The notes beneath the pieces were generated by a model, which searched no databases, was not told the origin of the DNA, and worked only from the letters and a program-made list of their open reading frames with translations. DNA of 64,000 nt from Candidatus Nomurabacteria bacterium RIFCSPLOWO2_01_FULL_39_18. Its GTDB lineage: Bacteria > Patescibacteriota > Minisyncoccia > Phycocordibacterales > UBA9973. The number at the start of each line of letters is the position of its first letter. The stretch's first letter is position 1. Shown one piece after another: positions 1 to 64,000 of the stretch. A program made the position numbers and the translations under genes. The stretch lies in assembly GCA_001787005.1 (NCBI GenBank), contig MFUV01000004.1, positions 911 through 64,910 of the forward strand, in the 5' to 3' direction.

Positions 1-113
1 CAACCGTATATTTAGAAAGATGGAAGCCCATCGCCAGCCTGCCGGCGTATTTCGTAGCCATCGTTGAACCTTTGATGACCATATACAACGCCACAAAAAA
101 AATAAATAAATTA

Positions 114-2729
114 TTAAGCATAATTTCTTTGAGAACTAGCTTGCCTGTTTCTGAAAAACCACTTTGCCCCTTCAATCAGAACAATGTTCAGCACACCAAT
201 CATGGCGACACCAATCACCCAGGGAAGTGGCAGAGCGACTGTATAAAAAATGGCTTGCAATCCAGGATAATAAATGGCCGCGGCCATCAGAACAAGGCCG
301 ATAACAATGCCTCCGTTAAGATATTTATTTGAAAAAAGTGAATAAGACAGAATGCTTTTATCTAAACTCCGCACCGAAAGGGCCACGAGCAGAGTGTACG
401 TGCCGAAAGCCGCAAAGATGAAAGTACGTACAGTGGCTTCATCGTGGCCGAGCCGTATCAGAACAAAATAAATAACAAAGAGCAGGATACTAGTGGATAG
501 ACCGATAGCCAGAATAAGGAATTTCATGACTGGGTCGAAAAGTTTTATCTTGCCTCTCTTTAGCGGTTTGTGCCTAAGACCGTCTCCATCTTTTTCGAAA
601 GCAAACGAGATAGCCGGAAAACTGTCGGTAAAGAAGTTGACCCAAAGAATTTGAAGCGGGTTTAGAGGCAGAGGCAAACCAGTCAAAAGCGATCCGCCGA
701 TTAGAATTAAGCCGTCAGTAACATTAGAAAGAAGATATACAAGCACTTTGCGAATGTTGCCGAGAATCTGTCGACCCTCTTCGATAGCCGCCACAATGGT
801 TTCGAAGTTGTCATCGAGAAGCACCAGGTCGGCAACGCTTTGCGCCACTTCTGTGCCAGAACCCATGGCGATGCCCACGTCGGCTTGCTTGATAGAGGGC
901 GCATCGTTCACCCCATCCCCAGTCATGGCCACCACCTCGCCTATTTCTTGGTAGAGCTTGGCGATACGAAGTTTGTCGAACGGCGTAACGCGGGAAATAA
1001 CAGTGAGTTTCGGCAATCGTTCTCGCAAGACCTCTTCCGAGAGCCCCGCAAGCTCGGACGCATCAAGCACTGAATGATTGTCGACCCTTATGCCAATTTC
1101 TCTGGCAACGGTCAGAGCCGTTCCTCGATGGTCACCGGTCAATATCACCGTCTTAATGCCAGCATCGCCGACTCTCTCTATGGCGTGCTTGATACCCGGC
1201 CTGATGGGATCGCGAAATGTAATGAGACCACCAAATGACAGATGCGAGAGTGATAAATTTTTTGAAAATGAAAAGTTTTCTGTGTGAATAATTTCTTTGG
1301 TCGCAACACCCAGCACACGTTCTCCGGAGAATGCGAGAGAATCAATCTGCTCTAACAATGCTTCCTTTTCTTTTACTCCGAGTGAAGAATGATTTAGTAG
1401 AATATCGGGTGCGCCGAAAAAGACAAGCAGGTGTTTGCTAGATTCTTTAATTAAAGACACAGAGAATTTCTGCACCGCGTTAAACGGCATAGTTTGGAGA
1501 ACATGTTTTTTGTTTGTTATCTCGGCAAAGGTCATCCCCCGAAGACCAGCCGATCGAACAAGCGACGTCTCCATTATTCTGCCATTCATGCGCCACAATT
1601 CTGGATCTTCGTGTGGATTTTCTATTAAAACATCTGCATTAGTTAGAGCCTGGAGAATAAGCTTCTGTTCGTCAATACCGAAAGGAATAACCTTGGACAT
1701 CACCATCTTCGCCATTGTTAAAGTTCCAGTTTTATCCGTAAGGATGACCGTGGTACTGCCGAGAGCTTCGGCGGCCACAAGCTTCCTGACAACGCCCTTA
1801 CGTTTAGCCATACGCTCCACCCCAACTGCTAAAATAACAGTTAAAGATACTGGCAACCCTTCTGGAATGGCTGACACAGCAATGGCGACGGAAGTGAGAA
1901 ACATGCTAAGGACTGAATAACCAGCGAGAACCCCAATTCCAAATACAACAAGAGTCAAAATACCAAGAGCGATACTCGAATAGATGCTGAAACTGATAAT
2001 GGCTTTTTGAAGAGGCGTTTTCTCGTTCTCGGAAGTTGCAATGAGTGAAGCAATCTTGCCAATTTCAGTGCTTGAATCGGTACGGCAGACGATGGCAGCG
2101 CACACTCCCTGAATGACTAGTGTGCCGGCAAATACCATAGAATCTTGATCTGAAATTCCGGCTGATTCTGGTGATGGATTGCTTGATTTGGCTACTGGTA
2201 AGGACTCCCCAGTCAGCACCGCTTCGTCAACCTGGAAGTCGTTCACAAATATCACCCTCGCATCGCCTGGCACTCGGTCGCCCTGGGCTAGACGGATGAT
2301 GTCGCCGGGCACTATCTCCTCCGCGTCAATCTCTCGCTCCTTCCCTTCCCTGATTACTCTTGCTCGTTGTTTGAGATATGTCTTCAATTCAGAAAGCGCG
2401 CGCTCGGCTTTGTTTTCCTGATAGAAGCCCAGAGTGGAATTAACTAACACAGCGAAAAAAATAAAAATAGTGTCCCGATAGTGAGAAATTAAAAGTGTTA
2501 TGATGCCGGTAACGATCAGAACGAGGATTAGGGGACTCTTCAATTGATTCAGGAATATTTTCAGCCTAACCGCCTTTCGCGATGAACTTATGGTGTTCCT
2601 GCCAAAAATTGACAAGCGGTCTTTGGCTTCTTCTCCGGACAAACCTTTTTCAAGGTCAGTCTCCAACAGACGCATCGCCTCGGACGATGATAGATGCCAA
2701 AAATTTTTGTTTTGTATTTCTATTAGCAA
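114..2729 (-). CDS. Cation-transporting P-type ATPase (Ca2+/Mg2+, type II-like)
   Basis: 871 aa with the DKTGTLT phosphorylation motif, the TGDGVNDAPS hinge motif and an N-terminal cation-ATPase-like region. Confidence 0.9.
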   Translation of the reverse strand: MLIEIQNKNFWHLSSSEAMRLLETDLEKGLSGEEAKDRLSIFGRNTISSSRKAVRLKIFLNQLKSPLILVLIVTGIITLLISHYRDTIFIFFAVLVNSTLGFYQENKAERALSELKTYLKQRARVIREGKEREIDAEEIVPGDIIRLAQGDRVPGDARVIFVNDFQVDEAVLTGESLPVAKSSNPSPESAGISDQDSMVFAGTLVIQGVCAAIVCRTDSSTEIGKIASLIATSENEKTPLQKAIISFSIYSSIALGILTLVVFGIGVLAGYSVLSMFLTSVAIAVSAIPEGLPVSLTVILAVGVERMAKRKGVVRKLVAAEALGSTTVILTDKTGTLTMAKMVMSKVIPFGIDEQKLILQALTNADVLIENPHEDPELWRMNGRIMETSLVRSAGLRGMTFAEITNKKHVLQTMPFNAVQKFSVSLIKESSKHLLVFFGAPDILLNHSSLGVKEKEALLEQIDSLAFSGERVLGVATKEIIHTENFSFSKNLSLSHLSFGGLITFRDPIRPGIKHAIERVGDAGIKTVILTGDHRGTALTVAREIGIRVDNHSVLDASELAGLSEEVLRERLPKLTVISRVTPFDKLRIAKLYQEIGEVVAMTGDGVNDAPSIKQADVGIAMGSGTEVAQSVADLVLLDDNFETIVAAIEEGRQILGNIRKVLVYLLSNVTDGLILIGGSLLTGLPLPLNPLQILWVNFFTDSFPAISFAFEKDGDGLRHKPLKRGKIKLFDPVMKFLILAIGLSTSILLFVIYFVLIRLGHDEATVRTFIFAAFGTYTLLVALSVRSLDKSILSYSLFSNKYLNGGIVIGLVLMAAAIYYPGLQAIFYTVALPLPWVIGVAMIGVLNIVLIEGAKWFFRNRQASSQRNYA

Positions 2730-2858
2730 ATTGTGGACCGTACAGGACTCTAGATTATTATATGATCAAGTATACCTTTTCAATTTGCTGAGAGTCAAGA
2801 TCCAAAAATTTGCATAATTAAGAAAATAAGCTAGAATGTTGCTATCTGGGCCGTTAGC

Positions 2859-3145
2859 CCCTCACCCAGAAATCATGCATTATATTTATGTATTAAAAAG
2901 TGTTATATTGGGTGAGTTATATATCGGACAAACAAATGATCTTAAACGGCGTTTTGCTGAACATAATGGCAAGAAAAACATTTCAACAAAACACAAAGCT
3001 CCGTTTAAGCTCGTTTATTACGAAGCTTATAAATCCCGGTCTGATGCTGTGTATCGTGAAAAGCAACTAAAGAAACATTCACAAGCTTATGTTGCCCTAA
3101 GAGAAAGAATAAAAAACAGCATTGCATGATTTCTGGGTAGAGGGG
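2859..3145. mobile_element. Small inverted-repeat-bounded element carrying a GIY-YIG nuclease gene, inserted at the 5' end of tRNA-Ala
   Basis: Near-identical 22-23 bp terminal inverted repeats: cccctcacccagaaatcatgca at 2859-2880 and tgcatgatttctgggtagagggg at 3123-3145. An 11-bp direct repeat GGGCCGTTAGC lies at 2848-2858 and 3143-3153. The second copy is the 5' end of the tRNA. Confidence 0.5.
2875..3129 (+). CDS. GIY-YIG nuclease family protein (UPF0213-like)
   Basis: Contains YIYVLKS...GELYIGQTNDLKRRFAEHN, a GIY-YIG motif. The start is taken at the internal M (MHYIYV), which overlaps the left inverted repeat. The TGA stop lies inside the right inverted repeat. Confidence 0.75.
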   Translation: MHYIYVLKSVILGELYIGQTNDLKRRFAEHNGKKNISTKHKAPFKLVYYEAYKSRSDAVYREKQLKKHSQAYVALRERIKNSIA

Positions 3146-3215
3146 CCGTTAGCTCATCTGGTAGAGCACCTCATTTGCAATGAGGGGGTGGCAGGTTCGA
3201 GTCCTGTACGGTCCA
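3143..3215 (+). tRNA. tRNA-Ala (anticodon UGC)
   Basis: Manual cloverleaf fold. Acceptor stem GGGCCGT/ACGGTCC with the G3:U70 pair, anticodon loop TTTGCAA, T-loop TTCGAGT. CCA is not encoded. Confidence 0.9.
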
Positions 3216-3251
3216 CAAAAAAATTAGCTTTTAAGCACATTTTTTGGTAGC

Positions 3252-3989
3252 ATGAACATTTTTGAAAAATTTACCAATAGAAAATCCAAAACAGTAGAAC
3301 AGGATCAAAAAATATTACCATCTGATATAAGATACGCTCTACAATACAAAAAGAGTCTACTAAACAGGATAGATATAGAAACTTTGGTCAGAAATAATTT
3401 CGAAAATGAGGCACTTTATCTGACATTTAAAAGTTTAACAGAAAATCCGGAACAACACAGAACTTTGCTTGAAAAATGTATTTCTTGTGTTTTAGAAAGT
3501 GGTAATGACACAAAAACTCAAAAAAACACTTTGCAAAAACTTATACTTGAAGCATTGGGAAATAGAAATGACATCCAAGTAAAGGGGGGTAAGTTGGCCC
3601 AACTATCTCGTCAGGGATTTGATCTTTGGCAAGATAAATTCAAACTCGTGGCTTCCCAATTAAGCGATGATGACAGAAATGTATTTTTGGTAACTAATCC
3701 CATGCTTATTGGTTTAAGTTCTTTTGTGCAGGCTTTTTCTGAAAAAAATAAAACATTAAATATAGTAGTGCCCGCATGGCTAGAAAAAGAAAATATGGGA
3801 TATGTTGTTACTTTTGCTGGTGGAAAAATGAATGTGGAATGGTTACGGAAACCTTTTGATAAAAGAGATTTGGTTATAATTGATGATACTAGAAACACAG
3901 GGGACACCCTAGAAAGAATACGGGATTATTTCGTGAAAAATGGTTCTCAAGAGCCAGAGATGTTGGACATGGACAAGATGATAACTTAA
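3252..3989 (+). CDS. Hypothetical protein with a C-terminal phosphoribosyltransferase-like motif
   Basis: 245 aa. The C-terminal segment VIIDDTRNTGDTLERI resembles the PRTase PRPP-binding loop. The N-terminal part was not recognised. Confidence 0.4.
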   Translation: MNIFEKFTNRKSKTVEQDQKILPSDIRYALQYKKSLLNRIDIETLVRNNFENEALYLTFKSLTENPEQHRTLLEKCISCVLESGNDTKTQKNTLQKLILEALGNRNDIQVKGGKLAQLSRQGFDLWQDKFKLVASQLSDDDRNVFLVTNPMLIGLSSFVQAFSEKNKTLNIVVPAWLEKENMGYVVTFAGGKMNVEWLRKPFDKRDLVIIDDTRNTGDTLERIRDYFVKNGSQEPEMLDMDKMIT

Positions 3990-4009
3990 AAAATTTACCA
4001 AATTAACTC

Positions 4010-4741
4010 ATGCCCCAAGAATTTAGATTCTCGAAAAATGTTACCACTCTAATCAACATCCCCCTGGGCGGGCTTTTTGCAATGATTCAGGCTTTGTTTT
4101 TTATAAACGGATTGCTGTGGCTAGCAGGCATAATTTTTGCCACAGATATTAATATAATATTCTGGCTGATTTGTTTTGTTGGTATATTCATCTGCGCTTT
4201 CTTTACATCGCTTTGCGGTCTCTTGGAGTTGAAATGGAGCGCCGTCATCATGGGCACGATAGCAGGGTTAGTGTTCGTCAAAGCAACTGGAGAATTCACG
4301 CAGTTTCAGTTATTTTTCTCTTTATTCACCACGACACTGGCAACATATATTTTTTCAATGTTCCCGGAGATAAAATTAAAAAAGCCTGATTTTATAAATA
4401 ATTTAAATATAATAATCGCAGGACACGTCTTCTGCGACATTATTGTCATGATTAGTTTATTCGCCTCAATCTGGGTGGGGTGGATAAGGCCTTTTGTTTT
4501 GATTGAGATTCTAATTATCATCCTTGCTTGGTATATATTAGGCGGATGCCCTTTCACGGTCGTGGAAGTAAAATTAAATGATAGTAGCGCAAAAAAGATC
4601 ATCCAACATGGATTCCTAGTTTATTACGGAAGATCATATTTGGGACTGAAGATAGATGAGCTCAAATTTGAAACAATGCTAGACCACGTTTTCTATGTTG
4701 GCACAGCTATAATTTTCCTCCTGTGGTTTGTCCTACCGTAA
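4010..4741 (+). CDS. Hypothetical integral membrane protein
   Basis: 243 aa with multiple hydrophobic helices and no recognised motif. Confidence 0.4.
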   Translation: MPQEFRFSKNVTTLINIPLGGLFAMIQALFFINGLLWLAGIIFATDINIIFWLICFVGIFICAFFTSLCGLLELKWSAVIMGTIAGLVFVKATGEFTQFQLFFSLFTTTLATYIFSMFPEIKLKKPDFINNLNIIIAGHVFCDIIVMISLFASIWVGWIRPFVLIEILIIILAWYILGGCPFTVVEVKLNDSSAKKIIQHGFLVYYGRSYLGLKIDELKFETMLDHVFYVGTAIIFLLWFVLP

Positions 4742-4756
4742 AAATTCAAAGAATTC

Positions 4757-6196
4757 CTAGAATTTATTCCAGAGCACCTGATTGGTTACCTCGTGGTGAT
4801 AGACAATCTCGGAGGATTTGATGAGCGCCCCGAGAGCCTTGGGGCTGCGGTCAGCCGCCATCTGTTTAAATTCTGTAAATTTTTCTTGGTTAGTCCGGTT
4901 TAGAATTTTACCGACGAAATCGCTGGCCTTGAAGAGTTTGATCGCGTCATTGATGTTGTCTGGCAAGACCCGCACCCTGTCCCGCTTTTCTTTATCTTTA
5001 ACGAGAAGCTGGCCCTCCAGCCCAGTTTTTAAGATTGTAAAAAGCGCCATGTAAGGATTCGCATCCGGAGCAACAGAGCGGACTTCGATGCGGGTGGAGC
5101 GTTCATTGCCCACAGGAATACGTATCATCGAACCGCGGTCAATTGGAGAGACTTTGATCTGGTTGGGCGCTTCGAAGTGCGGGTCGAGCCGGCGATAAGC
5201 GTTCACGCTCGAATTCAAAACCAAGCAGATTTCCGAGGCATGATTTAAAATTCTCGAAATAAAATCCCAAGCAATCTCTGACAAGCCTTCCTTGCCCTTT
5301 GTATTATAAAATATATTTTTCCCGCCTTTAGAGAGTGAAATGTTCGTATGCATGCCAGAACCGTTGATGCCGATGAAGGGCTTCGGCAAGAAAGTCGCCG
5401 TAATGCCCAGATTGTTGGCGACTTGACGGCAGACCAGTTTGTAGAGCTGGATATTATCCGCGGCCCGTAGAATGTCTGTATAAGAAAAGTTCATTTCAAA
5501 CTGCGAAGGCGCCACTTCCGGATGGTCCTTTTCATTCTTGAAACCCATCGCCCTTTGCGCTTCGGCGGCGCGATCGATAAATTGGCGGAGTCGATCAAGC
5601 GGCAATGAATGATAGTACCCGCCAGTTGAAATAAATTGAAAGGAGCCTGTTTCTTCATACCTCTGTTCAGCGTTAATTCCATCAACCAGAAACCCCTCCA
5701 CTTCTGCCGAGACATATGCCGTTATTCCGCTTTTCTTCTTGAGCGCTTCTCCATAGAGCTTGAGCTGACTGCGAAAATCAGAAACGTACGGGGTGTGGTC
5801 TCTATTTAAGACATCCACAAACATAATAACTTTGCCAGGACCAAAAACATCCGACGGGAGATACCTGATGCTCCCCCAATTAATAGCGAGGCGGAGGTCA
5901 GACTCATGTTGCTGGCTAAAACCACGAATAGATGAGCCGTCAAAGGTCAGGTTATTGGCCGAATCTAGGAGAAACTTTTTATCATAATCAAGCATATGGA
6001 ATCTGCCCTCTAAATCCGTAAAACAGAGCGTCACTGCTTTAATCCTTTTTTCTTTTTGCAAATATGCGCGATATTCCCTCTCGAGCAAAGCTTCACTCAC
6101 CTTCTCTCTCCGGTCTTTAGCTCGGAGATTCATCGCCTCAAGGTCATCGTAGGAGATCTCTAAAAAATTCTTCAATTCTTTCTTTATTCCATTCAT
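4757..6196 (-). CDS. glnA: Glutamine synthetase
   Basis: 479 aa carrying the glutamine-synthetase ATP-binding signature KPFIGINGSGMHTNISL. Confidence 0.9.
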   Translation of the reverse strand: MNGIKKELKNFLEISYDDLEAMNLRAKDRREKVSEALLEREYRAYLQKEKRIKAVTLCFTDLEGRFHMLDYDKKFLLDSANNLTFDGSSIRGFSQQHESDLRLAINWGSIRYLPSDVFGPGKVIMFVDVLNRDHTPYVSDFRSQLKLYGEALKKKSGITAYVSAEVEGFLVDGINAEQRYEETGSFQFISTGGYYHSLPLDRLRQFIDRAAEAQRAMGFKNEKDHPEVAPSQFEMNFSYTDILRAADNIQLYKLVCRQVANNLGITATFLPKPFIGINGSGMHTNISLSKGGKNIFYNTKGKEGLSEIAWDFISRILNHASEICLVLNSSVNAYRRLDPHFEAPNQIKVSPIDRGSMIRIPVGNERSTRIEVRSVAPDANPYMALFTILKTGLEGQLLVKDKEKRDRVRVLPDNINDAIKLFKASDFVGKILNRTNQEKFTEFKQMAADRSPKALGALIKSSEIVYHHEVTNQVLWNKF

Positions 6197-6305
6197 ATTT
6201 TTTATGTTAATTTGATAAATATTTAATATAAAAATATACTAAATTAAACTAATAATACTATATTAAAATATAAAAAAAACTCGTTCGTAAGCTAAGTATC
6301 TGTGG

Positions 6306-6392
6306 ATAACCCGGTAGTAGAGCTTGGCGATGTTTTTTGAAAAAACGCACTTCGTGCCTCGCCAAGTCTCACTACCGGGTAACTCATAAAAC
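6306..6392. repeat. Long imperfect hairpin element, copy 1, in the glnA 5' leader
   Basis: A ~22-bp stem, acccggtagtagagcttggcga / tcgccaagtctcactaccgggt, with an internal A·C/A·C mismatch loop. The same element recurs at 62357-62432. Confidence 0.5.
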
Positions 6393-6398
6393 AAAACC

Positions 6399-6425
6399 CC
6401 GCCTTGCGGCGGGGTTTTGCGGCAC
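6399..6425. terminator. GC hairpin with flanking A/T tracts (possible bidirectional terminator in the glnA leader)
   Basis: Sequence aaaaccccgccttgcggcggggtttt. Confidence 0.5.
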
Positions 6426-6498
6426 ATACATTGTTTACGATAAGTGCGAGAATTGCCTCACACACTCACAAGGGTAGTATAGCATACTTGCCAAAGAA

Positions 6499-6528
6499 TT
6501 GCAAGGAAAGTAGAAATGTGCTATAATG
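6499..6528 (+). promoter_or_regulatory. Sigma70-like promoter for the RNase P RNA
   Basis: TTGCAA at 6499-6504, an 18-nt spacer, then TATAAT at 6523-6528. An apparent divergent TTGCAA-17-TGcTATACT promoter overlaps it on the minus strand, facing glnA. Confidence 0.45.
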
Positions 6529-6530
6529 GC

Positions 6531-6860
6531 GGGGTAGGTGTTGGATAGCTACTCTATAATGTAAGTTGTAGAGAGGAAAGTCCGAACACAGTTTACCCCG
6601 TATTTATGCGGGGCGAAAAATGAGTAGTGGGTAACGCCCGCATGTAGTGATGCATAGTTGCGAACAGTGACGAACCGATTTAGTTCGGGTGAAACGGCTA
6701 AATACTTACTTCTGTGCAAGATCGTGTCCAGCCCCACTTTTAATAAAGTGGGGCTGGGAGAATCGCTTGAGCCCGAGAGTAATCGAGGGCCTAGACAAAT
6801 TGCTATCGTCCCCGACCTTGGTCGAGGACCACAGAATTCGGCTTATAGACACCTACAACA
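6531..6860 (+). ncRNA. rnpB: RNase P RNA, bacterial type
   Basis: The P4 strands are present: AGAGGAAAGUCCGAACAC at 6572-6589 and ACAGAAUUCGGCUUAUAG at 6831-6848. P1 pairs gtaggtgt (6534-6541) with acacctac (6849-6856). A promoter lies upstream and a terminator downstream. Confidence 0.85.
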
Positions 6861-6871
6861 AAAATGAGAGT

Positions 6872-6897
6872 CCCCCGCCCAAAGCGGGGGATTTTCT
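6872..6897 (+). terminator. Intrinsic terminator after rnpB
   Basis: Hairpin cccccgcccaaagcggggg followed by attttcttt. Confidence 0.7.
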
Positions 6898-6940
6898 TTA
6901 GAAAAATATTGTGTTATTATGCCTTTATAATATTATTTTT

Positions 6941-7960
6941 ATGACGAATCTTCCTACATTAGAATTCATTCTGAAGAATTATAAAAACTTCAACTCGCGA
7001 GCAACTCGTGATGCCTTAATTGCCTATTGGAAGCACATCGAGGGCGGCGGCAAGATGTTCTGGAGTGTAGCAGGAGCCATGTCTTCCGCCCAGCTTGGCA
7101 TCACGCTCGCTCCTGCGATCAGGAGTGGGCTTATTCATGGCATGTCCGTTACTGGCGCAAATCTAGAAGAATCCCTCTTCCGCCTCGTAGCGCATGATAG
7201 CTATAAAGATTTCCCAGACTACCGCTACTTCACCAAAGAGTATGATACGAAAATTTTAGAAGACGGCATGCGCCGGGTCACAGACACTAGCATCCCAGAG
7301 GATGAAGCATTTCGAGCGGTTGAAAAGCAGTTAGTGCCTGCATGGGTGGGAGCAACAAAGGAGGGTACTCGAAAATTCTGGCATGAATATTTCTACGAAC
7401 TAATCAAGGCAATAGATAAAAGCAAACATGAGGGTAGTACGGAAGAATGCTGGCTCCTAGCCGCTGCAGAGGGCAATATCCCGATGGTTGTGCCGGGCTA
7501 CGAAGATTCTACGTTTGGAAACATTTTTGCTTCACATGTGAAGCTGGGCGATGCAAGCGCCAATATAGCTAAAAGCGGCATAGAGTACATGGGCGCATTC
7601 TATGATCAATACCAAAAGCTCTCGGAAGGCACTGGCGTCGGCTTTTTCCAAATTGGAGGAGGTATTGCGGGGGACTTCCCTATCTGCGTCGTCCCATCGA
7701 TCAAATATGACATGAAGCTCCCTGTGAAGCCTTGGGCTTATTTCTGCCAAATTTCAGATTCAACGACTTCCTACGGTTCATATTCCGGCGCCACCCCGAA
7801 CGAAAAAATAACTTGGGACAAATTGACCAAGGATACTCCGATGTTCGTGATAGAGTCGGATGCCACCATCGTTGCCCCCCTCATTCTGACTGCCCTTCTA
7901 GAATGCAAAGCAGACCCTGCAGAGGCAAATAAATTAATAGATAAATACTTGGCAGAATAA
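6941..7960 (+). CDS. Deoxyhypusine synthase-like protein (possible homospermidine synthase)
   Basis: Weak motif similarity to the deoxyhypusine synthase family (segment AGAMSSAQLG...GMSVTGANLEESLF). Lies immediately upstream of an agmatinase gene. Confidence 0.55.
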   Translation: MTNLPTLEFILKNYKNFNSRATRDALIAYWKHIEGGGKMFWSVAGAMSSAQLGITLAPAIRSGLIHGMSVTGANLEESLFRLVAHDSYKDFPDYRYFTKEYDTKILEDGMRRVTDTSIPEDEAFRAVEKQLVPAWVGATKEGTRKFWHEYFYELIKAIDKSKHEGSTEECWLLAAAEGNIPMVVPGYEDSTFGNIFASHVKLGDASANIAKSGIEYMGAFYDQYQKLSEGTGVGFFQIGGGIAGDFPICVVPSIKYDMKLPVKPWAYFCQISDSTTSYGSYSGATPNEKITWDKLTKDTPMFVIESDATIVAPLILTALLECKADPAEANKLIDKYLAE

Positions 7961-7964
7961 AATC

Positions 7965-8873
7965 ATGAAAATTAAGACAATGAAACATGGCTTTTTGGGC
8001 ACAGACCAAGGGGTTAGGTTCGATGTTGACTATGTAAAAGCGAAAGCGGTGATTATCCCTTTTGGCATGGAAGCACACGTTTCTTATGGAGCGGGAACAA
8101 AAAATGGCCCTAAGGCAATCCTTAAAGCCAGCCATGAGCTAAACGAAAATGACGAGCAAACATTGCAAGCTGTGTATAAATGCGGCCTTTCCACTTTGAA
8201 AGAACCGAAAATCCCAAAAGATTCTGCCAAAGCCATTAAGCTTTTAAAAGAAACAACTAAAAAAGTTTTAGAAGATAAAAAGTTCCCGGTTATCTTGGGA
8301 GGAGAACATGCTCTCCTCTCTGGTTCACTTGGTGCTGTCTGCGAGCACTTCCATGATGTAAGTATTTTGCATTTTGATGCTCACGCTGATCTCCGGAAAA
8401 AATATCGCGGATCAATACACAGCCATGCTTCCGCCTTAAGAAGGGCTATGGAAAACCTACCAATTAAACGCCTGGTTTCCGTAGGCATAAGAACTGTTAG
8501 TGAAGTAGATGATGAACTCGGCTTTATTTTACGAGAGAAAAAAAGGCTTAAAATTTTTTGGGGTTGGGAAAAACTTTTAGCAAAAAAAATAGTGGTTGCT
8601 ATACCGACAAAAAATGTCTATATCACTTTTGATGTAGATGCTTTTGACCTATCGATTATGCCTTCTACTGGCACGCCCGAACCTGGTGGACTTACGTGGT
8701 GGCAAACAGTAGAAATACTAAAGCTAGCTTTTAGAGAAAAAAATGTGGTCGGCTTTGATGTGGTAGAACACTCGCCTATCAAAAACTTACCTGGACCAGA
8801 CTTTCTGGTAGCGCGCTTGATTTATAAGATGATTGGTTATAAATTTTTTAGCACTAAAACCAAGGCGAAATAA
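7965..8873 (+). CDS. speB: Agmatinase / arginase-family ureohydrolase
   Basis: Arginase-family motifs GGEHAL, HFDAHADL and TFDVDAFD. Confidence 0.85.
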   Translation: MKIKTMKHGFLGTDQGVRFDVDYVKAKAVIIPFGMEAHVSYGAGTKNGPKAILKASHELNENDEQTLQAVYKCGLSTLKEPKIPKDSAKAIKLLKETTKKVLEDKKFPVILGGEHALLSGSLGAVCEHFHDVSILHFDAHADLRKKYRGSIHSHASALRRAMENLPIKRLVSVGIRTVSEVDDELGFILREKKRLKIFWGWEKLLAKKIVVAIPTKNVYITFDVDAFDLSIMPSTGTPEPGGLTWWQTVEILKLAFREKNVVGFDVVEHSPIKNLPGPDFLVARLIYKMIGYKFFSTKTKAK

Positions 8874-8885
8874 AGCTCTAACCGA

Positions 8886-9416
8886 TTAGTAACCAAATTC
8901 TACCTTATCTCCTACTTTTAAATTATATTTATCGGAAAATCCAGCCACCACTTCAAGAACATACTTAGCATCCTCGTCGGGTTCATAGGTTTCTAGAAAT
9001 AAATCCGGGTGGGCGTTTTGCTTTATGTAGACTACTCGCATATCCTCGTTAATCCAGATTATGTCTATCGGGAAATACATGTTTTTCATCCAGAAAAGAT
9101 ATTTATCGGGACGATCGAAGACGAAGAGCATGCCTGTGTCCTCTGCCATACTTCTCCTACCGGAGAGCCCCTCTCCACGAGTAGCCTCGGTGAGGGCAAG
9201 ATCCACTTTAATATTCTGCCCGGCTACCTCTATGCTCTCAATCTGTGAAAATCTATACTCCGTCGAACCACGGCTAATAAATATAAAAGCGACAAGCAAA
9301 AAAACTAAAACGGTAAGAGCCGAAAAATTTTCTTTCTTCTCTGTTTTATTTATGGTCTCCATTTGTCCAACCAAAGAGTCGTCCAATTGCTTCTGCTGTT
9401 TCTCGTTTGCGTGCAA
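8886..9416 (-). CDS. DUF192 (COG1430) family protein with an N-terminal membrane anchor
   Basis: Segments GMLFVFDRP...FWMKNMYFPIDIIWI match the DUF192 pattern. Confidence 0.55.
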   Translation of the reverse strand: MHANEKQQKQLDDSLVGQMETINKTEKKENFSALTVLVFLLVAFIFISRGSTEYRFSQIESIEVAGQNIKVDLALTEATRGEGLSGRRSMAEDTGMLFVFDRPDKYLFWMKNMYFPIDIIWINEDMRVVYIKQNAHPDLFLETYEPDEDAKYVLEVVAGFSDKYNLKVGDKVEFGY

Positions 9417-10749
9417 CTTTTATTGTTCCATCTTGGGCGATTAACTTAGCTGGAGAAGATAGTAAACAATGGTGGGAGGCTAGAGCATCTTGATAAGCAC
9501 CAGAGTCAAAGATCGCCAGATACTGTGGCTCCCCTTCCTTTAGCTTAGGCATTAGTACATAACTTCCCCCAGAAGTGTATTTATCATCAGAATCACAAGA
9601 ACTTCCAGCAAGCCAAACACTTTTGAGAGTAGTCGCATTGGCATTATTAACTGGTACTATGTGCCACTTCTGGTGGATAGCCCATGTGTCTAGAAGGTCG
9701 TTCATAAAACTTCCGTCAATTACATACCAGGATTTTGCATTTGCCTTTGGAATAGGTTTTTCGGCAATTACACTGTATATAGTGACCTGAGCTGGAGCTA
9801 CGATGTATCTACCCCATTCGACAGCCAAATTTGGATGGCGAATCCTGGCTTTATCGCTCATTTTTTTAAGAAGCTTAACTATCTGCTCAGAAACTTTTTT
9901 TGCTCCATAAAACGGCTTTTTTTCATAAGGTACTCCAAAACCGCCACCAACATCAAGCGTGTCCAAGTTCGGATGATTTTTAACCAATTTTACATACAAA
10001 CCCATGGCTTCCTCAATCGGCTGCATGACACTCTTGGCGTTGTTGATTTGTGAGCCAATGTGGTAATGCAAAAGTTTTAGGTTTTTCATTTTTGGCAAAT
10101 CAAGTAGTTCTTTCGAGGAAAATCCGAAACGATCCACTTTCTTGTCCCAGTGGGTGTCTGCTTTGGTATCTAAATTGACCCTTATCCCCACCTCGCCTTT
10201 ATATTTAGCTAAACGTTCCAGCTCGTGTTCATCTTCAATGATTGGCATTATAGATAAATCCTTGAGTCGTAATTCCTCAATCAGTTTTATATATGCTTCT
10301 GTTTTGGGACCATTACAAAGAACGCGAATTTTGGAATGGAATTTTTCTCCCTCCCAAAGCTTTTTCACAATCCAGAGTTCGTTGACCGAACCAACCTCCA
10401 TATGCGCTCCTTCAGAGATTAAAGGCATCACAAATTCTTTGTTTTGATTCACTTTCAATGGATAGTGATAGAAGAATTTACCCCGATATCCCTGAATCTT
10501 CATGTAAGCTTGAAAATAATCGTGCAGATCTTCTAAACGTTCCTCGAGAATAAATGGAAAAACTATTTCCGTGGGTGAACCGTACTTTTTTACAATATCA
10601 TTAAGATTATAAATATAGTTTCCTTCTCGGATGGTCAGCTCGCCGTCCTTGGTAATGTCAAAATACTGAGTGTTCCACTCTTCCATTCCTAGCTTCCAAA
10701 ATTTCTTCCAATTCTTGCCCGGTTTTTTTGGTTTTTTTTTCTTTGGCAT
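9346..10749 (-). CDS. PLP-dependent fold-III decarboxylase, probably arginine decarboxylase
   Basis: Orn/DAP/Arg decarboxylase signatures YPLKVNQNKEFVMPLISEG and LDTLDVGGGFGV. Lys-rich N-terminus. The neighbouring agmatinase suggests an Arg to agmatine step. Confidence 0.7.
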   Translation of the reverse strand: MPKKKKPKKPGKNWKKFWKLGMEEWNTQYFDITKDGELTIREGNYIYNLNDIVKKYGSPTEIVFPFILEERLEDLHDYFQAYMKIQGYRGKFFYHYPLKVNQNKEFVMPLISEGAHMEVGSVNELWIVKKLWEGEKFHSKIRVLCNGPKTEAYIKLIEELRLKDLSIMPIIEDEHELERLAKYKGEVGIRVNLDTKADTHWDKKVDRFGFSSKELLDLPKMKNLKLLHYHIGSQINNAKSVMQPIEEAMGLYVKLVKNHPNLDTLDVGGGFGVPYEKKPFYGAKKVSEQIVKLLKKMSDKARIRHPNLAVEWGRYIVAPAQVTIYSVIAEKPIPKANAKSWYVIDGSFMNDLLDTWAIHQKWHIVPVNNANATTLKSVWLAGSSCDSDDKYTSGGSYVLMPKLKEGEPQYLAIFDSGAYQDALASHHCLLSSPAKLIAQDGTIKVARKRETAEAIGRLFGWTNGDHK

Positions 10750-10978
10750 TTGAGTATTAATGTAACAAAAAGAAGTATAGCAAGTGTTAATGAAATGTAA
10801 ATACTGTGGATAAGTAGAGGGGTGTGGTTGGTAGTGTTCCGAACCCCGCCCTCTTCCTCTTTAAAGAAACATCCCTGAAATGTTAGACACTGAGTGTTCA
10901 ACATTTCTATTTCCTTAAAGCCACGGCGACTCTATAGACATTCAAAGAACTATTTCTTAAAAGAACAAATTCATTTCT

Positions 10979-11269
10979 CTAAACCCATGCCACTTTTTTA
11001 AACACTTGCACTGACTGTATCTTTCTAATTTGTAAAACAATTCTGAAAACTTTATTCGACTTTCTGGCGACATTTCGTTCCGACCAGACTTTCATCTCCA
11101 CGAAGTTTGCCTTTTCTCTATTTTTTACTTTCACAAAATCCTTTTCTATGCGTTTCATTAGTCTAGTTAGTCTTCCCATGAATTCTTTATTTTTGAGTGC
11201 ATTTTTATTATTGCCAACTTTTACAATAACCATCTCACCCAGATATTTTTTTAAGTTATTTGCTTTCAT
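10979..11269 (-). CDS. Hypothetical basic protein
   Basis: 96-aa ORF directly after the argH stop. It is not the missing argH C-terminal domain. Confidence 0.25.
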   Translation of the reverse strand: MKANNLKKYLGEMVIVKVGNNKNALKNKEFMGRLTRLMKRIEKDFVKVKNREKANFVEMKVWSERNVARKSNKVFRIVLQIRKIQSVQVFKKVAWV

Positions 11270-11290
11270 TTTTATGTCTTTAGTAGTTGT

Positions 11291-12469
11291 TTACCCATAT
11301 TTTTTTGAGACTTCTCGATATGCTTCTCGGAAAGACATTCCTTTTTCAACTAAGTTATAAACTTCAGCCGTAGCGTAGAGTTCTGAAGTTAATCCATTTT
11401 CACATTTCTTTTGATTAACTTTTAGATTCTTAAAGATTTCAGCCAACATGTATAAACTTTCTGAAACAATTTCAAAGGTTTTAAATACTGGCTCTTTAAG
11501 TAACTGCAAATCTCTGTGATAGCCTGATATTAAATTACTAGTAATACCCTTTACCCGTAACTCGCAAGAGACTACTGTATGATATTTTGCTCTCAGTAAT
11601 TCCAACACATCAGGATTTTTCTTTTGTGGCATTATCGAACTGCCTGTGCGAAATTCCTTGGGTAATTCAAAGTAACCAAATTCCGACATGCTGAACATAA
11701 TTAAGTCCGATGATATTTTATTGGCATCAAACATAATTTGAGCAAGGGCATGCAAAATCGCCGATTCAAACTTACCACGACTGTTTTGCGCATAAATTGG
11801 ATTTTGTTGAACTTTTTTGAAACCTAAAATTTTTGCGGTAAAGTTTCTTTCAATTCTTATAGGCAAGCCGTATCCAGCCGCAGTTCCGAGTGGAGACTGA
11901 TCTATTAAGTCCTCTGCGTAAGCCAAAGATTTTAAATTATCTTGCATGGAATCTATAAAACTTTCTGCCAACATTTTTATTGATGAAGGCATAGCTTTGC
12001 GAGTATGCGTGTAGCCAGGAAATTTAATTTTTCCATAAAGCTTGGAAAAATTTCGCAAGCTACTAATAAATTTCTCACACAACTCATTACAAATCTTTAA
12101 GTTATCTTTGTAATATAATCTCAAAGCAACCAGAACTTGATCATTGCGAGAACGAGCAGTGTGAATTTTCTCTCCCAATATTCCCAACTTTTTAGTAAGA
12201 TAATTTTCTATGGCTGTATGACAGTCTTCTTGTTCGGGTAAGATTTTGAACTTACCTTTTGCGTCTAAACTAATAATTTCTTGTAAGGATTTAGATAGCT
12301 TTTTCACCTCTGTACTTTTGAGTAGTCCGATTTTCCCCAGCATTTGGGCATGAGCCGTGGAAGCCAAACAGTCATACTTGACCAGTTGTTGGTCAAGAAT
12401 ATAATCTTGTCCCACCGTAAATTTCTCTACATCTTTATTTAATTTGTAATTTTTTTGCCAGAGTTTCAT
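11291..12469 (-). CDS. argH: Argininosuccinate lyase, apparently lacking ~60 C-terminal residues
   Basis: Fumarate-lyase signature GSSIMPQKKNPD and an ArgH-like N-terminus. At 392 aa it is ~65 aa shorter than typical, ending shortly after FREAYREV. Its start overlaps the argG stop. Confidence 0.8.
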   Translation of the reverse strand: MKLWQKNYKLNKDVEKFTVGQDYILDQQLVKYDCLASTAHAQMLGKIGLLKSTEVKKLSKSLQEIISLDAKGKFKILPEQEDCHTAIENYLTKKLGILGEKIHTARSRNDQVLVALRLYYKDNLKICNELCEKFISSLRNFSKLYGKIKFPGYTHTRKAMPSSIKMLAESFIDSMQDNLKSLAYAEDLIDQSPLGTAAGYGLPIRIERNFTAKILGFKKVQQNPIYAQNSRGKFESAILHALAQIMFDANKISSDLIMFSMSEFGYFELPKEFRTGSSIMPQKKNPDVLELLRAKYHTVVSCELRVKGITSNLISGYHRDLQLLKEPVFKTFEIVSESLYMLAEIFKNLKVNQKKCENGLTSELYATAEVYNLVEKGMSFREAYREVSKKYG

Positions 12470-13734
12470 TTTTTATCTTTTTTATTTTTAACTGATAATT
12501 GATTTGCTAGTTTCATCTGTAAAGAGTAAATTTCAATAAATCCTGCACTTGCATTTACATTGAGTCCATACCCCTCTGTGTTATTAAATGAAGCATGGTC
12601 TAAGGCGTACGGAGACTGTACTGTGATGACAGTGGTGTTACCTTTGAATAATCTAATTTGTACTTTTCCTGTGACTTTTTGATTAATGAAATCATTAAAA
12701 TGATTTATTGATTGCATCGCTGGGTCATACCACTGAGCTCCATAGCATAAGTAGCCCCACTTTATGTCAGAAATTTCCTTGAGTTCATTCTGCACTCTTG
12801 TGCAAACATATTTTTCTAAATTCTTATGCGCTTCAATAATTACGTGTGCCGCAGGATGTTCATAAACACCACGATTTTTCAAACCAACAATTCTATCTTC
12901 AAGTAAGTAAACAGTTCCAACTCCGTGCTTCCCCGCTAATTTATTTAGTTTAACTATCAGCTTTGCTAATGACATTTTTGTGCCGTTTAAAGCCACAGGT
13001 AGACCTTGGTTAAAATCTAGAGTTACTATTCCTGGTTCGTCTGGTGCATTTTTGGGTAAAGTATAAGTGGTCAAAAACTTTTCTTCCGGCACTATTTGGG
13101 TTGGATTTGTAATTTCCCCGCCTTCCCAAGTAATGCCCCACATGTTGTCATCGTCGCTGTAAGGAAAATCTAGAGAAGCAGGAATAGGAATATTATTTTT
13201 TTGAGCGTATTTTATTTCTGCATTTCTGTCCATGTTCCACTCTCGAACTGGCGCAAGAATTTTTATTTTTGGTTCCAAAGCTACAACATAACCTTCAATT
13301 CTAACTTGGTCATTACCCTTACCCGTGCAACCGTGAGCAATACAATCAGCGTTTTCTTTTTTAGCTATTTCTACCGCCTTCTTTGCTAATATGGCCCTAC
13401 CGATTGGTGTAGAAAGATGATAGTTACCTTGATAACAAGCATTGGCTTTAATTCCATAAGAAATATATTCTTTAGCAAATTCTTCTCTCACATCTAAAGC
13501 GATAGCTTTTATTGCTCCGAACTTTAAAGCTTTTTGTCTAATTGCTTATAAGTCATCGTGTTGCTGACCTAAGTTTAGAGTTAAAGCAATAACTTGAACT
13601 TTATATTGATCCTGAATCCACTTAAGCATCACCGAAGTATCTAAACCTCCGGAATACAAAAGTAAAACTTTTTTTATCTCCCCTTTTTGCGCTTCATAAG
13701 AAGCGACTTTTATGTAAGATGTTTTTTTATTCAT
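12466..13734 (-). pseudogene. argG: Argininosuccinate synthase interrupted by a single in-frame TAA
   Basis: The 62-aa ORF 13546..13734 ([14 protein letters not shown]...LGQQHDDL) and the 341-aa ORF 12466..13491 are in the same frame. Reading through gives ...QQHDDL*AIRQKALKFGAIKAIALDVREEF..., which is contiguous ArgG sequence. The stop is the rc of tta at 13546-13548. Confidence 0.75.
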
Positions 13735-13785
13735 ATTTTTTATTTATTAGTTAATAATTTAGAAGAACTAAAAATCTAATGGGTA

Positions 13786-14000
13786 CGAAAAAAGCTCCGT
13801 CCCCGGGGAAAACGTAAAGTTTCCCTCAAGGACGGAGCTTGTAAAAGTCCGTGGTACCACCCTGGTTCCATCTCAACAATCAAAATGAGATGACACTTGA
13901 TCCGAGACTAACATCCCGGTGTCTAATTTTACGGTTAGACTTCCGTAAGGCATTTTTGCCTTCAGCTGGCAGGACGCGACTCTCGCTCGTAACGCTTTAT
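13786..14000 (-). promoter_or_regulatory. T-box-like leader with an intrinsic terminator upstream of argG
   Basis: On the minus strand, AACCAGGGUGGUACCACGGAC (plus 13847-13869) matches the T-box consensus AGGGUGGNACCGCG. It is followed by a 10-bp-stem hairpin AGCUCCGUCC...GGACGGAGCU plus U6 (plus 13786-13839). TTGACA sits at plus 14047-14052. Confidence 0.55.
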
Positions 14001-14082
14001 AAGGTAATATTTAATTGTGAGAAAAGTTTAACAAAATCAAGGTTCTTGTCAACTGTGGATAACTATGGCTTGATTTTCATTT

Positions 14083-14099
14083 GTACATTTTGTACAATA
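14083..14099. promoter_or_regulatory. Palindromic candidate operator overlapping the -10 of the phd-mazF module
   Basis: Sequence TTGTACAttttGTACAAT. Confidence 0.35.
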
Positions 14100-14104
14100 C
14101 ACCT

Positions 14105-14362
14105 ATGAACATAAAAACACTTTCAACAACACAGGCCAGAAAAGATATGAGCGATTTGATAAACATTGTCTCTATAAGTCGCAAATCAATTGTCATCGGA
14201 CGCAGGAATGTTCCGGAAGTAGTTCTGATCCCCTTCCCGGCATTTTGGAATGGCAAACTTTCTGAGATAACCAACATGAATACATACTCTAAAAGTTTTG
14301 ATTTTCTTAAAGACGAACCGGAAATTTATTCTGTAAAAGATATAAAAAAGAGATATGCATAA
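14105..14362 (+). CDS. Phd/YefM-family antitoxin
   Basis: Segment MNIKTLSTTQARKDMSDLINIVSISRKSIVIGRRNVPEVVLIPF. The 3' end overlaps the toxin gene. Confidence 0.7.
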   Translation: MNIKTLSTTQARKDMSDLINIVSISRKSIVIGRRNVPEVVLIPFPAFWNGKLSEITNMNTYSKSFDFLKDEPEIYSVKDIKKRYA

Positions 14363-14696
14363 AATAGGAGATATCGTACTGACGCCTTTCCCTTTTACCG
14401 ACCTTTCTGGTAATAAAGTTCGCCCGGCTCTTGTGCTCGGAGTACAAGACGGAGGCGATGATGTAACTGTTTGCTTTATTTCTTCTAATGAGCAAAACAA
14501 AATTCATAAGTTTGATATTCTGATTGACTTTAAAGATAAAAGCTTCAAAAAGACAGGGCTTAAGTTAAAATCAATTATTAAAGTAGTAAAAATAGCTACT
14601 CTAGATAAAGTGGTGATTCTAGGAAAAATTGGAGAGCTGGATACTTCAAATATGCGAAGGGTAAAAAATGTTTTGAAAGTTTATTTTGGATTGTAG
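14355..14696 (+). CDS. PemK/MazF-family toxin
   Basis: Segment GDIVLTPFPFTDLSGNKVRPALVLGV. Confidence 0.75.
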   Translation: MHKIGDIVLTPFPFTDLSGNKVRPALVLGVQDGGDDVTVCFISSNEQNKIHKFDILIDFKDKSFKKTGLKLKSIIKVVKIATLDKVVILGKIGELDTSNMRRVKNVLKVYFGL

Positions 14697-15952
14697 TTTT
14701 TTAAAAACTCCTCCTTAAATTCAAAAAAGTTATCATCTAAGATCGACTGCCTGATTTTTTTCACCAAATTAATAATGAAATATAAATTGTGCGTAGTGGC
14801 GAGGGTGGCGGCTAGCATTTCCTTGCCGTGAAAAAGATGGCAGAGATAAGCGCGAGTAAAACCCCCTGTTGTCCCCCTTGTCAGGGGGACAGGGCCCTCC
14901 TCCCCTGATAAGGGGAGGTCTCGGGAGGGGTTGTTGCACACATAGCACCCACAACCATCCTCAATCGGTTGGAAATCCCCCCGGTACTGGGCATTGGTGA
15001 TATTTATTTTTCCATTCTTGGTATATAGCGTTCCGTTTCTCCCATTGCGTGTCGGCGCGACGCAATCAAAAAGATCCACTCCATTTTCCACCCCCATAAA
15101 CAAATCCTCCGGTTCTCCGATGCCGAGCAAGTGCCGGGGCTTATCTTCTGGCAAAATTTCGTTCACCAGCCTGGTTGTCAGCTCCATGTGTTCCTTGGTA
15201 TAAGAGCCACCAATGCCAAATCCATCAAAAGGCAGACTGGAAATATATTCCGCGGATTTTTTGCGCGAATCTTTTTCCAGGCCGCCCTGCACAATGCCAA
15301 ACAGGGCTTGGGTATCTTTGTTTGGTTTGGATTGGTGATACTCTAGTGAACGCTTCGCCCAAGCATGGGTGCGAGAAAGAGCTTCGTTTTGATATTCATA
15401 ACTTTCATGCGGAGACGTAGCTTCATCAAAAGCAAAGATAATATCCGCGCCCAGGTTGTGCTGGATTTCCATAGATTTCTCCGGAGTGATGTAGTGAAGC
15501 GTTCCGTCTATATGTGAACGAAACGAGACACCGTCATTGCCGATATTGGCAAGCCGAGGCGCGCCATCTTCTGCGCTAGACCGCTCTGGAATTTGAATGG
15601 CAGGTTCGGTTCCTCTAATGACTTTCGAAAAGTCTTTTCCATAAGCCGCACCGAGAGAAAAAACTTGAAAGCCGCCAGAGTCGGTAATGATCGGACCCTC
15701 CCAATTCATAAACTTGTGGAGTCCACCGGCACGAGCCACTAATTCGTCTCCCGGCTGGAGGTAGAGATGGTAAGTGTTGGCAAGCACTACCTCTGCCCCT
15801 AATTCCGCCACCTGTAGGGGCGTGAGCGCCTTAACAGAGGCCTTGGTGGCAACAGGCACAAAGGTCGGAGTATGAATCTCCCCATGCGAGGTTTTCAAAA
15901 CCCCCGCCCTTCCTAAACTATTTTCTAATTTTTTTTCTATCTTGAAATGCAT
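14681..15952 (-). CDS. tgt: Queuine tRNA-ribosyltransferase with a ~21-aa in-frame insertion
   Basis: Motifs DCVAPTRNGRNG, LGIGEPEDL and the zinc site CGCYVCNN...TRAYLCHL. The extra peptide PSRDLPLSGEEGPVPLTRGTTGGF lies between the zinc site and TRAYL. It is encoded by the GC-rich palindromic element at 14861-14932. Confidence 0.9.
   Translation of the reverse strand: MHFKIEKKLENSLGRAGVLKTSHGEIHTPTFVPVATKASVKALTPLQVAELGAEVVLANTYHLYLQPGDELVARAGGLHKFMNWEGPIITDSGGFQVFSLGAAYGKDFSKVIRGTEPAIQIPERSSAEDGAPRLANIGNDGVSFRSHIDGTLHYITPEKSMEIQHNLGADIIFAFDEATSPHESYEYQNEALSRTHAWAKRSLEYHQSKPNKDTQALFGIVQGGLEKDSRKKSAEYISSLPFDGFGIGGSYTKEHMELTTRLVNEILPEDKPRHLLGIGEPEDLFMGVENGVDLFDCVAPTRNGRNGTLYTKNGKINITNAQYRGDFQPIEDGCGCYVCNNPSRDLPLSGEEGPVPLTRGTTGGFTRAYLCHLFHGKEMLAATLATTHNLYFIINLVKKIRQSILDDNFFEFKEEFLKNYNPK
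14861..14932. repeat. GC-rich palindromic element (RPE-like), copy A, in-frame inside tgt
   Basis: Tandem hairpins gtccccc-ttgtca-gggggac and cctcccc-tgataa-ggggagg in an AT-rich gene. Related copies lie at 42357-42449, 53106-53172 and 60176-60212. Confidence 0.5.
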
Positions 15953-15957
15953 AAATC

Positions 15958-16070
15958 AAAATGGGGGCAAGGTAATGTTTTTAGAGACTTGCGAGAGCGA
16001 CGGCTCGAACACGAGGAATTTTTTAGCAAAAAAATATCCGTGCTCTAAAAACATTACCTTGCCCCCATTT
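15958..16070. repeat. Composite palindromic element between tgt and mreC
   Basis: A perfect 28-bp inverted repeat, aaatgggggcaaggtaatgtttttagag at 15958-15985 and its reverse complement at 16043-16070. It encloses an AT-type hairpin at 16007-16045 that recurs inside pheT. The right arm encodes the last residues and stop of mreC. Confidence 0.55.
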
Positions 16071-16896
16071 CCACCTCCACAAACTTCAACTCTTGTATAT
16101 TCACTGGTGAAACAAGAAGCGCCTTTTGGAAAGAATCGCGCGGGTCAGAAATTATTGCTTCAACAACCCCCACGACATGGGGCATAATTCCCGGCAAAAC
16201 TGCCTGGTCTCCTTTTTTTAGAAAAAAATCTCTCGGCAATATCATTTCAAAGTTCCCTCCGCCCCGACCCACAATTTCCATAGAAACATCCTTGGTTGTC
16301 GTGATTTCACCAAACTCGCCCGCAATATTGTGATCAAGAGAAATTGTTATGTTGGTTTTCTCTCCACTACTCGAAAACAAAACAACTTTTGAAGAAGATC
16401 CATAAACTTCTCGAACACGCCCGATTGGCACAAAGCCTGAGGCAAATACCTTATCCCCTACTTGTAATCCCTGTTTTGTACCAACATCGATAACAAGCGT
16501 ATCATAGACGCTCTGATTTGGTCTAGACAGAATAGCGGCCAGGATCATTGGGGCTCCTTCTCTCTTTCTCCCTAAAATTTCCTTGAGTTTTGAATTCTCT
16601 TCCAAAATAGAATTATAATTCGACAGTTCTGCTTCGCTTTCGCGAAGTTTTGTTCTTAGATCTTCATTTTCTTCTATTAAAGAATTCTTTGAAGTAAAAA
16701 AATAAGAAATATCTCCCAATTTATCTCTAACACTATTTCCGAAAACCACAACTGGACGAAAGATAGTGCTTGAAACGTAAGCCAATCCATGAAAAATATT
16801 CATCCTAAAATAAAAAAGAACGGAAAAAAGTATGACAAAAAAGAAAGTGTAGGAAAATTCTTTTTTCTTTGATTTTCTATCTTGGAGGTAATTCAT
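16054..16896 (-). CDS. mreC: Rod shape-determining protein MreC
   Basis: N-terminal TM helix plus coiled coil, and position downstream of mreB. Confidence 0.8.
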   Translation of the reverse strand: MNYLQDRKSKKKEFSYTFFFVILFSVLFYFRMNIFHGLAYVSSTIFRPVVVFGNSVRDKLGDISYFFTSKNSLIEENEDLRTKLRESEAELSNYNSILEENSKLKEILGRKREGAPMILAAILSRPNQSVYDTLVIDVGTKQGLQVGDKVFASGFVPIGRVREVYGSSSKVVLFSSSGEKTNITISLDHNIAGEFGEITTTKDVSMEIVGRGGGNFEMILPRDFFLKKGDQAVLPGIMPHVVGVVEAIISDPRDSFQKALLVSPVNIQELKFVEVEMGAR

Positions 16897-17923
16897 CTTG
16901 ATTCCCGATTAAAACTTCATGGTAAGATGCCATATCATCGAGTATTATTCCCGTCCCGCGAGCCACAGCTGAAAGCGGATCTTCCACCACATGCACTCTA
17001 ATCTTGAGAACACTTTGCAGGAGCTGGTCGAGCCCAGAGATTAGGGCGCCGCCGCCAGAGAGCGTGATGCCTCTATGCATAATATCCGATAAAATCTCGG
17101 GCGGGGTCGTCTCAAGCATGTCTCTGACTCCTCCCACTAATTCTTTTATCGACAACATCATGGCTTCGCGAATATCAGAATCTGTCACCACAACTTCGCG
17201 GGGTAGTCCAGTAAGAATATCGCGCCCATGAACTTCAGTTTCCATATACTCTCCTGGAATGACAGAGCCGATAGCGATTTTTACCATTTCGGCTGTTCTT
17301 TCACCGACAAGAATCTTAAATTCATCGCGCATATAAGAAATAATATCGTTGTTTAATCTATCGCCTGCTATTTTTAAATTTTTTGATTTTACAATTCCGC
17401 CGAGAGATATAACTGCGATGTCTGTTGTCCCGCCACCAATATCTATGATCATCGACCCAACAGGGTCTTTTATAGGAAGTCTGATGCCGATAGCCGCGGC
17501 CATGGGTTCTTCTACCAAGAAAACTTCTCTAGCTCCAGCCGAGCGCGCCGCATCATACACAGCGCGGGTCTCGACATTGGTGGTACCAGATGGCACACCG
17601 ATCAGAACTCTCGGTCGCGCTAACTTTTTAGACATTTTATCTGCTTTGTTTATGAGGTATGAAAGCATCTCTTCGGTAACTTCGAAATCTGAAATAACGC
17701 CATCAACCAGTGGGCGCACAGCTTTGATGTGTCCCGGAGTGCGACCCAGCATTTCTTTCGCTTTCGTACCCACAGCCAGGATTTGACTGGTTTTCATATT
17801 AACAGCCACGACTGAAGGTTCGTTGATGACGATCCCGTGACCCTTTAAATATACTAAGGTATTCGAAGTGCCTAGGTCTATGCCTATATCATTCGAAATT
17901 AATTTATAAATCTTTTCAAACAT
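16877..17923 (-). CDS. mreB: Rod shape-determining protein MreB
   Basis: Segment IGIDLGTSNTLVY and the actin-like fold motifs. Confidence 0.95.
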   Translation of the reverse strand: MFEKIYKLISNDIGIDLGTSNTLVYLKGHGIVINEPSVVAVNMKTSQILAVGTKAKEMLGRTPGHIKAVRPLVDGVISDFEVTEEMLSYLINKADKMSKKLARPRVLIGVPSGTTNVETRAVYDAARSAGAREVFLVEEPMAAAIGIRLPIKDPVGSMIIDIGGGTTDIAVISLGGIVKSKNLKIAGDRLNNDIISYMRDEFKILVGERTAEMVKIAIGSVIPGEYMETEVHGRDILTGLPREVVVTDSDIREAMMLSIKELVGGVRDMLETTPPEILSDIMHRGITLSGGGALISGLDQLLQSVLKIRVHVVEDPLSAVARGTGIILDDMASYHEVLIGNQDELPPR

Positions 17924-17967
17924 AATTTTCCAGATAGAGCTTTAGACTCTAGATAGAGTCTAAAGCT

Positions 17968-19215
17968 CTATCTGGTTAGTATTTTTAATAATTCTTCCAG
18001 AGAAACAATTTTCCCTTTTTCTTCTGTGCGCTTTTTCAATTCAATTCCGCCTTCCTTTATACTTCGAGAAGATACAACTGCTCGATAGGGTATGCCAAGC
18101 AAGTCCGCATCGGCAAATTTCTCTCCTGGAGATATTTCTCCCCGATCGTCAAATAAAACCTCAATTTTATTCCTCTTTAAACTTTCATAGACTTTATCGG
18201 CTTCTTTTTCAATCTCTGTATCATCTCCTAGGGCAAGCAGATGGACAGCGAATGGCGCTATGGATTCGGGCCAGATAATGCCCTTATCGTCAGCAAGAAC
18301 CTCTACCACGGTGCCTAAAAGACGCCCCACGCCTATGCCATAACAACCCATCAAAACAATGTGTTTTTCGCCCTTTTCATCCACATATGACAAATCAAAT
18401 GGCTTTGAATATTTTGTTTTTAAATCAAAAATGTTTCCAACTTCAATGGCCTTTTGTTCAATTAGTTTTTCTTTTACTAAACCAAGCTGATTTAGAATTT
18501 CGTCGTTGAAAACTTCTTTATTAAGGGCAGTACCGCTAGCCTCATCAATATAAATAGTATCCTCGCCTAGGGGCGTGATGGTCTGGAATTCATGCGAATA
18601 TTTAGAGAAAGTTCCACCCGAAGCGAAAGCCATGTAAGTCAAATGGCCAATACCGACTCTGGCAAAGATAGTTTTGTAAACTTCTTTCATTTTATTATAG
18701 AATTTTTCGAAATCGTCTTTTGATGTGTGGAAGGAATACATGTCTTTCATGACAAATTCCCTACCCCGAAGTATTCCGGATTTTGCGCGAAGTTCCATTC
18801 TAAATTTATTTTGAATTTGATAAATGGAGAGGGGGAAATCTTTGTGGGAAGAAACATAATTTTTCAAAATAGGAACAACGATCTCCTCGTGAGTAGGACC
18901 CAAGGCAACAACTCTTCCGGAAGAATCAGTAACTTTGTATAAATCATCCATCGATTCCCATCTTCCAGTTTTTTCCCAATTTTCTTTCGGCTGGAAAGAA
19001 GACATTAAAACTTCTTGTCCGCCGACAGCGTTCATTTCTTCCCGAATGATATTTTCTATTTTTCGAAGCGTCCGGAGCCCTAAGGGCAAATAACTATAAA
19101 CCCCTGCCATTTCCTTATGAATAAAACCACCACGAATCAGGAGCTCGGCATTTTTTGATACTTCGTCTGCTGGCGCCTCGCGCCTCGTCTTAGTAAAAAG
19201 TTTTGATTGTCTCAT
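17968..19215 (-). CDS. proS: Prolyl-tRNA synthetase, compact form lacking the INS editing domain
   Basis: N-terminus MRQSKLF...YSYLPLGLRTLRKIENIIREEMNAVGGQEVLM is a class-II ProRS pattern. 415 aa. Confidence 0.85.
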   Translation of the reverse strand: MRQSKLFTKTRREAPADEVSKNAELLIRGGFIHKEMAGVYSYLPLGLRTLRKIENIIREEMNAVGGQEVLMSSFQPKENWEKTGRWESMDDLYKVTDSSGRVVALGPTHEEIVVPILKNYVSSHKDFPLSIYQIQNKFRMELRAKSGILRGREFVMKDMYSFHTSKDDFEKFYNKMKEVYKTIFARVGIGHLTYMAFASGGTFSKYSHEFQTITPLGEDTIYIDEASGTALNKEVFNDEILNQLGLVKEKLIEQKAIEVGNIFDLKTKYSKPFDLSYVDEKGEKHIVLMGCYGIGVGRLLGTVVEVLADDKGIIWPESIAPFAVHLLALGDDTEIEKEADKVYESLKRNKIEVLFDDRGEISPGEKFADADLLGIPYRAVVSSRSIKEGGIELKKRTEEKGKIVSLEELLKILTR

Positions 19216-19279
19216 TCACCCATCTTACTCGAAAAAGGTCTTTTGGTCAAAGGAGAAAATAATGTTTCTCAAATAAAAA

Positions 19280-19510
19280 TTATATCTTGTCGAGAATGTT
19301 AAAAAATTCTTCCCAAGAAATTCCAAGTAGCCTGAGGTTGTTTCTGACGATAAACTGGGGTAGTGGGTTATCAATGGGAATTATGATGGGACGAAGTAAA
19401 TCAGAACGCACATACACAAAGTGATCCCCTTTAGATCTTTTAAGAGAACAACCAACATATATTAAAAATTTCTGAAACTGCTTATTCGTTACACTCTGCT
19501 TCTTAGGCAT
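19280..19510 (-). CDS. HicA-family toxin
   Basis: YcfA/HicA-like 76-aa protein (segment KRSKGDHFVYVRSD...). Overlaps the upstream hicB-like gene. Confidence 0.65.
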   Translation of the reverse strand: MPKKQSVTNKQFQKFLIYVGCSLKRSKGDHFVYVRSDLLRPIIIPIDNPLPQFIVRNNLRLLGISWEEFFNILDKI

Positions 19511-19793
19511 AGGAAAGGTTCATCTTTTGAACATAGCTTGAGATAACAACCGGTGGTTGCCAATTTGATTTTATTTTTTGCCAACCCAAACCAGCAAGCA
19601 CTGGATCTACTGTGCCCATTTTCGTAAGCTCTTCAAAGAAAATCGCAACAATTTCTGAAAAACGAACCTGCGCTTTTTTATAAGTAGAAGCCGAGGTAGA
19701 AAGGTCAAGTGCTGGACTATATGCTATATAGCTTTTCCCTTCCTTAAATATTGTAATTGGTAGATTTGTTACCTTCATTGTTAACTTTTTCAT
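19503..19793 (-). CDS. HicB-family antitoxin (UPF0150)
   Basis: Segment ITIFKEGKSYIAYSPALDLSTSASTYKKAQVRFSEIVAIFFEEL. Confidence 0.65.
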   Translation of the reverse strand: MKKLTMKVTNLPITIFKEGKSYIAYSPALDLSTSASTYKKAQVRFSEIVAIFFEELTKMGTVDPVLAGLGWQKIKSNWQPPVVISSYVQKMNLSYA

Positions 19794-19947
19794 AATTTGA
19801 TTATATCACAGAATGGCAATAAGGGAAACAAATATTTTGACTATGTCTTACCTAGTGGTTTTTATTAAATATTTAGGCTAACAATAACATATTTTTTACA
19901 AAACAAAAGTTTGCAAAAAGACTGGTTTTCTGCTAATATAACCCACA

Positions 19948-20021
19948 TGCAATCCCGTTAGAAATTCACTATCGGGACGTATTATTTATAAGGTTAATTA
20001 TCATTAATTTCTAATGGGATG
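19948..20021. repeat. Inverted-repeat element, copy 1, ending at the rpsB start codon
   Basis: Arms atcccgttagaaat (19949-19963) and atttctaatgggATG (20007-20021). A second copy lies at 21574-21655. Confidence 0.5.
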
Positions 20022-20762
20022 CAAAAAGCAGATATTAAGAAAAAGGACGACACTATAATAGAAAAGATGTTTCGGGCTGGAGCGCACTATGGCTATTCCA
20101 AGAGCCGAAGGCACCCTTCTGTTTCGCCATATATATACGCTACAAAGAACAATGGAGACATAATCGACCTTGAAAAGACAAACATCATGCTAGAAAAAGC
20201 AGTTGATTTTGTGAAGTCTCTGGGTGTCCAAAATAAAGTCATTCTTTTGGTTGGCACAAAGCCCGAAGCCAAAGAGGTTATCAAAAATATGGCGGAATCT
20301 TTGAGTATGCCTTACGTTACTACGCGCTGGATTGGAGGTACCTTAAGTAATTTTACAGAAATAAAAAAGAGAATTACCGAACTCGAAAATTATCGCAAGA
20401 ATACCGCGGAAGGCAAACTCGATAAATACACAAAGAAAGAGCGTGTAGTTATGGCAAAGAAGATGGAGAAACTTTCAAAATATTACTCCGGTCTTATTGG
20501 CTTCAAGAAGGCCCCTGATGCATTATTTATCATTGATGGAAAGGCGGAACATATCGCTACTACCGAAGCAAGAAAAGGAAATATACCTATAATTGCCCTC
20601 TCGAATTCTGACTCAAACATTAAAGGCATAGATTACCCTGTAGTTGCCAACGATTCTGGGATACTTTCTATCAAATTTTTCGCCACGTCTCTCGCAGATG
20701 CCTATAAAGCAGGCCTGTCTGCGCAGGCGGGTCAAAACTCTGCGCCTACAAAAGAAGTCTAA
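20019..20762 (+). CDS. rpsB: 30S ribosomal protein S2
   Basis: S2 family sequence (segment HYGYSKSRRHPSVSPYIYATKNNGDIIDLEKT). Confidence 0.9.
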   Translation: MQKADIKKKDDTIIEKMFRAGAHYGYSKSRRHPSVSPYIYATKNNGDIIDLEKTNIMLEKAVDFVKSLGVQNKVILLVGTKPEAKEVIKNMAESLSMPYVTTRWIGGTLSNFTEIKKRITELENYRKNTAEGKLDKYTKKERVVMAKKMEKLSKYYSGLIGFKKAPDALFIIDGKAEHIATTEARKGNIPIIALSNSDSNIKGIDYPVVANDSGILSIKFFATSLADAYKAGLSAQAGQNSAPTKEV

Positions 20763-20766
20763 AAAT

Positions 20767-21546
20767 ATGTCCTCTCCGATAACAACTGAGTTGGTAAAGG
20801 AACTTAGAGATGCTACTGGCGTATCTGTAATGCAATGTAAGCGGGCGCTTATGGAAGCCGAGGGTGACATGAAGAAAGCATTGGCTATCTTGAAAAAGAC
20901 AAGTTCAGATATAGCAGAGAAAAAAGTTGGCCGCGAAGTCAAGGATGGAGCAGTTATGGTGAAGACAGCGAGTAAAAAAGCTGTTCTGGTGTCCCTCCAC
21001 TGTGAGACAGACTTTGTATCTAGGAATGAAGATTTTACTAATCTACTTTCTGGTTTGGCAGACCTAGCCCTCAAAGACGGAATAGAAAAAATGAAGGTGG
21101 AAGCAAGGGATATGATAAATCCTGTGATTCAAAAAACCGGAGAGAATATCCAGCTGGGTGATGTTTATGAAGTAGAGGGTGACACTATTGGAAGCTATGT
21201 ACACAACAAAAAAACAGCCGTTATCGTCAGCCTAGAGGGTGGCAATGAAGAACTTGCAAAGGATATAGCGATGCACATCACCGCCATGAAGCCAGAGTAC
21301 ATAACACCCGGAGACGTAAATGAAGACGCGCGAAAAACGATGACAGAAATTTTCCAAAAAGAAGTTGATAAAATAGACAAGCCCTCCGAGATAAAGAAAA
21401 AGATGTTGGATGGAAAAATCAGCACTTATTTCAAAGAAAAAACACTTTTGGAGCAGCCATTTATCAAGGATGGAGATATGACGGTGGGTCAATTACTTCT
21501 AAAAAACAAAGCGCAGATAAAAGGAGTGAGGCGTTATTCGATATAG
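20767..21546 (+). CDS. tsf: Elongation factor Ts
   Basis: N-terminus ITTELVKELRDATGVSVMQCKRALMEAEGDMKKA, which is the EF-Ts UBA-like domain. The start is taken at the internal ATG of the longer ORF. Confidence 0.9.
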   Translation: MSSPITTELVKELRDATGVSVMQCKRALMEAEGDMKKALAILKKTSSDIAEKKVGREVKDGAVMVKTASKKAVLVSLHCETDFVSRNEDFTNLLSGLADLALKDGIEKMKVEARDMINPVIQKTGENIQLGDVYEVEGDTIGSYVHNKKTAVIVSLEGGNEELAKDIAMHITAMKPEYITPGDVNEDARKTMTEIFQKEVDKIDKPSEIKKKMLDGKISTYFKEKTLLEQPFIKDGDMTVGQLLLKNKAQIKGVRRYSI

Positions 21547-21573
21547 ATTTAAAATAAATTATTATGTATCCCG

Positions 21574-21655
21574 TTAGAAATCATATATGTCGAAACTTCT
21601 AATTAAAAATTATATAACTACGGAAATGCAAAGCATTTCCTATTTCTAACGGGAT
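21574..21655. repeat. Inverted-repeat element, copy 2, ending at the start codon of ORF 21654
   Basis: Arms atcccgttagaaat (21574-21588) and atttctaacgggATG (21641-21656). The internal sequence is unrelated to copy 1. Confidence 0.5.
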
Positions 21656-22061
21656 GTACATCTTTTTAATCTTATTTTTTGTATCACTCATTGGTATTGC
21701 TGTAATGGTTGGACGCAAACTGACACTTGTCAGAAGCGGACAAATTGTAGAAGTTTATCATTCGCACCCATTTATATTAGACTTTGATAAAGTCAAATAT
21801 CGATCCTTTAAGCATGGCAAAAGGATTTTATATCTCATTCTTTTTATAACAATTCGATTCTATGTTAGATCTTCTAATTTTTTAAGGAATAAATATAATG
21901 AGATGAAGATTAAGCTAAAGACTCTGAATAAAAAGGGTGGGGCAAATGGAAATCTTGGAGAAAAAGTTGAGGTTTCTAAGTTTTTGAGGATAGTTTCAGA
22001 ATACAAACATAAAATAAAAGAAATTAAGCATAAAGTGCACGAGGAGGAAAAGAACTCGTAG
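21654..22061 (+). CDS. Hypothetical membrane-anchored, Lys-rich protein
   Basis: 135 aa with an N-terminal TM helix. Confidence 0.35.
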   Translation: MYIFLILFFVSLIGIAVMVGRKLTLVRSGQIVEVYHSHPFILDFDKVKYRSFKHGKRILYLILFITIRFYVRSSNFLRNKYNEMKIKLKTLNKKGGANGNLGEKVEVSKFLRIVSEYKHKIKEIKHKVHEEEKNS

Positions 22062-22104
22062 ATATGCTAGTGTAGTAAGTGGATGATTTTTGGGGGAAAA
22101 TACT

Positions 22105-22180
22105 GCCGGAATAGCTCAGTTGGTAGAGCGCCAATTTTGTAAATTGGATGTCGTGGGTTCGAATCCCTCTTCCGGCTCCA
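22105..22180 (+). tRNA. tRNA-Thr (anticodon UGU), CCA encoded
   Basis: Manual fold. Acceptor GCCGGAA/TTCCGGC, anticodon stem CCAAT/ATTGG with loop TTTGTAA, T-loop TTCGAAT, 3' CCA present. Confidence 0.85.
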
Positions 22181-22184
22181 GCAG

Positions 22185-22874
22185 TTAAGAACCTGTCTTT
22201 GTATCGCCCTCCGGTTTTGCTTCTTGAAGCTTGAAAGACTTCAGTAATCCTTCTTCAAGATCCTCAATACTATGGAAACCGGTTAATAATTCATCGTCGA
22301 GGACGAGCGCTGGAAGCTCAGTGTCCTTTATTTTGTAAATCTGAAGCATCGCTTTCACCGCAGAGAGGTCTATGCTGTAATCAAAGGAATAAACGCGCAA
22401 TTCCGGATATTTTTCACGCAGGCTGGAGAGCACGAAACTCTCGCGCTCGCACAGACTGCAATTCTCCGCAGTGGTATAAAAATAAAGGATAAAAGCAGAC
22501 TTCACCTTGCAACTTTGAGAAATCTTCTTCATTAAGAGATAATCCTTAATCTGCAGGAGTGAGTAATATTTCTTTAAGTAAGAAACTTCTTCCGTGTCGC
22601 CCAGATTCTTCTGCCCCCATTCTAATTTGCGTCCTAGTTCGTCGAGCTCGGACGAGAGCAAGGATCCAGAAACATTCTTGCAAGAAAGCTCTTGTAGAAG
22701 CGAAAATTGTGTCTCCGAAGACAAAATATTAATCGCTATGTTGTCTTGAATTAATTTTATTTGGTTTATTTTTTGATCGCTAAAATAATTACTCAAATAG
22801 CCAGCAGTTAAAAATAGGCTAATGGTAATTAGAAACACGATTAAATATTTCTTCCAATCTATCTTGTCATTCAT
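22185..22874 (-). CDS. Membrane-anchored thioredoxin-fold-like protein
   Basis: N-terminal TM helix and a CSLC (CxxC) motif. No strong family call. Confidence 0.35.
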   Translation of the reverse strand: MNDKIDWKKYLIVFLITISLFLTAGYLSNYFSDQKINQIKLIQDNIAINILSSETQFSLLQELSCKNVSGSLLSSELDELGRKLEWGQKNLGDTEEVSYLKKYYSLLQIKDYLLMKKISQSCKVKSAFILYFYTTAENCSLCERESFVLSSLREKYPELRVYSFDYSIDLSAVKAMLQIYKIKDTELPALVLDDELLTGFHSIEDLEEGLLKSFKLQEAKPEGDTKTGS

Positions 22875-22921
22875 GAATTTTTCTTTATAACTTTATGAAC
22901 TTTATGACTTGAAACTTCGCA

Positions 22922-24175
22922 TTACCTCCAAGAAGGTTTCCTTTTCAGGATTGTATTATAAATCGCCTTCAGAAACCAAAATGGGGCAAGAATGCGAAAA
23001 ATAATTAAAAAATAAAATATATTTGGAGAAAAACTCCATTTTCCTTCTGCCATCTTTCTTCCGAAGATAATTGCGAAAATAACAAAAGAATAGATAAAAA
23101 CAACTAAAAATAAAGCAGAGTGCGTATCCAGAAAGAAAAAATCAGGATTAATAGATTCCGCAGTAAAATGCCATCCCACTGTTCTTACTTGTATAATTTT
23201 TGAATACAAAAAATCACCTAAATCATAGACAATTTGACCGAAAAGATAGCTAACAGCAAGAATAGAAACAATGCCCGTCGGCAGGGTGAAGAGAGCAAAA
23301 TTGCCATATTTTTTCCTAAATAAAACATCTCGGTAGTCTATGGTGTTATTGATGAAACCATAGATCCAGCGAAGCCTCTGCCTATAAAGTTTCTTGATAG
23401 TCCCAGGCGTACTGGTAAAGACAAAAGCGTCATTGCAATGTTCTATCTTATAGTTGTTTTTCTGCATTCGATAGGCAATCTCCATATCTTCCGTATTGTG
23501 CCCATGCCTATAAGGACCCAGGTCATTAAAAACTTTTTTGCGGAAAATAGTGAGAGGTCCGGGTGTCACATTAATAGCGCCTAGAAAACTGAGCATTTTC
23601 TTCATATAAACGCCCATGTGATATTCGGCTTTCTGCGCATTTTGAATAAGATTTTTAGGATTATATACCACAACAGAAGGAGCAACGGCCATGGCACTCG
23701 GATCTTTTTCAAAATAACTCATAATACGAACAAGGGATTCCGGATCAACAAATGAATCAGCGTCAAGCCCGCCAAAAAAATCAGTCTCCGTGTGCAGAAG
23801 TCCAAGATTAAGCGCCGTGTATTTGCCGCCATTTTCTTTTTTAAATAATTTAATATTCGGATAATGTGAAAATTTATTTATTGCATTCCATGTTCCATCG
23901 GTGGATCCATCATCAATTAAAAATATTTTCAGCTTATCTTTTGGATAATTTAGATTGAGTAAAGAACAAACTGTCTTATAAACTGTCGCCTCCTCGTTCC
24001 AGCAGGGCACCACAATCGTTACAGCCGGATACTTAGTAATTTTTATTTTATTATTTCGAACAATTATTTTCCTTCTATTTTCAAAAAAAGTAACGAGGAA
24101 AAACACCTGCACATATACAGAAAAAAAGATTAAAACATAAAAAATTATGTTGGGATTTAAGACCATATTACTCAA
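22922..24175 (-). CDS. Family-2 glycosyltransferase, processive type (membrane)
   Basis: Motifs VVPCWNEE, IDDGSTDGT and the QRLRW (QxxRW) motif, with multiple TM segments. Confidence 0.85.
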   Translation of the reverse strand: MSNMVLNPNIIFYVLIFFSVYVQVFFLVTFFENRRKIIVRNNKIKITKYPAVTIVVPCWNEEATVYKTVCSLLNLNYPKDKLKIFLIDDGSTDGTWNAINKFSHYPNIKLFKKENGGKYTALNLGLLHTETDFFGGLDADSFVDPESLVRIMSYFEKDPSAMAVAPSVVVYNPKNLIQNAQKAEYHMGVYMKKMLSFLGAINVTPGPLTIFRKKVFNDLGPYRHGHNTEDMEIAYRMQKNNYKIEHCNDAFVFTSTPGTIKKLYRQRLRWIYGFINNTIDYRDVLFRKKYGNFALFTLPTGIVSILAVSYLFGQIVYDLGDFLYSKIIQVRTVGWHFTAESINPDFFFLDTHSALFLVVFIYSFVIFAIIFGRKMAEGKWSFSPNIFYFLIIFRILAPFWFLKAIYNTILKRKPSWR

Positions 24176-24241
24176 TTATAACTCAAGTATAACTTAAGAG
24201 TAATATAGCATTTATGGACTGAAACGTAAACAGCCCCCTAT

Positions 24242-24529
24242 TTACATATTTTGTTCAGAACCTTCTACTTTACAGGAAGCGCAGGAGGCGCAAGCAGCCA
24301 TGCATTTTTTGCATTTGCAGCCAATAAGCTTCATGATAGCCGCAACTCCCACTAATAGATAAACGATACCCTCAAGCATCGGCATAGAACCCAATATCAT
24401 ATTAACAACATTCAAATCCTTGTCGATCAACATTCCTACTCCAATCAAACCCCAATTCAATCCCCCAATGACGAGCAAGATCTTCATGATCTTTGAAGTC
24501 ATACATCCGCCCCATTTACAATTGCACAT
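24242..24529 (-). CDS. DUF378-like small membrane protein with a Cys-rich tail
   Basis: Segment LLVIGGLNWGLIGVGMLIDKDLNVVNMILG. Confidence 0.5.
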   Translation of the reverse strand: MCNCKWGGCMTSKIMKILLVIGGLNWGLIGVGMLIDKDLNVVNMILGSMPMLEGIVYLLVGVAAIMKLIGCKCKKCMAACASCASCKVEGSEQNM

Positions 24530-24623
24530 ATATATTTTTTAACTATTAATTATTAATACAGCTATTATACCATAAATCAAATATATGCTATACTGGACAA
24601 ATTAATATTTAATATAAGAAACA

Positions 24624-25370
24624 ATGGAAGAAAATAACACAATGAACGAGGAAGTAGTTATTATAAACAACCCGTCAAATAGCAACCCCAAAAACAGTCA
24701 AACGCAGATTGTCGGAGCTATTATTGTAGCCGGGATCTTGATAGCCGGAGCAATCTTATTGAAAGGAACCAGCGCACCAACAACAACCGGACCAGTTGCA
24801 AACAGTGGAGGAAGTACTTCTTTCCAGGGTAGACCTGTTTCGTCAGACGATCATATACTTGGGAATATTAATGCTAAAGTGATTATCGTCGAATACTCGG
24901 ACCTTGAATGCCCATTTTGTAAAGTATTTCACAGTACAATGCATAGAGTAGTAGATGACAGCGCGGGCAAGGTGGCTTGGGTATACAGACATTATCCTAT
25001 TCCTCAACTTCACCAGAAGGCTTTCCATGAATCTGAAGCAACAGAGTGCGCATGGGAACAAGGAGGAAATAATGCTTTTTGGAAATATACCGATAGAATT
25101 TTTGAAATTACTACCTCCAACGACGGACTTGATGCATTAGAGCTCCCTAAAATAGCCCAATATGTCGGGCTTGATGTAACATCCTTTAATAATTGTCTTG
25201 AAAGCGGTAAATATAAAGAAAAAGTGCAAGCAGACATTGACGATGGTACTAAAGCCGGCGTTCGAGGAACTCCGTCCTCTTTTATTTTGGTAAAAGGCAA
25301 ACTGGTAGATACCATCCCCGGCGCCATGCCCTACGAACAGGTGATGCAAAAACTGAGCGGGATAAAATAA
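24624..25370 (+). CDS. DsbA-family thiol:disulfide oxidoreductase
   Basis: Active site ECPFCKVFH in a thioredoxin fold, with an N-terminal TM helix. Confidence 0.75.
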   Translation: MEENNTMNEEVVIINNPSNSNPKNSQTQIVGAIIVAGILIAGAILLKGTSAPTTTGPVANSGGSTSFQGRPVSSDDHILGNINAKVIIVEYSDLECPFCKVFHSTMHRVVDDSAGKVAWVYRHYPIPQLHQKAFHESEATECAWEQGGNNAFWKYTDRIFEITTSNDGLDALELPKIAQYVGLDVTSFNNCLESGKYKEKVQADIDDGTKAGVRGTPSSFILVKGKLVDTIPGAMPYEQVMQKLSGIK

Positions 25371-25395
25371 AAAAAACTTTGAGCAAGACCGAAGA

Positions 25396-25614
25396 TTATA
25401 AATCTTCAACCCTTAAACCAGTATGTTTTGCAATGCGTGATAACATTTTTGAACCGAGTTCGTCGTTGTTACTGAAAGCCCAGACATAGTTAGTATAACC
25501 CACTCTTTCGAGCACAATATGCGAAGAACTTTTATGCCTTTTTATTTCCCAGCCAATTTTAATTAGAGCCCTAAAAACTTTGCCGGCTTTACTACTTGGC
25601 CATCTTTCGCTCAT
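25396..25614 (-). CDS. HicA-family toxin (second copy)
   Basis: Segment GKVFRALIKIGWEIKRHKSSSHIVLER...LSRIAKHTGL. Confidence 0.65.
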   Translation of the reverse strand: MSERWPSSKAGKVFRALIKIGWEIKRHKSSSHIVLERVGYTNYVWAFSNNDELGSKMLSRIAKHTGLRVEDL

Positions 25615-25835
25615 GACAGTAAAAAGGCAATGCTAGAAAACCCAAGAACAGTGGCGCCTTTGTTTTCTTCCATTTCTTCTGCGAGAACTCGAAGCGCAAG
25701 TACTTCAGCATTTGCTTGAGCCTGCTCAAGAGTGGCACCATACGCAAGAACACCCGGAATTTCAAGAACTTCAGCAATCCACTTGCCATCTGTTTCTTGC
25801 TCTGTTTCTATTGTATATTTTCGTTCCTTTAACAT
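25611..25835 (-). CDS. HicB-family antitoxin (second copy)
   Basis: UPF0150-like (segment KYTIETEQETDGKWIAEVLEIPGVLAYGATLEQAQANAEVLALRV). Confidence 0.6.
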   Translation of the reverse strand: MLKERKYTIETEQETDGKWIAEVLEIPGVLAYGATLEQAQANAEVLALRVLAEEMEENKGATVLGFSSIAFLLS

Positions 25836-25863
25836 AACTACATATTAACATAGCAACACAGTT

Positions 25864-27078
25864 TTAGTCAAAATAGTTTTTTAACCTCGAGATTTTGTCA
25901 TGCTGGCGGAGTTTTTCGTGCACTTTCGCTTCAATTTGACGAATGCGTTCACGAGTAACTCCGAATTCTTCCCCTACCCGCTCGAGTGTATGCTGGATGC
26001 CGTCGAGCAATCCATAGCGCATTTCTAGAATTTTCCGCTCTTTTGGGTTAAGCTCATTTAAAACTTCGCGGATTTGGTCAGAGAGAATTCGGCGAGAAGA
26101 TTCCTGGTCGGGGCGTAAGATTTTATCATCTGGGATAAAGTTCTCCAGTGTTGATTTGTCGTCCTCATCCCCTACTGGTTGTTCGAGCGACACTGTTTCC
26201 TGTGAAATATTTTCAATGACATGAATTTTTTCTACTGGGATGCCCATTTCAGTAGCAATCTCTTCAGCTAGCGGTTCTCGCCCCAAGTCCTGGGAGAGTC
26301 GGCGGTGCGTCTGCTTGTATTTAGAAATTGTCTCCACCATGTGTACTGGTATACGAATGGTGCGAGACTGGTCAGCCAGAGCGCGAGTAATCGACTGGCG
26401 AATCCACCAAGTTGCGTAAGTAGAAAATTTATATCCCTTGGTCCAGTCGAATTTCTCAACTGCCTTGAACAATCCTAAATTTCCCTCCTGGATCAAATCG
26501 AGAAGGGTTAAGTTGGCGGACCTCCCTACATATTTTTTGGCGATTGAAACCACTAGGCGCAGGTTGGCGCGAGCGAGTAAATTCTTCGCTTCCAGATCTC
26601 CATGTTCAATACGCTTAGCAAGTTCTTTTTCCTCATTCCCATGAATCAGCGGATACTGCCCTATCTCCTTGAGATACATTTGAATGGAGTCATGCATCGA
26701 CCCTTTATTCAGATCTTTGTCACTGGGGTCAATATCGAGATTAAGCAAATTCCCTCCTTCCAATACATCAATCCCGGCAACTCCTAGCTTCTCATAAAGT
26801 TCATCTAAAAATAAAATGTTGTTTTCAATATCGGGGAAAGTTTTCAGTATCTCGTCATAAGTGATAAATCCTCTTTTACGTCCTTTTTCTATAAGCCCAA
26901 TCGAGAGATCCGCCATCCCTTGCGCTCGCTTCCCCACCTTAGACAACTTTTTTGCTCTACCTTTAGGAAGAATTTTCTTTTTAGTGATTTTTGTTTTTTT
27001 TCGCCCTTTTATTTTTTTAACTTTTTTTACTTTAAGTTTCTTTCCTTTTTTATTTATTTTTTTATTTTTTGTTTTCAT
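25864..27078 (-). CDS. rpoD: RNA polymerase sigma-70 factor
   Basis: Sigma-70 regions 2-4 (segment [14 protein letters not shown]) and a Lys-rich N-terminal extension. Confidence 0.95.
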
Positions 27079-28834
27079 GTATTTTTTTATTTATTTCTTG
27101 ACACTCTTTTAAGATTTGAGACGACCTTTCTTTATCTCCTGCCTGTTCGGCTAAATTTAATTCCCGCATCTTTCCCGCTAATTCTTCTTTGAGAGATTCT
27201 TCTTTTAAATTGCGTAACAATTCTTCTACATCTTTTTTCACATTAATATCTCCTGTCTGCGCAGGCAGGCCTTCATAAAAAACTTCAGCTTCAAAAATTA
27301 AATCATCTTTGTTTTCTTTCACCTTTTCTAAAACTTCATTCCCCGCAACGTTTAAAATCTGCCCAATCTCTTTTAAAATACCGTCGGTATCAAGGATTTG
27401 TTCTTTAAGCGTCCTCTGCCAAAGGATAATGCCCAGTAGCTTGCGCAGAATGTAGTCTTTTCTAAATTTTACCACTTCATTTTTTAAGACTTGTTCCCCA
27501 CCCGACTCGATGACTTCCTCCGTTTGGATGGGAATTTTTCTCAAGTCATCTTCTAGGGCACTCCCTGGGATAGATGATAAATCGCTTATTTTCTTTAAAA
27601 AATGGCTCTTTTCTATCGAGCTTTCTAACGCATCCACAAAAGGCAGTATTACGCTCTTTATTTCTCGTCCAACTTTGCGCATGTCTCCCTTTGAATCTCT
27701 AAGTACTCTCGCTAAGACAAACTCTATTATGTGCTTTGAATTTTTAATTACTTCACGCCACGCGTCTGGACCCCCGCTGATTTTATCCGAGATCAAATCT
27801 GCTGGATCAACACCCTCGGGCATTTCTGCCACTTTCACATCCATGCCTAGTGATAGTGCAATTCTACCAGCTCTGTTCGCAGCATTGAAGCCTGCGCGAT
27901 CTGCATCAAACGCCAGCACAATATTGGAAGAAAGACGGCGAACAAGCCCTAAATTAGTCACAATTTTTTCTTTTGAAATTGTAGAGTCTGCTAGGGCTGT
28001 GCCGGAAGTCGCGATGGTGTTCTTATATCCCGCCTGATGCGACAAAACTAAGTCCATCTGGCCTTCAACTAAAATAGAGAAATTATTCTTGCGAATTGAG
28101 TCTTTCGCCCTATCTAGTCCGTAGAGTACGGCGGATTTGTTGAATATGGGTGTTTCGGGGGAGTTTAAATACTTTGCTCCCTTCCCATCATCTATGAATA
28201 ATCTTCCAGAAAAAGCTATGATGCGCCCGCTTGAATCAGCGATAGGAAACATGATACGCCCGCGAAATCTATCATACATTGCTCTGCTCCTGTCTTCTGG
28301 TTTTTTAGCCAACCCTGCTTTTTCTATTTCCACATCAGAGAAACCCTTTGCTTTTAGATGGTCATAAAGCCTGCGCCAGTCGAGAATGGCGTATCCAATT
28401 CTAAAATCTTTGATGCTTCTCTCTTCCAACCCTCGAGTCCTTAAATATGCCAATACTTCGGCGTTTTCCTTTAAATTATTTTCGAAATATGTAGTTGCTT
28501 CCTCCATTATTCTATATAACTTTTCTTTTTCATCTTCTACCTTCGGATTATATTGCTCGAGCTTAACGCCTGCCTTCTCCGCCAGAAGTTTCAGTGCTCC
28601 TCTGAAATCAAGCCCTTCAAATTCTTCCACAAAAGTAAAGATGTCACCACCGGCCCCGCAACCAAAGCAGTAATAACTCCCTCGGCCAGGCGAAATGAAA
28701 AAGCTGGGTGTTTTTTCATTATGAAACGGGCATTTCGCCTTCAGGTTTGCCCCCGCTTTTTCTAATTTTATGTAAGAAGAGACTACTTCTTCGATTGAAA
28801 GTCTTTCTTTAATTTGTTGAACGGGAGAGTTCAT
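27062..28834 (-). CDS. dnaG: DNA primase
   Basis: CHC2 zinc finger [11 protein letters not shown] and a TOPRIM domain. Overlaps rpoD. Confidence 0.95.
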
Positions 28835-28836
28835 AA

Positions 28837-29901
28837 TTATTTTGTAAATTTGAAGGTGGAAATAATATCTTTTTCTAATTTTGATACCTCTAGATCTTCG
28901 CCAGTAATAATATCTATGACGTAAAAATGACCATTCTTTAAAGCAACAATCTGAAGGCCAGCAACTTCAGGAAAATTAAAACCTCCAATATATGCTTCTT
29001 CGCCACCAAGTATGGTTTTTTCTGGAGCCATTAAATTTTTTGTTAAATCTTTAAGGTTGTTTGCATTAGCACCGTCTATAGAAATAGTGTGCACATCTTT
29101 TATTGAAAGAAAATAAGAAACAGTCAAATCAACCTTTGATGACGAATCTAGGGTTTCATAATTTGTACCAATGGGATTAGTAATCATAAAACCATTCTTA
29201 GTGACTAAAGTTAGAAGTTGTGTGGGATATTTTATTTCAAACCCATATTGAGCATTTGTATACATTTCCCAATTTGAAGTATCCGTTTGTGTTGTCGGTT
29301 CAATAAATTTAAACGTGGAAAGAATTTGATTAACTTCGTTTTTGTATTTCTCGTTCGACAATATTACAAAAGGCTCTTTCGGATAATTAACACAAATATA
29401 ATTATCTGCTATCCTTGGACTACTTTCTATTACAGTTACAACCTCCAGAGACTTGTGCCCTAAAAAATACGAATGAGTGATGGATTCTGGTCCTCCACTT
29501 TCGCCGAAAGTCCATTCTCCACAAGGTCTTTCGGGCCAATTGTAGTCATCAGAAACTATTCCTTTGGGGAAAAAGGTTATTTTAAATATTTCCATATTCG
29601 AAAAAGGGACACTGGAATCAGGTCTAATAAATCTTATTGATCCATCATCAGAAGGTTGGGTTCCACTTTCTCCGACATAAGGTGGGTTCTCTTGAAAATA
29701 TAAATCTTCGGGATACTTAAATTCGAACCCATATAGCTCGTTCGTATAGGTTTTCCAATCCTCGGGGATCGGAGTTGAAACATCTGAAGTTTGTTGATTG
29801 TTGGGCTTCTTAGATACAGCGAAATATCCGCCGATAGCCACTAGAACAACAAGCACTCCAATTAAAACCAGACTTGCAAAACCTTTTTGATTATTTTTCA
29901 T
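28837..29901 (-). CDS. Membrane-anchored or secreted protein with two tandem ~150-aa repeats
   Basis: Each repeat runs from W-TYTN-YGFE[FI]KYP to STFKF. The 209-aa protein at 34701..35330 is a paralogue with the same start MKNNQK and end STFKFTK. Confidence 0.5.
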   Translation of the reverse strand: MKNNQKGFASLVLIGVLVVLVAIGGYFAVSKKPNNQQTSDVSTPIPEDWKTYTNELYGFEFKYPEDLYFQENPPYVGESGTQPSDDGSIRFIRPDSSVPFSNMEIFKITFFPKGIVSDDYNWPERPCGEWTFGESGGPESITHSYFLGHKSLEVVTVIESSPRIADNYICVNYPKEPFVILSNEKYKNEVNQILSTFKFIEPTTQTDTSNWEMYTNAQYGFEIKYPTQLLTLVTKNGFMITNPIGTNYETLDSSSKVDLTVSYFLSIKDVHTISIDGANANNLKDLTKNLMAPEKTILGGEEAYIGGFNFPEVAGLQIVALKNGHFYVIDIITGEDLEVSKLEKDIISTFKFTK

Positions 29902-30052
29902 TTTGTTTTTAGACTAGTTAATAATAAGCTTATAAATTAACAATGCTTGCGACTGCTGATAATTGACATTTAGCTACCCCCTTGCTACACTTTACCCGTA
30001 AATGCTTTCCTTGTCGAAAGCTCCGAGAAACCCCCGCAAGGGGGTTTCGTTT

Positions 30053-30436
30053 TTATACAATCTTCCTTATTTTTGATTTTACCTCTTTTAACTCTTCGTT
30101 TTCTACTTTACCAATAATTCTCAGTAGTCTTTTTGCGTCAAAAAGTCTAACTTGTGACAAGATCGCAGTTGAACCAGAAAAGGAATTTAGTTTGTGATAA
30201 TATTTTCCCTCCTTCTCTTCATTTAATGTTAAAGGAATTCCTAAAAATATATTATTGTTAAATTTTCTGACTATTAAAATGGGTCTTTCAAAACTGGAGT
30301 GCTTCCCATCTTCTTCATCCCCTATGTTTTTACCGATAGATGCAAACCATATGTCTCCTTTGTGAAAGAAAATATTTGATTTCTTGGTTGATAAATCTTT
30401 TTTTAATTTATTCCAATCATCATATTCTTTTTCCAT
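30053..30436 (-). CDS. PemK/MazF-like toxin, solitary
   Basis: Segment KGDIWFASIGKNIGDEEDGKHSSFERPILIVRK. No recognisable antitoxin. Sits immediately after the rpoC stop. Confidence 0.55.
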   Translation of the reverse strand: MEKEYDDWNKLKKDLSTKKSNIFFHKGDIWFASIGKNIGDEEDGKHSSFERPILIVRKFNNNIFLGIPLTLNEEKEGKYYHKLNSFSGSTAILSQVRLFDAKRLLRIIGKVENEELKEVKSKIRKIV

Positions 30437-30449
30437 ATTTTTTGAATTT

Positions 30450-33400
30450 TTATTTCTCTAGCACTACCTTGTTCTTGAACCCCGTCCCAGCTGGAATTAA
30501 TCGCCCGATTATGACATTTTCTTTAAGCCCGCGGAGAGAATCCACCCCGCCCTTGATGGCGTTTTCGATGAGCACGCGATTAGTATTTTGGAATGATGCG
30601 GCCGAGAGCCAGCTTTTAGTGCGAAGTGATACTTCGGTAATACCAAGCACGACGGTCTCTGCCTTAGCTTCTTTGCCATTTATTTTCTCGACTCGGGAGT
30701 TTTCTTCCATGAAAGTAACATTCTCAACAATGTCACCGATAGAGAAGTTAGTCTCACCTGCATCTTTTATTTTTCTGCGAGAAAACATCTGACGGACGAT
30801 TATCTCTGTGTGTTTTCTGGAAATCGAGGCGCTTTGAAGTTCATAAACTTTATTTATTTCTGCGATGATGTATTCTTCAACCAGCTCTTTGCTTCCCAAT
30901 TTAAACATTGAGGCTATGTCTGCTGATCCGTCAGTCAAAAGTTGGCCTTTCTTGATTTTTTCTCCCGCTTTTACTATCGGCATTCGGCGAAAGGCAACTA
31001 TGTATTCAATTTCATTTGGCTTACCATCAAGCTTGGTATCTGATAGCACTTTCATAATTTTTTCCTTTCCATTCTTATCTTTAATTTCTATAACCTCACC
31101 ATCTGTTTCAGAAATAATTGCCGGATTTTTTGGAATCCTTCTTTCGAATATTTCTTCAATACGCGGCAATCCTGTGGTTATGTCAGTACCAGCAACACCA
31201 CCAGCATGGAATGTACGAAGCGTCAGCTGGGTGCCCGGCTCTCCGATGGCCTGAGCTGCGATGATACCTACGGCCTCACCCTGTTCGACAAGGTGATTCC
31301 TGCCTAAATCAAGCCCATAACACATAACGCAGAGGCCGTGAACTGTGCGGCATGTAAGCGGCGAGCGGACAAATACTTCCGTAAAACCGGCTCCTTCAAT
31401 ATTGTATGCTTCCTCTTTAGTGACTAGAAATCCCCTCTTGTAAGCTACTTTGCCATTCTTGTCTTTCAGATCTCCCGCTAGCACTCGTCCGCGGATATTC
31501 TTGGAAAGTGGAATTTCGATTCCAGAAATATTTTCTCTCGTAACTATTTTCCCTTCCTTGGTGCCACAATCCTCTTCTGTGATAACTATATCTTGCGCAA
31601 CATCAACCAATCTTCGGGTTAAATATCCGGCCTTAGCAGTGTTGAGCGCGGTATCTGACGCACCCTTTCTAGCACCATGAGTAATGACGAAATATTCAAT
31701 CGGAGAAAGACCTTCCTGATAACAGGGAATGATTGGAAACTCCAAAGTATTACCCTGGTTGTTTTGGATAAGTCCTATCATGCCTGTCATTTGTATAAGT
31801 GACGACATTGTGCCCCTGGCCTTGGAAGTAAATAAATCATAGGTAGAACCACTTTTATCAAGAGTCTTGGGCAGGATTTTCTCTAAATCCTTTTTTGTGT
31901 GCGTCCAAATTTCAATAATTTTTTGGTATTTTTCTTCCAGAGACAACAGACCCTCGCTCCATTGGGAGATTATTTCTTCTTCTAGTTTTTTACCTTGCGC
32001 TATAATCTTTGGCTTCTCGGCAGGTACGGAAACATTGTCCAGACCCCAAGTAGTGCCGGAAACTGTAGAATATTTAAAGCCAAATGCTTTAATTTTATCT
32101 AGAATTGCCGGAGTATTTTCTACACCGCCATGAATTATAAGTTCATCTAGTAGTGAGGACAACCTTTCTTGAATCATTTCGTCGTTTATATAAGAAAAGT
32201 CATTGGGTAGGATGCTGTTAAAGAGAAGCTTCCCGACGGAAGTGTCGAACATTCCTCCATTAAACTTTTTATATTTATTAGTATCTGTTGCTAGAACTTT
32301 TATTTTAGCTCGGAGAGACACTATTCCGTAGTCATAGGCAGTAATGGCAGCATTCGGGCTAGAAAAATACTTCCCTTCACCCATCTCTCCATCAACATTT
32401 TTCGTCATCCAATAAGATCCCAGCACCATATCCATGCGAGGATGCACTATTAAATCTCCATTTTGCGGTTTGAGCAGATTTTTATTCGCGGCCATTAATT
32501 CTTTCGCTTCGGATTGAGCCTCTTCAAGCAGAGGAACATACACGGCCATTTGGTCTCCGTCGAAATCAGCATTAAAAGCCTGACAAACAAGAGGGTGAAC
32601 CTGAATGGCATTGCCCTCAATCAAAATAGGATTAAAAGCTTGAATACCGAGACGGTGCAGTGTAGGCGCGCGATTTAGAAGAACATATTTGCCTTCGATG
32701 ACTTTCTCCAACATTGCCCAGACTTCCCCCCCGCGTTCTTCTATGAGTTTATTTGCTCCGCGGATATTGAATGCGAGTTCTGCTTGTAAAATTTTAGAAA
32801 TTACAAAAGGCCTGAAAAGCTCGAGCGCCATATGTTTCGGCAATCCGCATTGATTGAGCTTGAGTTCTGGTCCGACAACGATAACAGATCGCCCTGAATA
32901 ATCCACTCGTTTTCCAAGCAGATTTTGGCGGAAAAGACCCTGCTTGGATTTTAGATTGTCTGATAGAGATTTTAGAGGACGCTTTTGAGATTGGCTCATG
33001 GCCGCAGAATCATTCTGCTTGGCTATTGAATTGTCGATTAGCGCGTCTACCGCTTCTTGAATAATTCTTTTTTCATTACGCAAGATTACATCCGGAGCAT
33101 TAATTTCCTTCAGTTTCTTTAAGCGATTATTTCTATTTATAACCCGGCGATAAAGATCGTTCAAATCGCTCGTTGCGTGCCTTCCGCCATCGAGCGCCAC
33201 CATCGGACGAAGCACTGGCGGAATGACGGGAATAATGGTCAAAAACATCCATTCTGGCCGAATTCCGGCATAAGTCATGGCGCGGATTAAAGAAAGCCTT
33301 TTTTGCAACTTTTCTTTTTCAACCACACTTGCTTTCTCAAGCATCTTTTCGGTATGAATTTTCAACTTGTTCAAATCGAGATTTTTAAAAATGGAGTAGA

Positions 33401-34052
33401 TAGCTTCAGCGCCAATGTTGGCCTCGAAACAAGTCCCGTATTTCAAAGAATAATGATGAAAAGATATTTCATTTAAAACTTTCCCTTCGTAAATTTCTCC
33501 AATCTCTTTTTTTGTGACAGAAAGCAAAGTTTTCAATTTTTCTCGAGTTTCATCATCAGCCACATTTTTTAATTTGGCTTTATACTCTTTATCCAGATTT
33601 TGCACGACTGTGGCTTTCTCTTCTTCGTGGACTTTGGTAATTATGTATCCAGCGAAGTATATTACCTTTTCGAGGTCGGTGACTGAAATATTAAGTAAAA
33701 TACTCATCCTGGATGGTACACCACGCAAAAACCAAATGTGAGACACGGGGGTGGAGAGCTCGATATGCCCCATTCTCTCACGCCTGACGATAGATCTGGT
33801 AACTTCTACCCCGCATTTCTCGCAGATTATATCCTTGTAGCGAATTCGGCGATATTTCCCACAATAACATTCGTAATCTTTCTCCGGTCCGAATATTTTC
33901 TCATCAAAGAGGCCTCCGCGCTCAGATCTGCCGGTACGATAGTTTATCGTCTCGGGCTTGGTGACTTCTCCATAAGACCATTCTTTTATTTGAACAGGCG
34001 AAGCAAGCCTTAGCGCAATTTGATCAAATTCAGTTGTGTTTAAAGTTTTCAT
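30450..34052 (-). CDS. rpoC: DNA-directed RNA polymerase beta' subunit
   Basis: 1200 aa containing NADFDGDQM and the other beta' signatures. Confidence 0.97.
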
Positions 34053-34057
34053 GTTTT

Positions 34058-34315
34058 TTATTTATATAAATTGCTGTGGGTGTCGATGAATAAAAATTTA
34101 ATTGCTTCTCCTTGAACTTCATACACAGCTCTCAAGTCCCCTGTTATATTTATACTTCTGTATCCGAGATATTCTCCATGAAGCGGGTGATTGCTCAATT
34201 CTGGTGACAAAGGATTAGCTATGAATATTTTTAACCGTTCGTTAAACTTTGATTTAATTTTTGGGAGTAATTTTTCATACTGCTTGAGAAAACGTTTATG
34301 ATAATCGATTCGCAT
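34058..34315 (-). CDS. YafQ/RelE-family toxin
   Basis: Segment HPLHGEYLGYRSINITGDLRAVYEV. Confidence 0.65.
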   Translation of the reverse strand: MRIDYHKRFLKQYEKLLPKIKSKFNERLKIFIANPLSPELSNHPLHGEYLGYRSINITGDLRAVYEVQGEAIKFLFIDTHSNLYK

Positions 34316-34327
34316 ATATGATTCATA

Positions 34328-34600
34328 CTAGGAATTAAGACTTTTGATCATATCTTCAGCCGTATAGAAGGGTCCGATCATATTCCTTCCTTCACGCGCA
34401 TCTTTAGAAAGTTTTGCAAGAAGTTTCTGTGTTTTTTTATTTAGAACTGGTTCATCAATAAAAGTCACTTGACGTTCATTAATAAACTGCTTAATATTCT
34501 GATTGATAACCGCATTCAAAGACACTCCAAGGGTATGAGCCACTTCATGGGCTTTTTCTTTTAACCTCTTATCGATTTTTATGCTTAACATTGTTTGCAT
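34328..34600 (-). CDS. DinJ/RelB-family antitoxin
   Basis: N-terminus SIKIDKRLKEKAHEVAHTLGVSLNAVINQ is ribbon-helix-helix-like. Confidence 0.6.
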   Translation of the reverse strand: MQTMLSIKIDKRLKEKAHEVAHTLGVSLNAVINQNIKQFINERQVTFIDEPVLNKKTQKLLAKLSKDAREGRNMIGPFYTAEDMIKSLNS

Positions 34601-34700
34601 GGTATTTTATTTTATATTTTTATTAATATCTAAAGTATATACTTTTGATTGATAATGTCAAGACTCATATTTTATGTATTGTTTGTTTAAAGTTTTCATA

Positions 34701-35330
34701 TTATTTCGTAAATTTGAAAGTGGAAAAAATCTTCTGAAAAACCAAACTATTTTGAGGAAAAGTAATTCTAAATACATTTCTTTTTTTGTCTGCAAGAAAA
34801 ACTACTTTTGTTCTATAGTATATTGGTAATTCATACCCCACATACTCACCATATCCGTGATCAACAATAAATTCGTAAGCCAAATTTTCATTATACTTGA
34901 CTTCTTTGATGTCCGAAGTTGCATAACCCATATTTTTATTAAAATTGTAACGAGATTGCGCAATGCTTAACAAGGTTTCTTCTTGTGTCATTGGAAAACT
35001 GCTAGTCCAAATATTTATCTCTTCATTATAACCAAGTTCTTTAGTATTTGAGTCAAGATTATATTTTAATCTAGTTTGTGAATCTACCGGAATGCTTAGA
35101 TTATGCTCATCATCTCTAAGTGTCACATTGCTAGTTAAATAAATGTCGGAATTAAGATCGGGATGATACAACTCGAAATCTTCAGGATACTTTATTTCAT
35201 ATTGATACATGTTATTTTCAAAGGTTTTCCACCTCTTTGTCTGGTCAGTTTTACTAACGACCAAAAAAACAATGATTGCAAATAACGCAACGAGTACTAT
35301 ACCTGCAAAACTTTTTTGATTATTTTTCAT
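34701..35330 (-). CDS. Membrane-anchored or secreted single-domain paralogue of 28837..29901
   Basis: Starts MKNNQKSFAGIVL..., contains YQYEIKYPEDF and ends STFKFTK. Confidence 0.5.
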   Translation of the reverse strand: MKNNQKSFAGIVLVALFAIIVFLVVSKTDQTKRWKTFENNMYQYEIKYPEDFELYHPDLNSDIYLTSNVTLRDDEHNLSIPVDSQTRLKYNLDSNTKELGYNEEINIWTSSFPMTQEETLLSIAQSRYNFNKNMGYATSDIKEVKYNENLAYEFIVDHGYGEYVGYELPIYYRTKVVFLADKKRNVFRITFPQNSLVFQKIFSTFKFTK

Positions 35331-35335
35331 ATTTT

Positions 35336-38300
35336 TTAATTTTCTTTATCGCCCTTTTTCTGTAAATTAACATCAAGGGCAAGACCTCGCAGATAGTTCA
35401 AGAGCACATTGAACGATGCCGGAGAATTTGGCGGTTTGATTATTTCATTTTTGATAATGGAGTCAAAGGTAGCAGAACGTCCCAATATATCATCGGACTT
35501 TACCGTAAGCATCTCACGAAGCGTATAAGCTGCGCCATATCCCTCGAGCGCCCAGACTTCCATTTCTCCGAATCTCTGTCCTCCGCCTTGAGCCTTTCCG
35601 CCAAGAGGTTGTTGAGTAATCAAGGAGTACGGTCCGATCGAGCGCATGTGGATCTTGTCCTCCACCATGTGATGGAGCTTCAGCATGTACAAATATCCGA
35701 CGGCCACATCTTGCTCAAAAGCTTCTCCAGTACGTCCGTCAAAGAGCTTCAGTTTGCCGTTTTCTGGCAATCCTGCTTTTGTTAATTCTTCTTTTATTTC
35801 TTTTTGCGTTGCCCCTAAGAATGGAGGAACTATTGCCTGATAACCAAGGCTGTTGGCTGCCATCCCAAGATGCATTTCAAAGATTTGTCCTAAGTTCATA
35901 CGGGAAGGAACACCAAGAGGAGAAAGTATGATATCAATCGGTGTGCCGTCCTCCGTATAGGGCATGTCTTCTTCCGGAAGAATCATCGAGATAACGCCCT
36001 TATTCCCGTGTCGTCCGGAAAGTTTGTCTCCAACTGAAATATTTCTTATTTGAGCAACTTCAATCACAATCTTTTTGATGATTCCAGCCTCGAGCGAATG
36101 TCCAAGATCACGAGAAAAGATTTTGATTCCGATAATACGCCCTCGCTTGCCGTGTTCCATGCGAAGCGAAGTGTCTTTCACATCACGTGCTTTTTCGGCA
36201 AAGATCGAGCGAAGAAGCCTCTCTTCCGGAGTAAGTTCAGTTTCACCCTTAGGGGTAATTTTACCAACCAAAATATCATTTTCTCTAACCTCTGCTCCGA
36301 TACGGACAATGCCGTCTTCGTCTAAGTCTTTCAATTTGAGCTCTCCGACATTTGGTATGTCACGGGTAGTGATTTCAGGCCCAAGTTTAGTATCGCGAAC
36401 TACGCAAGTAAATTCTTCAACATACACGCTTGTGAACTTGCTCCTCTTTACCAGACGTTCAGAAACAATTATCGCGTCTTCGTAAGTTGAGCCAGACCAA
36501 GACAAAAAGGCGACAAAAATATTCTGTCCTATGGAAATTTGTCCATTCATAGTGCTACTAGTATCTGCGAGCACTGCCCCCTTTTTCACTCTATCACCCA
36601 CGTTCACAAGCGGTCGTTGGTGGAAGACAGCAAAGTTATTGTTTCTCATAAAATTAACGAGAGAGTATGTCTTTTCACTCTTGCCTTTTATGACTATCTT
36701 TTTCGCATCCAAATAGGAAACAACGCCCTCTTCCCCCGCGATAACCAGTCTGCCAGAATCTCTGGACGCTAGTTCTTCTATGCCAGTAGCCACTAGTGGC
36801 ATTTCGGGGATGACGCAAGGGACAGCTTGTTTCTGCATGTTCGAGCCCATCAGCGCGCGGTTTGCATTATTATGCTCCAAGAAAGGAATCATGGAAGTTG
36901 CCATAGAAAAAGCTTGATTGGTGGCAACGTCGATAAAATCAACTTCGTTTGCGGGTATGGTGCCCGGCTCGGTTTTGATTCTAGCTTCAACTTTCTCCTC
37001 CGTGATCTTCCCATTTTCGTCATAAGGGATTCCGGCATGCGCAATGTTATATTTCTCTTCTTCAAGCGCGTTTAAATAGACTATCTCGTGAGTAATTTTT
37101 CCATTCTTCACTTTTATGTAGGGAGTTTCAATAATTCCAAATTCATTGATTCTAGCGTAAGTGGAAAGATGTAGAATCAGTCCGATGTTGGGCCCCTCAG
37201 GGGTATGAATCGGGCAAACTCGACCGTAGTGAGAAGGGTGCACATCACGAACCTCGAGCCCCGCACGCTCTCTGGTGAGGCCACCAGGCCCGAGCGCAGA
37301 TAGGAGACGGATATGTTCAGTTTCAGCCAGAACGTTTTCCTGGTTCATAAACTGTGAAAGCTGGTTGGTAGTGAAAAATTCTTTAATTCGAGCTTGGAGC
37401 GGACGCTGATTTATGATAGCGATGGGCATCGCCGTATTGACATCAATGATGGACATTCGATCTTGAATGTTTCTTTTAATCTGCATCATGCCGGTACGCA
37501 CTTTCTGCTGAAGTATTTCTCCGACAAATCGCACGCGTCTCTGTCCGAGATGGTCTATGTCATCAGCTTGGGCTCCTGGAGTATTATTCAAGGAAATAAT
37601 ATGCATTATGACAGTCACTAGATCCTCCTTGGAGATAGTGCGGCGCAATAGAGCTTCTTCGTCCATTGGTTTCTCAAAACGTTGGTTAAACCTGAATCGT
37701 CCCACCGGAGAAAGATCGTATCTCTCCGCGGTAAATAAAGAATTGATAAATTCTTTAGCATTGTCAGCTGTGGCCATGTCCCCATCTCGAAGACGTTTGT
37801 AGATATCAATGTAAGAATCATTTGCATTTTTGGCTGTATCCTTAGCAAGACATGCTTTTATGGCTTCTTCGGCGCCGGGGACTCCCTCGCCCTTTAGAGA
37901 GAAAGCCTTTAATATTGCTTCATCGTTTTCATAACCCATAACCCGAAGGAGGGCCGTGACTCCGAACTTTCTTTTCTTGTCTATCCTCACATAAATAGCG
38001 CCGTCAGCTTCTGATTCTATTTCAATCCAGACTCCGCGAGCTGGAATGATTTTCGCGCCGAAATACCTGTTGCCCTTGCTCTCTGACTCGGTAAAGAAAA
38101 CTCCGAAGGATCTAGCGAGCTGTGGCACAATGACACGCTCCACGCCATTTATGATAAAAGTACCGTGCGAGGTCATCAGAGGAAGCTCAGACATGAAAAT
38201 TTCCTGCTCTTTGACAGTGCCTAGAATTTTATTGGTCAACTTCACGCGAATCTTTAAAAGCCCTTGGTATGAGAGTTTGTTTATTTTGGTGTCATTCTCG

Positions 38301-38521
38301 TCTTGCTTTGATTCAGAGAGCGAGAAGGATAGAAATTCAAGCTGAAACTTTTTCCCGGAATAGTCCGAGATTGGGGAGAATTCTTTGAAAACTTCGCCAA
38401 TGCCTTTTTCTACTAGCCACGAAAAGGACTTGAGTTGCGCCTCGATTAAATTGGGAAATTCTACGAGAGGCTTTTTGTACCTGGAAAAGTACTTTTTAGG
38501 AAGTTTTGATTGAGCCTGCAT
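35336..38521 (-). CDS. rpoB: DNA-directed RNA polymerase beta subunit
   Basis: 1061 aa with the beta-subunit signatures. Confidence 0.97.
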   Translation of the reverse strand: MQAQSKLPKKYFSRYKKPLVEFPNLIEAQLKSFSWLVEKGIGEVFKEFSPISDYSGKKFQLEFLSFSLSESKQDENDTKINKLSYQGLLKIRVKLTNKILGTVKEQEIFMSELPLMTSHGTFIINGVERVIVPQLARSFGVFFTESESKGNRYFGAKIIPARGVWIEIESEADGAIYVRIDKKRKFGVTALLRVMGYENDEAILKAFSLKGEGVPGAEEAIKACLAKDTAKNANDSYIDIYKRLRDGDMATADNAKEFINSLFTAERYDLSPVGRFRFNQRFEKPMDEEALLRRTISKEDLVTVIMHIISLNNTPGAQADDIDHLGQRRVRFVGEILQQKVRTGMMQIKRNIQDRMSIIDVNTAMPIAIINQRPLQARIKEFFTTNQLSQFMNQENVLAETEHIRLLSALGPGGLTRERAGLEVRDVHPSHYGRVCPIHTPEGPNIGLILHLSTYARINEFGIIETPYIKVKNGKITHEIVYLNALEEEKYNIAHAGIPYDENGKITEEKVEARIKTEPGTIPANEVDFIDVATNQAFSMATSMIPFLEHNNANRALMGSNMQKQAVPCVIPEMPLVATGIEELASRDSGRLVIAGEEGVVSYLDAKKIVIKGKSEKTYSLVNFMRNNNFAVFHQRPLVNVGDRVKKGAVLADTSSTMNGQISIGQNIFVAFLSWSGSTYEDAIIVSERLVKRSKFTSVYVEEFTCVVRDTKLGPEITTRDIPNVGELKLKDLDEDGIVRIGAEVRENDILVGKITPKGETELTPEERLLRSIFAEKARDVKDTSLRMEHGKRGRIIGIKIFSRDLGHSLEAGIIKKIVIEVAQIRNISVGDKLSGRHGNKGVISMILPEEDMPYTEDGTPIDIILSPLGVPSRMNLGQIFEMHLGMAANSLGYQAIVPPFLGATQKEIKEELTKAGLPENGKLKLFDGRTGEAFEQDVAVGYLYMLKLHHMVEDKIHMRSIGPYSLITQQPLGGKAQGGGQRFGEMEVWALEGYGAAYTLREMLTVKSDDILGRSATFDSIIKNEIIKPPNSPASFNVLLNYLRGLALDVNLQKKGDKEN

Positions 38522-38674
38522 AAATAAAAACGCCTTTACGGCTTGTAATTACCTAATAAAAGAGATTGCATCCGATACTCAATCAATGAATCAGGGATAG
38601 CCTACTCTATTTGCACTTTTTTGTCAACTACGGCTGTGGATTGAGCGCATAAAAGTAGATTAAATTAAATAATT

Positions 38675-38708
38675 ACATAAGATTTCTGCATATGCTAGAA
38701 TCTTATGT
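38675..38708. repeat. ~34-bp palindrome (Pal1 family) between regulator P1 and rpoB
   Basis: Sequence acataagatttctgcatatgctagaatcttatgt. Related copies at 39328-39358 and 49216-49244. Confidence 0.5.
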
Positions 38709-38719
38709 ATGCCCCCAAG

Positions 38720-39325
38720 TCAAGATAAGTGAAAATGTTTTTTAATTTTTTCATCTCTTAAAATACTTTCCACAGACAAAACTTCTACATACTTACCTAC
38801 CCCAAAAAAATCAGCAATAAAAATTATTTCATCTTCGCATGGATATGGATAAATCCACGCAGATTTCTGAAACTGGAAAAAATTTAACTTTTTAAGATGG
38901 TATCGAAGAGCTTCTCTTCCTTTAGTAAATCTCATAGGAATATCAAACATAACCAACCTCCATTTTCCATCCCATTTTTTCTGTGTTTTAATTTCAATAA
39001 GCTCAATATCAAAAGCTCTTAATCGGGTTTTACCTTTTGTGGTAATTTTTACTATTGTTTTTCCATCCCTATCAACAATATACTCTATAAGCTTTTGCCG
39101 TTTAACACTATTAATTGCACTTCTGATTTGACTTTCGGAATATTTTCTAGAACCTTTAAACATTTTGAAAACCTGTACGACGTTACCTATAGCTCCTGCC
39201 CCCACCACAAGCACAGGTAGTGAAGCAAGCGCAAGTACACAAAGTGCAACTGTGGCAATCTTGGCCTCTTTGGTGTCGGAACTTAAAAAATCTTTCAACC
39301 TTTGCCCATATCCCCCTTTTTCCAT
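38720..39325 (-). CDS. Winged-HTH + PaaX_C-like protein, paralogue P1 (N-terminal TM)
   Basis: Segment KKWDGKWRLVMFDIPMRFTKGREALRYHLKKLNFFQFQKSAWIYPYP, preceded by a winged-helix-like segment. Paralogues at 55669..56247 and 62672..63160. Confidence 0.45.
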   Translation of the reverse strand: MEKGGYGQRLKDFLSSDTKEAKIATVALCVLALASLPVLVVGAGAIGNVVQVFKMFKGSRKYSESQIRSAINSVKRQKLIEYIVDRDGKTIVKITTKGKTRLRAFDIELIEIKTQKKWDGKWRLVMFDIPMRFTKGREALRYHLKKLNFFQFQKSAWIYPYPCEDEIIFIADFFGVGKYVEVLSVESILRDEKIKKHFHLS

Positions 39326-39327
39326 AT

Positions 39328-39358
39328 GTGTAAGATTATAGCATATGCGGATTTCTTA
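39328..39358. repeat. Pal1-family palindrome immediately upstream of P1
   Basis: Sequence gtaagattatagcatatgcggatttcttat. It is 27/30 identical to the reverse complement of the copy at 49216-49244. Confidence 0.5.
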
Positions 39359-39504
39359 TTCTTATCCGCAACAACTAAACTACTTTTTCTCCACAGTTTT
39401 TTGTCAAATCTAGGCTGGGGATTTATATCTCCTTTTCTATCAAGCTTTCCCTAAACAACTGGAAAATTCCCTCATTTGCTTATTATACCAAAAAAGATCT
39501 AGCC

Positions 39505-40161
39505 TCATCCCCCCTTCTTCCACTCATCTATCTTTTTATGATTTCCAGAAAGCAAAACTTTCGGTACTTTGTAATTTTTACCTTTGTATTTGAGAACTTC
39601 TGGGCGAGTGTAGACTTCGCTCGTAGAAACTCTTTCTTCTTCTAGTGATTCGTATTTTCCTAAAACTCCGGGAATCTGGCGAGAAATTGAATCAATCAAA
39701 ACCATCGCTGGAAGCTCTCCGCCGGTCAGCACATAGTCTCCTATCGAGACCTCCTCAGCACGTAGTATTTTTTGCACTCTCGCATCAATACCTTCATATC
39801 TTCCAGATATTAAAATTATATCTGTGAATTTTTTTGCCGCCCCTTTGGCATATCCTGTGGTGAATTTTTTCCCAGAAGTAGAAAATAAAATAATCTTTGC
39901 CTTTTTACCAAGGGGAACCCTTGGTATTTTACTTGGTATTTTAATCTTTGAGAAAGCTTTTAAAAATAATTCAGGCCGGAGCACCATTCCAGGCCCACCG
40001 CCATACGGCCGCGCATCTACTCGCTTCTTCGGCTCGCAGAAATCCATTGGGTTGTAAAACTTGATAGAAATCTTTTTATCCTTTATCGCCCGCCCAATAA
40101 TAGACCCCTTCAAATAAGAGTCAAACATTTCTGGAAAAATTGTAATTATATGGAATTGCAT
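39505..40161 (-). CDS. trmD: tRNA (guanine37-N1)-methyltransferase
   Basis: Segments MQFHIITIFPEMF...RPYGGGPGMVL. The start is taken at the internal M of the longer ORF. Confidence 0.9.
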   Translation of the reverse strand: MQFHIITIFPEMFDSYLKGSIIGRAIKDKKISIKFYNPMDFCEPKKRVDARPYGGGPGMVLRPELFLKAFSKIKIPSKIPRVPLGKKAKIILFSTSGKKFTTGYAKGAAKKFTDIILISGRYEGIDARVQKILRAEEVSIGDYVLTGGELPAMVLIDSISRQIPGVLGKYESLEEERVSTSEVYTRPEVLKYKGKNYKVPKVLLSGNHKKIDEWKKGG

Positions 40162-40284
40162 AAATAATTCAAAAAGCAAAATATAATTTTTGAAGGGGTT
40201 TGGCAAGCGACGGCGAGCCAACTTCAGGATTTTTTAAGCTTCAAAAAATCCGTACCGAAAAAAATTGATATTTTGCTTTTTGAA

Positions 40285-40623
40285 TTAGATTCCCCTCAAG
40301 TCTTCCATCGCCTGATCCACTGTTTTAAGTGGGTTCTGAGTAGGCGAAGATTCTGATCTCTCGGGTCTCATGCTCCCTTCTGGTTCATTTATCTTCAAAT
40401 TCACCCGAGCATTATTTTTCATTCCAATAATCCGGAGTAGAGTGCGGATAGCCTTGGCGGTGTTGCCCATTCTCCCGATAATCTTGCCCATATCAGCAGG
40501 GTTTACGGTGAGAGTTATAAGGACACCCATTTCGTCGACAGTGCGATCAATCTTCACATCATTCGGATTGTCAACGAGAGCCTTCACTACATACTCCAGA
40601 AATACCTTGTCAGCGTCTTGCAT
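40285..40623 (-). CDS. KH-domain RNA-binding protein (UPF0109/YlqC-like)
   Basis: Contains GKIIGRMGNTAKAIR, a KH GXXG loop. Sits between rpsP and trmD. Confidence 0.7.
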   Translation of the reverse strand: MQDADKVFLEYVVKALVDNPNDVKIDRTVDEMGVLITLTVNPADMGKIIGRMGNTAKAIRTLLRIIGMKNNARVNLKINEPEGSMRPERSESSPTQNPLKTVDQAMEDLRGI

Positions 40624-40692
40624 ATTTTTAATAAATTAATCCTTGTAATCGTGCAGTGGTACGACAATACTGCTTGCTGTAAGTATACTTCA

Positions 40693-40708
40693 CCCCGCCA
40701 TGGCGGGG
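40693..40708. repeat. Perfect 16-bp GC palindrome ccccgccatggcgggg
   Basis: Followed by a T-tract on the plus strand. A related atggcggggcaa hairpin lies at 41575-41597. Confidence 0.4.
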
Positions 40709-40712
40709 CAAG

Positions 40713-41021
40713 TTATTTTTTAGCTTTCAATTCCTTCCTCTTTTGCGTTGGTTTCTTCTTGGGAAGCACGTTGATTTTCTTGCCTTCTATCACCCCATCG
40801 TGCACTAAGAAATTGTGCATGGTGTCTGAACACTTCGCACCTTTGCTTGTCCAATATTTTATTTTTTCATTTTCGAGTTTCTTCTCGCCAGCCTTTGGGT
40901 TGTAAGTGCCAAGAATTTCCAGAAACTTTCCGCTCTTGGTGCTGTTCTTGGAATCAGTCAAAACAACCCGGAAACTCGGGTCATTCTTTCTGCCTATTCT
41001 CTGCAGTCTTATTTTTAACAT
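40713..41021 (-). CDS. rpsP: 30S ribosomal protein S16
   Basis: N-terminus MLKIRLQRIGRKNDPSFRVV. Confidence 0.9.
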   Translation of the reverse strand: MLKIRLQRIGRKNDPSFRVVLTDSKNSTKSGKFLEILGTYNPKAGEKKLENEKIKYWTSKGAKCSDTMHNFLVHDGVIEGKKINVLPKKKPTQKRKELKAKK

Positions 41022-41156
41022 TGCTAAAAGAGTGTAACATAAATTTTATAAATTGCAATTGGAACTAAAAAAGGCGCCTCCAGAACCTTTTTTAGTCTGA
41101 CTGCGCCCTTGGTTTCGACAAAATGTTTAGGAGTCATCGAATCTCCTTGGACGTGG

Positions 41157-41564
41157 CTAGTGCCCGGTGTAGAACGTAACGTTCGCGTTGCCGTAACTGT
41201 CGGTTCCAGTCACGCGCACCATGCCGGGTTGGGGTTGATAGTGACCGTAGCCGTTATACCCGTAGCCACTACCCCAGCCTCCGCCGTATCCCCAGCCACC
41301 ATAGATAGCCGGCGGCTTTGGCCAGTTGTTCTTCGTGGCGTCGGCCGTTTCGTTAGCGACTTTCTCCGACCGCTTTGCCTCACGCTCGGCGAGTTCGCGA
41401 CAGGTTTTCTCCTTTCCCGTTGCCGCCATGCAACGGATGAAGGAGTCAACAGTGACGTTCGTCGGGGTCGCCACTTCAGCCAGTTTGGTCGCTGCCTTTT
41501 CTGCCGGTTTCTGCGCCATCGCGACCGCCGCCAACAGAACTGCCAGAACGATGAGTTTCTTCAT
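41157..41564 (-). CDS. Small secreted Gly/Tyr-rich protein in a GC-rich islet
   Basis: Signal peptide MKKLIVLAVLLAAVAMA and a GYGYGGGWGSGYGYNGYGHY repeat. Local GC is well above the genome background. Confidence 0.45.
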   Translation of the reverse strand: MKKLIVLAVLLAAVAMAQKPAEKAATKLAEVATPTNVTVDSFIRCMAATGKEKTCRELAEREAKRSEKVANETADATKNNWPKPPAIYGGWGYGGGWGSGYGYNGYGHYQPQPGMVRVTGTDSYGNANVTFYTGH

Positions 41565-41713
41565 GGAACTATCCTCGTTTCTGCCCCTTTATGGCGGGGC
41601 AAACCTATTTGAATTTTGAAGAGCTTACTACCTTTACAGTATAGCACATTTGGGGTATATTGTCAAGTAAAAAGCCCTTATAATATAAGGTTCATTTGTG
41701 CTATATTGGTTAA

Positions 41714-43723
41714 GTGCAAATGAAAAAACCATCAAACAAATTACAGGGTATTATATCTATTTCCTCTAAGGGCACGGGGTATGTGGCTATCGGAGAAGAG
41801 AAGAATAAAGGGCAGGATCCAGAAATAGACTTCAAGCACCTGAACACTGCCCTCCATGGCGACATGGTGGAGATAATTCTTCATCCGAAGGGCAGAGAGC
41901 GGCAGACTGCTGAAGTTTCAAAAATAATTTCTAGAGCCAAGATGAGCTTCACTGGAGTTTTGGAGCAAGAGCATAAAATGTTTTTTCTGAAACCGGACGA
42001 TACGAAAATGTACACCGACATTTTAATTCCAGAAAAAATGCTCCATGGAGCAAAAGCTGGTCAGAAAGTTTTCGTCGAAATAATTTCTTGGCAAGACCCC
42101 CGCAAAGCACCGGAGGGCAAGGTGGTAAAAGTTTTGGGCCGCCCTGGAGACAACAACGTAGAAATGCACGCCATAGCGATAGAGAAAGGTTTCGACGCAG
42201 AACTTCCGGATAAAGTAGAACTGGAGGCGAAGAAAATAAAACAGAGTGGCATTGGAGAAAAAGATTATGTAGGGCGCCGCGACTTCAGAGGAGTCCTTAC
42301 CTTCACCATTGACCCCTCTGATGCAAAAGATTTCGACGATGCAATATCATTCCGAGTCCTCTCCTCCTTAAATAAGGAGGGGGTTGGGGGTGGTAATGCA
42401 AAGAATCACCACCCCGCCTATGGCACCCCTCCTCAAAAAGGGGGTGAGGTCTACGAGATAGGCATCCATATCGCCGACGTGTCGCACTATGTGAAGGTAG
42501 GAAGCGAGCTCGACCAAGAGGCGCGGGAGCGCGGAACATCAGTCTACCTAGTGGACAGGACGATACCCATGTTACCGGAAATACTTTCAAATGATCTGTG
42601 CTCTCTGGTCCCCCACAAAGACAGGCTCACCATGAGCGCAGTTTTTGTTATAGATAAAAATGCTAGAGTCGTGAATGAATGGTACGGTCGCACGGTTATA
42701 CATTCTAAAAAAAGATTCACTTACGAAGAAGCAGGAGAATCAATTAAAAAACCGAGTGCGCTATTCCATAAAGAATTATCTATTCTAAATAATCTAGCAA
42801 AGAAATTAACCAAGGAGAGGTTTAGGGAGGGCGCCATATCGCTCGACCAGGAGGAAGTCAAATTCGTACTGAATAAAAACGGCACGCCGCTCAAAGTAAT
42901 CAAAAAGGAGCGAGGCGATTCAAACAGACTGATTGAAGAGTTTATGCTTTTAGCGAATAAAAAAGTGGCTAGGGTCCTCTCGCCAAAAGACAAAAGTAAT
43001 AAAGAGGGGGTATCTATCTATCGCGTGCATGATCTGCCCAGCAAGGAAAAGATGATTGACTTGGCGTTTTTCTTGCGAAGTTTGGGGCATAAGGTGTCTC
43101 TGCGAGAAGGTATAATTCCTACGTATGAAATAAATAAATTATTGGAGAGTTTGGCTGGGAAGAATGAAGCCGATACAGTGCATCGAGCCGTAATCAGGTC
43201 TATGGCAAAGGCAATTTATTCTACGAAAAATATCGGGCACTATGGGCTCGCCTTTGCGTACTACACCCATTTCACTTCTCCGATCAGGCGCTATCCAGAC
43301 ATCATGGTGCATAGATTGCTTGCAAACTTTTTAGCTGGCAAAAAGATAGGTAGGGAAAAATTGCACGAGTATGAAAAAATAGCTAGGATTTCTTCTGAAC
43401 AAGAGAAGCGCGCGACAGACGCGGAAAGAGCTTCGATAAAATATAAACAAGTAGAATACATGTCTCTCCGGAAGGGAGAAAAATTCGAAGGAATCATCAG
43501 TGGGATAACCGAGTGGGGCTTGTATGTGGAAGAAATTGAGACAAAATGCGAGGGGATGGTGCGGGTAAAAGATATGACCGATGACTTTTATGTATTTAAT
43601 GAAAAGAAGCTGGAAATGGTCGGACAAAAAAAGAAAAAGAAGTATCGATTCGGCGATCGAGTTCTAATAAAAGTCAAAGGGGTTGATTTAGAACGAAAAA
43701 CAATAGATTATATTTTAATATAA
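41714..43723 (+). CDS. rnr: Ribonuclease R (RNB family) with an in-frame GC-rich insertion
   Basis: RNB motif RRDFRGVLTFTIDPSDAKDFDDA, a cold-shock domain and a C-terminal S1 domain. The extra peptide SSLNKEGVGGGNAKNHHPAYGTPPQKGG is encoded by 42357-42449. Confidence 0.9.
   Translation: MQMKKPSNKLQGIISISSKGTGYVAIGEEKNKGQDPEIDFKHLNTALHGDMVEIILHPKGRERQTAEVSKIISRAKMSFTGVLEQEHKMFFLKPDDTKMYTDILIPEKMLHGAKAGQKVFVEIISWQDPRKAPEGKVVKVLGRPGDNNVEMHAIAIEKGFDAELPDKVELEAKKIKQSGIGEKDYVGRRDFRGVLTFTIDPSDAKDFDDAISFRVLSSLNKEGVGGGNAKNHHPAYGTPPQKGGEVYEIGIHIADVSHYVKVGSELDQEARERGTSVYLVDRTIPMLPEILSNDLCSLVPHKDRLTMSAVFVIDKNARVVNEWYGRTVIHSKKRFTYEEAGESIKKPSALFHKELSILNNLAKKLTKERFREGAISLDQEEVKFVLNKNGTPLKVIKKERGDSNRLIEEFMLLANKKVARVLSPKDKSNKEGVSIYRVHDLPSKEKMIDLAFFLRSLGHKVSLREGIIPTYEINKLLESLAGKNEADTVHRAVIRSMAKAIYSTKNIGHYGLAFAYYTHFTSPIRRYPDIMVHRLLANFLAGKKIGREKLHEYEKIARISSEQEKRATDAERASIKYKQVEYMSLRKGEKFEGIISGITEWGLYVEEIETKCEGMVRVKDMTDDFYVFNEKKLEMVGQKKKKKYRFGDRVLIKVKGVDLERKTIDYILI
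42357..42449. repeat. GC-rich palindromic element (RPE-like), copy B, in-frame in rnr
   Basis: Hairpins ctcctcc-ttaaataa-ggagggg and caccccTcctcaaaaaGggggtg. Confidence 0.5.
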
Positions 43724-45702
43724 TGGAGGATTTAAAAGGAAAAAACTTTTCAAAAATAAAAGCATTCGGCTGGACGATTGTCTCTGTAACTTTGGGTATA
43801 TCGCTCGCGTCTATTGCTTTGTCATTTTTTGAGAATAATATAGATAAAATTTCAAACGAAGGAGGCAGGGCCTTGGCTGTGGAATCTATAATAAAGAATG
43901 AAAAACCTAAATATTTTTATATTAACCAAAATTCCTACGTAGAACCCAAGGTCTCGGCAAAAGCTTACTTGGTTGGCGATTTAAATACCGGTGAAGTAAT
44001 CTTGGCAAAGAATCAAGACCAGAAACTGCCAATCGCTTCAGTATCGAAGCTAATGACCGCGTATGTGGCAAAAGAAATAGTAAAAGGAGACGAAGAAGCC
44101 AAAGCCAGCCAGAGAGCGCTCTTGACCTATGGGGGTAATGGAGGGTTCCGCGTTGGAGAAAAAATAAAAATATCTGATCTTCTCTATCCCCTGCTTTTGG
44201 AGTCTAGCAATGACGCGGCAGAGATAATCGCGGAATATTTCGAACGGGACAGTTTCATCAGAAAGATGAACCAGGAAGCGGAAAATTTGAATATGTCTTC
44301 GACTTTTTTCGAAGACCCAAGTGGGCTCTCCGAAAACAATCAATCCACCCCGGCAGACTTATTTAAATTCACCGGATTTATAAAACAAGCAACGCCAGAA
44401 CTGCTCCAAATCACCACCAAAAGAAATTATTCCACCAAGAAACACAGCTGGCCAAGCACCAACCAATTTTTGCATGATTCCGGATATATGGGCGGTAAAA
44501 GCGGCTACACCGACCCTGCCCTGCAAACTGTCGTTTCTCTTTTCTCCTTGCCCCTTTCAGAATCAAGCACCAGACCTATCGGGATAGTGCTCCTTCGTAG
44601 TTTGGACCGGCGCAAGGATGTGGAAACTATTCTGAAATATTTGAAAAAAAATGTGTATTACGGAGGAGAGGCGGACGCGAGCACCGACTGGGTGAGAGAG
44701 AAGGTCGGGGCGCCCGACATTCGAGAGCCAGATTATGTGACGATGACTTTCGGGGGTGATATAATGCTCGACCGCGGAGTGAAAAATTCAGTGATAAAAA
44801 ATTTCAACAATGACTACTCTGCGCTCTTTGGCGAGCTAGAGATGCTGAAAGATTCAGACATCGTTTTTGCAAACCTAGAGGGCACAGCATCGGACGTGGG
44901 TACTGACATGCACAATTTATATTCTTTCCATATGGACCCGGCTGTCATCCCCGCTCTTTCTGGCGCGGGAATAAATATCTTATCGGTTGCCAACAATCAT
45001 ATGGGGGACTGGGGACGCGCTTCATATGAAGATACTCTCTCTCGTTTACGGGAAAATGAAATATTCTATACAGGAGGAGGAATAAATAGAGAAGAAGCCG
45101 AACGGCCGACCATTATTGAAAAATACGGAATGAAAATAGGATTCTTGGGGTTCTCGGACGTAGGTCCGAACTTCATGAAAGCGGGTGAAGACCAGGCAGG
45201 ATTACTCCTCGCCAGCAATCCACGCTTCGAAGAAATAATAAAAAATGCTTCTTCAAAGGTGGACTATTTAGTGATTTCATTCCATTTCGGTGAAGAGTAT
45301 CAGGCAAAGCATAATACGCGACAGGAAGAATTAGCGCACAAAGCTGTGGACAACGGAGCGAAACTCATCATCGGAAGTCATCCCCATGTAGTGGAAGACA
45401 CTGAAGTTTATATCCCAAAAGATTGCACTCAAAGTTCGTGCGTAGGCTATATCGCCTATTCACTAGGGAACTTTATCTTCGACCAAACATTTAGATCTGA
45501 CACCATGCAAGGCATGCTCCTCAATGTCAGGCTCAGCAATAATGGACAAATGACGGTGAGAAAAGATACGGTAAAATTAAATTCCGCTTTCCAGCCGAAT
45601 CAGATAATCAAAGGCAAAGAGGAGAAAATAAATTTTCAGGAGCATACGGAGGCGAGCATACGGAGGCGTTGCCTCCGTAGTTTCGTAGTTTGCAAGCCTT
45701 AA
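43723..45702 (+). CDS. Fusion of a D-Ala-D-Ala carboxypeptidase (peptidase S11) and a CapA/PGA_cap metallophosphatase
   Basis: N-terminal TM helix. SxxK active site ASVSKLMT in the N-terminal half. Motifs DYVTMTFGGDIMLDRGV and VFANLEG in the C-terminal half. The last ~19 residues are encoded by a REP-like hairpin. Confidence 0.65.
   Translation: MEDLKGKNFSKIKAFGWTIVSVTLGISLASIALSFFENNIDKISNEGGRALAVESIIKNEKPKYFYINQNSYVEPKVSAKAYLVGDLNTGEVILAKNQDQKLPIASVSKLMTAYVAKEIVKGDEEAKASQRALLTYGGNGGFRVGEKIKISDLLYPLLLESSNDAAEIIAEYFERDSFIRKMNQEAENLNMSSTFFEDPSGLSENNQSTPADLFKFTGFIKQATPELLQITTKRNYSTKKHSWPSTNQFLHDSGYMGGKSGYTDPALQTVVSLFSLPLSESSTRPIGIVLLRSLDRRKDVETILKYLKKNVYYGGEADASTDWVREKVGAPDIREPDYVTMTFGGDIMLDRGVKNSVIKNFNNDYSALFGELEMLKDSDIVFANLEGTASDVGTDMHNLYSFHMDPAVIPALSGAGINILSVANNHMGDWGRASYEDTLSRLRENEIFYTGGGINREEAERPTIIEKYGMKIGFLGFSDVGPNFMKAGEDQAGLLLASNPRFEEIIKNASSKVDYLVISFHFGEEYQAKHNTRQEELAHKAVDNGAKLIIGSHPHVVEDTEVYIPKDCTQSSCVGYIAYSLGNFIFDQTFRSDTMQGMLLNVRLSNNGQMTVRKDTVKLNSAFQPNQIIKGKEEKINFQEHTEASIRRRCLRSFVVCKP
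45642..45690. repeat. REP-like hairpin R1
   Basis: Sequence gcatacggaggcgagcatacggaggcgttgcctccgtag. The core palindrome is ACGGAGGCGTTGCCTCCGT, with a tandem half-duplication. Confidence 0.55.
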
Positions 45703-46061
45703 GCGTTTACAGGCAAAGCTACCTCTTCTATATAACTTTCGCAAATTGGAGTAATATGTTCAGAGATCATTGTTGCCCATTCTTCGCTAGAGTATTTTGA
45801 TTGGATCATTTTGAAAAGATCATCAATTTTTTTATCTTCCATCATCTTTGAAGCTTGCTCAGTCTCAGTTGTATTTAATTTTTCCTTTGAAACACCAATG
45901 AGTGTAAGGATAACCACCGCTGAAAAATCCAGATACATTTGATTTATCCCATCTTCGCTCAATCCTCGTTTTTCAAATATTTTTTTAAAAAAATCTTTCA
46001 TAATATTTTTAATATTCAGTCTTTTGATGTAAAATGTTCGACCCTCTCGCGCATTAACCAA
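45699..46061 (-). CDS. Hypothetical protein, possible cargo of the REP-bounded region
   Basis: 120-aa ORF. An alternative start lies at MKDFFKK. Confidence 0.3.
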   Translation of the reverse strand: MVNAREGRTFYIKRLNIKNIMKDFFKKIFEKRGLSEDGINQMYLDFSAVVILTLIGVSKEKLNTTETEQASKMMEDKKIDDLFKMIQSKYSSEEWATMISEHITPICESYIEEVALPVNA

Positions 46062-46743
46062 CTTTTTCTAATTTTTCTTCTCGTTCAAATTTTTCTCTAT
46101 ATGATATCTTTAGTGAAACTAAACGAAGGAACTCTCTTGCTGCTTCCGGATCTTCGTCAAACCTTTCCATCACAGCACTCACGGATCGATCAACAACCGA
46201 TTCATCAAAATTTTCTAACTGGTCCGGTCTGGTCCGGCTAACTTCCTTTCTGGCATCTTTAGTTTCATAATCAGTTCCTTCCTTCTTTACAATCTCCCAT
46301 CTAACACTATTTACAATACCTTTTACTCTTTTCGGTTCTTTCTCGTATCTGTTATTCATTTTTTGAGCCTCTCTACGGTCTTCTTCTTCCCTAATTTCTT
46401 CTTTTTTTTCTGGAGAAACCCCCTTCTTTATGCCAAAACGCATCGCATAATTTGTGCCAACCACAAGAGCCCCTGCTCCAACATAAGCCAGAGATTGTTC
46501 GAAATTTCCTTTTACTGCACTTTCGGCAGACTTTAACAATAAAAGAAAATTTGCCCAGCCGCTAGCTTTCATAATTGCTGTTCCGCCGTACATAAGAGCT
46601 TTGTCCTTAACTCCTTTAAGCCACTTTATATGTCTAGATCTTATCTGCTCGGCAGTTTCAACACTCGCTGTTTGTTCTTTTTTGATTATCGGTTGTGGAG
46701 ACCATTTTTCCATACAGCTTATAATACCCCCCCCCACAACCAT
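46054..46743 (-). CDS. Hypothetical charged protein, possible cargo
   Basis: 229-aa ORF with a Glu/Lys/Arg-rich C-terminal half. Confidence 0.3.
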   Translation of the reverse strand: MVVGGGIISCMEKWSPQPIIKKEQTASVETAEQIRSRHIKWLKGVKDKALMYGGTAIMKASGWANFLLLLKSAESAVKGNFEQSLAYVGAGALVVGTNYAMRFGIKKGVSPEKKEEIREEEDRREAQKMNNRYEKEPKRVKGIVNSVRWEIVKKEGTDYETKDARKEVSRTRPDQLENFDESVVDRSVSAVMERFDEDPEAAREFLRLVSLKISYREKFEREEKLEKVG

Positions 46744-46785
46744 GTCAATCCAAATGTGGATAACTCAACACCCCTCTGTTGTTTT

Positions 46786-46836
46786 TGCCTCTGTGCGACT
46801 ACGGAGGCGCGACTACGGAGGCGTTGCCTCTGTTTA
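46786..46836. repeat. REP-like hairpin R2, upstream of the RAYT gene
   Basis: Sequence ttgcctctgtgcgactacggaggcgcgactacggaggcgttgcctctgt. Confidence 0.55.
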
Positions 46837-46852
46837 TGGTTCGTGCTATATT

Positions 46853-47491
46853 ATGGACATGGCTTTAAGAAAACAATCTTTCGCTGTGGATGAATATTAT
46901 CATTTATATAATCGTGGTACTGAAAAAAGGAAAATTTTTTTAGAAAAAAGAGATTATGAACATTTTTTGTTTTTAATGTATGTCTGTAATACTACAAAAA
47001 GTATCGAATTGAGAAATATTGGCAAAACTTTTGATCGCGAAGAAACTATAATTGATATTGGTGCATATTGTTTAATGCCTAATCATTTTCATGTCCTTGT
47101 TCGTGAAAAAGTAAAAAATGGAATTTCTAAATATATGCTTAAACTAATGACTGGATATTCGATGTATTTTAATAAAAAATACAAACGAACTGGGAAATTA
47201 TATGAGGGTGTATTTAAATCAATCCATGCGAATAAGGACACATATCTAAAATATCTTTATTCGTATATTCATCTGAATCCAGCAAAATTGATAGATAAAA
47301 ATTGGAAGGAAAATAAACACAGAAACATCAAAAATTTACTAAAATATGTTTTTTCTTATAAATACTCAAGTCTAAAAGAATATATAAGCTTAAAATTTAA
47401 AATCGTAAATCCAATACCATTTCCAACTTATTTCAAAAGACCAAATGGTCATAAAGAAGAACTTTTTGAGTGGCTTAGTTTAGGTGAGTGA
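46853..47491 (+). CDS. IS200-like Y1 (HUH) transposase, REP-associated tyrosine transposase type
   Basis: Motif YHLYNRGTEKRKIF, the HUH motif NHFHVLV and a C-terminal YSYIHLNP. Flanked on both sides by REP-like hairpins. Confidence 0.75.
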   Translation: MDMALRKQSFAVDEYYHLYNRGTEKRKIFLEKRDYEHFLFLMYVCNTTKSIELRNIGKTFDREETIIDIGAYCLMPNHFHVLVREKVKNGISKYMLKLMTGYSMYFNKKYKRTGKLYEGVFKSIHANKDTYLKYLYSYIHLNPAKLIDKNWKENKHRNIKNLLKYVFSYKYSSLKEYISLKFKIVNPIPFPTYFKRPNGHKEELFEWLSLGE

Positions 47492-47497
47492 GTTAAT

Positions 47498-47540
47498 ACG
47501 GAAAATTACGGAGGCATTGCCTCTGTATATGCCTCTGTAT
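47498..47540. repeat. REP-like hairpin R3, downstream of the RAYT gene
   Basis: Sequence acggaaaattacggaggcattgcctctgtatatgcctctgtatat. It encodes the C-terminal YTEAYTEAMPP tail of Maf on the opposite strand. Confidence 0.55.
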
Positions 47541-48108
47541 ATTTATACCCTGCTTTTTTAAGTAAACTTTCTAGCAACTGAATTGGCAGACCGATGATGC
47601 CATTGTGATTTCCTTCAATTCTTTCCACATATTGTTTCATGAGTTGAATACTAAACCCTCCTGCTCGAGAGAGCATATCACCTTCTCTAATAAGAAATTC
47701 TATAAAATCATCGGAAAATGGTTTAAAGAAAACTTTAGATTTATCAACACCATCATGCCTCTCCCCCGTTTGGGTGTTCACCACCACGACAGCGCATACT
47801 GCCTCTGGAACCAGCCCTCCACTGTATCTTTTCAGAAGTTGTCTGGCTCCCTCCTCTGATTCTGGTTTTTCATAAAGTTTCCCTTCGCACACAACAATAA
47901 CATCAGAAGTAATTATTATCGATGCTTCTTCAACTTTTCCGATGAGAGCATCGGCTTTTCTGTGGGCGAGAACAAGCGGTCTTTCATATAGATCATCTGT
48001 CTTAATATTTTTCTCATCAACATTCGGACTCATAACGTCAAAAACATATCCTGCTTTTTCGAGAAGTTCTTTTCTGTATTTAGAAGATGAACCTAGAATT
48101 AATTTCAT
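47506..48108 (-). CDS. maf: Maf-family nucleotide pyrophosphatase
   Basis: N-terminus MKLILGSSSKYRKELLEKAG. Confidence 0.8.
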   Translation of the reverse strand: MKLILGSSSKYRKELLEKAGYVFDVMSPNVDEKNIKTDDLYERPLVLAHRKADALIGKVEEASIIITSDVIVVCEGKLYEKPESEEGARQLLKRYSGGLVPEAVCAVVVVNTQTGERHDGVDKSKVFFKPFSDDFIEFLIREGDMLSRAGGFSIQLMKQYVERIEGNHNGIIGLPIQLLESLLKKAGYKYTEAYTEAMPP

Positions 48109-48124
48109 GGAGAATAATTATGGA

Positions 48125-48658
48125 CTAAAAATGTTCAGGATTTTCTAGGTGCATGAGTGCCATCATAATAGCTGCCTTGTTGTATTCAGTTCTGTTCATG
48201 CGACCTTTGGTGAAAACACCTACAAAGCCCTCGTGTTCTCCTATTTTTTCATGATGAGTAAGTCCAGCTACTCGCATTGCTTGACTACCATCCATCCCTC
48301 TCTCGAGAATTTCTTTAAGAACTTTTTTGGGCCACTCAAATGCTGAAGTGGTACCCATATGAATTTGACTGCCATCAAAAATGGCACAAACACCAATTTC
48401 CATATAGCCTGATTTTGTTTGAGGGACTTTCATTAATCCACTTTCAATGCCAAAACCATAATCATGGCCGATATATGCTTGTTTAGCACGATTAACTGCT
48501 CCAGAAACAATTTCTTCGAGATTTTTTGGGTGGCCAAATTCTTCCTTCTTTACATCCACGCCAAGAACTTCTGTATTATCAAACATCGGATAGTCTTTGA
48601 GCAAATCTCTGACTGCGTCAACTTTTGTTTTATTTTTTGAACCTACTCCAACTTTCAT
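48125..48658 (-). CDS. Non-canonical purine NTP pyrophosphatase (YjjX/ITPase-like)
   Basis: N-terminus MKVGVGSKNKTKVDAV at the internal M of the longer ORF. Lies between Maf and a NUDIX gene. Confidence 0.5.
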   Translation of the reverse strand: MKVGVGSKNKTKVDAVRDLLKDYPMFDNTEVLGVDVKKEEFGHPKNLEEIVSGAVNRAKQAYIGHDYGFGIESGLMKVPQTKSGYMEIGVCAIFDGSQIHMGTTSAFEWPKKVLKEILERGMDGSQAMRVAGLTHHEKIGEHEGFVGVFTKGRMNRTEYNKAAIMMALMHLENPEHF

Positions 48659-48665
48659 AAAATGA

Positions 48666-49181
48666 TTATAACAAATTAGGGAAAAATTCTTTAACACAAA
48701 AACGAAAAGCGTCTCCGAACAATTCTGGAGTTTCTTTCAAGCCATTTCTCAATTCTTCTTCGGTGAAATATTTATGGCTTTCATCTTCATGGCTCAATAC
48801 TGGCTCTTGGTCTGAGAAAATTTTATACATTACGAAAAAATGATTTTCCTGCCGTCCTATTATGAAACGATTGAATATTTTTCTGCCCACAAATTCAAAC
48901 TTATAATCATCCTCAAAACCAACCTCTTCCTTGGTTTCTCTTCTAAGCGCGTCTACCTCTGCTTCTCCCGCACTGACATGCCCACCAATCGGAGATTGGT
49001 GCTGTCCTGCATCCTGTCTCCCCCTTACTGGTTTTAATAATAGCCATCTTTCTTTAGAATCAATCACTTGGCTAATAACCGTTTTATGCAAAAGCCCTTT
49101 TTCATGCGCTTCTTTTTTTGAAACAATTTCAATAAAGTTCCCATTTTCATCGACGATATCCACTAATTCATCTTGTGACAT
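48666..49181 (-). CDS. NUDIX hydrolase
   Basis: Nudix box GGHVSAGEAEVDALRRETKEEVG. Confidence 0.8.
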   Translation of the reverse strand: MSQDELVDIVDENGNFIEIVSKKEAHEKGLLHKTVISQVIDSKERWLLLKPVRGRQDAGQHQSPIGGHVSAGEAEVDALRRETKEEVGFEDDYKFEFVGRKIFNRFIIGRQENHFFVMYKIFSDQEPVLSHEDESHKYFTEEELRNGLKETPELFGDAFRFCVKEFFPNLL

Positions 49182-49215
49182 ATGAAATATATTAACATAT
49201 TACTTTTTAATTACC

Positions 49216-49244
49216 CAATACGTAAGAAATCCGCATATGCGAAA
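49216..49244. repeat. Pal1-family palindrome, third copy (intergenic)
   Basis: Sequence gtaagaaatccgcATATgcgaaaatcttac. Confidence 0.45.
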
Positions 49245-49259
49245 ATCTTACACATCAAT

Positions 49260-51395
49260 TTACTTCGCAATCTGGGTTGCTTCTTCAAATTTAATGGAGA
49301 GGAGTTTGGAGGCGCCGTTACTGCCCACTGTTACGCCATAGAGTATGTCGGCGCGGGACATCGTTTCGCGATTGTGGGTAACGACGATAAGCTGGGAATG
49401 TTTTGAAAGTTTCTCTAGCATGTCTCCGTATTTGCGTGAATTCGCCTCATCGAGTGCAGCGTCTGTCTCGTCGAGCACTAAGAAGGGCGGCGGGTTAACC
49501 TGTGACATGGCAAAGAGTAGCGCGATGGATGTGAGCGACCTCTCTCCGCCCGAGAGCGCATGAAGTTCTTTGACCTTTTTGTGCGGAAGTGAAACATTAA
49601 TTTCTATCCCTTGCTCGGGGGCGGTCTCTTCTTCATTTTCTATTTCCACTTCCTCTTCGTCTAAATCAGATGGAGCGTTTCTCTTCCTCTTATTTTCCAC
49701 AACAATCTTCAGGGACCCGTGTCCCCCGCCAAACATTAGGGTAAAAAATTCTTGAAACTCCACATTTATTTTCTTGATGCCTTCTTGGAATTCCATGTCA
49801 ATCTTTTCTTTTAAATCCAATATAAGCTTCTGTAGCAAATCAATGCTTTTAGTTAAATCCTCCATCTCTTTCGCCAAAAACCCGTCTCTCTCTGAAACTT
49901 CTTTAAATTCTTTCATAACTTCCGCTCCACTGCCGAGGCCTGCATCCTCTAGTTTTATTTTTAACCGTTCAATCTTTTTCCTCAATTCTTCCTGAACACT
50001 CTCTTCGCCCCCATTTTCTATCTTGTGATTTTTATATGACAAAATTTCTTCCCCCACAAGCGCAATGCCCTCTTTTATCTCTCGTTCAAAAGCTTCATTT
50101 CTGCTTCGTAAATTTCCTTCTTTAATGTTTATGAGTTCTAGCTGGGAAGTTAGTTCTTGGTGCTTAACTTTCCAAGTAAATTTCTCTCGTTCAAGATCAC
50201 GCAGAGTTTCCATTTCTTTATCAATCGCTTGTTTTAAGCTTTCTGCCGATTCTGCTCCCCTCACCTCTTCCACTTCTAGATTTTTCATCCCGGCGACAAC
50301 TTCCTGTTGTGAGTTTTTTAATTCTTCTAATTCCTTCTCTCCCTGTTGTCGCTTTTCTATTTGCTCCGGGTGCATCTCTTTGATTTCATTACCACAAAGC
50401 GGACATCTGCCAGAAAGTTTTACCTTATTTTCTTTTGATTCTAGCATCCCCTCTATTCGTCCGAGTTTTCTTTCCATTTCATTTTTGAGCGCGCGAATTT
50501 CGTTGATCTTTTTCTCAATAGCTCGAAGCTCTTCTATTTTTCGATTGCCTCCCCTAGAATTTTCATCTTCAGTGAGAGAAATTTTTTTGGCAACACTGGC
50601 AAGCTCGACAGAAATTTTATTTTTCTCTTTTGTTAAATTAGACTTTTCTTTTTCTAGGTAAACACTTTCTTTCTTCAAATATTCACGATAAAGCCCTGCG
50701 AGCTCTGCCTGCATTTCCTTGGCCTTTTCAAATTTCTCTACTTGTTTCTTAAGAAAATTAAGATGCGGAGCATTCTCTCGGCGAAGCATCGTCACCTCTT
50801 TCATATTTTCTTCTGTGCGTTCGAGCTTCCTTTCAGATTCTTTTATCTTGTATTGATAAATTTTGAGCCCCAATGCGTCTTCCACCATCTCGCGTCTTTC
50901 TTTCATATTTGCATTCAAAATTCTGTCCGCCTCGCCCTGCGAAATGATGTGGTGCCCAGAAGAGCCAATGTTGACTGAAGCCAGGAGATTGTGAATATCT
51001 TTCAGCCTGACTTCTCCCCCATTTAAACTATATTTATTGAGTCCATCTGGAAAAACCTCGCGAGAAATGCTGATGGTGTCGTAATTCAAGTTTACATTTT
51101 CTCCTTCACTATTTGAAAGTTTGAAAACTTTGTCAGAATTATTGAAATAAATTTTAACTATTGCATGGTTTCCCTTGGGCAAACTCTTTGATCCCTTGAA
51201 AATTAAATCCGAGCCAGTTTTGCCCCGCATCGACTTCATCGACTGCTCACCTAGGACATAGCGTATTGCCTCTACTACATTTGATTTCCCGGAGCCATTT
51301 GGCCCCACAATAGAAACTATGGGATTATTGAACTCTAAAAGACTTTTCTGGTGGAAAGATTTAAAGCCGTTTATTTCCAGGGTTTTCAGTCGCAT
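49260..51395 (-). CDS. smc: Miniaturised SMC-family ATPase with a Rad50-type CxxC hook in place of a hinge
   Basis: N-terminal Walker A GPNGSGKSN with an SMC_N-like sequence. C-terminal LSGGERSL and PFLVLDETDAALD. A central RCPLCGNEI lies within predicted coiled coil. Only 711 aa. Positioned directly after rnc, matching the common rnc-smc synteny. Confidence 0.75.
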   Translation of the reverse strand: MRLKTLEINGFKSFHQKSLLEFNNPIVSIVGPNGSGKSNVVEAIRYVLGEQSMKSMRGKTGSDLIFKGSKSLPKGNHAIVKIYFNNSDKVFKLSNSEGENVNLNYDTISISREVFPDGLNKYSLNGGEVRLKDIHNLLASVNIGSSGHHIISQGEADRILNANMKERREMVEDALGLKIYQYKIKESERKLERTEENMKEVTMLRRENAPHLNFLKKQVEKFEKAKEMQAELAGLYREYLKKESVYLEKEKSNLTKEKNKISVELASVAKKISLTEDENSRGGNRKIEELRAIEKKINEIRALKNEMERKLGRIEGMLESKENKVKLSGRCPLCGNEIKEMHPEQIEKRQQGEKELEELKNSQQEVVAGMKNLEVEEVRGAESAESLKQAIDKEMETLRDLEREKFTWKVKHQELTSQLELINIKEGNLRSRNEAFEREIKEGIALVGEEILSYKNHKIENGGEESVQEELRKKIERLKIKLEDAGLGSGAEVMKEFKEVSERDGFLAKEMEDLTKSIDLLQKLILDLKEKIDMEFQEGIKKINVEFQEFFTLMFGGGHGSLKIVVENKRKRNAPSDLDEEEVEIENEEETAPEQGIEINVSLPHKKVKELHALSGGERSLTSIALLFAMSQVNPPPFLVLDETDAALDEANSRKYGDMLEKLSKHSQLIVVTHNRETMSRADILYGVTVGSNGASKLLSIKFEEATQIAK

Positions 51396-51410
51396 GGTGA
51401 AAAGTATACC

Positions 51411-52106
51411 CTAATCCATCCAATTTTTCACCTTTAATGCAGATTCTGCGGCCTTTTGTTCCGCCTCCTGCTTTGATTTGCCCTTGCCTTCAGCAATCAA
51501 ATTGGGTCCGAAATAAATGCCGACGGTAAAATGCTTATCATGGTCGGGTCCCGACTCGTTCAATACTTTATAGGCGGGCGTAACATTCACAAATTCTTGC
51601 GCCTTTTCTTGTACTAGAGACTTTGCATCACGCCAGAGCTTTTTATTCACTATTTCGGTCGTTTTGGGCAGAAGTGTTTGATGCACAAATTTATCTACTG
51701 CATCATAGCCCTGATCTAGATATAAAGCTCCGATGTATGCTTCATAAGTATTTGCTAAAATATATTGCCTCGCCTTGCCATTATCCTTTGCCTCACCTTT
51801 AGACAAAAGCAAATAATCATTCATCCCGATGTTCAGAGCTGTTTCAGAGATAATAACGGCATTAACGAGCGACGAACGCACTGCGGTTAATTCTCCCTCC
51901 GTATAACTCGGATATTTTTTATAAAGAAAATCTGTAACGATTAATTCGAGCACAGCATCACCCAAGAATTCTAGTCGTTCATTATGGGAAAGAGAAGTTG
52001 CCGGATTTTCATTGATATAAGAACGATGCGTGAAAGCTTGCCGGAGCAATTCTTTATTTTTGAAAACTATTTTTGTCTTTTTCTCAAAATCTGAAAAATT
52101 AATCAT
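51411..52106 (-). CDS. rnc: Ribonuclease III
   Basis: Signature ERLEFLGDAVLELIV and a C-terminal dsRBD. Confidence 0.9.
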   Translation of the reverse strand: MINFSDFEKKTKIVFKNKELLRQAFTHRSYINENPATSLSHNERLEFLGDAVLELIVTDFLYKKYPSYTEGELTAVRSSLVNAVIISETALNIGMNDYLLLSKGEAKDNGKARQYILANTYEAYIGALYLDQGYDAVDKFVHQTLLPKTTEIVNKKLWRDAKSLVQEKAQEFVNVTPAYKVLNESGPDHDKHFTVGIYFGPNLIAEGKGKSKQEAEQKAAESALKVKNWMD

Positions 52107-52150
52107 ATCTTTGCTTTTTATCTTATAAAATTACGAACCTTTTCTACTCA

Positions 52151-53080
52151 TCATTTTTTACTTAAAATTTCAACCGCTTTGCTAATCAATGGAATGATAT
52201 CGTTGTAAATACGAAGGTCTGGCAATTCCCGCAAATGAAACCATTTGGCTCCGTCTAAGCCCCCGGACTTTTCAAGCATCAACTCTCTGTAATCGCTCTT
52301 AGCTAAAAAATACGCGACTTTCTTCAGACTTTTCCCTTTTTCTGGGTGTGTCGCCACATATTCATTCTCTCCGAGCTTTTTTTCTATTCTGATATCAAGT
52401 CCAATTTCTTCTTTTATTTTTCTCTTAGTGCCCTCTTCTATATTCTCATTAACGTCAACTTTCCCTTTTGAAAGAGTCCAATAACCGAAAACATCATGCA
52501 CCAATGCAAATAAAATATCTTCTCCCTCTATGGTGTATACCAAAGCGCCACCTAAGTTCTCAACTGGCAATTTAGTAATATCGAGCGGTTCTCTTTTTGC
52601 CACAGAATCTTTTCTTTTACTCACTTGTTCCTTGCCAGGCTCGCCAATTTCCTTGTAGACTGCGCCCAGCACGCCATTGATAAACTTGCCAGAGTTCTCT
52701 CCGCCGAAAGTTTTCGCCAATTCTATGGCTTCGTTGATTGCCACTTTTGGAGGCACTTGCGCTCTATCGCTGAAAAGAAGCTCCGTTAAGCCGATCCTCA
52801 AAATATTCCTGTCCACAACAGATATTTTGTCTATCGGCCAGTCTGGCGCAGCCTTTTCTATTATTTCATCTATGACTTTATGCTTCGCTAATATTGCCTC
52901 TATCAGCGAGGACACAAAGTTATCATCTTCCAGCCCAGGAGCAAATTCTTTTAAGTTTCTATTCAATATTTCCTGAATCTTGTCATTCTTAGAATTTTCA
53001 TCTTTCTCTGAAGCAGGCAGGAAATCCCATTCAAAAAGAGTCTGAAGTACTATTGATCTTGAAAGGTGCCTATTTGCCAT
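52151..53080 (-). CDS. NusB-like N-terminal domain fused to a NUDIX hydrolase domain
   Basis: N-terminus MANRHLSRSIVLQTLFEWDF is NusB-like. The C-terminal Nudix box is SKGKVDVNENIEEGTKRKIKEEIGLDI. Confidence 0.65.
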   Translation of the reverse strand: MANRHLSRSIVLQTLFEWDFLPASEKDENSKNDKIQEILNRNLKEFAPGLEDDNFVSSLIEAILAKHKVIDEIIEKAAPDWPIDKISVVDRNILRIGLTELLFSDRAQVPPKVAINEAIELAKTFGGENSGKFINGVLGAVYKEIGEPGKEQVSKRKDSVAKREPLDITKLPVENLGGALVYTIEGEDILFALVHDVFGYWTLSKGKVDVNENIEEGTKRKIKEEIGLDIRIEKKLGENEYVATHPEKGKSLKKVAYFLAKSDYRELMLEKSGGLDGAKWFHLRELPDLRIYNDIIPLISKAVEILSKK

Positions 53081-53105
53081 AAAATCATGAACAATTTATC
53101 AACAC

Positions 53106-53172
53106 ACCTCACCCCCGTCCCCTCTCCTTGTCAAGGAGAGGGGTGCCCAGAGACTTTCTGGGCGGGGTGAGG
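53106..53172. repeat. GC-rich palindromic element, copy C, intergenic and possibly the rpmF terminator
   Basis: Nested hairpins cctcaccccc...gggggtgagg and cccctctcc-ttgtcaa-ggagagggg, followed by a T-tract. Confidence 0.5.
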
Positions 53173-53174
53173 TT

Positions 53175-53402
53175 TTATTTTGCTTCAGCCGCTTTCGCTT
53201 TCTCTTTTTTCTGTTTCTTTTCCGCTTTTTTGACTAAATCTAAAACTTTTTTGCCTCGGTAAAATCCGCAAGATACACAAACTATGTGGCGTCTTTTCAA
53301 AGCCCCGCAATTTTCGCACTTACTAAAACTCGTACTCTCCAGAGCGTGGTGAGATCGTCTGTTTTTCGTATGCGATTTTGTATGCCTCATTCGGACTACC
53401 AT
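53175..53402 (-). CDS. rpmF: 50S ribosomal protein L32 with a Lys-rich C-terminal extension
   Basis: Segment RHTKSHTKNRRSHHAL with a CENCG...CVSCG zinc ribbon. Confidence 0.85.
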   Translation of the reverse strand: MVVRMRHTKSHTKNRRSHHALESTSFSKCENCGALKRRHIVCVSCGFYRGKKVLDLVKKAEKKQKKEKAKAAEAK

Positions 53403-53801
53403 AATGAGAACATACTAGCACATTATGAACGAAAAGCAATTTGATTTGACATATCTCTCTTTATATGTTAGTTTTTTAGCCGAGGAGTGCTCCCATGAAA
53501 ATTCTGCAGTCCGGAGAGATCCGGCATAAGGGTTCGAAACAAGTTTTCTACTGGCAGTTGGTGGAGGAAGATGGACTGCCGACGAAGACCGAAGGGATGG
53601 ACCACCCCTTCTGCCGGGAAATAGTGGAACCGCCCCCAACCATCACTGTCCGCCACCCGGACGAAATAGTTGATAAGTAGGAGAGCATAGTGTGCCATCC
53701 TACATTACACACCCGCCCGGGTGGGAGAGACTCGTTCTCGCCGCCGGACGGGTTTTCTCTTTGCGGATTGAAAAATTTTTTGAAAAATAAAAAAATATGC
53801 T

Positions 53802-55055
53802 ATGATGAATAATATGAAAAATGAAATGGATGAAAATGACCATAGGGTTATAGGCAAGGAGCTCGACCTCTTTACATTTTCCGAGCTTGTTGGACCTGGT
53901 CTTCCGCTATGGACACCTAGGGGTACTATTTTACGAGAAGAACTAGATAAGTTCGTTTGGCAACTTAGAACAAAGCATGGATACGAAAAAGTAACGATAC
54001 CGCATATTACGAAGCGTGAATTATACGAGATCTCGGGACATTGGGATAAATTTTCTGATGATCTATTTTGCATCACATCCCGCGAAGGAAAAGAATATGC
54101 TTTAAAACCGATGAGTTGCCCTCACCACACACAGATTTTTTCACGCAAACAACATTCATACAGAGAAATGCCACAGCGATATGCAGAAACTACTATGGTT
54201 TATCGTGATGAGCAATCTGGAGAACTCGCGGGCCTGACTCGCGTGTTGTCTATTACACAAGATGATGCTCATGTTTTTTGCAGGCACACTCAAGTCAAAG
54301 AAGAATTTTTTAAAATATGGGATATTGTGGATGATTTTTATCAAGCTTTTGGATTTGAATTGAGCGCGCGCCTTTCATTTCGTGATCCAGGGAATCAAGA
54401 AAAATATTTGGGTACTACAGAAATTTGGGATGAAGCGGAAAACATTCTTCGAAAAATTGCGGAAGAACGCAAAGATAATTATTTCGAGGGGCCTGGTGAA
54501 GCTGCGCTGTATGGTCCGAAATTGGATTTCATGGCTAAAAATTCTGCCGGACGAGAAATGCAAGTAGCCACTATTCAACTGGACATGAATTTACCAGAAA
54601 GATTTGATTTAACTTGTATAAACGAAAAGGGAGAGAAAGAAAGAATCGTGATGATCCATGCGGCAATCATGGGATCAATCGAAAGATTTTTGGCTGTTTT
54701 AATCGAGCACTATGCTGGCGCCTTCCCTCTCTGGCTCTCACCAGTGCAAGTCAAAGTCATTCCCGTGCGCACCAATCACAACGAATACGCAAAAAAGGTT
54801 TTTGAATTATTGAAGGAAAATAATATCCGTGCAGAACTGGATGATGCAGACGAAAACTTGGGCTCAAAAGTCCGCGATGCAAAGACAAATAAAATTCCCT
54901 ATTGGATAGTGGTAGGCGACAAAGAAATAAAAGCCGACAAAATCACTCTCGAATCCCGCCTGCCTGCGCAGGCAGGCGACTCTGGTCAACTCGGCCAAAT
55001 GTCAAAAGAGGAATTAGTGAAGAAACTTTCAGAAGATATAAAGAATAAGAAATAA
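53802..55055 (+). CDS. thrS: Threonyl-tRNA synthetase core lacking the N-terminal TGS/editing domains
   Basis: Segment DHRVIGKELDLFTFSELVGPGLPLWTPRG, a class-II core and a C-terminal anticodon-binding domain. 417 aa. Confidence 0.85.
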   Translation: MMNNMKNEMDENDHRVIGKELDLFTFSELVGPGLPLWTPRGTILREELDKFVWQLRTKHGYEKVTIPHITKRELYEISGHWDKFSDDLFCITSREGKEYALKPMSCPHHTQIFSRKQHSYREMPQRYAETTMVYRDEQSGELAGLTRVLSITQDDAHVFCRHTQVKEEFFKIWDIVDDFYQAFGFELSARLSFRDPGNQEKYLGTTEIWDEAENILRKIAEERKDNYFEGPGEAALYGPKLDFMAKNSAGREMQVATIQLDMNLPERFDLTCINEKGEKERIVMIHAAIMGSIERFLAVLIEHYAGAFPLWLSPVQVKVIPVRTNHNEYAKKVFELLKENNIRAELDDADENLGSKVRDAKTNKIPYWIVVGDKEIKADKITLESRLPAQAGDSGQLGQMSKEELVKKLSEDIKNKK

Positions 55056-55078
55056 ACCCAACTAGTTTCTCAAGATCT

Positions 55079-55591
55079 ATGTTTAAAGAACAACAGCCAC
55101 CAACAAACCCAAACGAACAATTCAGTCAGTTAATGAACCTACTCGCTGATAGACCCGACTTAAAACAAAAAATGGTTCCTGATATTCTTTTAATTCAAGA
55201 ATTAGCGCCAGAACTAGAGAGAAAAGTTTTACAGATAGCAAGTGGCTTTTACGGAAAGATAAACTGTAATGGGACATCAGTCTATTTAATAGGATTGACA
55301 GAAAAACCTATGAGGGTAAGCCCGATTAAAGAAATGATCGAATACTTAAAATCGATGACGCGAAATAAAGAATTGTTACCAGGAAGTTTGGTCTGCTATA
55401 CCGCCCATCCAGGTCTTGGAGAAGTATATGTACCTCATTCCGGAATTTTATTTTTATCAAAAAGTGGTGAACAATTAGTGCTTCATAAACCTAGTTACGA
55501 AGATCCTCTAAAAATTGAACCCATCGAAAAAGCATTTGACTTAAAAAATGTAAGAGGTGCTGGAGAATTGGAATCTTATTCTTTAAAATAA
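55079..55591 (+). CDS. Hypothetical protein
   Basis: 170-aa ORF with no recognised motif. Confidence 0.3.
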   Translation: MFKEQQPPTNPNEQFSQLMNLLADRPDLKQKMVPDILLIQELAPELERKVLQIASGFYGKINCNGTSVYLIGLTEKPMRVSPIKEMIEYLKSMTRNKELLPGSLVCYTAHPGLGEVYVPHSGILFLSKSGEQLVLHKPSYEDPLKIEPIEKAFDLKNVRGAGELESYSLK

Positions 55592-55610
55592 TTAGTGGCT
55601 GGAAGTTAAG

Positions 55611-55652
55611 CCATGTGTTTACTGTACTAACGACCGTTAGTTAAGTAAACAT
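55611..55652. repeat. ~34-bp palindrome (Pal2), copy 1, downstream of regulator P2
   Basis: Sequence gtttactgtactaacgaccgttagttaagtaaac plus a conserved tail attatataaatt. A direct repeat of 56254-56299. Confidence 0.5.
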
Positions 55653-55668
55653 TATATAAATTAAAATA

Positions 55669-56247
55669 TCAAAAATTTTCCATCTTTTTTAATGTACCCG
55701 TTTTCCCTATTTCAAAGATTTCAACAAATTCTATTATTTTCAAAAGTTCTAAATCTAAGATAAATTCGTGAGGAATTTTAACTTTTCCAATCCAAACGCT
55801 TTTGTGAACCATTCCAAACTGAAGATTTTTAACAACCTCCCTAAGCCAATTGCGCTTTCGGCGAAGTTTTTCCGGAATATCAAAACTTATGATAACTAAA
55901 CCTCTCTGATTTTCTGTTTGATAATGCCGGTCAGGCAGGTTGTTTTTTAAATCCAAAATTTTCTTCCTACCCGCGTTAGAAATCGTAAGTTTATTCTTCA
56001 CTTCCTTTATAAGCCCATCATGTTTGAGTTTAGATATAAATACTTGTAGTCGTCTTCTTCTTTTTCTTAAATCCTCTTCATTATATTTTCTGAATTCAGA
56101 AACTCGCTGGCACTTTCGGTATTCATAATCAATTTTATTCATACTCGCACCATAACCACTGGCCAATACAGCCTCAAAGAAGTCGATCTGACTGATAACA
56201 CCATCTTTAAGTATCTCAAGCGCTTTTAGTAAAATTTTTCCTCTCAT
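55669..56247 (-). CDS. Winged-HTH + PaaX_C-like protein, paralogue P2
   Basis: Segment RGLVIISFDIPEKLRRKRNWLREVVKNLQFGMVHKSVWIG. Confidence 0.45.
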   Translation of the reverse strand: MRGKILLKALEILKDGVISQIDFFEAVLASGYGASMNKIDYEYRKCQRVSEFRKYNEEDLRKRRRRLQVFISKLKHDGLIKEVKNKLTISNAGRKKILDLKNNLPDRHYQTENQRGLVIISFDIPEKLRRKRNWLREVVKNLQFGMVHKSVWIGKVKIPHEFILDLELLKIIEFVEIFEIGKTGTLKKMENF

Positions 56248-56253
56248 ACTTAA

Positions 56254-56299
56254 AGTTTACCATACTGACGACCGTTAGTATAGTAAACATATAAAATTA
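56254..56299. repeat. Pal2, copy 2, upstream of P2 and overlapping the gyrB stop
   Basis: Sequence gtttaccatactgacgaccgttagtatagtaaacatataaaatt. Confidence 0.5.
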
Positions 56300-58411
56300 T
56301 ATGTCAATCTCCGCGAGCTTGGCATTAGATTGAATAAAAGATTTTCGGGGTGGGACTTCGGAGCCCATAAGGATGTTGAAAATTTTGTTGGCTTCTTCGG
56401 CGTCGTCAATATTTACTTTTTTGAGTACTCGATGTGCTGGATCCATCGTTGTCTCCCAGAGTTCCTCTGGATTCATTTCTCCGAGACCCTTGAAACGCTG
56501 AATGTGAATTCTTGCCCCGTTAGAAGCAGGCTTCCCAGAGGAAGCCACAGATTCTAATGGGGTTGTTTGATCTTCATTTTCAGGTTCATTTTCTATCTCA
56601 TTAATCTCGCTCACTTCCGCGCCTTTACCAATAATTTTTAATTTTTCATCATCTGTATAGGCATAAGATATTTCTTTGCCTTTTTTAATTTTATAAAGCG
56701 GCGGCTGGGCAATATAAATATACCCCGCATCGATCACTTGTCTGAAGTATCGGTAAAAAAGTGTCAAGAGTAAAGTACGAATGTGCGAACCATCTACATC
56801 TGCATCAGTCGCAATGATTATTTTATGATAACGTATTTTTCCCAGATCAAAGGTATCCCCGATCGAAGTACCGAGCGCAATAACCAGAGACTTCACTTCT
56901 CTAGAAGCAAGCATCTTGTCTATGCGTGCACGCTCAACATTCAAAATTTTACCTCGCAGTGGAAGTATCGCTTGGGTACGGCGGTCTCTACCCTGCTTGG
57001 CACTGCCCCCAGCGGAATCTCCCTCCACTAAGAAAAGTTCCGATTCAGAAGCATTTTTTGTCTGACAATCTGCTAGTTTACCCGGAAGGGTCATGCCCTC
57101 GAGCGCGCCTTTGCGGAGTATTGAATCTTTCGCAGCCTTGGCGGCTTTGCGAGCCTTGAGCGCTAAAATAGATTTATTTATTATCGCTTTTGCATCGTCG
57201 GGGCTTTCCTCGAGGAAGCTGGCAAATGCTTCACCGAAGACCGTTGCCACAGCCCCCTGAGCCTCCATGCTTCCAAGCTTTGATTTGGTTTGTCCCTCAA
57301 ATTGAATTTCACGAAGTTTGACAGAAATAGCCACTGTGAGTCCTTCTAAGACATCTTCCCCTGTAAATCCACCTTCGGACTCCTTCATCATTTCCCGCTT
57401 CTTGCAATAAGTATTAAGGGTTCTAGTCAGGGCGGTTTTGAAACCAGTCACATGCGTACCACCTTCGGGGGTGTTGATATTGTTGGCGAAAGGAACAATG
57501 CGATCAACTATGTCGTCAACATATTGAAGAGCAATCTCCACGCCCACGCCGTCCGACTCTTTCTCAACATAAAAAATATTATCCTGTATAGGCTTTTGTA
57601 ATTTATTATAATATTTAATCAGAGAAATTAATCCTCCTTCGAAATAGAAAGAAGTGGAAGGAAGTTCTACTCCAAGCTCTCTAAAATAGAAAACGTCATC
57701 TTCATTTAAACCTTTTTTGCCTGCCTGCGCAGACAGGTTGTCCCACTCTCTCGCGTCAATAACCAAAATTTTCAGCCCTTTGACTAGGTACGCCTGCTGG
57801 CGGATATGATTTACTATTGTATGCCAATCAAATTTAATATCTTTGAAAATTTCTTCATCCGGCTCGAAAGTAATGATGGTGCCGTGGAGTTTAGAAGCGC
57901 CATTTTTTGTAACTTTAGACTTTTTCTTTCCTTTTGAATACTCTTGCACATATCTGCCTCCATCTCTATGCACTTCCGCTCTGCAGTATATAGAAAGAGC
58001 ATTAACGACAGATGCGCCCACTCCATGGAGACCACCGGAAACTTTATATCCACTATTCTCTCCGCCGAATTTTCCTCCAGCATGAAGAGTCGTCATAACT
58101 GTCTCAAGCGCGGAAACTTTTGTCTTCTTGTGCGTATCGACAGGTATGCCCCGGCCATTGTCCGCTACGCGAATACGATTGTGAGGAAGAAGCACAATTT
58201 CAATATTATTACAAAACCCCCCCATCGCCTCATCACGCGAATTGTCAAAAATCTCCCACACTAAATGATGAAGCCCTTCCGGGCCTGTTGTGCCAATATA
58301 CATGCCAGGACGCCTTCTCACGGGCTCTAGCCCCTCTAAAACAGAGATATCTGAAGCGTCGTAGTGGTGTCCATTTCCGCTCTTTTTACCCTCTTCTTTC
58401 TCCTTTGCCAT
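56297..58411 (-). CDS. gyrB: DNA gyrase subunit B
   Basis: GHKL ATPase domain, segment LHAGGKFGGENSGYKVSGGLHGVGASVVNALS, and a TOPRIM domain. Confidence 0.9.
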   Translation of the reverse strand: MAKEKEEGKKSGNGHHYDASDISVLEGLEPVRRRPGMYIGTTGPEGLHHLVWEIFDNSRDEAMGGFCNNIEIVLLPHNRIRVADNGRGIPVDTHKKTKVSALETVMTTLHAGGKFGGENSGYKVSGGLHGVGASVVNALSIYCRAEVHRDGGRYVQEYSKGKKKSKVTKNGASKLHGTIITFEPDEEIFKDIKFDWHTIVNHIRQQAYLVKGLKILVIDAREWDNLSAQAGKKGLNEDDVFYFRELGVELPSTSFYFEGGLISLIKYYNKLQKPIQDNIFYVEKESDGVGVEIALQYVDDIVDRIVPFANNINTPEGGTHVTGFKTALTRTLNTYCKKREMMKESEGGFTGEDVLEGLTVAISVKLREIQFEGQTKSKLGSMEAQGAVATVFGEAFASFLEESPDDAKAIINKSILALKARKAAKAAKDSILRKGALEGMTLPGKLADCQTKNASESELFLVEGDSAGGSAKQGRDRRTQAILPLRGKILNVERARIDKMLASREVKSLVIALGTSIGDTFDLGKIRYHKIIIATDADVDGSHIRTLLLTLFYRYFRQVIDAGYIYIAQPPLYKIKKGKEISYAYTDDEKLKIIGKGAEVSEINEIENEPENEDQTTPLESVASSGKPASNGARIHIQRFKGLGEMNPEELWETTMDPAHRVLKKVNIDDAEEANKIFNILMGSEVPPRKSFIQSNAKLAEIDI

Positions 58412-58430
58412 GGGGTAATTATATCAGATT

Positions 58431-60317
58431 TTACCTCACTTGCCAAGCTTCATTTCCCTTAATTTTATTAGATATTTTGGCCATAATTTCGTTTATTTCT
58501 GTGTCTGTTAGAGTGCGATTATAAGACTGAAAAACCAGACGAAAGGCGTAAGAAATTTGACTGTCTTTTTTGAACTCGTCGAATAAATCAGGGCCCTTAA
58601 TTAGGAGTTCTCCCGCGTTTTCTTTTATAATTTTTTGAACTTTTGAACTTTCAACTGAAGCGGGCACCCATACAGCAATGTCTCGCGCGATGAATGGGTA
58701 CAATGACCACATTTGAAATTTTTCTGAATAAGAATTTTCTTTAGAAGAGACTTGGGAGCGCGTCGGCGCGAGCACGAGGAATTTTTCAGCAGAAAAATAT
58801 CCGTGCTCTTCTGAAGAAGAATTCTTAGAAAGAAAATCATCTAAACTTGTTTCTATTATTTTTTCTTTTTCATTGTACACAACATGCATTTCTTCTCCAT
58901 TTTTTTTAAACACAGTTCCTATTTCGAAAATTTTAATTTCATTGAAGTCAAGCAATAAAGCATTCAGTTTATTTAATTTTAAACTTTCCTTAAGTCCATC
59001 AGTCAAATTCGTCCTTAAAAATTTCTTGTCTGAAGCACTTTGCATCACCTCCACTTCCCCCTTGTCTTGGAAGACGTATGTCATCACTTCAGAGTAACCC
59101 TCATCTAATAATTTATTTCTGGCGAAAGCTATTTTGGCGTAAGTTTCGTTAACTTTCGGCTTAAAATCTATCTTGGGCATTATCGGCTTTACTCTGTCAT
59201 ACCCTAAAATTCTACCTATCTCTTCCGCCATATCCTCTTCCATAACTAGATCAAGCCGCATCGCTGGCACAGTAATTGTGAACTTGGAGGTCTTGCCTCC
59301 AAGTGGAGGCAAGACCTCCAAGTTGTACTCAATATTGTATCTCTTAAAAATATCTTCTATCTCTTTTGCGGAAACGACTAAGCCTAAAATTTTAGAAATT
59401 TTCTCCGTTGAAAAAGAAAGTTCTCTCTCTTCTTGTTTTTTTGGATAAATATCCACAACATCCTCAAAAATAGCTTCGGGGCACATTTCCGCGATTAGCG
59501 CAGAAAGTTCGCGCATACCGTATTCTGCCATTGTCGGTGACAAATCGTTCTCAAATCTCTTGCGCGCGTCAGTAAAAATGTTTAGGGCTTGGGCGGTTTT
59601 GCGCACGCTAGTCGGATCGAAATTAGCACATTCTAGAATTATATCCGTTGTATCTTTATTCAATTCCGCATATTGCCCCCCTTTTATCCCCGCAATATCC
59701 AGAGAATTTCCAAAATCGTCAGCAATTACCATCATGGTTTCATTCATTATTTTTTCCCCTCCGCCAAGCAGAGTTATCTTTTCCCCTGCTTTAGCATTTC
59801 GTACTTTTAGTTTTAAATCTTTAACTTTTTTCAAATCAAAAACATGCGCTGGTTGGCCGCAATTAAACATTGTGAGGTTTGTGGCATCCACGATATTGTT
59901 TATGCTTCTCTGCCCGATTGATTCTAAATGCTTCACTACCCATTCTGGCGATGGGCCAATTTTAATATTCCTGACGACTCTGCCCATGTATCGGCGGCAG
60001 TTTGGACTTTCAATTGTTTTTACTAACTTCGTCGGCTTGGATTCTGGAATTTTGTATTTAGGCGTTGGGTCAATATATGAAATATTTAAAAGTGAGGCAA
60101 GCTCGCGGGCTATACCTTGATGGGAAAGCAGGTCATGCGCGCGGTTTGGTAAAATTTTTATATCAAAAATAAAATCACCACCCCCAGCCCCCTCCTCCAC
60201 AAGGAGGGGAGTTACACTTTCTACCTCCGCAACATGGTAAGTTATAATATCCGCCAGTTTTTCTGCAGAAGGAACATCGGGTATATACCATTTAAGCCAA
60301 TTGTAGGAAATTAGCAT
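58431..60317 (-). CDS. pheT: Phenylalanyl-tRNA synthetase beta subunit, compact, with two in-frame repeat insertions
   Basis: B3/4 domain, B5 domain and a C-terminal FDX-ACB-like domain. 628 aa. The N-terminal insertion VTPLLVEEGAGGGDF comes from GC-rich element D. The insertion EEHGYFSAEKFLVLA comes from the AT-type hairpin at 58770-58808. Confidence 0.85.
   Translation of the reverse strand: MLISYNWLKWYIPDVPSAEKLADIITYHVAEVESVTPLLVEEGAGGGDFIFDIKILPNRAHDLLSHQGIARELASLLNISYIDPTPKYKIPESKPTKLVKTIESPNCRRYMGRVVRNIKIGPSPEWVVKHLESIGQRSINNIVDATNLTMFNCGQPAHVFDLKKVKDLKLKVRNAKAGEKITLLGGGEKIMNETMMVIADDFGNSLDIAGIKGGQYAELNKDTTDIILECANFDPTSVRKTAQALNIFTDARKRFENDLSPTMAEYGMRELSALIAEMCPEAIFEDVVDIYPKKQEERELSFSTEKISKILGLVVSAKEIEDIFKRYNIEYNLEVLPPLGGKTSKFTITVPAMRLDLVMEEDMAEEIGRILGYDRVKPIMPKIDFKPKVNETYAKIAFARNKLLDEGYSEVMTYVFQDKGEVEVMQSASDKKFLRTNLTDGLKESLKLNKLNALLLDFNEIKIFEIGTVFKKNGEEMHVVYNEKEKIIETSLDDFLSKNSSSEEHGYFSAEKFLVLAPTRSQVSSKENSYSEKFQMWSLYPFIARDIAVWVPASVESSKVQKIIKENAGELLIKGPDLFDEFKKDSQISYAFRLVFQSYNRTLTDTEINEIMAKISNKIKGNEAWQVR
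58770..58808. repeat. AT-type hairpin element, copy 2, in-frame in pheT
   Basis: The sequence gagcacgaggaatttttcagcagaaaaatatccgtgctc closely matches 16007-16045. Confidence 0.5.
60176..60212. repeat. GC-rich palindromic element, copy D, in-frame near the pheT N-terminus
   Basis: Hairpin cccctcctcc-acaa-ggaggggag. Confidence 0.45.
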
Positions 60318-60360
60318 AGTTTATAAAGTTTTTAAAGTTGTAAAGTTCATAAAGTTAAAT

Positions 60361-61080
60361 TCAATTGAATTGATTGAGGCGCAAGTCACCTTGATAAAAT
60401 AATCGCACATCAGGAATACCCCATTTAACCATTGCTATACGATCAAAACCAAGACCGAAAGCAAATCCCTGAACTTTTTTTGGATCCAAGCCACAACTAC
60501 GTAAAACACCTGGATGAATTACACCAGAACCACCCATTTCAAGCCATTTCCCCTGAAACTTTGCGAAAACTTCTATTGATGGCTCGGTAAAAGGAAAAAA
60601 ACTCGGACGGAATTCAATATCTGTATTTTCGCCAAGCATTTTTTGAAAAAATTTAGTAAGTACGCCCTTCAAATTTGCCAAAGAAATTCCATCTTCAATA
60701 CTACCTATCATACATCCATCAATATGAAAAAACTGCATCTCATGAGTAGCGTCAGTAGCCTCATTTCTAAAAATCTTCCCCAGAGAAATGAAGGCAGAAG
60801 GAATTCGTCCCTCTCTCCCAGCTTTTTCAATTTCACGAGCAGATACACTTGTACAGTGTGTACGCAACACAGATCCAGGTTTACCCTTAATCCAAAAAGT
60901 GTCTTGCATGTCTCGCGCTGGGTGATCCTTGGCAACATTCAAAACATCAAAATTGTACCACTCGCTTTCGAGCTCTGGTCCAAGCGCAATTTCAAAACCC
61001 ATATCAGCGAAAGCCTGATAAGCTTCTTGCGCCAAAAGTGAAAGCGGATGTATTTTCCCCTGTTTATTTTCCTTACTCAT
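60361..61080 (-). CDS. pheS: Phenylalanyl-tRNA synthetase alpha subunit, catalytic core only
   Basis: Segments FDVLNVAKDHPARDMQDTFWI and FRPSFFPFTEPSIEV. Confidence 0.9.
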   Translation of the reverse strand: MSKENKQGKIHPLSLLAQEAYQAFADMGFEIALGPELESEWYNFDVLNVAKDHPARDMQDTFWIKGKPGSVLRTHCTSVSAREIEKAGREGRIPSAFISLGKIFRNEATDATHEMQFFHIDGCMIGSIEDGISLANLKGVLTKFFQKMLGENTDIEFRPSFFPFTEPSIEVFAKFQGKWLEMGGSGVIHPGVLRSCGLDPKKVQGFAFGLGFDRIAMVKWGIPDVRLFYQGDLRLNQFN

Positions 61081-61083
61081 TTA

Positions 61084-61305
61084 TCAATGATGCCTTACAT
61101 CTACATGAAAACCTTTTTCTGGATTATGTTCCATTACAAATTTTCTACCTTCACCGTCGGCAAAATGAACCTTCTCTCCCCGTTCTGCCCTTTCTTGAAG
61201 TTGTCTAAGTCCATCCTTGGTTAATCCATGTTCCAGCCAATGTTGGACCCCAGCGGCTCCACTATGAATATCAATTTTTTGATCATGAATGTGATGTGTA
61301 TCCAT
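61084..61305 (-). CDS. Hypothetical His-rich small protein
   Basis: 73-aa ORF downstream of pheS. Confidence 0.3.
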   Translation of the reverse strand: MDTHHIHDQKIDIHSGAAGVQHWLEHGLTKDGLRQLQERAERGEKVHFADGEGRKFVMEHNPEKGFHVDVRHH

Positions 61306-61335
61306 ATAACTAAATAATTAAATAATAATACTAAA

Positions 61336-62316
61336 TTATACCAAATCCATCTTGACTGGGCTAATCTTTCCGCCCCCGCCCTGGAAACTACTTGGGGCGG
61401 GTTGGCGGACAGGTCTTCCGTGACGGCTAATAATACACCCAGCCGGACAGAACACGCTTCCATTATTCTTCTCAACACAAACACTACAAGCGATAAAGTG
61501 CCTGTGGCAAATTGGGTTGGCACAGTTTACAAAGTTTTCTGATGGTTCTTTGCAATTATCACACTTACCCACTATTTTATGATTCGGATCATCGGTGTAG
61601 AAACCCATGATAACACGTTTATCAAAAACATAAAGCTTTCCTTTGAAATTTTCATTTGGATATTTTTCCATGTAGCTCACAATTCCCCCATCAAGTTGAT
61701 ATACATCCGTGAACCTCTGTGTTATCAAAAACCCAGAAGCTTTTTCACAGCGCACACCTCCGGTGCACACCGTGAGTACCGTTTTATTTTTTAGGTGTTT
61801 AATCTGCCCCACCACTTTCGGCAGATCGCGAAAATTCTCAATGGGTGGGAGAATAGAATTTTCAAAGTGCCCGACTTTATGTTCGTAAACATTGCGCATG
61901 TCGATAATGTAGAATTCGCGCCCATTTTTTATCCACTCGTGCAATTCTTTAGGAGGCAAATGTACACCTGTAACTTGATTCGGGTCTATGTCGCAAGTTC
62001 CCAAATGAAGTGAAACAATCTCCCTCCGCACTTTTATAGACAATTTTGGGAAAGCATTCCCGATGCCAATACTATATTTAAAATGTATTCCGTGAAATCT
62101 CTCATCTTTCTCCAGCTCCTTTACATATTCTTTTATATTCTCCGAAGTCCCCTCAAAAGTCGCGTTGATACCCTCGCTCGCTACAATACACCTACCTTTG
62201 AGCCCTAATTTTGTACAAAGCTTTACTTGCCGCTGCCGAACATGCTCGGGATCCACCATGTGGACATATTTGTAAAAAAGAATAATTTGCCAATCTTTAC
62301 TTGCCATATTTCTCAT
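61336..62316 (-). CDS. Rhodanese-domain protein of the UPF0176/TrhO family (tRNA U34 hydroxylase-like)
   Basis: N-terminus ILFYKYV...GRCIVASEGINAT, a rhodanese-domain Cys and a Cys-rich C-terminus. Confidence 0.7.
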   Translation of the reverse strand: MRNMASKDWQIILFYKYVHMVDPEHVRQRQVKLCTKLGLKGRCIVASEGINATFEGTSENIKEYVKELEKDERFHGIHFKYSIGIGNAFPKLSIKVRREIVSLHLGTCDIDPNQVTGVHLPPKELHEWIKNGREFYIIDMRNVYEHKVGHFENSILPPIENFRDLPKVVGQIKHLKNKTVLTVCTGGVRCEKASGFLITQRFTDVYQLDGGIVSYMEKYPNENFKGKLYVFDKRVIMGFYTDDPNHKIVGKCDNCKEPSENFVNCANPICHRHFIACSVCVEKNNGSVFCPAGCIISRHGRPVRQPAPSSFQGGGGKISPVKMDLV

Positions 62317-62356
62317 CTTCTTATCATATTAACTGCAAAAAGACAAAATGACAACC

Positions 62357-62432
62357 AGGTAGTAGAGCTTGGCAATGCGCAAAGCGCGTTCTTTTAGAAC
62401 TTTGCCAAGTCTCACTACCGGGTGCTACAATA
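62357..62432. repeat. Long imperfect hairpin element, copy 2, in the trhO 5' leader
   Basis: Arms accaggtagtagagcttggcaa / ttgccaagtctcactaccgggt. Relative to copy 1 there is a compensatory G:C to A:T change. The internal A·C mismatches are conserved. Confidence 0.5.
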
Positions 62433-62623
62433 GAAATGTGACCCATTCGAGACACTCAGGCTCGAATGAGGTCATAGTGATTGCAAAGAACCATGAGAAA
62501 AACTTACTATATCTTGATTGCTCTATTCCTGTCTTTCATCATCATCGGTCTTTATATCGGCTGGCTTGATAATGGACCAGGGTTCTTTTAGTGATCTTGC
62601 ATGGATTCTCGATAAAGTTAATA

Positions 62624-62659
62624 TTGTTAGAAATTCTGCGATAGCAGAAAATCTAACAA
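62624..62659. repeat. ~36-bp palindrome (Pal3), copy 1, downstream of regulator P3
   Basis: Sequence attgttagaaattctgcgatagcagaaaatctaaca. Second copy at 63172-63207. A further flanking direct repeat ggctYgataatggRYcaggg lies at 62567-62586 and 63222-63241. Confidence 0.5.
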
Positions 62660-62671
62660 GTAAAAAAATCA

Positions 62672-63160
62672 TTATTTTTTGAAATTATAACCCCTCGCAA
62701 GTTTAAAGGTTTTTAAATCTTCTCTCAAGCCGATACTTTTAATGTAATCCAAAAATTCTTTCGGTAGGGGTGAAGGACCCACCCAAACACTTTTCTGTAT
62801 CATGGCATAATTAAATTTCTTGAGATGCCAGCGCAACCATTCCCTTTCCGCTTTCTTTGGTTCTGGAACATCAAACATAACTATCAGGTTCTTTGGCGCA
62901 TCTTTGTCGAATTGAAAATCAAATTGTTGCAGAGAGTCAATTTTTCTTTTAATATAATTTATACCTTTCGGGGTAATGTACAGTCCGTCGCAATCCCCCA
63001 CAAGTTTTTCTTTTATGAGATGCGACATAGTTCCCCGCAATGAGCTCTGCGAATAATTTTTAAATCTTGGTAAACCCAAAAGGTTTACCCGACTTCCTTT
63101 ATAGTTGAGCGACACGCTACTAAGCTCTTTTAGAATGTCGTATATAATACTCATGCACAA
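62672..63160 (-). CDS. Winged-HTH + PaaX_C-like protein, paralogue P3
   Basis: Segment NLIVMFDVPEPKKAEREWLRWHLKKFNYAMIQKSVWVGPSPLP. Confidence 0.45.
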   Translation of the reverse strand: MCMSIIYDILKELSSVSLNYKGSRVNLLGLPRFKNYSQSSLRGTMSHLIKEKLVGDCDGLYITPKGINYIKRKIDSLQQFDFQFDKDAPKNLIVMFDVPEPKKAEREWLRWHLKKFNYAMIQKSVWVGPSPLPKEFLDYIKSIGLREDLKTFKLARGYNFKK

Positions 63161-63171
63161 AGTATAGCAAA

Positions 63172-63207
63172 TTGTTAGGAACTCTGCTATCGCAGAGAAT
63201 CTAACAC
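63172..63207. repeat. Pal3, copy 2, upstream of P3
   Basis: Sequence attgttaggaactctgctatcgcagagaatctaaca. Confidence 0.5.
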
Positions 63208-63235
63208 TATGAATAAAAGCTGGCTCGATAATGGG

Positions 63236-63682
63236 TCAGGGATTTTTATTTTGAGTCTTGGAAAAAATTATTAAAGTTTTTTCAAAATTGTCTGGAACAT
63301 CTACTATTTCATAAGAAAAACCATCTGGTAGTACAAACTTTCCATCGTTAATGAATTTTTCTACTGTTGCTTTATCAACTTCAGTTGATAGTAGAATTTT
63401 GCCGTTCTCTTTTAATAACTTCTGACAGATCTTAAATGTATCTGGGTTAATTATAAGTTCTTCACTTAAACAAAACATTGTTATTAAATCCGACATTTCT
63501 TCACCTTCTAGTTTAGTAAAATCAACCTCAAGAATAGCGGGAGATTCATTGAAATCTATTTCTTGTATACTTTTAAGAGGGACCCCCTCTTTTTTGAATA
63601 AATCTAGTGCTTGTTGATTTTTGATAGAAACTTTCTCAATACCAAGCCATTTTGCAATACTCGCAAACAGTCGCTTTGCCAT
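63236..63682 (-). CDS. Hypothetical protein
   Basis: 148-aa ORF with no recognised motif. Confidence 0.3.
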   Translation of the reverse strand: MAKRLFASIAKWLGIEKVSIKNQQALDLFKKEGVPLKSIQEIDFNESPAILEVDFTKLEGEEMSDLITMFCLSEELIINPDTFKICQKLLKENGKILLSTEVDKATVEKFINDGKFVLPDGFSYEIVDVPDNFEKTLIIFSKTQNKNP

Positions 63683-63962
63683 AGGAATTATAATTGCAAG
63701 GCCTATTAACCCATTCGCCCGTTTTAACTAAGTGGTCATAATCTGCAATGTCTTTCAGTAGTAACTCAATTTCCCCCTTCGTTATTATCCTATCGTAAAA
63801 AATTTCTTTTTTATTCTTTGCCTCCAGAAATTCCAGCCGGCTCTTTCTTACATCCGCTTTAGAAGTATTTTGAAGCAAATATGAATACATCGCCAGCTGT
63901 CGTAAGTATGAGCTCATTCTTCCTTCCTCGTCAAGCTTCTCTATTTCGCCTTTTTTCTTCAC
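63636..63962 (-). CDS. Hypothetical protein with a C-terminal Cys pair, possibly N-terminally truncated
   Basis: 108-aa ORF near the window edge. Confidence 0.25.
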   Translation of the reverse strand: MKKKGEIEKLDEEGRMSSYLRQLAMYSYLLQNTSKADVRKSRLEFLEAKNKKEIFYDRIITKGEIELLLKDIADYDHLVKTGEWVNRPCNYNSYGKATVCEYCKMAWY

Positions 63963-64000
63963 ACTTCCAGTCTTGAAATCCGTTACGCGTAATTCATTCT

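Follow-up and report, generated by a model that had tools for sequence, protein, structure and literature searches.

The described system that comes closest in behaviour to the elements reported here is that of the Rickettsia palindromic elements (RPEs), which, in the account of Ogata et al. 2000 given in PMC10969869, are families of palindromic repeats of ~100-150 bp confined to Rickettsia; according to the same account they sit, with the frame intact, in housekeeping genes that are unrelated to one another within a reduced genome, and are apparently translated into peptide segments compatible with the fold of the host protein. As to architecture, the nearest systems are REPs and REPINs: REPINs lie outside genes, are restricted to single species and are inherited vertically, whilst REPs bear a GTAG motif beside the hairpin (PMC3116915, PMC3337134).

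The elements that we analyse here were found in a window of 64 kb, the whole stretch of DNA under study, which belongs to Candidatus Nomurabacteria RIFCSPLOWO2_01_FULL_39_18, and they behave in an RPE-like manner without being RPEs, whilst their architecture is closer to that of REP/REPIN. As with RPEs, a palindromic repeat lies in frame in protein-coding genes of a small genome; unlike the ~100-150 bp elements of Rickettsia (RPE-1 to RPE-10), the repeats consist of GC-rich 36-nt units and 69-100-nt doublets, occur across phyla and on phage contigs and have a Nomurabacteria host. There is no reason to suppose sequence kinship with RPEs, from which the elements are set apart by the RPE descriptions: a preliminary description of the window had proposed an RPE-like selfish family, of which the RPE-style behaviour stands but membership of the RPE family does not. 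With REP/REPIN the elements share short hairpin units, a conserved 5' flank, the occurrence of both singlets and spaced inverted doublets and the lack of target-site duplications. A RAYT-like gene also lies in the window; whereas the cognate single-copy RAYT gene of a REP-RAYT system is flanked by the same REPs, this one is flanked by a different hairpin family. Unlike REP/REPIN, three of the four window loci are intragenic, GTAG is lacking and near-identical copies are found across phyla and on phage contigs; since REP-like repeats are supposedly lineage-specific, a ~70-nt non-coding element that is near-identical across phyla is unusual.

Classical MITEs (Correia, ERIC, BOX, RUP) usually show target-site duplications and have a recognisable parent IS. 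The elements resemble them in being small, non-autonomous and bounded by terminal inverted repeats, and MITEs are occasionally intragenic as well; however, no direct target-site duplication was detected in any of the 57 copies with sufficient flank, and a limited search of 1.9 Mb of element-bearing loci revealed no autonomous parent IS with the same ends. IS200/IS605-derived palindrome-associated elements have subterminal hairpins at both ends, lack target-site duplications and insert beside a fixed short target; the present elements possess hairpins, show no target-site duplication and have invariant AA..TT flanks, and no TnpA could be linked to them in the same 1.9 Mb of loci. The DHEs of Allomyces are double-hairpin mobile elements of fungal mitochondria. 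Fungal mitochondrial GC clusters (PMC4478555) are likewise GC-rich mobile elements of an AT-rich compact genome, some of them within coding regions; unlike the present elements, these clusters and the DHEs are organellar, unrelated in sequence and in some cases bypassed rather than translated. The multicopy intragenic sequences of Geobacter (PMC2996986, PMC2700814) show a resemblance by description, and Geobacter MAGs bear the tgt-type element described below.

Four related elements in the window

The window has a GC content of 40.1%, rather than the ~38% previously given for the genome, and contains four element loci: one each in tgt, rnr and pheT and one in the spacer between rpmF and nusB (Table 1). 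The basic unit of ~36 nt comprises a C-rich terminus, either AACCCCTCC or ACCACCCCC, then a linker of 2-3 nt and a hairpin of 7-8 bp (CCTCCCC/GGGGAGG) with pyrimidine/purine arms and a TTRTCA-type loop. Units are found singly (in pheT and as each half of the rnr copy) or as doublets, in which two units stand in inverted orientation across a short spacer (in tgt and in the rpmF-nusB spacer), with sizes of 36 nt for the unit and 69-100 nt for the doublets. An alignment of 44 copies confirmed the inverted two-hairpin layout with spacer, alongside which singlets occur too, and revealed terminal inverted repeats (AACCCCTCC...GGAGGGGGTT) as well as stems that are almost invariant across phyla. Amongst 25 distinct half-unit types, the terminal C-run mirrors the 5' arm of the hairpin exactly in 19, and there are ~6 covarying stem variants; the hairpin arms include GGAGG and CCTCC.

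That the four loci exist and are related, as had been claimed from inspection, was confirmed using a covariance model of the half-unit (R2) whose training sequences came exclusively from outside the window: a scan of the 64 kb recovered all four loci and gave no other match with E<1. A further covariance model (R1) matched the tgt and the intergenic copies (Table 1). The motif CCCCTC-N4-14-GAGGGG was observed twice against an expectation of 0.01, and folding of the individual copies as DNA, which had been suggested as a check, gave strong structures with z-scores of -3.1 to -9.1. GC content alone is not a suitable marker, with GC-rich 24-nt windows failing to single out the elements. No curated Rfam family reached its gathering threshold on the elements in the window and in nine element-bearing loci, the only Rfam matches in the window being RNase P RNA and two tRNAs. 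All of the in-gene copies that were examined keep the frame and contain no stop codons. Core length modulo 3 gave no usable signal when in-ORF and intergenic proteobacterial copies were compared: boundaries there carry an uncertainty of 1-2 nt, and open runs in GC-rich genomes are an unreliable guide. Exact insertion boundaries and target site are uncertain because the filled and empty alleles that were compared are not near-isogenic.

Table 1. Host genes, element copies and the RAYT-like gene in the window
Feature	Position	Strand	Evidence
tgt (queuine tRNA-ribosyltransferase, 423 aa), host gene	14681..15952	-	Pfam TGT E=1.6e-134; PDB and orthologue alignments
Full-length inverted-doublet element in tgt	14860..14932	-	R1 77.6 bits, E=5e-19
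rnr (RNase R, 669 aa), host gene	41714..43723	+	Pfam RNB E=7e-104, CSD2, S1; PDB alignment
First rnr singlet	42359..42394	-	R2 E=2.7e-3
Second rnr singlet, degenerate, inverted	42411..42450	+	R2 E=1, marginal
RAYT-like Y1/HUH transposase gene (212 aa)	46853..47491	+	Pfam Y1_Tnp E=1.4e-7, 32.1 bits (cut-off 23)
Doublet-like intergenic copy	53107..53174	+	R1 E=5e-4, full length; R2 E=7e-3
pheT (PheRS beta subunit, 628 aa, without B2 domain), host gene	58431..60317	-	Pfam B3_4, B5, FDX-ACB; PDB alignment
pheT singlet	60177..60212	+	R2 E=1.3e-3

Insertions in tgt, rnr and pheT

In case of tgt, the element reads in coding orientation AACCCCTCCC-GAGA-[CCTCCCC TTATCA GGGGAGG]-AGGGCCCTG-[TCCCCC TGACAA GGGGGA]-CAACA-GGGGGTT. 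Both halves are matched by R2 (14896-14930 on the minus strand, E=3e-8; 14859-14893 on the plus strand, E=1e-7), and the DNA folds at -22.1 kcal/mol (z=-3.25). The 69-nt core (CCCC..GGGGG) codes for PSRDLPLSGEEGPVPLTRGTTGG, and comparison with solved homologues reveals that the stretch from the CxCxxC zinc motif to RAY is longer by ~22 residues: the position between zinc site and TRAYL given in the preliminary description is thus correct, whereas the insert comprises 23 aa (69 nt) and not ~21. Surface loops had been anticipated; AlphaFold models the tgt insert as an unstructured, low-confidence loop (pLDDT 30-37 over residues ~341-366). The identical Tgt is encoded on 14 independent contigs and therefore is not an assembly artefact. 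In the empty allele of L008, CQN is followed directly by YTRAY, with the site lying between AAT and TAC; the site is also empty in the orthologue P0001 (92% identical) and in at least nine further close orthologues. The Tgt of P0106, 67% identical, has this insert in the identical position, and here the element DNA is identical at 64 of 69 nt (93%) where the host-gene DNA is just 66% identical. The same peptide in an unrelated lineage had been named beforehand as a sign of an ancestral loop, and formally P0106 is one such case; such a loop is nevertheless not indicated, because closer relatives are without the insert and because of the difference in identity between element and gene. When compared with L006, the tgt flanks beside the element are 72-78% identical and the element 93%. 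Tgt is, moreover, a mosaic: aa 1-300 are 98-100% identical to P0001 and the part beyond 68-70%, with the breakpoint at about aa 300, a short way upstream of the insert. Amongst other inserts of Tgt orthologues, SPDAFAQSLGPSLRSATPSQKH occupies site 1 in P0002 and site 2 in P0026, and SSDFFSLRTAKPNSSLEK is present twice in P0066.

The rnr copy is a 93-nt composite (42357-42450) of two adjacent singlets that folds at -24.6 kcal/mol (z=-4.1). The first singlet, on the minus strand ACCACCCCC-AA-CCCCCTCCTT ATTT AAGGAGGAGAG, is read on the plus strand as LSSLNKEGVGGG and is identical at 35 of 36 nt to the lone singlet of the orthologue L279; the second, ACCCCGCC..CACCCCTCCTCAAAAAGGGGGTGAGG, codes for ..HHPAYGTPPQKGG and is present alone in orthologues such as P0157. 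The RNase R is 100% identical to that of Candidatus Nomurabacteria RIFCSPLOWO2_01_FULL_39_18. Compared with solved homologues, it is longer by ~26 residues in the segment that separates DDA(I/V) from Y(E/K)(I/L)G(I/V)HIADV. Of 120 orthologues, about half have an empty site (P0124, 82% identical, is one), and the others carry at least seven types of insert; lone singlets are found at this site in P0129, P0168 and P0179. The insert is common to relatives that are 78-89% identical and diverges among them: hairpin quality has been lost with the frame kept, and the relatives differ by whole-codon indels. The rnr copy is an older one and is decaying.

The pheT singlet, ACCACCCCC-AG-CCCCCTCCT CCACA AGGAGGGG AGT, reads TPLLVEEGAGGG on the minus strand, folds with z=-3.1 and is located at the B1/B3 junction when compared with solved homologues; it has sequence, orientation, reading frame and subfamily in common with the first rnr singlet. 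The empty allele in L277 exhibits GAGAAAAAAGATGGT instead of the singlet, and with 36 nt standing in for 15 nt of this allele, the added residues that had been claimed amount to a net gain of ~7 aa. Both the rnr and the pheT singlet alleles have the appearance of an insertion accompanied by a small deletion. The nearest PheT, P0241 (74% identical), has an empty site, and in the orthologue alignment the insert recurs in scattered lineages, one of them just 65% identical. The empty sites in P0001, P0124 and P0241 bear out the lineage specificity that orthologue alignment had been expected to reveal, and the claim that three copies lie in frame holds for all three genes, with frame kept and inserts free of stops.

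The intergenic copy

The fourth copy is situated between the stop codon of rpmF (53175) and the nusB-NUDIX start (53080). Two hairpins lie inside an outer stem (ACCTCACCCC/GGGGTGAGGT), and the whole folds at -30.6 kcal/mol (z=-9.1). Its earlier characterisation as terminator-like was not upheld: a terminator scan found no terminator at this copy, and the sole T-run lies on the strand opposite to the flanking genes.

Distribution beyond the window

We found near-identical elements in Gallionellaceae, Geobacter, Thiothrix and Omnitrophota, as well as in several lineages of the CPR and on phage contigs. GTDB genomes from several phyla contain at least 58 full tgt-type copies, which are flanked by invariant AA..TT, and further copies are found on IMG/VR phage contigs; the ACCACCCCC subfamily gave at least 136 matches in metagenome contigs with GC contents of 0.33-0.71, and many singlets in high-GC genomes resemble hairpin-plus-T-run terminators. 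Other CPR genomes have in-gene copies in uvrC (L009), at a second tgt site (L006) and in ORFs of L073 and L012. In orthologues from Nomurabacteria, the same loops hold many palindromic insert types, and types recur across sites. The idea of a selfish repeat family that makes protein insertions was well placed, but the family is not restricted to Patescibacteria, being present in Proteobacteria, Desulfuromonadales, Omnitrophota and phage contigs also. We found no prior description of it: literature on the hairpin sequence, on MITEs of Patescibacteria and on palindromic insertions in CPR gave nothing relevant. Integron attC sites, considered because the ends read AAC...GTT and the hosts include Proteobacteria, were rejected: the copies are dispersed and intragenic, and flank complementarity beyond AA/TT is weakly enriched (5 nt or more in 8 of 57 copies, ~2.3 expected).

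Search for a mobilising enzyme

The RAYT-like protein encoded in the window also gives a match to NCBIfam REP_Tyr_transpos (E=1.2e-7), which lies below the cut-off of that family. Its gene is flanked by hairpins of the form TACGGAGGC..GCCTCYGTA(G) at 45643-45685, 46796-46840 and 47505-47540, a family (TACGGAGGC..GCCTCCGTAG) that differs from the tgt/rnr/pheT elements: GTAG is confined to the separate TACGGAGGC..CCGTAG hairpins and is absent from elements of the tgt/rnr/pheT family. The enzyme represents a candidate class of mobiliser, whose link to the elements is at most putative because the flanking hairpins belong to a different family. Searching the 1.9 Mb of element-bearing loci by tblastn with this protein and with IS608 TnpA (an approximate query) gave nothing convincing, the best match (E=0.003) being to one Clostridia locus. 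An autonomous parent beside the singlets in L046 and L047 was considered and rejected: the neighbouring ORFs are pilins and a restriction-modification system, with no transposases.

Alternative explanations and proposed mechanism

We consider the four loci to be copies of a non-autonomous, REP/REPIN-like family of palindromic mobile DNA, at a probability of roughly 0.8. The copies belong to one family, are polymorphic in presence and absence among close relatives and preserve the reading frame; the element recurs in unrelated genes and in intergenic DNA, across phyla and on phage contigs. Lineage-specific loops selected at the protein level, with the GC-rich hairpin a by-product of Pro/Gly-rich coding and no mobile DNA involved, could account for the varying length of the same loop positions across many orthologues and for an rnr insert that relatives share in diverging form. 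However, the same DNA element is found between genes (53107-53174), in unrelated genes, in both orientations, in other phyla and in phages, its DNA is conserved well beyond that of the gene around it in the tgt comparison with P0106, and the nearest relatives have empty sites: this explanation is already contradicted and is very improbable. We give equally little credence to the idea that the inserts never reach the protein, either through excision from the transcript or through ribosomal bypassing of the kind known for the GC-rich 'byp' elements in yeast mitochondria; whilst hairpins of this strength could stall ribosomes, all in-gene copies examined are in frame without stops, and the kept frame and whole-codon indels of the decayed rnr copy are a pattern expected only under read-through.

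It is unlikely, although less so, that the elements are structural modules kept for a benefit to the host rather than selfish DNA, with possible roles as RNA-stabilising or intercistronic processing hairpins, in SD/anti-SD sequestration or as non-B DNA signals (triplex, i-motif, G4). The very strong conservation across phyla with almost invariant stems, the mirrored C-run and covarying stem variants, the GGAGG and CCTCC in the arms, the terminator-like appearance of many singlets in high-GC genomes and the location of the intergenic copy directly after the rpmF stop codon would all be compatible with such roles. Regulation leaves unexplained, however, the in-gene loop copies and the presence/absence pattern among close relatives; the terminator scan was negative at the intergenic copy, no consistent placement relative to genes was seen, and mobility and function are in any case compatible with each other. 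A slightly lower likelihood is assigned to one ancient insertion per site, after which the in-gene copies would have been acquired from diverged alleles through gene conversion or homologous recombination: the clear mosaic of Tgt against P0001 and the filling of the same site in lineages 65-70% identical favour this route, but flanks of much lower identity to L006 than the element do not, and it does not account for the same element type in different genes, intergenic DNA and other phyla. Recombination would furthermore be one route of spread, which says nothing about the nature of the element.

Under the mobile-DNA reading, copies would land genome-wide without target-site duplication, tgt-type doublets doing so between invariant AA and TT, and would probably be mobilised in trans, as hairpins of single-stranded DNA, by an enzyme of the HUH/Y1 class (RAYT or IS200 type). 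Given a gene-dense genome, survival within a gene would demand a multiple of 3 nt, a stop-free frame and a tolerant surface loop, and surviving copies would be transcribed and, to judge from the open frame alone, presumably translated as loops of 12-28 aa rich in Pro, Gly and charged residues. Loops once occupied may become hot spots in which later elements nest or replace each other, and homologous recombination between diverged alleles may also shuffle element-bearing gene segments; recombination may in part explain why diverged lineages have the same site occupied. Horizontal spread probably took place on phages. The near-identity across phyla points to a widespread mobilising activity or to phage-mediated spread, and the elements could mark DNA exchange in groundwater communities.

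A broader reading, which we regard as tentative and on balance doubtful, joins these strands: the ~36-nt hairpins would be pan-bacterial, phage-borne modules with an undescribed mode of mobilisation, acting as a generator of surface loops in CPR and as a record of DNA exchange within communities. That the C-rich terminus mirrors the hairpin arm suggests, in this case, recognition via non-B DNA, for instance a triplex. If true, the family would be a general source of new surface loops in essential proteins of CPR, and the near-identical copies in groundwater CPR, Gallionellaceae and Geobacter would be the trace of a recent exchange of DNA within that community, possibly between episymbiont and host.

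Few known genomes are as small and as streamlined as those of CPR/Patescibacteria. Essential genes of such a streamlined genome (tgt, rnr and pheT, with uvrC in a relative) are here riddled with selfish palindromes, and each permissive loop examined is a hot spot for many insert families. The inserts represent a so far undescribed cause of differing protein lengths in CPR lineages and of noise in their alignments and annotations, and at the same time a natural experiment from which one may learn where conserved enzymes accept loops longer by 12-30 residues. Predicted peptides that span the junctions of the inserts include CNNPSRDLPLSGEEGPVPLTR and VLSSLNKEGVGGGNAK.

Relatedness and architecture of the four loci

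The preliminary description held that the GC-rich hairpin segments within tgt, rnr and pheT and in one intergenic stretch are members of one family, and all four of its quoted sequences were found in place (window GC 40.1%). The window lies within contig MFTP01000002.1 of GCA_001785325.1, a MAG from Rifle groundwater, and encodes an RNase R identical to that of Candidatus Nomurabacteria bacterium RIFCSPLOWO2_01_FULL_39_18. An exact-match scan of GTDB species representatives with CCTCCCCTTRTCAGGGGAGG, the left hairpin of the tgt element (20 nt), returned at least 120 stretches; most of the matches listed extend to a full element of the layout AACCCCTCCC-RR-CCTCCCC-TTRTCA-GGGGAGG-AG-[5-40 nt]-CT-CTCCCCC-TGAYAA-GGGGGAG-NTNG-AGGGGGTT. 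A covariance model of this full element (R1), built from 44 copies, matched the tgt and intergenic copies, its next best matches in the window being the rnr and pheT loci, on a half-element only. We also used a 35-nt half-unit model (R2) with training sequences exclusively from outside the window, run with filters off: R2 recovered precisely the four loci, and no further match with E<1 was obtained across the 64 kb, hence these are exactly the family members of the window. Every copy also folds far better than shuffled controls (z -3.1 to -9.1).

Coordinates of genes, elements and other features in the window
Feature	Position	Strand	Evidence
tgt (TGT)	14681-15952	minus	ORF, Pfam
rnr (RNase R)	41714-43723	plus	ORF, Pfam
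pheT (PheRS beta)	58431-60317	minus	ORF, Pfam
tgt element	14860-14932		R1, 77.6 bits, E=5e-19; R2, E=3e-8 and 1e-7 (two halves)
rnr unit	42359-42394		R2, E=2.7e-3; second rnr unit marginal, E=1
pheT singlet	60177-60212		R2, E=1.3e-3
Intergenic element	53107-53174		R1, full length, E=5e-4; R2, E=7e-3
Second extra Tgt segment	15541-15646		Solved TGTs, orthologues
RAYT-like Y1/HUH transposase gene	46853-47491	plus	Pfam, NCBIfam, HUH motif
TACGGAGGC-type hairpins	45643-45685, 46796-46840, 47505-47540		
ORF ending in a TACGGAGGC-type hairpin	43723-45702		
Unannotated ORFs between hairpins	45699-46061, 46054-46743	minus	
pheT palindrome	59281-59324		20-bp perfect stem, z=-10
hisS/mreB palindrome	17930-17975		21-bp perfect stem, z=-10.2
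CCTGC(C)TGCGCAGGCAGG hairpins	54957-54978, 20708-20733		
RNase P RNA, bacterial class A	6533-6861		102 bits, barely above gathering score

The rnr and pheT singlets form one subfamily with identical orientation and reading frame, exhibiting the layout CCTCCTT-loop-AAGGAGGGGG-YT-GGGGGTGGT and the peptide P-L-L-x-E-E-G-x-G-G-G. The rnr segment consists of two singlets in inverted orientation, of which the first is found alone in the orthologues P0129, P0168 and P0179 and the second alone in P0157. Within the half unit, the terminal C-run mirrors the 5' arm of the hairpin (alignments A2 and A3 of element copies and half units), as in CCCCTCC/CCTCCCC, CCCCCTC/CTCCCCC, CCCCCCT/TCCCCCC, CCCCCTT/TTCCCCC and CCCCCTGT/TGTCCCCC; 19 of 25 distinct unit types show a perfect mirror, and about six stem variants covary with it. 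With such a geometry, a parallel third strand of pyrimidines could lie along the purine arm to form an intramolecular triplex. The ACCACCCCC subfamily, which displays A at the mirrored T positions, is a misfit to the triplex code, and the mirror may reflect a structural or a recognition rule.

Insertions and empty alleles in the host genes

As had been proposed, the reading frame is kept in all three genic copies, with neither stop nor frameshift across the GC-rich segment. Compared to solved homologues, the stretch from the CxCxxC zinc motif to the conserved RAY is ~22 residues longer in Tgt, and that from DDA(I/V) to the GIHIADV strand is ~26 residues longer in RNase R, whilst the PheT segment sits where domain B2 is absent. 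Comparison with orthologues revealed that presence or absence of the insert differs among close relatives at 3/3 genic sites, in agreement with the suggested lineage specificity. For Tgt (Nomurabacteria baseline ~398 aa), the closest relative, P0001, at 92% identity, and at least nine others have an empty site, and nearly the same 23-24 residues are present in P0106, a distant orthologue at 67% identity. The DNA of the empty allele is TGC CAA AAT / TAC ACT, and taking out the 69-nt core CCCC...GGGGG leaves the window gene with the canonical-length CNN/FTRAY. The RNase R loop is empty in around half of the 120 closest orthologues, for example in P0124 (82% identical; SFQEV-GKEEYEVG), and among the remainder this one loop is filled by seven or more unrelated types of insert. 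All Nomurabacteria PheT proteins are devoid of B2, with a baseline of VESV-EKxxDG-D; the site is empty in the nearest relative, P0241 (74% identical), and the TPLL(V/S)EEG(A/V)GGG insert occurs in scattered lineages, one of them only 65% identical. In the window pheT, a 36-nt segment stands in place of 15 nt in the empty allele.

The B2 (EMAP/OB) domain is likewise missing in all 120 closest PheRS beta orthologues, and the singlet occupies exactly the B1/B3 junction left by its absence. Tgt also displays a second extra segment of ~30 residues (residues ~103-137) that is not a hairpin element: solved TGTs, that of Z. mobilis among them, lack it, all Nomurabacteria orthologues conserve it, and its predicted structure is of low confidence.

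Survival of the elements within genes is best explained by selection, such that only frame-keeping, stop-free insertions in tolerant loops persist. Older copies such as that in rnr have lost hairpin quality, but keep frame and vary between relatives by whole-codon indels, which argues that they are translated. AlphaFold predicts the tgt insert as unstructured (pLDDT 30-37), weak evidence given that the whole zinc subdomain is poorly modelled.

Distribution, spread and relation to known systems

Further family members were found on other CPR contigs in uvrC, a second tgt site, other ORFs and intergenic DNA; the SPDAFAQSLGPSLRSATPSQKH insert type occupies Tgt site 1 in P0002 and site 2 in P0026, and P0066 has two inserts of the SSDFFSLRTAKPNSSLEK type. 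L006, a 6.6-kb Nomurabacteria contig from Hainich groundwater, exhibits six full copies within ~3 kb (879-2980). The element is identical between window and L006 at 64/69 nt, whilst the tgt host gene shows 66% DNA identity and the adjoining 150 nt 72-78%. L006 also contains a ~404-bp tandem duplication of a tgt 3' fragment with elements at its bounds, either an element-mediated rearrangement or an assembly artefact.

The family occurs in Gallionellaceae, Sideroxydans, Nitrosomonadales, Geobacter/Desulfuromonadales, Thiothrix and Zoogloea, as well as in Omnitrophota, Zixibacteria, Nomurabacteria, Saccharibacteria, Peribacteria, Doudnabacteria and Gracilibacteria; some cross-phylum copies lie on contigs hundreds of kb long, and IMG/VR viral contigs contain full copies. 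Among the metagenome matches listed, host contigs of the ACCACCCCCARCCCCCTCCT singlet subfamily span 33-71% GC. Our results support the reading of the preliminary description, i.e. related palindromic mobile elements in frame within housekeeping genes, amended in that the family crosses phyla, is phage-borne and is not specific to Patescibacteria.

Copies of the tgt type always have AA and TT flanks, with no direct target-site duplication. In AT-rich CPR-like metagenome contigs, (G/A)AATT very often precedes ACCACCCCC singlets (low-GC contigs L162, L171, L182, L185, L186, L195, L212, L223, L224 and L229); taken with the doublet flanks and the empty tgt site (AAT/TAC), this hints that the target may resemble AATT. 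Window Tgt is a sharp mosaic relative to P0001 (98-100% amino acid identity over residues 1-300, 68-70% over 301-423), indicating that diverged Nomurabacteria alleles have undergone homologous recombination, a process by which segments carrying elements are also moved.

HUH/Y1 (RAYT) transposases move REP/REPIN elements in the form of single-stranded hairpins (PMC3116915, PMC3337134). The present family resembles these elements in the conserved 5' segment of its hairpin units, its singlets and inverted doublets and its lack of target-site duplication; however, it fails on three defining REPIN features, namely GTAG, an extragenic position and restriction to one lineage. A RAYT-like gene does lie within the window. 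Its product has the HUH motif NHFHVLV; the match to Pfam Y1_Tnp (E=1.4e-7) passes the curated cut-off, and that to NCBIfam REP_Tyr_transpos (E=1.2e-7) falls short of its own. The hairpin found on either side of this gene is of another kind, TACGGAGGC-RTT-GCCTCYGTA(G), and carries the REP hallmark GTAG. Judged by sequence, this gene and its own hairpins represent a classic REP-RAYT layout in a CPR genome. A third copy of the hairpin forms the C-terminal ~20 codons of ORF 43723-45702. Since the hairpin of the RAYT-like gene differs and GTAG is absent from the tgt/rnr/pheT-type elements, the mobiliser can be named by class only: an HUH-type enzyme acting in trans appears most likely. No linked transposase was found in the 1.9 Mb of element-bearing loci searched.

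The suggested parallel with Rickettsia palindromic elements (RPE; PMC10969869) holds at the functional level, both being in-frame palindromic selfish DNA within housekeeping genes, but size, host and architecture all exclude the window elements from the RPE. The GC clusters and double-hairpin elements of mitochondria offer another parallel (PMC4478555). The Geobacter bemidjiensis genome paper mentions a multicopy family within genes, in all frames and without frameshifts (PMC2996986); as Geobacter is among our matches, this may be the same family. The literature searched contained no account of such elements in CPR bacteria and none of this sequence family.

Other hairpins and palindromes

Clostridia (rumen/gut) MAGs (L048, L053, L056, L063, L074, L107, L113, L116) and some phage contigs (L130, L132, L138, L144, L151) exhibit the CCTCCCCTTRTCAGGGGAGG hairpin as part of another element, CCTCCCCTTGTCAGGGGAGGTGG-[variable hairpin]-CGGAGGGGTAGTC, in which GTAG is present; L116 shows a weak Y1-transposase-like match (E=0.003).

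Within the window, a strong hairpin at 6728-6757 was rejected as a repeat element, being part of the RNase P RNA. A perfect palindrome in pheT, AACTTGGAGGTCTTGCCTCC AAGT GGAGGCAAGACCTCCAAGTT, contributes the in-frame peptide NLEVLPPLGGKTSKF; in most orthologues this place is free of any insert and others have different palindromic inserts, e.g. NLVVGVPLGTPTTKF and SPPDKGDVGG, whilst a related palindrome, GGCAAGACC, gives RQDLKGVQGLAL inserts in Tgt orthologues. Another perfect palindrome, unrelated in sequence to the other families, spans the end of hisS, including its final codons and stop codon, and sequence upstream of mreB. Finally, the hairpin CCTGC(C)TGCGCAGGCAGG occurs in frame close to the C-termini of an aminoacyl-tRNA synthetase (RLPAQAGD) and ribosomal protein S2 (KAGLSAQAGQ), probably representing a further insert family; an LPAQAGG insert of the same type is found in PheT of another Nomurabacteria (P0275).

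Follow-up and report, generated by a model that had tools for sequence, protein, structure and literature searches.

In an uncultured groundwater bacterium, Candidatus Nomurabacteria RIFCSPLOWO2_01_FULL_39_18, the gene string rpoB-rpoC-dnaG-rpoD appears to have been invaded by small accessory cassettes, among them a relBE insert that left a scar and a PemK gene that would form a module with an RNA antitoxin. We assign this reading a probability of roughly 0.7. The window analysed here, a stretch of 64,000 nucleotides, carries on its minus strand, in this order, rpoB, a 209-aa ORF, a relB/dinJ-like gene, a relE/yafQ-like gene, rpoC and a PemK/MazF gene (Table 1). A preliminary description had proposed that three inserted genes split rpoB from rpoC and that a PemK/MazF-like gene abuts rpoC, and all of these features were found in place. 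The gaps are short, as it had also stated: 5 nt (rpoB/209-aa ORF), 100 nt (209-aa ORF/relB), 12 nt (relB/relE), 5 nt (relE stop/rpoC ATG) and 13 nt (rpoC stop/pemK). Both polymerase genes are intact and lie on one strand, in the order of the canonical bacterial rpoBC operon. Unlike in that operon, they are separated by 1286 nt that hold three genes and an internal predicted promoter, and in this clade rpoC is followed not by ribosomal protein genes but by dnaG and rpoD (25864..28834), the conserved continuation of the string.

Table 1. Features of the invaded string in the window
Feature	Position	Strand	Evidence or description
rpoB (beta subunit, 1061 aa)	35336..38521	-	NCBIfam NF001616 rpoB equivalog, 1432 bits; six Rpb2 Pfam domains
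Inserted gene 1, 209-aa PsbP-like protein	34701..35330	-	N-terminal transmembrane anchor; one PsbP_2-type extracytoplasmic domain
Scar, upstream copy of rpoC 5' end	34684..34699	-	ATGAAACTTTAAACA-type 16-mer, exactly ATGAAAACTTTAAACA
relBE predicted promoter	34628..34661	-	-35 TTGACA 34661..34656; -10 TATACT 34639..34634
relB/dinJ-like antitoxin gene (90 aa)	34328..34600	-	TIGR02384 RelB_DinJ, E 1.1e-9, 38.3 bits (cutoff 45.65)
relE/yafQ-like toxin gene (85 aa)	34058..34315	-	PF15738 YafQ_toxin, 39.4 bits (cutoff 30)
rpoC (beta' subunit, 1200 aa)	30450..34052	-	TIGR02386, 1459 bits
pemK/mazF-family toxin gene (127 aa)	30053..30436	-	PF02452, 42.7 bits (cutoff 23.1)
Convergent mini-gene (promoter + RNA)	29963-30056	+	TTGACA-17-TACACT promoter, ~59-nt two-hairpin RNA
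Candidate RNA antitoxin, ~59 nt	29998..30056	+	Covariance model R1, 70.6 bits, E 5e-18
Small-RNA predicted promoter	29963..29991	+	-35 TTGACA 29963-29968; 17-nt spacer; -10 TACACT 29986-29991
354-aa protein, membrane-anchored, two PsbP-like repeats	28837..29901	-	PF18933 PsbP_2, 35.8 bits (cutoff 27)
dnaG	27062..28834	-	Pfam families
rpoD	25864..27078	-	Pfam families
hicB-like gene	25611..25835	-	Weak HicB-like match
hicA gene	25396..25614	-	PF07927 HicA, 34.3 bits (cutoff 27)

The 209-aa protein occurred on 23 contigs and an identical RpoC on 14, from several samples. The arrangement was the same on all of these 14-23 independent contigs, which rules out an assembly artefact, and the 5.6-kb region was 99.9-100% identical in six of them. 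Among related species in GTDB, the order rpoB-rpoC-dnaG-rpoD holds across 79-80 loci. The rpoB-rpoC gap has a median of 30 nt over 79 species loci and is shorter than 110 nt in 76. Inserts of more than 250 nt lie between rpoB and rpoC in 3/79 species and between rpoC and dnaG in 7/72; none were found at the dnaG-rpoD junction of these loci. The two polymerase genes are typically adjacent in relatives, which do not share the gene order of the window; a shared order without toxin-antitoxin (TA) motifs had been named as what would speak against TA pairs. The location had been called unusual, and the comparison with 79 related species and the insertion scar described below bear this out.

The closest relative (L007), 86% identical in the DNA of rpoB and rpoC, lacks all five extra genes; its alignment with the window is colinear save for two clean window-specific blocks, 35323-34064 and 30477-28844. 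Junction inserts in relatives contain PemK, PsbP-like, NYN-like and Bro/DinD-like genes, and their contents differ among species. In one species (L038), a homologous relBE cassette (76%/61% amino acid identity, the antitoxin being 76% identical) is placed just before dnaG. Directly after rpoD, the window carries a hicAB pair (25396..25835) that is present or absent among near-identical strains: a strain contig that is 99.98% identical over the rpoBC region (L002) lacks it. In this clade, such cassettes have landed repeatedly along the whole rpoB-rpoC-dnaG-rpoD string. The phenomenon is accordingly wider than first framed, as the invasion concerns the entire string, with hicAB after rpoD included.

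The gene next to rpoB had been described as a membrane-anchored paralogue. Its product is a fast-evolving paralogue of the 354-aa protein: the N-terminal ~52 residues are 40% identical and a C-terminal STFKFTK motif is common to both. The 209-aa protein had no direct Pfam match, and a word-indexed search returned nothing beyond the protein itself. An exhaustive phmmer search yielded 155 distant relatives, several of which match PF18933 PsbP_2 above cutoff. Both paralogues are absent from the closest relative. The stop of the 209-aa gene lies 1 nt ahead of a relic rpoC start, and that of the 354-aa gene 2 nt ahead of the dnaG ATG.

Profile matches identified the pair at 34058..34600 as RelB/DinJ-like and RelE/YafQ-like, in agreement with the preliminary description of a dinJ-yafQ-like pair. 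The 85-aa toxin also exceeded the cutoff of TIGR02385 RelE_StbE (44.7 bits vs 27.9), and among solved structures it is closest to H. pylori HP0894 and E. coli YafQ. The 90-aa antitoxin scored just under the curated cutoffs of RelB/DinJ models (PF04221 RelB, 21.8 bits vs 22.4). As in the type II DinJ-YafQ/RelBE systems (E. coli; H. pylori HP0894-type), the antitoxin gene is directly upstream of an ~85-aa toxin gene, the toxin has the RelE/YafQ fold and scores above curated family cutoffs, and a palindrome overlaps the predicted promoter that belongs to the pair. This promoter was the top sigma70-like match of a 14-kb scan (11/12), and the imperfect palindrome, I17 (34628-34649), is a putative RelB operator. 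The homologous cassette of L038 keeps both elements. In contrast to those systems, the window pair, known here from sequence, has an antitoxin just under curated cutoffs and sits inside the RNA polymerase operon at the rpoC start codon, where 16 nt of the rpoC 5' end are duplicated.

The 16-nt duplicates of the rpoC start that bracket relBE are an insertion scar whose upstream copy marks the left border of the cassette. The downstream copy is the first 16 nt of rpoC (34037-34052). The two copies form the exact core of direct repeat D7 (34037-34059 vs 34684-34706; 23 nt, 91% identity), at a spacing of 647 bp, and the upstream copy now opens a 13-codon relic ORF (34658..34699, MKTLNKQYIKYES and stop). 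The right border of the L038 cassette reads 'TATAAATAAAAA-ATG', as in the window. No duplicated dnaG start was seen at the L038 cassette, so the duplication of 16 nt cannot be taken as generally diagnostic of a transposition mechanism.

The product of the gene that abuts rpoC has a MazF fold preceded by a subfamily-specific N-terminal helix with a conserved DxWNxxKK motif. The top Foldseek matches of its AlphaFold model (pLDDT 80, pTM 0.74) were MazF-mt1, B. subtilis MazF and S. aureus MazF, each with a probability of 1.0. The catalytic-site residues R51, P52 and T70 and the SQxRL motif are invariant across 31 homologues. No conserved protein ORF adjoined PemK in 85 loci, and thus no protein antitoxin was found. 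The gene had been thought solitary but is not: a conserved convergent small RNA gene on the plus strand pairs with it. The earlier proposal was to look for a partner in 30437-30449 or overlapping the gene; the RNA does overlap the pemK stop but lies 3' of the toxin gene, outside that interval. Between the window and one relative (L022), part of the rpoC-pemK-RNA block has diverged as much as rpoC itself (77% DNA identity), so the module may be of long standing here and lost in other lineages, and not newly acquired.

The predicted promoter of the small RNA (scan match 10/12, with a TG extension) has -35 TTGACAT and -10 TAnACT sequences that are invariant in an alignment of 6 loci, and a strict promoter regex matched behind 51 of 85 PemK genes vs 0.5 expected. 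Every promoter and terminator described here is no more than a match to a consensus. The RNA is composed of a 5' GUAAAUG, hairpin 1 (30004-30021), the linker UCCGAG, a GC-rich, terminator-like hairpin 2 (30027-30048) and a U-run that overlaps the pemK stop codon (30053-30055); its fold has an MFE of -24.3 kcal/mol (z = -4.6). The RNA alignment has compensatory changes at 12 of its 13 base pairs, with 98.9% of cells paired. No Rfam family matched. Strong covariance-model matches adjoined the stop of a PemK homologue in 59 of 60 cases, and the PemK-RNA module occurs at ~60 loci away from rpoC, in many unrelated contexts. Model R1, which is narrow and was built from Patescibacteria only, finds the RNA behind 53 of 86 PemK genes in one count and 55 of 85 in another; the remaining loci were assessed with a relaxed pattern or by visual inspection. 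The RNA of one subgroup has no U-run. Together, these features suggest that the conserved small antisense RNA is probably the PemK antitoxin.

Homologous PemKs on Campylobacterota plasmids and prophages have the same convergent RNA layout. The PemK of pVir is 39% identical to that of the window over its full length, the N-terminal DxWNxxKK helix included. A type I pair, CjpT/CjrA, was reportedly described by Shen et al. (2016, Mol Microbiol 101:909). The antisense RNA antitoxin CjrA has been reported on pVir of C. jejuni 81-176 (PMC10470494, PMC7826846), from which a 77-nt sRNA, CJpv3, was mapped at 31119->31043 (minus strand) and detected by Northern blot (Dugar et al. 2013, PMC3656092, Table S12). 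CJpv3 ends 5 nt from the PemK stop at 31038; we infer that it is probably CjrA and that the PemK-like protein is CjpT. In pVir of strain IA3902, a YafQ-type pair occupies that slot instead. The window PemK belongs to the same subfamily, likewise without a protein antitoxin, and its predicted convergent promoter would also drive a short multi-hairpin RNA that ends at the toxin stop. The pVir RNA, however, was detected experimentally, in another phylum and on a plasmid rather than in a chromosomal RNA polymerase operon; it has three hairpins in 77 nt vs two in ~59 nt, and the RNA sequences are not alignable.

Type I antitoxin RNAs that overlap the 3' end of the toxin mRNA, such as those of B. 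subtilis TxpA/RatA and BsrG/SR4, are structured and convergent. So is the window RNA, which would be fully complementary to the 3' part of toxin transcripts reading past the stop. However, the window toxin, a soluble MazF-fold RNase of 127 aa, contrasts with the small hydrophobic peptides of those systems, and the single-stranded motifs of the window RNA are conserved in sequence beyond the needs of cis-antisense pairing alone. In type III ToxIN systems, a small structured RNA neutralises the toxin, an endoribonuclease whose fold resembles that of Kid/MazF. The window similarly combines a MazF-fold toxin with a small structured RNA, not a protein, as candidate antitoxin, although it has neither the tandem RNA repeats nor the same-strand upstream arrangement of ToxIN (reviewed in PMC8860590), and RNA-protein binding is hypothetical. 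The modules thus belong to known kinds of system, and what is unusual is their location, which has been invaded repeatedly.

PemK could instead be an orphan: a domesticated or attenuated RNase for which no antitoxin is required, or an RNase neutralised by a partner encoded elsewhere, with the promoter and hairpins serving only as a bidirectional terminator or insulator, or as an unrelated regulatory RNA controlling read-through from rpoC into dnaG-rpoD. The terminator-like hairpin 2, the subgroup without a U-run and the position between two essential gene blocks, a sensible insulator site, fit such a role. We consider it unlikely, as the RNA accompanies PemK at the loci unrelated to rpoC/dnaG and on plasmids and prophages of another phylum, with strong matches almost always adjoining a PemK stop. 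Moreover, conservation or covariation extends to hairpin 1 and the single-stranded 5' AAAUG motif, neither of which a terminator requires, and the catalytic-site residues are invariant.

It is rather improbable that the cassettes were co-opted as regulators of transcription and replication-initiation genes, for instance with the autoregulated relBE promoter tuning rpoC and the toxins cutting the long rpoB-rpoC-dnaG-rpoD message under stress. Their exact placement at start codons (spacing 1-5 nt), the recurrence of related cassettes in several species at gene junctions of this operon and the stability of the arrangement in all sampled contigs would suit such a function, and a 14-kb scan found no terminator-like site on the minus strand between rpoB and rpoC. 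Set against this, the patchy distribution, the absence of any cassette from the closest relative, the variable presence of hicAB and the species-specific contents of the inserts are typical of mobile accessory genes and not of a regulatory arrangement that has been conserved. It is scarcely credible that the small ORFs, instead of being TA genes, arose by chance or are structural genes specific to the lineage, or that the arrangement reflects mis-assembly. Short ORFs form readily in an AT-rich genome such as this one, and neither the antitoxin, under its cutoffs, nor the 209-aa protein gave a direct curated match; but RelE/YafQ and PemK score above theirs, and the MazF fold, the differing gene order of relatives, the L038 cassette and the identical sequence on many independent contigs already contradict this explanation.

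According to the invasion model that we favour, cassettes came to sit exactly at gene junctions of the string in the window lineage. A gene for a PsbP-like, membrane-anchored surface protein would have landed first, between rpoB and rpoC, ending 1 nt before the rpoC ATG. A self-contained type II relBE cassette of ~630 bp, encoding a RelB/DinJ antitoxin and a RelE/YafQ ribosome-dependent mRNase under its own sigma70 promoter and operator, would later have inserted at the rpoC start codon, duplicating 16 nt of the rpoC 5' end. Transcripts of rpoC could then originate upstream as well as at the autoregulated TA promoter. After rpoC, the MazF/PemK endoribonuclease gene and the convergent RNA would constitute a two-part module in which the RNA stands in for the missing MazE protein. 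The RNA might pair with the complementary 3' part of the pemK message in a type I-like manner, which has been reported for CjrA on pVir, or bind the toxin directly, type III-like, or combine both modes. The second PsbP-like gene and the hicAB pair would complete the set. The window toxins are presumably toxic, and the cassettes may, as had been proposed, be co-transcribed with the operon; given the promoter and operator of relBE and the convergent promoter and hairpin after pemK, transcription is likely more complex than simple read-through. If this model is correct, an essential, always-transcribed operon would provide a safe harbour for selfish cassettes.

The adjacency of rpoB and rpoC is among the most conserved of bacterial gene orders. 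In the window, the two genes, both unambiguously identified by their NCBIfam equivalogs, were separated by three ORFs encoding proteins of 209, 90 (RelB/DinJ-like) and 85 aa (RelE/YafQ), and a pemK/mazF-like gene began 13 nt past the rpoC stop codon. All of these genes are on the minus strand. The preliminary description had reported three genes inserted between rpoB and rpoC and a MazF-like gene abutting rpoC, and this layout held up in every detail. The 209-aa protein was found on 23 contigs and the identical RpoC on 14, from several metagenomes; the arrangement was constant, and six of these contigs were 99.9–100% identical across 29800–35400. A mis-assembly of the locus is therefore excluded.

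Features of the split rpoB–rpoC locus, in whole-window coordinates
Feature	Position	Strand	Remarks
rpoB	35336..38521	-	NCBIfam equivalog, 1432 bits
209-aa protein, PsbP-like	34701..35330	-	N-terminal membrane anchor
Upstream copy of the rpoC start	34684-34699		16 nt, exact
13-codon relic ORF	34658-34699	-	opened by the relic rpoC start
Imperfect palindrome	34628-34649		overlaps relBE promoter
RelB/DinJ-like antitoxin, 90 aa	34328..34600	-	TIGR02384, E 1.1e-9
RelE/YafQ toxin, 85 aa	34058..34315	-	PF15738, 39.4 bits (cutoff 30); TIGR02385, 44.7 (cutoff 27.9)
First 16 nt of rpoC	34037-34052		ATGAAAACTTTAAACA
rpoC	30450..34052	-	NCBIfam equivalog, 1459 bits
PemK/MazF-family gene, 127 aa	30053..30436	-	PF02452, 42.7 bits (cutoff 23.1), profile positions 2-108 of 109
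Candidate RNA gene	29998-30056	+	~59 nt, two hairpins, overlaps pemK stop
Predicted RNA promoter	29963-29991	+	TTGACA-17-TACACT, directly 3' of pemK
354-aa protein, PsbP-like paralogue	28837..29901	-	
Window-specific block 1 vs closest relative	35323-34064		209-aa gene and relBE
Window-specific block 2 vs closest relative	30477-28844		pemK, RNA gene and 354-aa gene

We compared the locus with 80 species-level loci of related Patescibacteria, retrieved with the RpoC N-terminus, in which gene order is conserved as rpoB-rpoC-dnaG-rpoD. Between rpoB and rpoC, the median gap was 30 nt, and only 3 of 79 species exceeded 250 nt. Inserts at this junction comprised a PemK homologue with a small membrane ORF (locus L009), a PsbP-like gene with a Bro/DinD-like gene (L024) and an NYN-like gene (L069). 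The rpoC-dnaG junction carried inserts in 7 of 72 species, and none was found at the dnaG-rpoD junction among the related loci. The sister species (L007) shared 86% DNA identity with the window in rpoB and rpoC and was colinear with it save for the two window-specific blocks. The comparison contradicted the alternative raised in the preliminary description, that relatives would share this gene order and their proteins lack toxin–antitoxin (TA) motifs; the opposite was seen.

Several further features of these loci were recorded. The proteins encoded at 9278–9778 of L069 (rpoB-rpoC) and at 13740–14246 of L025 (rpoC-dnaG) are related and, by eye, resemble NYN/LabA-like nuclease domains, making them another recurrent passenger of the rpoB-rpoC-dnaG-rpoD operon. 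In the rpoC of L024 (6419–10165), 46 aa are perfectly duplicated in tandem, which reflects either a genuine insertion into a conserved region or an assembly artefact. A hicB-like/hicA pair directly after rpoD in the window (25396–25835) is missing at 19467–19517 of a strain contig, L002, that is 99.98% identical to the window across the rpoBC region; hicAB is thus a TA-cassette presence/absence polymorphism within one population.

The RelB/DinJ-like and RelE/YafQ-like genes form what we refer to as the relBE cassette. The 85-aa toxin belongs to the RelE/YafQ family, scoring above the cutoffs of two curated models, and its closest solved structures were H. pylori HP0894 and E. coli YafQ (PDB, E 1e-5 to 2e-4). 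The 90-aa antitoxin scored slightly under curated cutoffs (TIGR02384, 38.3 bits, cutoff 45.65; PF04221, 21.8 bits, cutoff 22.4), and sequence searches found no solved structural homologue of it. The pair resembles type II RelBE and DinJ-YafQ systems in its small adjacent genes, with the antitoxin first, and in having its own promoter overlapped by an inverted repeat; the two genes are 12 nt apart. This promoter, TTGACA-16-TATACT, matches the consensus at 11 of 12 positions and is, as a consensus match only, the best sigma70-type site in a 14-kb region. We infer that relBE is a classical autoregulated type II pair, the toxin of which would cut translated mRNA. No terminator-like site was found on the minus strand from rpoB to rpoC. 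The relBE promoter would also read into rpoC, which is plausibly transcribed from the TA promoter as well as from that of rpoB. PADLOC defence models did not match any of the five accessory proteins of the locus. On a metagenome contig, L006 (2554–2838, corresponding to window position 34060), a 1-bp deletion in the relE stop codon, either a real variant or an assembly error, lengthens the toxin ORF to 94 aa so that it overlaps the rpoC start.

The cassette is bordered by a duplication of the rpoC start. More specifically, an exact copy of the first 16 nt of rpoC lay 647 bp upstream, 1 nt past the stop codon of the 209-aa gene. In L007, this same rpoC start comes after the rpoB stop. The relBE cassette is an insertion that left a scar. 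Given the position of the upstream copy, the 209-aa gene must once have stopped 1 nt short of the rpoC ATG, much as its paralogue stops 2 nt short of dnaG. From these borders, the surface-protein gene arrived first and relBE second. The relic rpoC start opens a 13-codon ORF (MKTLNKQYIKYES, then a stop) that terminates inside the relBE −35 box; its position would allow its translation to be coupled to that of the 209-aa gene. A homologous cassette lay just before dnaG in L038 (antitoxin 76% and toxin 61% identical), with the same promoter, palindrome and right border ('TATAAATAAAAA' then ATG) as in the window. Target-site duplication was rejected as a general mark of the relBE cassette, as the L038 copy has no duplicated dnaG start; for the same reason, we name no insertion or transposition mechanism.

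The 209-aa protein had no direct Pfam match, and the protein itself was the only match in a word-indexed search of 5.8 billion proteins. Exhaustive phmmer searching yielded 155 weak relatives, several of which matched PsbP_2 (PF18933) above cutoff, as did the 354-aa paralogue directly. Family members share their start (MKNNQKGFA..., a transmembrane helix, then W-x-T-Y-x-N-x-x-Y-G-F-E-F-K-Y-P) and their end (STFKFTK), and occur at rpoB-rpoC-dnaG-rpoD junctions in L009, L021, L024, L027 and L038. We read the 209-aa protein as a probable fast-evolving, membrane-anchored extracytoplasmic protein. The 5' ends of the two paralogous genes are 86% identical over 42 nt of DNA that includes the region immediately upstream of the ATG (29867–29908 vs 35296–35337), and their 3' ends (28837 and 34701) conserve TTCAAATTTACrAAATAAT; the middles are very divergent. 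Members in other species also end 1–2 nt before the next core gene. Recombination could use these conserved gene ends as handles. In L022, only a decayed 5' fragment (MNQKGLVNLVLIL...) of a PsbP-like gene remained at 13440–13725, between the PemK–RNA module and dnaG, which shows insert decay at the same junction.

The product of pemK is predicted to adopt the MazF fold (AlphaFold model, pLDDT 80), and Foldseek matched the model to MazF-mt1, BsMazF and SaMazF with a probability of 1.0. The model also has an extra N-terminal helix absent from canonical MazFs. Residues R51-P52 and T70 were invariant among 31 homologues and correspond in an alignment to RP and IT(A/S)Q of B. subtilis YdcE/MazF; from published work on MazF, we take these positions to be catalytic. 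As these active-site positions are invariant, PemK is probably an active endoribonuclease.

An adjacent MazE/PemI protein antitoxin was not found: the rpoC–pemK spacer spans just 13 nt, and the candidate RNA gene lies downstream. Among 85 PemK loci, the upstream ORFs were housekeeping genes (rpoC, HPF, TsaE, YraN, RNase H and others) that were mutually unrelated, and no small ORF was common to them. Antisense ORFs inside pemK were dismissed as antitoxin candidates, as they start upstream of the predicted transcription start. The preliminary description had regarded the gene as solitary and proposed a search for its partner. That search returned no protein across the 85 loci and, directly 3' of pemK, a convergent small RNA gene kept across PemK loci, so the gene is not solitary.

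The candidate RNA has a predicted folding energy of −24.3 kcal/mol (z = −4.6). Its second hairpin is a GC-rich terminator, the U-run of which overlaps the pemK stop codon. In six related species, the PemK homologues are followed by the same convergent promoter–RNA arrangement, with invariant −35 and −10 boxes and RNA stems that vary by compensation. We extended the analysis to PemK homologues from 80 metagenomic loci (40–81% identity). A strict promoter pattern lay 41–76 nt from the PemK stop in 51 of 85 cases, whereas its frequency in 3.7 Mb predicts 0.5.

A covariance model was built from 15 well-aligned sequences only; a MAFFT alignment of all RNA variants was poor. The model matched the window RNA with 70.6 bits (E 5e-18) and gave 56 matches in the PemK loci at E ≤ 0.003. 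In 1.37 Mb of rpoC loci, it gave only four matches at E < 1e-3, all beside PemK genes. Nearly all strong matches (59 of 60) adjoined a PemK stop codon, usually with a 3-nt overlap. The RNA alignment, itself fitted to the model, had 98.9% of its cells paired and compensatory changes in 12 of 13 pairs; none of 500 shuffles reached the observed values, and slid controls paired at 49–76%. The RNA was present with every PemK homologue of at least 53% identity. The narrow model missed the RNA variants of more distant homologues (5' ACAAAUUGG and two hairpins, in some cases lacking a U-run), which were judged by pattern and by eye. Approximately 19 of the 80 metagenomic modules lay directly after rpoC and the others elsewhere, indicating that PemK and the RNA travel together as a module of two parts. 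The window and L022 are colinear over the rpoC-pemK-RNA block, with 77% DNA identity, and the block has diverged as far as rpoC itself. Unlike the relBE cassette, the PemK module may thus have been resident for a long time and been lost repeatedly.

The RNA matched no Rfam family at the gathering threshold in a scan of the whole window, and the best match at E ≤ 10 in 29850–30500 was at chance level (20 bits). A second match to the covariance model, at 6387–6444 (minus strand, 28 bits), was rejected as a family member: it consists mostly of the terminator hairpin and has no PemK nearby. The surrounding minus-strand element (6387–6500) is itself small-RNA-like, with a promoter-like TTGCAA-17-TATACT, ~80 nt and a GC-rich terminator with a U-run. 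It sits between a glutamine-synthetase-like gene (4757..6196) and the RNase P RNA (6533–6861, plus strand), a divergent version scoring 102 bits against an Rfam gathering score of 100. A conserved motif, ATTTATAAGCTT, sits in the interval from the RNA promoter to the next gene of the window (29902–29960) and at the equivalent positions of L017, L022, L009 and L038. It is kept even where the PsbP-like gene is absent (L017), and may be an outward promoter that restarts dnaG-rpoD transcription.

The same PemK subfamily is encoded on plasmids of Campylobacter, Helicobacter and Nitratiruptor and on the C. jejuni prophage CJIE4. These proteins are 37–44% identical over their full length and carry an N-terminal DxWNxxKK motif; each gene faces a convergent −10 box and an RNA of several hairpins, the end of which lies at the toxin stop. 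In C. jejuni 81-176, the pVir copy of the toxin gene occupies 30634–31038 (plus strand). A 77-nt sRNA, CJpv 3, has been detected on this plasmid by dRNA-seq and Northern blot, on the minus strand from 31119 to 31043, between pVir0047 and pVir0048 (Dugar et al. 2013, PMC3656092, Table S12). According to our analysis, CJpv3 starts 7 nt after GATATAAT, ends 5 nt from the toxin stop and folds into three hairpins (z = −3.9); Rfam returned no family for the region. Two papers (PMC10470494 and PMC7826846), both citing Shen et al. [quoted passage not shown] CjrA is presumably CJpv3 and its toxin, CjpT, the pVir PemK. The pVir of strain IA3902 has no PemK and carries a YafQ-type pair in the same slot; the identification of CjpT is accordingly kept as presumptive. 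Full-text literature searching yielded no account of MazF/PemK paired with a convergent sRNA in CPR bacteria, nor of TA cassettes separating rpoB from rpoC.

Overall, we favour an RNA-antitoxin role, in which the convergent RNA keeps PemK in check (probability roughly 0.6), with type I and type III modes sharing this about evenly. Any pemK transcript that passes the stop codon would be fully complementary to the RNA, so type I-like antisense control would be almost automatic if both transcripts are made. The tight linkage of a convergent small RNA gene to the toxin gene likewise fits a type I system of the CjrA/CjpT kind. By contrast with type I toxins, the window protein is a 127-aa soluble MazF-fold protein rather than a small hydrophobic membrane peptide. 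The RNA also contains single-stranded motifs, GUAAAUG and UCCGAG, that are conserved in sequence, and by eye no site complementary to them in trans was found in the pemK coding or 5' region. Neither these motifs nor the N-terminal helix would be needed for cis-antisense pairing; together with the basic/aromatic character of that subfamily-specific helix, they hint at direct, type III-like recognition of the RNA by the toxin. Type III systems such as ToxIN differ in having tandem RNA repeats upstream on the toxin strand. The window has none there, and the RNA gene is single-copy, free of tandem repeats, downstream and convergent.

A broader proposal, which we regard as unlikely, is that DxWNxxKK PemKs and their convergent structured sRNAs constitute a widespread unrecognised class of MazF TA systems in Patescibacteria and Campylobacterota, a type I/III hybrid in which the RNA replaces MazE by direct binding, and that the rpoB-rpoC-dnaG-rpoD junctions of Nomurabacteria are a preferred site of integration, used by such cassettes as a deletion-proof and always-transcribed safe harbour. 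The proposed class, which is not represented in Rfam, would span chromosomes, plasmids and prophages. Speculatively, cassettes would sit in this operon because, in a very small genome, few deletions in an essential, constantly transcribed operon are harmless; the location would also guarantee their expression.

The systems themselves are of known kinds: RelBE is type II, and a MazF toxin with an RNA partner has apparently been studied in C. jejuni. What is new is that an 'orphan' PemK subfamily found in two phyla is accompanied by a convergent, covarying RNA absent from Rfam, that rpoB and rpoC are split by a TA cassette with a documented scar, and that operon junctions in Nomurabacteria have been invaded recurrently. 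An apparently orphan MazF toxin is thereby resolved, with more than 80 loci linking the PemK subfamily to the small RNA, which is expressed in the one cultured organism with data (CJpv3 of C. jejuni pVir). The link gives a directly testable RNA-antitoxin hypothesis, the covariance model could serve as the seed of an RNA family, and caution is warranted where annotation pipelines call such PemK genes partnerless type II toxins. The window provides a clean, scar-bearing case of a TA cassette wedged at the rpoC start codon; with the related species, which provide evidence for repeated invasion of the rpoB-rpoC-dnaG-rpoD junctions, it shows selfish cassettes colonising the few sites at which tiny, gene-dense CPR genomes tolerate them.

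Follow-up and report, generated by a model that had tools for sequence, protein, structure and literature searches.

A probable REPtron in Candidatus Nomurabacteria (Patescibacteria), with hairpin-encoded tails on two neighbouring proteins

Does a single-copy HUH nuclease gene that lies between copies of one short hairpin belong to a mobile insertion sequence, or is it a resident of the chromosome that acts on hairpins of its own? This question is raised by a locus in a 64 kb stretch of a Candidatus Nomurabacteria genome (hereafter the window). We consider it likely that the locus is a REPtron, that is, a resident RAYT/TnpA(REP)-like ssDNA nuclease gene with a cognate hairpin on each side, and that the gene has probably been domesticated. 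REPtrons are a known kind of system, not previously described in Patescibacteria in the searchable literature. The locus would be a variant from a phylum new for such systems, in an ultra-small genome.

Three hairpins around a RAYT-like gene

The pattern TACGGAGGC-RTT-GCCTCYGTA occurs three times in the 64 kb searched (45659-79, 46814-33 and 47507-27; 0.01 expected). A search of the window with the core ACGGAGGCGTTGCCTCCGT, allowing up to 3 mismatches, returned 45660-78 (0 mismatches), 46815-33 (1) and 47508-26 (2) and no further match; shuffled sequences contained a mean of 0.01 core matches, and 0 of 100 shuffles equalled the observed count. All three copies were read on the + strand. R1 (45642-45690) consists of a left arm TACGGAGGC (45645-53), gagca, a perfect hairpin TACGGAGGC-GTT-GCCTCCGTA (45659-79), a G and tttcGTAG, and contains GTAG twice (45677-80 and 45685-88). 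R2 (46787-46833), which flanks the nuclease gene upstream, begins with GCCTCTGT (46787-94), gcgact, ACGGAGGC (46801-08) and gcgact, followed by the hairpin ACGGAGGC-GTT-GCCTCTGT (46815-33). In R3 (47497-47539), the downstream flank, a degenerate arm TACGGAAAAT (47497-506) precedes the hairpin TACGGAGGC-ATT-GCCTCTGTA (47507-27), tat and an extra right arm GCCTCTGTA (47531-39). An extra tandem arm is present in 3/3 copies, on the left side in R1 and R2 and on the right side in R3. Both the third copy upstream and the tandem duplication in each copy, as reported by the first-pass annotation, can thus be read in the sequence itself.

Folded as + strand ssDNA, R1, R2 and R3 reached -13.7, -12.8 and -9.2 kcal/mol (z = -3.1, -3.6 and -3.8). 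R2 and R3 folded more weakly as the - strand, because C>T changes yield G.T pairs on the + strand only. The three copies recur with identical sequence and spacing in three independent assemblies (L001-L003), one of them from another sample, and are therefore no assembly artefact. Within ~74 kb of this genome (the window and a further 9.7 kb) no copy turned up away from the locus, so repetition is shown in relatives only.

The gene between R2 and R3 (46859-47491, + strand, 210 aa) matches Pfam Y1_Tnp (E 3.4e-7; 30.9 bits, cut-off 23). Its true start, going by homologues and promoter geometry, is 46859 (MALRKQ...) and not 46853. Its sole NCBIfam match was REP_Tyr_transpos, and it scored 32.7 bits against the NCBI RayT equivalog, below the cut-off of 80. 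HFH and YIHLNPAK are invariant, with H76/H78 and Y136-x3-N140-P141 fixed in 28 homologues. BLASTP aligned PNHFHVLV with PEHMHCI and YSYIHLNPAK with VDYIYINPVK of E. coli RayT, so that the motifs of the two proteins are colinear; hhalign against E. coli RayT alone gave a weak match, and W94 and Q95, with which the E. coli protein reads GTAG, have no conserved counterpart. A sequence search for solved structures found none, and the AlphaFold model (pLDDT 53) was too poor for use. More than 7,800 homologues were found, the best 120 of which are 74-87% identical and come from Patescibacteria wherever the source names the host. The motifs, with their HUH and Y-x3-NP catalytic signature, mark the gene as one for a RAYT-like Y1 HUH nuclease; nuclease activity is predicted by analogy.

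The upstream hairpin also appears to take part in the expression of this gene. In the predicted promoter (46824-46852, + strand) the -35 box TTGCCT is formed by the loop and right arm of R2, and is followed by 17 nt, an extended -10 (TGcTATATT), 6 nt and the ATG, which implies a leaderless mRNA. The same geometry was found at 45/100 homologous loci versus 11% of shuffles, consistent with a leaderless RAYT promoter whose -35 box is supplied by the hairpin.

Hairpins that follow the gene lineage and disperse in relatives

At dozens of homologous loci the gene is bracketed within ~10-50 nt by a single hairpin with a 9-bp stem and a 3-nt loop. A flanking hairpin of the same type was present at 74 loci, on both sides in 51, and at 48 of these 51 the two arms agreed within 1 mismatch, compared with 10% for arms from different loci. 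The distal stem varies among lineages via compensatory changes (52 distinct arm types), and the AGG beside the loop is invariant (125/125). An 87%-identical paralogue (P0002), for example, carries TACACAGGC-GTT-GCCTGTGTA on each side. As the hairpin type is specific to a locus yet shared by both flanks, gene and hairpin co-vary as they do in REPtrons. The first-pass annotation had an IS200-like HUH gene flanked by its own hairpins, and this holds up well, with pairing that is conserved and co-varies across ~75 homologous loci. Relative to each other, the two flanking hairpins may point either way (24 direct, 17 inverted).

Patescibacteria loci contained the exact 19-mer at 95 sites, of which 71 are separated from the nearest RAYT gene by over 200 nt, and several relatives' genomes hold 3-5 separate exact sites each. 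That the hairpin is a repeat, as the earlier name REP implies, is thus borne out by hairpins dispersed on their own in related Patescibacteria, but not by the ~74 kb of the present genome. GTAG stands at the 3' foot of 24/95 copies. Extra tandem arms are likewise found in 24/95, versus 4.4% of control windows, and are a trait of the family. About a third of the copies lie in frame within housekeeping genes (33/95 in ORFs 150 aa or longer), with a biased choice of frame (GGxAS 18, TEAxPP 14, RRxxLR 1); for RNase R, TopA and TatD, orthologues exist that do not have the insert.

By analogy with the biochemistry of E. coli TnpA(REP) (PMC6006769, PMC8266576), the RAYT protein would bind single-stranded DNA at the folded hairpin, and would cut and rejoin it at the hairpin's foot. 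Such an activity could copy hairpins into new sites and could also produce the tandem extra arms. It might furthermore turn hairpins into hot spots of local rearrangement, one of which may have set a two-ORF segment between R1 and R2.

Hairpin-encoded tails of Dac-CapA and Maf

R1 and R3 each reach into a neighbouring gene. The Dac-CapA fusion gene (43723-45702, + strand; Peptidase_S11 and PGA_cap) takes its final 19 codons (45643-45699) from R1, and its translated C-terminus reads ...INFQE|HTEASIRRRCLRSFVVCKP*, the second part stemming from the hairpin. Its Pfam domains finish at residue 588 of 659, and six orthologues stop 0-8 residues past ...GKEEKINFQE. The Maf gene (47506-48108, - strand; Pfam Maf) has its final 12 codons (K YTEAYTEAMPP, 47509-47544) and its stop (47506-08) in R3, with the TAA at the foot of the hairpin; the protein ends ...KAGYK|YTEAYTEAMPP*, and the Maf domain is already complete at residue 185 of 200. 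Among 19 Maf orthologues, 16 finish no more than 4 residues from ...(A/V/S)G(Y/F/R), two have a different end, and the remaining one (P0156) ends NDYGDYGGNASV, which is the hairpin in another reading frame. As orthologues stop before the tails, the 19- and 12-residue tails are hairpin-derived and not conserved. The first-pass annotation, which had suggested this comparison with orthologues, was therefore right about their origin.

In relatives the hairpin lies directly past the Dac-CapA stop codon (L024, L103, L065 and L112) or past the Maf stop (L046). All six frames of the hairpin TACGGAGGCGTTGCCTCCGTA are free of stop codons, so translation runs on into any copy that adjoins or takes the place of a gene's stop. 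The 'C-terminal remodelling' put forward earlier is correct in that the tails come from hairpins, but it is no new principle: REPs overlapping gene ends and intragenic REPs have been described in other phyla (PMC3733652), which makes it a known side-effect. The tails of Dac-CapA (+19 residues) and Maf (+12) are tolerated C-terminal by-products and not evidence of adaptive function.

Alternative readings and known systems

An autonomous IS200/IS605-type insertion sequence, in which R2 and R3 are the ends of an element that moves as a whole, would explain the Y1_Tnp domain, the low GC of the gene (24-32% versus 40-47% in its neighbours) and the presence of both hairpins on the + strand, like IS200 ends. 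In addition, in a sister MAG the P0002 paralogue is found in other surroundings, and contigs of several MAGs end within the gene, so that there may be some mobility or multiple copies. Nevertheless, we regard this reading as unlikely. The gene holds one chromosomal position in at least six genomes, after RNase R/Dac-CapA and facing Maf, although the neighbouring genes are merely 57-76% identical. The order Dac-CapA/hairpin/RAYT is kept in L112, L103 and L065, L206 keeps RNase R/hairpin/RAYT/hairpin/Maf, and in L011 the gene follows Dac-CapA at a larger distance. At conserved loci RAYT is 75-84% identical versus 60-73% for Dac-CapA and 57% for Maf, and by this measure it is at least as well conserved as its housekeeping neighbours. 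Its homologues diverge gradually in small clusters (74-87%) instead of forming identical copies. IS200/IS605 elements (IS200, IS608, ISDra2) share the Y1 HUH transposase fold family and subterminal hairpins recognised as single-stranded DNA, but they are multi-copy and decaying, with distinct left and right ends and often tnpB. None of this was seen here: the gene is single-copy in the window, both ends are one palindrome of varying orientation, tnpB is absent, the Y-x3-NP RAYT motif is present, IS200 NCBIfam models gave no match to the protein, and most hairpins lie away from RAYT genes.

The first-pass annotation had further suggested that two ORFs between R1 and R2 are cargo, which would make R1 to R3 (45642-47540) a single composite mobile unit. 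ORF B (45699-46001, - strand, 100 aa, function unknown), whose stop codon overlaps that of Dac-CapA, belongs to a small family whose 74 representatives, each ~95-105 aa long, align over their full length; ORF B itself had no match in Pfam, NCBIfam, PHROG or PADLOC. ORF A (46054-46743, - strand; likely real start 46713, 219 aa, as called by NCBI) is an orphan with only two matches among 5.8 billion proteins. The direct copies R1 and R2 on either side (88% alike over 34 nt, which speaks against the unit), a strong promoter-like site of the ORFs' own (46721-46748, - strand; TTGACA-16-TATTAT, 11/12 matches) and a GC below that of the flanks would fit such a unit. We consider it very unlikely all the same, as the segment is missing from every other RAYT locus examined (~100), Dac-CapA, hairpin and RAYT are immediate neighbours in relatives, and R1 is the counterpart of the ancestral hairpin between Dac-CapA and RAYT in L112, L103, L065 and L024, including its 'cat' spacer and extra arm. 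The cargo proposal is thus not upheld, and from these comparisons the two ORFs are best read as a lineage-specific insertion at the hairpin. That the hairpins are ordinary, nuclease-independent terminators or mRNA-stabilising stem-loops seems highly improbable. The genes around R1 and around R3 do converge, G.T pairs favour one strand, a terminator scan listed R2 and R3, and outside Patescibacteria the identical 19-mer is a terminator stem between A and T runs; in Patescibacteria, however, no T-run follows the stem, 33 copies lie within coding regions, R2 stands 5' of the RAYT start and forms its -35 box, and hairpin sequence was found to correlate with RAYT lineage. Short-read assemblies are prone to errors at palindromes with tandem arms, yet we see next to no chance that the tails result from assembly or frameshift errors or miscalled stops, given that three assemblies, drawn from at least two samples, agree in sequence and spacing, that an identical tailed Maf protein is recorded on 18 contigs, and that no in-frame stop precedes the tails.

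The preferred reading, a REPtron, agrees with the systems of E. coli (rayT/yafM), Pseudomonas and Stenotrophomonas (PMC3733652, PMC6006769, PMC5581495) in having one Y1 HUH nuclease gene, marked by HUH and Y-x3-N-P motifs, between copies of a short GC-rich hairpin specific to the gene lineage, and in a kept chromosomal place with conservation like that of housekeeping genes. Also shared, across the family, are copies of the hairpin at other places in the genome, the possibility of two or more RAYT genes in one genome, each with a hairpin type of its own, and REPs that overlap gene ends, provide stop codons and are occasionally intragenic. The locus differs in its host, published surveys having detected REPs in Proteobacteria, Cyanobacteria, Chloroflexi and PVC and reported tnpA(REP) genomes to be larger than average. 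It differs also in its stem, which is near-perfect, 9 bp long and capped by a 3-nt loop next to an invariant AGG/CCT; in singlets, often with one extra tandem arm, instead of REPIN doublets; in an apparently low copy number (relatives have 3-5 or more exact copies each); and in the share of intragenic copies in relatives, about one third. The hairpin is no canonical REP, as it lacks an unpaired 5' GTAG (GT[AG]G) guide, and at 210 aa the protein exceeds E. coli RayT (165 aa) by ~45 residues. The REP identity proposed at first stands for the REPtron arrangement, but not for the guide or the NCBI RayT cut-off. By description, TnpA(Y1) subclass 2.6 of Bacteroidetes, a different phylum, is alike in that atypical non-GTAG secondary structures flank RAYT-like genes and also have copies elsewhere in the genome (Quentin et al. 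2018, PMC6006769). The dispersed copies furthermore resemble Rickettsia palindromic elements (RPEs) and intragenic GTAG/CGTC REPs (PMC3733652), which are short palindromic in-frame inserts in housekeeping genes of a reduced genome and add a few residues where loops tolerate them. RPEs carry a CGTC tag and lack a transposase of their own (PMC3733652). In the present locus the unit is ~21 bp and a cognate RAYT gene adjoins it.

RPEs are ~100-150 bp long.

The RAYT gene and its hairpins

Gene order across the locus was RNase R (41714-43723, +), Dac-CapA (43723-45702, +), hairpin R1, two minus-strand ORFs termed ORF B (45699..46001) and ORF A (46054..46743), hairpin R2, the Y1 nuclease gene (46859-47491, +), hairpin R3, and then Maf (47506-48108), NTPase, NUDIX and SMC, all on the minus strand. 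The three hairpins reported in the first-pass annotation held up in a window scan, in which the 19-mer core of the stem-loop was matched at 45660-78, 46815-33 and 47508-26; a fourth match was absent from the 64 kb, and shuffled sequences gave a mean of 0.01. Three assemblies, derived from two or more samples, show the same three copies at the same spacing, and assembly error is therefore excluded. All three sites have a 9-bp stem and a 3-nt loop (TACGGAGGC-RTT-GCCTCYGTA) with at least one extra tandem arm each: in R1 another TACGGAGGC precedes the hairpin by 14 nt and GTAG occurs twice after it, R2 carries an extra left arm preceded by a further arm GCCTCTGT, and R3 combines a degenerate arm on its left with a second GCCTCTGTA on its right. 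Such half-site duplication, also remarked on in the first reading, is a trait of the whole family, with an extra tandem arm in 24 of 95 listed copies versus 4.4% of control windows. When folded as plus-strand ssDNA, R1, R2 and R3 reached -13.7, -12.8 and -9.2 kcal/mol, respectively (z = -3.1 to -3.8), and minus-strand folding was clearly poorer for R2 and R3 because C>T changes leave G.T pairs on the plus strand only. An inversion of R3 relative to R2, considered because its extra arm is on the opposite side, was ruled out, as the RTT loop and the G.T pairing make all three plus-strand hairpins. In the whole window there are nine hairpins of this general shape, three of them at this locus, and Rfam matched nothing in 44500-48500 with E up to 1.

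The protein encoded between R2 and R3 matched Pfam Y1_Tnp above cut-off (30.9 versus 23). Its sole NCBIfam match was the RayT model NF047646 (REP_Tyr_transpos, an equivalog) at 32.7 bits, below the curated cut-off of 80, and none of the NCBIfam IS200 models was matched. More than 7,800 relatives were found, all of ∼210 aa; the best 120 are 74-87% identical, those of them with a named source are Patescibacteria, and one relative bears the JGI name 'REP element-mobilizing transposase RayT'. RAYT, or TnpA(REP), proteins constitute class 2 of the TnpA-Y1 superfamily. Their hallmarks, an HUH motif and a catalytic Tyr in a Y-x3-N-P context, are present here as NHFHVLV and YSYIHLNPAK; in an alignment of 28 homologues HFH and Y-S-Y-I-H-L-N-P were invariant, as were H76, H78, Y136 and N140, with P141 nearly so (≥90%). 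The Asn of Y-x3-N-P (N119) is essential in E. coli RayT (PMC6006769). BLASTP against E. coli RayT (from NC_000913.3) gave a weak match that was colinear across both motifs (PEHMHCI, YIYINPVK in E. coli), while hhalign against that protein alone aligned the HUH segment only. The reference for a RAYT fold is PDB 4ER8; a phmmer and profile search of PDB sequences returned no Y1 transposase, and an AlphaFold2 model built from the 28 close homologues had a pLDDT of 52.7, too low to be of use. By analogy with the E. coli system, we infer nuclease activity, mobilisation and any host benefit for this RAYT.

As homologues begin with MALRKQ, the gene starts at 46859, and the public annotation (P0001, 245 aa), which wrongly reads through R2, is 35 residues too long. 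N-terminal extensions of this kind on RAYT genes in CPR genomes are to be treated as miscalls. Upstream of this start, the loop and right arm of R2 spell TTGCCT, followed 17 nt on by TGcTATATT and after another 6 nt by the ATG. The geometry TTGnnn, 16-18 nt, TAnnnT recurred in 45 of 100 homologous loci versus 11% of shuffles, and most listed loci with a GGAGGC-type hairpin have it; in several of these that were read directly, the -10 box is 6-7 nt from the ATG. A start codon 6 nt past the -10 box implies a leaderless RAYT mRNA, and it is plausible that the protein would autoregulate its gene by binding its own hairpin.

Pairing and spread of gene and hairpin

Each RAYT gene of a REPtron has its own hairpin type (PMC3733652, PMC6006769). 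We surveyed 80 metagenome loci (homologues of 47-81% identity) together with genome loci, and at either end of the gene we took the best hairpin with a 3-nt loop from the adjoining ∼130 nt. A hairpin with GG/CC beside the loop was present in 74 loci and two-sided in 51, and the 9-nt arms of both flanks matched within one mismatch in 48 of these 51, compared with 10% for arms taken from different loci. In spite of 52 distinct arms across loci, A-G-G at stem positions 6-8 was invariant (125/125), whereas the filter had imposed GG only. Because the hairpins came from a hairpin finder, formal counting of pair covariation would be circular, and agreement of flanks within loci was instead compared with that between loci. 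The same pairing is seen in P0002, an 87% identical paralogue in another context (RecR-HIT), which has TACACAGGC-GTT-GCCTGTGTA upstream and the same stem with an AAC loop downstream; compared with the window hairpin, its stem has changed in a compensatory way. Relative orientation of the flanking copies varied (24 direct, 17 inverted, 7 other), and inverted flanking REPs were dropped as a criterion since orientation is not fixed across loci. As judged from these sequences, a gene with cognate, co-varying hairpins is the REPtron arrangement, and the initial identification of a REP/RAYT unit is supported by the Y1_Tnp match, the HUH and Y-x3-N-P motifs, and the conserved, co-varying pairing of gene and hairpin.

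An exact scan for the 19-mer in one genome per species gave at least 118 loci, among them 81 Patescibacteria loci with 95 sites; in the 37 listed loci from other phyla, many matches are ordinary terminator stems between A and T runs, and others are in GC-rich coding DNA. Of the 95 listed Patescibacteria sites, 24 have a RAYT gene no more than 200 nt away and the other 71 do not, and several relatives have 3-5 or more separate exact sites among the matches listed. No copy away from the locus was found in the window plus 9.7 kb beyond it (∼74 kb of the source genome).

The hairpin departs from the canonical REP of the GTAG superfamily by having no unpaired 5' GT[AG]G guide. Its GTA is base-paired and closes the stem at the 3' end. 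A G after it, which makes GTAG, was seen in only 24 of the 95 listed copies, where this GTAG is at the 3' foot and partly base-paired. CTAC precedes the stem in 19 of these 95, and more distant subfamilies are without any GTA. The residues with which E. coli RayT reads the GTAG guide (W94, Q95) are not conserved in the window protein. A REPIN consists of two inverted REPs, with the longer hairpin as the replicating unit, whereas the copies here are singlets, and extra arms are tandem rather than inverted. The locus is a REPtron-like unit with an atypical hairpin, which has no GTAG guide, occurs as singles with tandem arms, appears to be of low copy number and is often intragenic. In the literature searched, no paper linked RAYT, REP or IS200 with Patescibacteria/CPR, and we found no earlier description of a REPtron in this group there.

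Probable residency and rearrangement of the locus

The unit could be read as a conventional mobile element of the IS200/IS605 type, to which the Y1 domain and terminal hairpins would be common. Such elements are multi-copy, have distinct LE and RE hairpins, often carry tnpB and match an IS200 TnpA model. In contrast, tnpB is absent from the window's ORFs, the two ends of the unit are the same palindrome, and synteny of the locus is kept in at least six genomes. The 64 kb hold one copy of the RAYT gene. Dac-CapA orthologues (60-73% identity) are followed by a hairpin and RAYT in L112, L103 and L065, by RAYT farther off in L011 and, in L024, by just a hairpin, and L206 has the order RNase R / hairpin / RAYT / hairpin / Maf. 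At syntenic loci RAYT was 75-84% identical to the window copy, against 70-76% for RNase R, 60-73% for Dac-CapA and 57% for Maf, by which measure it appears to be conserved at least as well as its housekeeping neighbours; RAYTs have been found to behave like housekeeping genes (PMC5581495). Pure stasis is countered by the gene being AT-richer than its flanks, by a second paralogue in a sister MAG and by signs of exchange between copies: a 302-nt tract (47016-47317) is perfectly identical between the window gene and P0002 (at L004), amid DNA of 65-85% identity, which suggests gene conversion between the two paralogues. Two paralogues also occur in MAG RIFCSPLOWO2_01_FULL_39_18, a sister from the same population (identical Maf), namely A3A95_01920 at this locus and A3A95_01140 at RecR-HIT, the second having another hairpin type.

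In several MAGs contigs break inside the RAYT gene (contig ends of L055/L079, L059/L103 and L065), consistent with at least two near-identical RAYT segments per genome confusing the assembler. In the syntenic relative L024 (2170-2260), just 19 codons of Maf are left, immediately next to the hairpin, and neither the NTPase nor the NUDIX gene is present; this junction at the hairpin is a deletion or rearrangement.

A different origin than cargo has to be considered for ORF A and ORF B, which the first-pass annotation had listed as possible passengers. Neither ORF was found in the other RAYT loci examined, nor did either give a significant match in Pfam, NCBIfam, PHROGs or PADLOC; ORF A had two matches in 5.8 billion proteins, and ORF B is one of a small family of proteins ∼100 aa long. 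R1, 'cat' spacer and extra arm included, corresponds to the hairpin intervening between Dac-CapA and RAYT in L112, and the segment from ∼45694 to R2 is therefore an insertion private to this lineage, which separates the ancestral hairpin from the promoter of RAYT. These observations count against cargo, and the segment may instead have arisen by rearrangement at a hairpin hot spot. It is served by a strong, near-consensus promoter of its own (TTGACA-16-TATTAT; 46721-46748, -) overlapping the annotated start of ORF A. Translation of ORF A more probably begins at the ATG at 46713, which would make it leaderless and 219 aa long.

Hairpins within coding sequences

The claim that hairpins had altered the C-termini of both flanking genes was borne out by comparison with orthologues. 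Six Dac-CapA orthologues stop 0-8 residues past ...GKEEK(I/V)(N/K)F(Q/E), with a hairpin 5-45 nt past the stop in four orthologous loci (L024, L103, L065 and L112), whereas the window protein runs on through R1 as HTEASIRRRCLRSFVVCKP. In a set of 19 Maf orthologues of 188-206 aa, the C-terminus of 16 is ...(A/V/S)G(Y/F/R) or no more than 4 residues from it, and two others differ but show no hairpin-like tail; window Maf adds K-YTEAYTEAMPP, and the P0156 Maf, at which the RAYT/Maf junction is also found, adds NDYGDYGGNASV, the same hairpin with an extra arm in another frame. By this comparison the tail peptides (HTEASIRRRCLR in Dac-CapA, YTEAYTEAMPP in Maf) are hairpin-derived and not conserved. 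The 21-mer has no stop in any of six frames (YGGVASV, TEALPP, RRRCLR, YGGNASV, TEATPP, RRQRLR) and is therefore read through to the next chance stop; that of Maf is a TAA made at the hairpin foot. REP termini that provide stops, and REPs inside genes, have been described before from other phyla (PMC3733652). When CPR genomes are annotated, unusual C-terminal tails and short insertions (TEALPPY, YGGVASV, RRRCLR) in housekeeping proteins are best regarded as hairpin read-through.

Inside ORFs of at least 150 aa lie 33 of the 95 listed copies, fewer than for random positions, 73% of which fall in ORFs, yet still a third. Their frames are biased (GGxAS 18, TEAxPP 14, RRxxLR 1), which argues that the inserts are translated and selected. 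Host genes of the intragenic 19-mer include MiaA (10 loci, both loop orientations), PurL, LigA, TopA, RNase R, PrfB, TatD, RsmE, FolD, KsgA, YrdC and RibF. Orthologues without them show that RNase R, TopA and TatD have truly gained ∼8-20 residues by insertion. Window RNase R is without this insert; in L046 the RNase R gene (3242-5266) has two inserts that derive from the hairpin, HGGVASV close to the N-terminus and, farther along, NLEALPPLGGKASKL, both missing from the window protein. In MiaA an insertion was rejected, as the hairpin-encoded TEALPPY stands for SGDALPY of E. coli with length unchanged. In ten species (L025, L062, L081, L017, L041, L048, L066, L071, L098 and L114) MiaA has the exact 19-mer at one shared position, encoding TEALPPY or TEATPPY, and this site may be a conversion target or even the source of the hairpin family.

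RAYT/REP systems, which have been studied almost only in large proteobacterial genomes, are the standard example of bacterial transposase domestication. The question of what they do for the host is touched by a very conserved family with >7,800 relatives in ultra-reduced Patescibacteria, whose hairpin-bracketed members occupy a stable locus; because Patescibacteria genomes hold little spare DNA, neutral persistence is hard to argue. We tentatively put forward, as a reading that is rather unlikely to be right, a long-lived host-integrated system in Paceibacteria/Nomurabacteria, with a nuclease under selection and better conserved than the housekeeping genes beside it, an autoregulatory promoter in its own target hairpin, and short, stop-free hairpins kept at the DNA level even in essential genes (MiaA, PurL, LigA, TopA, RNase R, TrmD) and translated in only two of three frames, so that they would be functional genome landmarks and not selfish debris. 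If so, the landmarks might serve replication- or repair-coupled ssDNA processing or supply variation in protein loops and C-termini, in some of the smallest bacterial genomes. The system is also compact, with a recognition code (invariant AGG, variable distal stem) readable from natural covariation.

Other palindromes were seen in the window. TrmD (39505-40221, -) contains, in frame at 39906-39941, a hairpin of a second type, TACCAAGGG-GAA-CCCTTGGTA, which has part of an extra arm on its right and encodes KIPS|KIPRVPLGK. Metagenome locus L204 has the identical hairpin flanking a RAYT of 52% identity, and the TrmD copy resembles an orphaned REP from another RAYT family that lies within a gene. 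Window RNase R has a GC-rich insert of ∼27 residues (SLNKEGVGGGNAKNHHPAYGTPPQKGG) at 42357-42445 that is missing from the L046 orthologue; its DNA consists of nested palindromes (CCTCCTTA-aa-TAAGGAGG, GGGGTGGTAAT..ATCACCACCCC and AGGAGGGG..CCCCTCCT), and it is another palindromic in-frame insertion. A complex palindrome at 59282-59316, in which ACTTGGAGGTCTTGCCTCCAAGT overlaps GGTCTTGCCTCCAAGTGGAGGCAAGACC, has the GGAGGC/GCCTCC motif of the REP.
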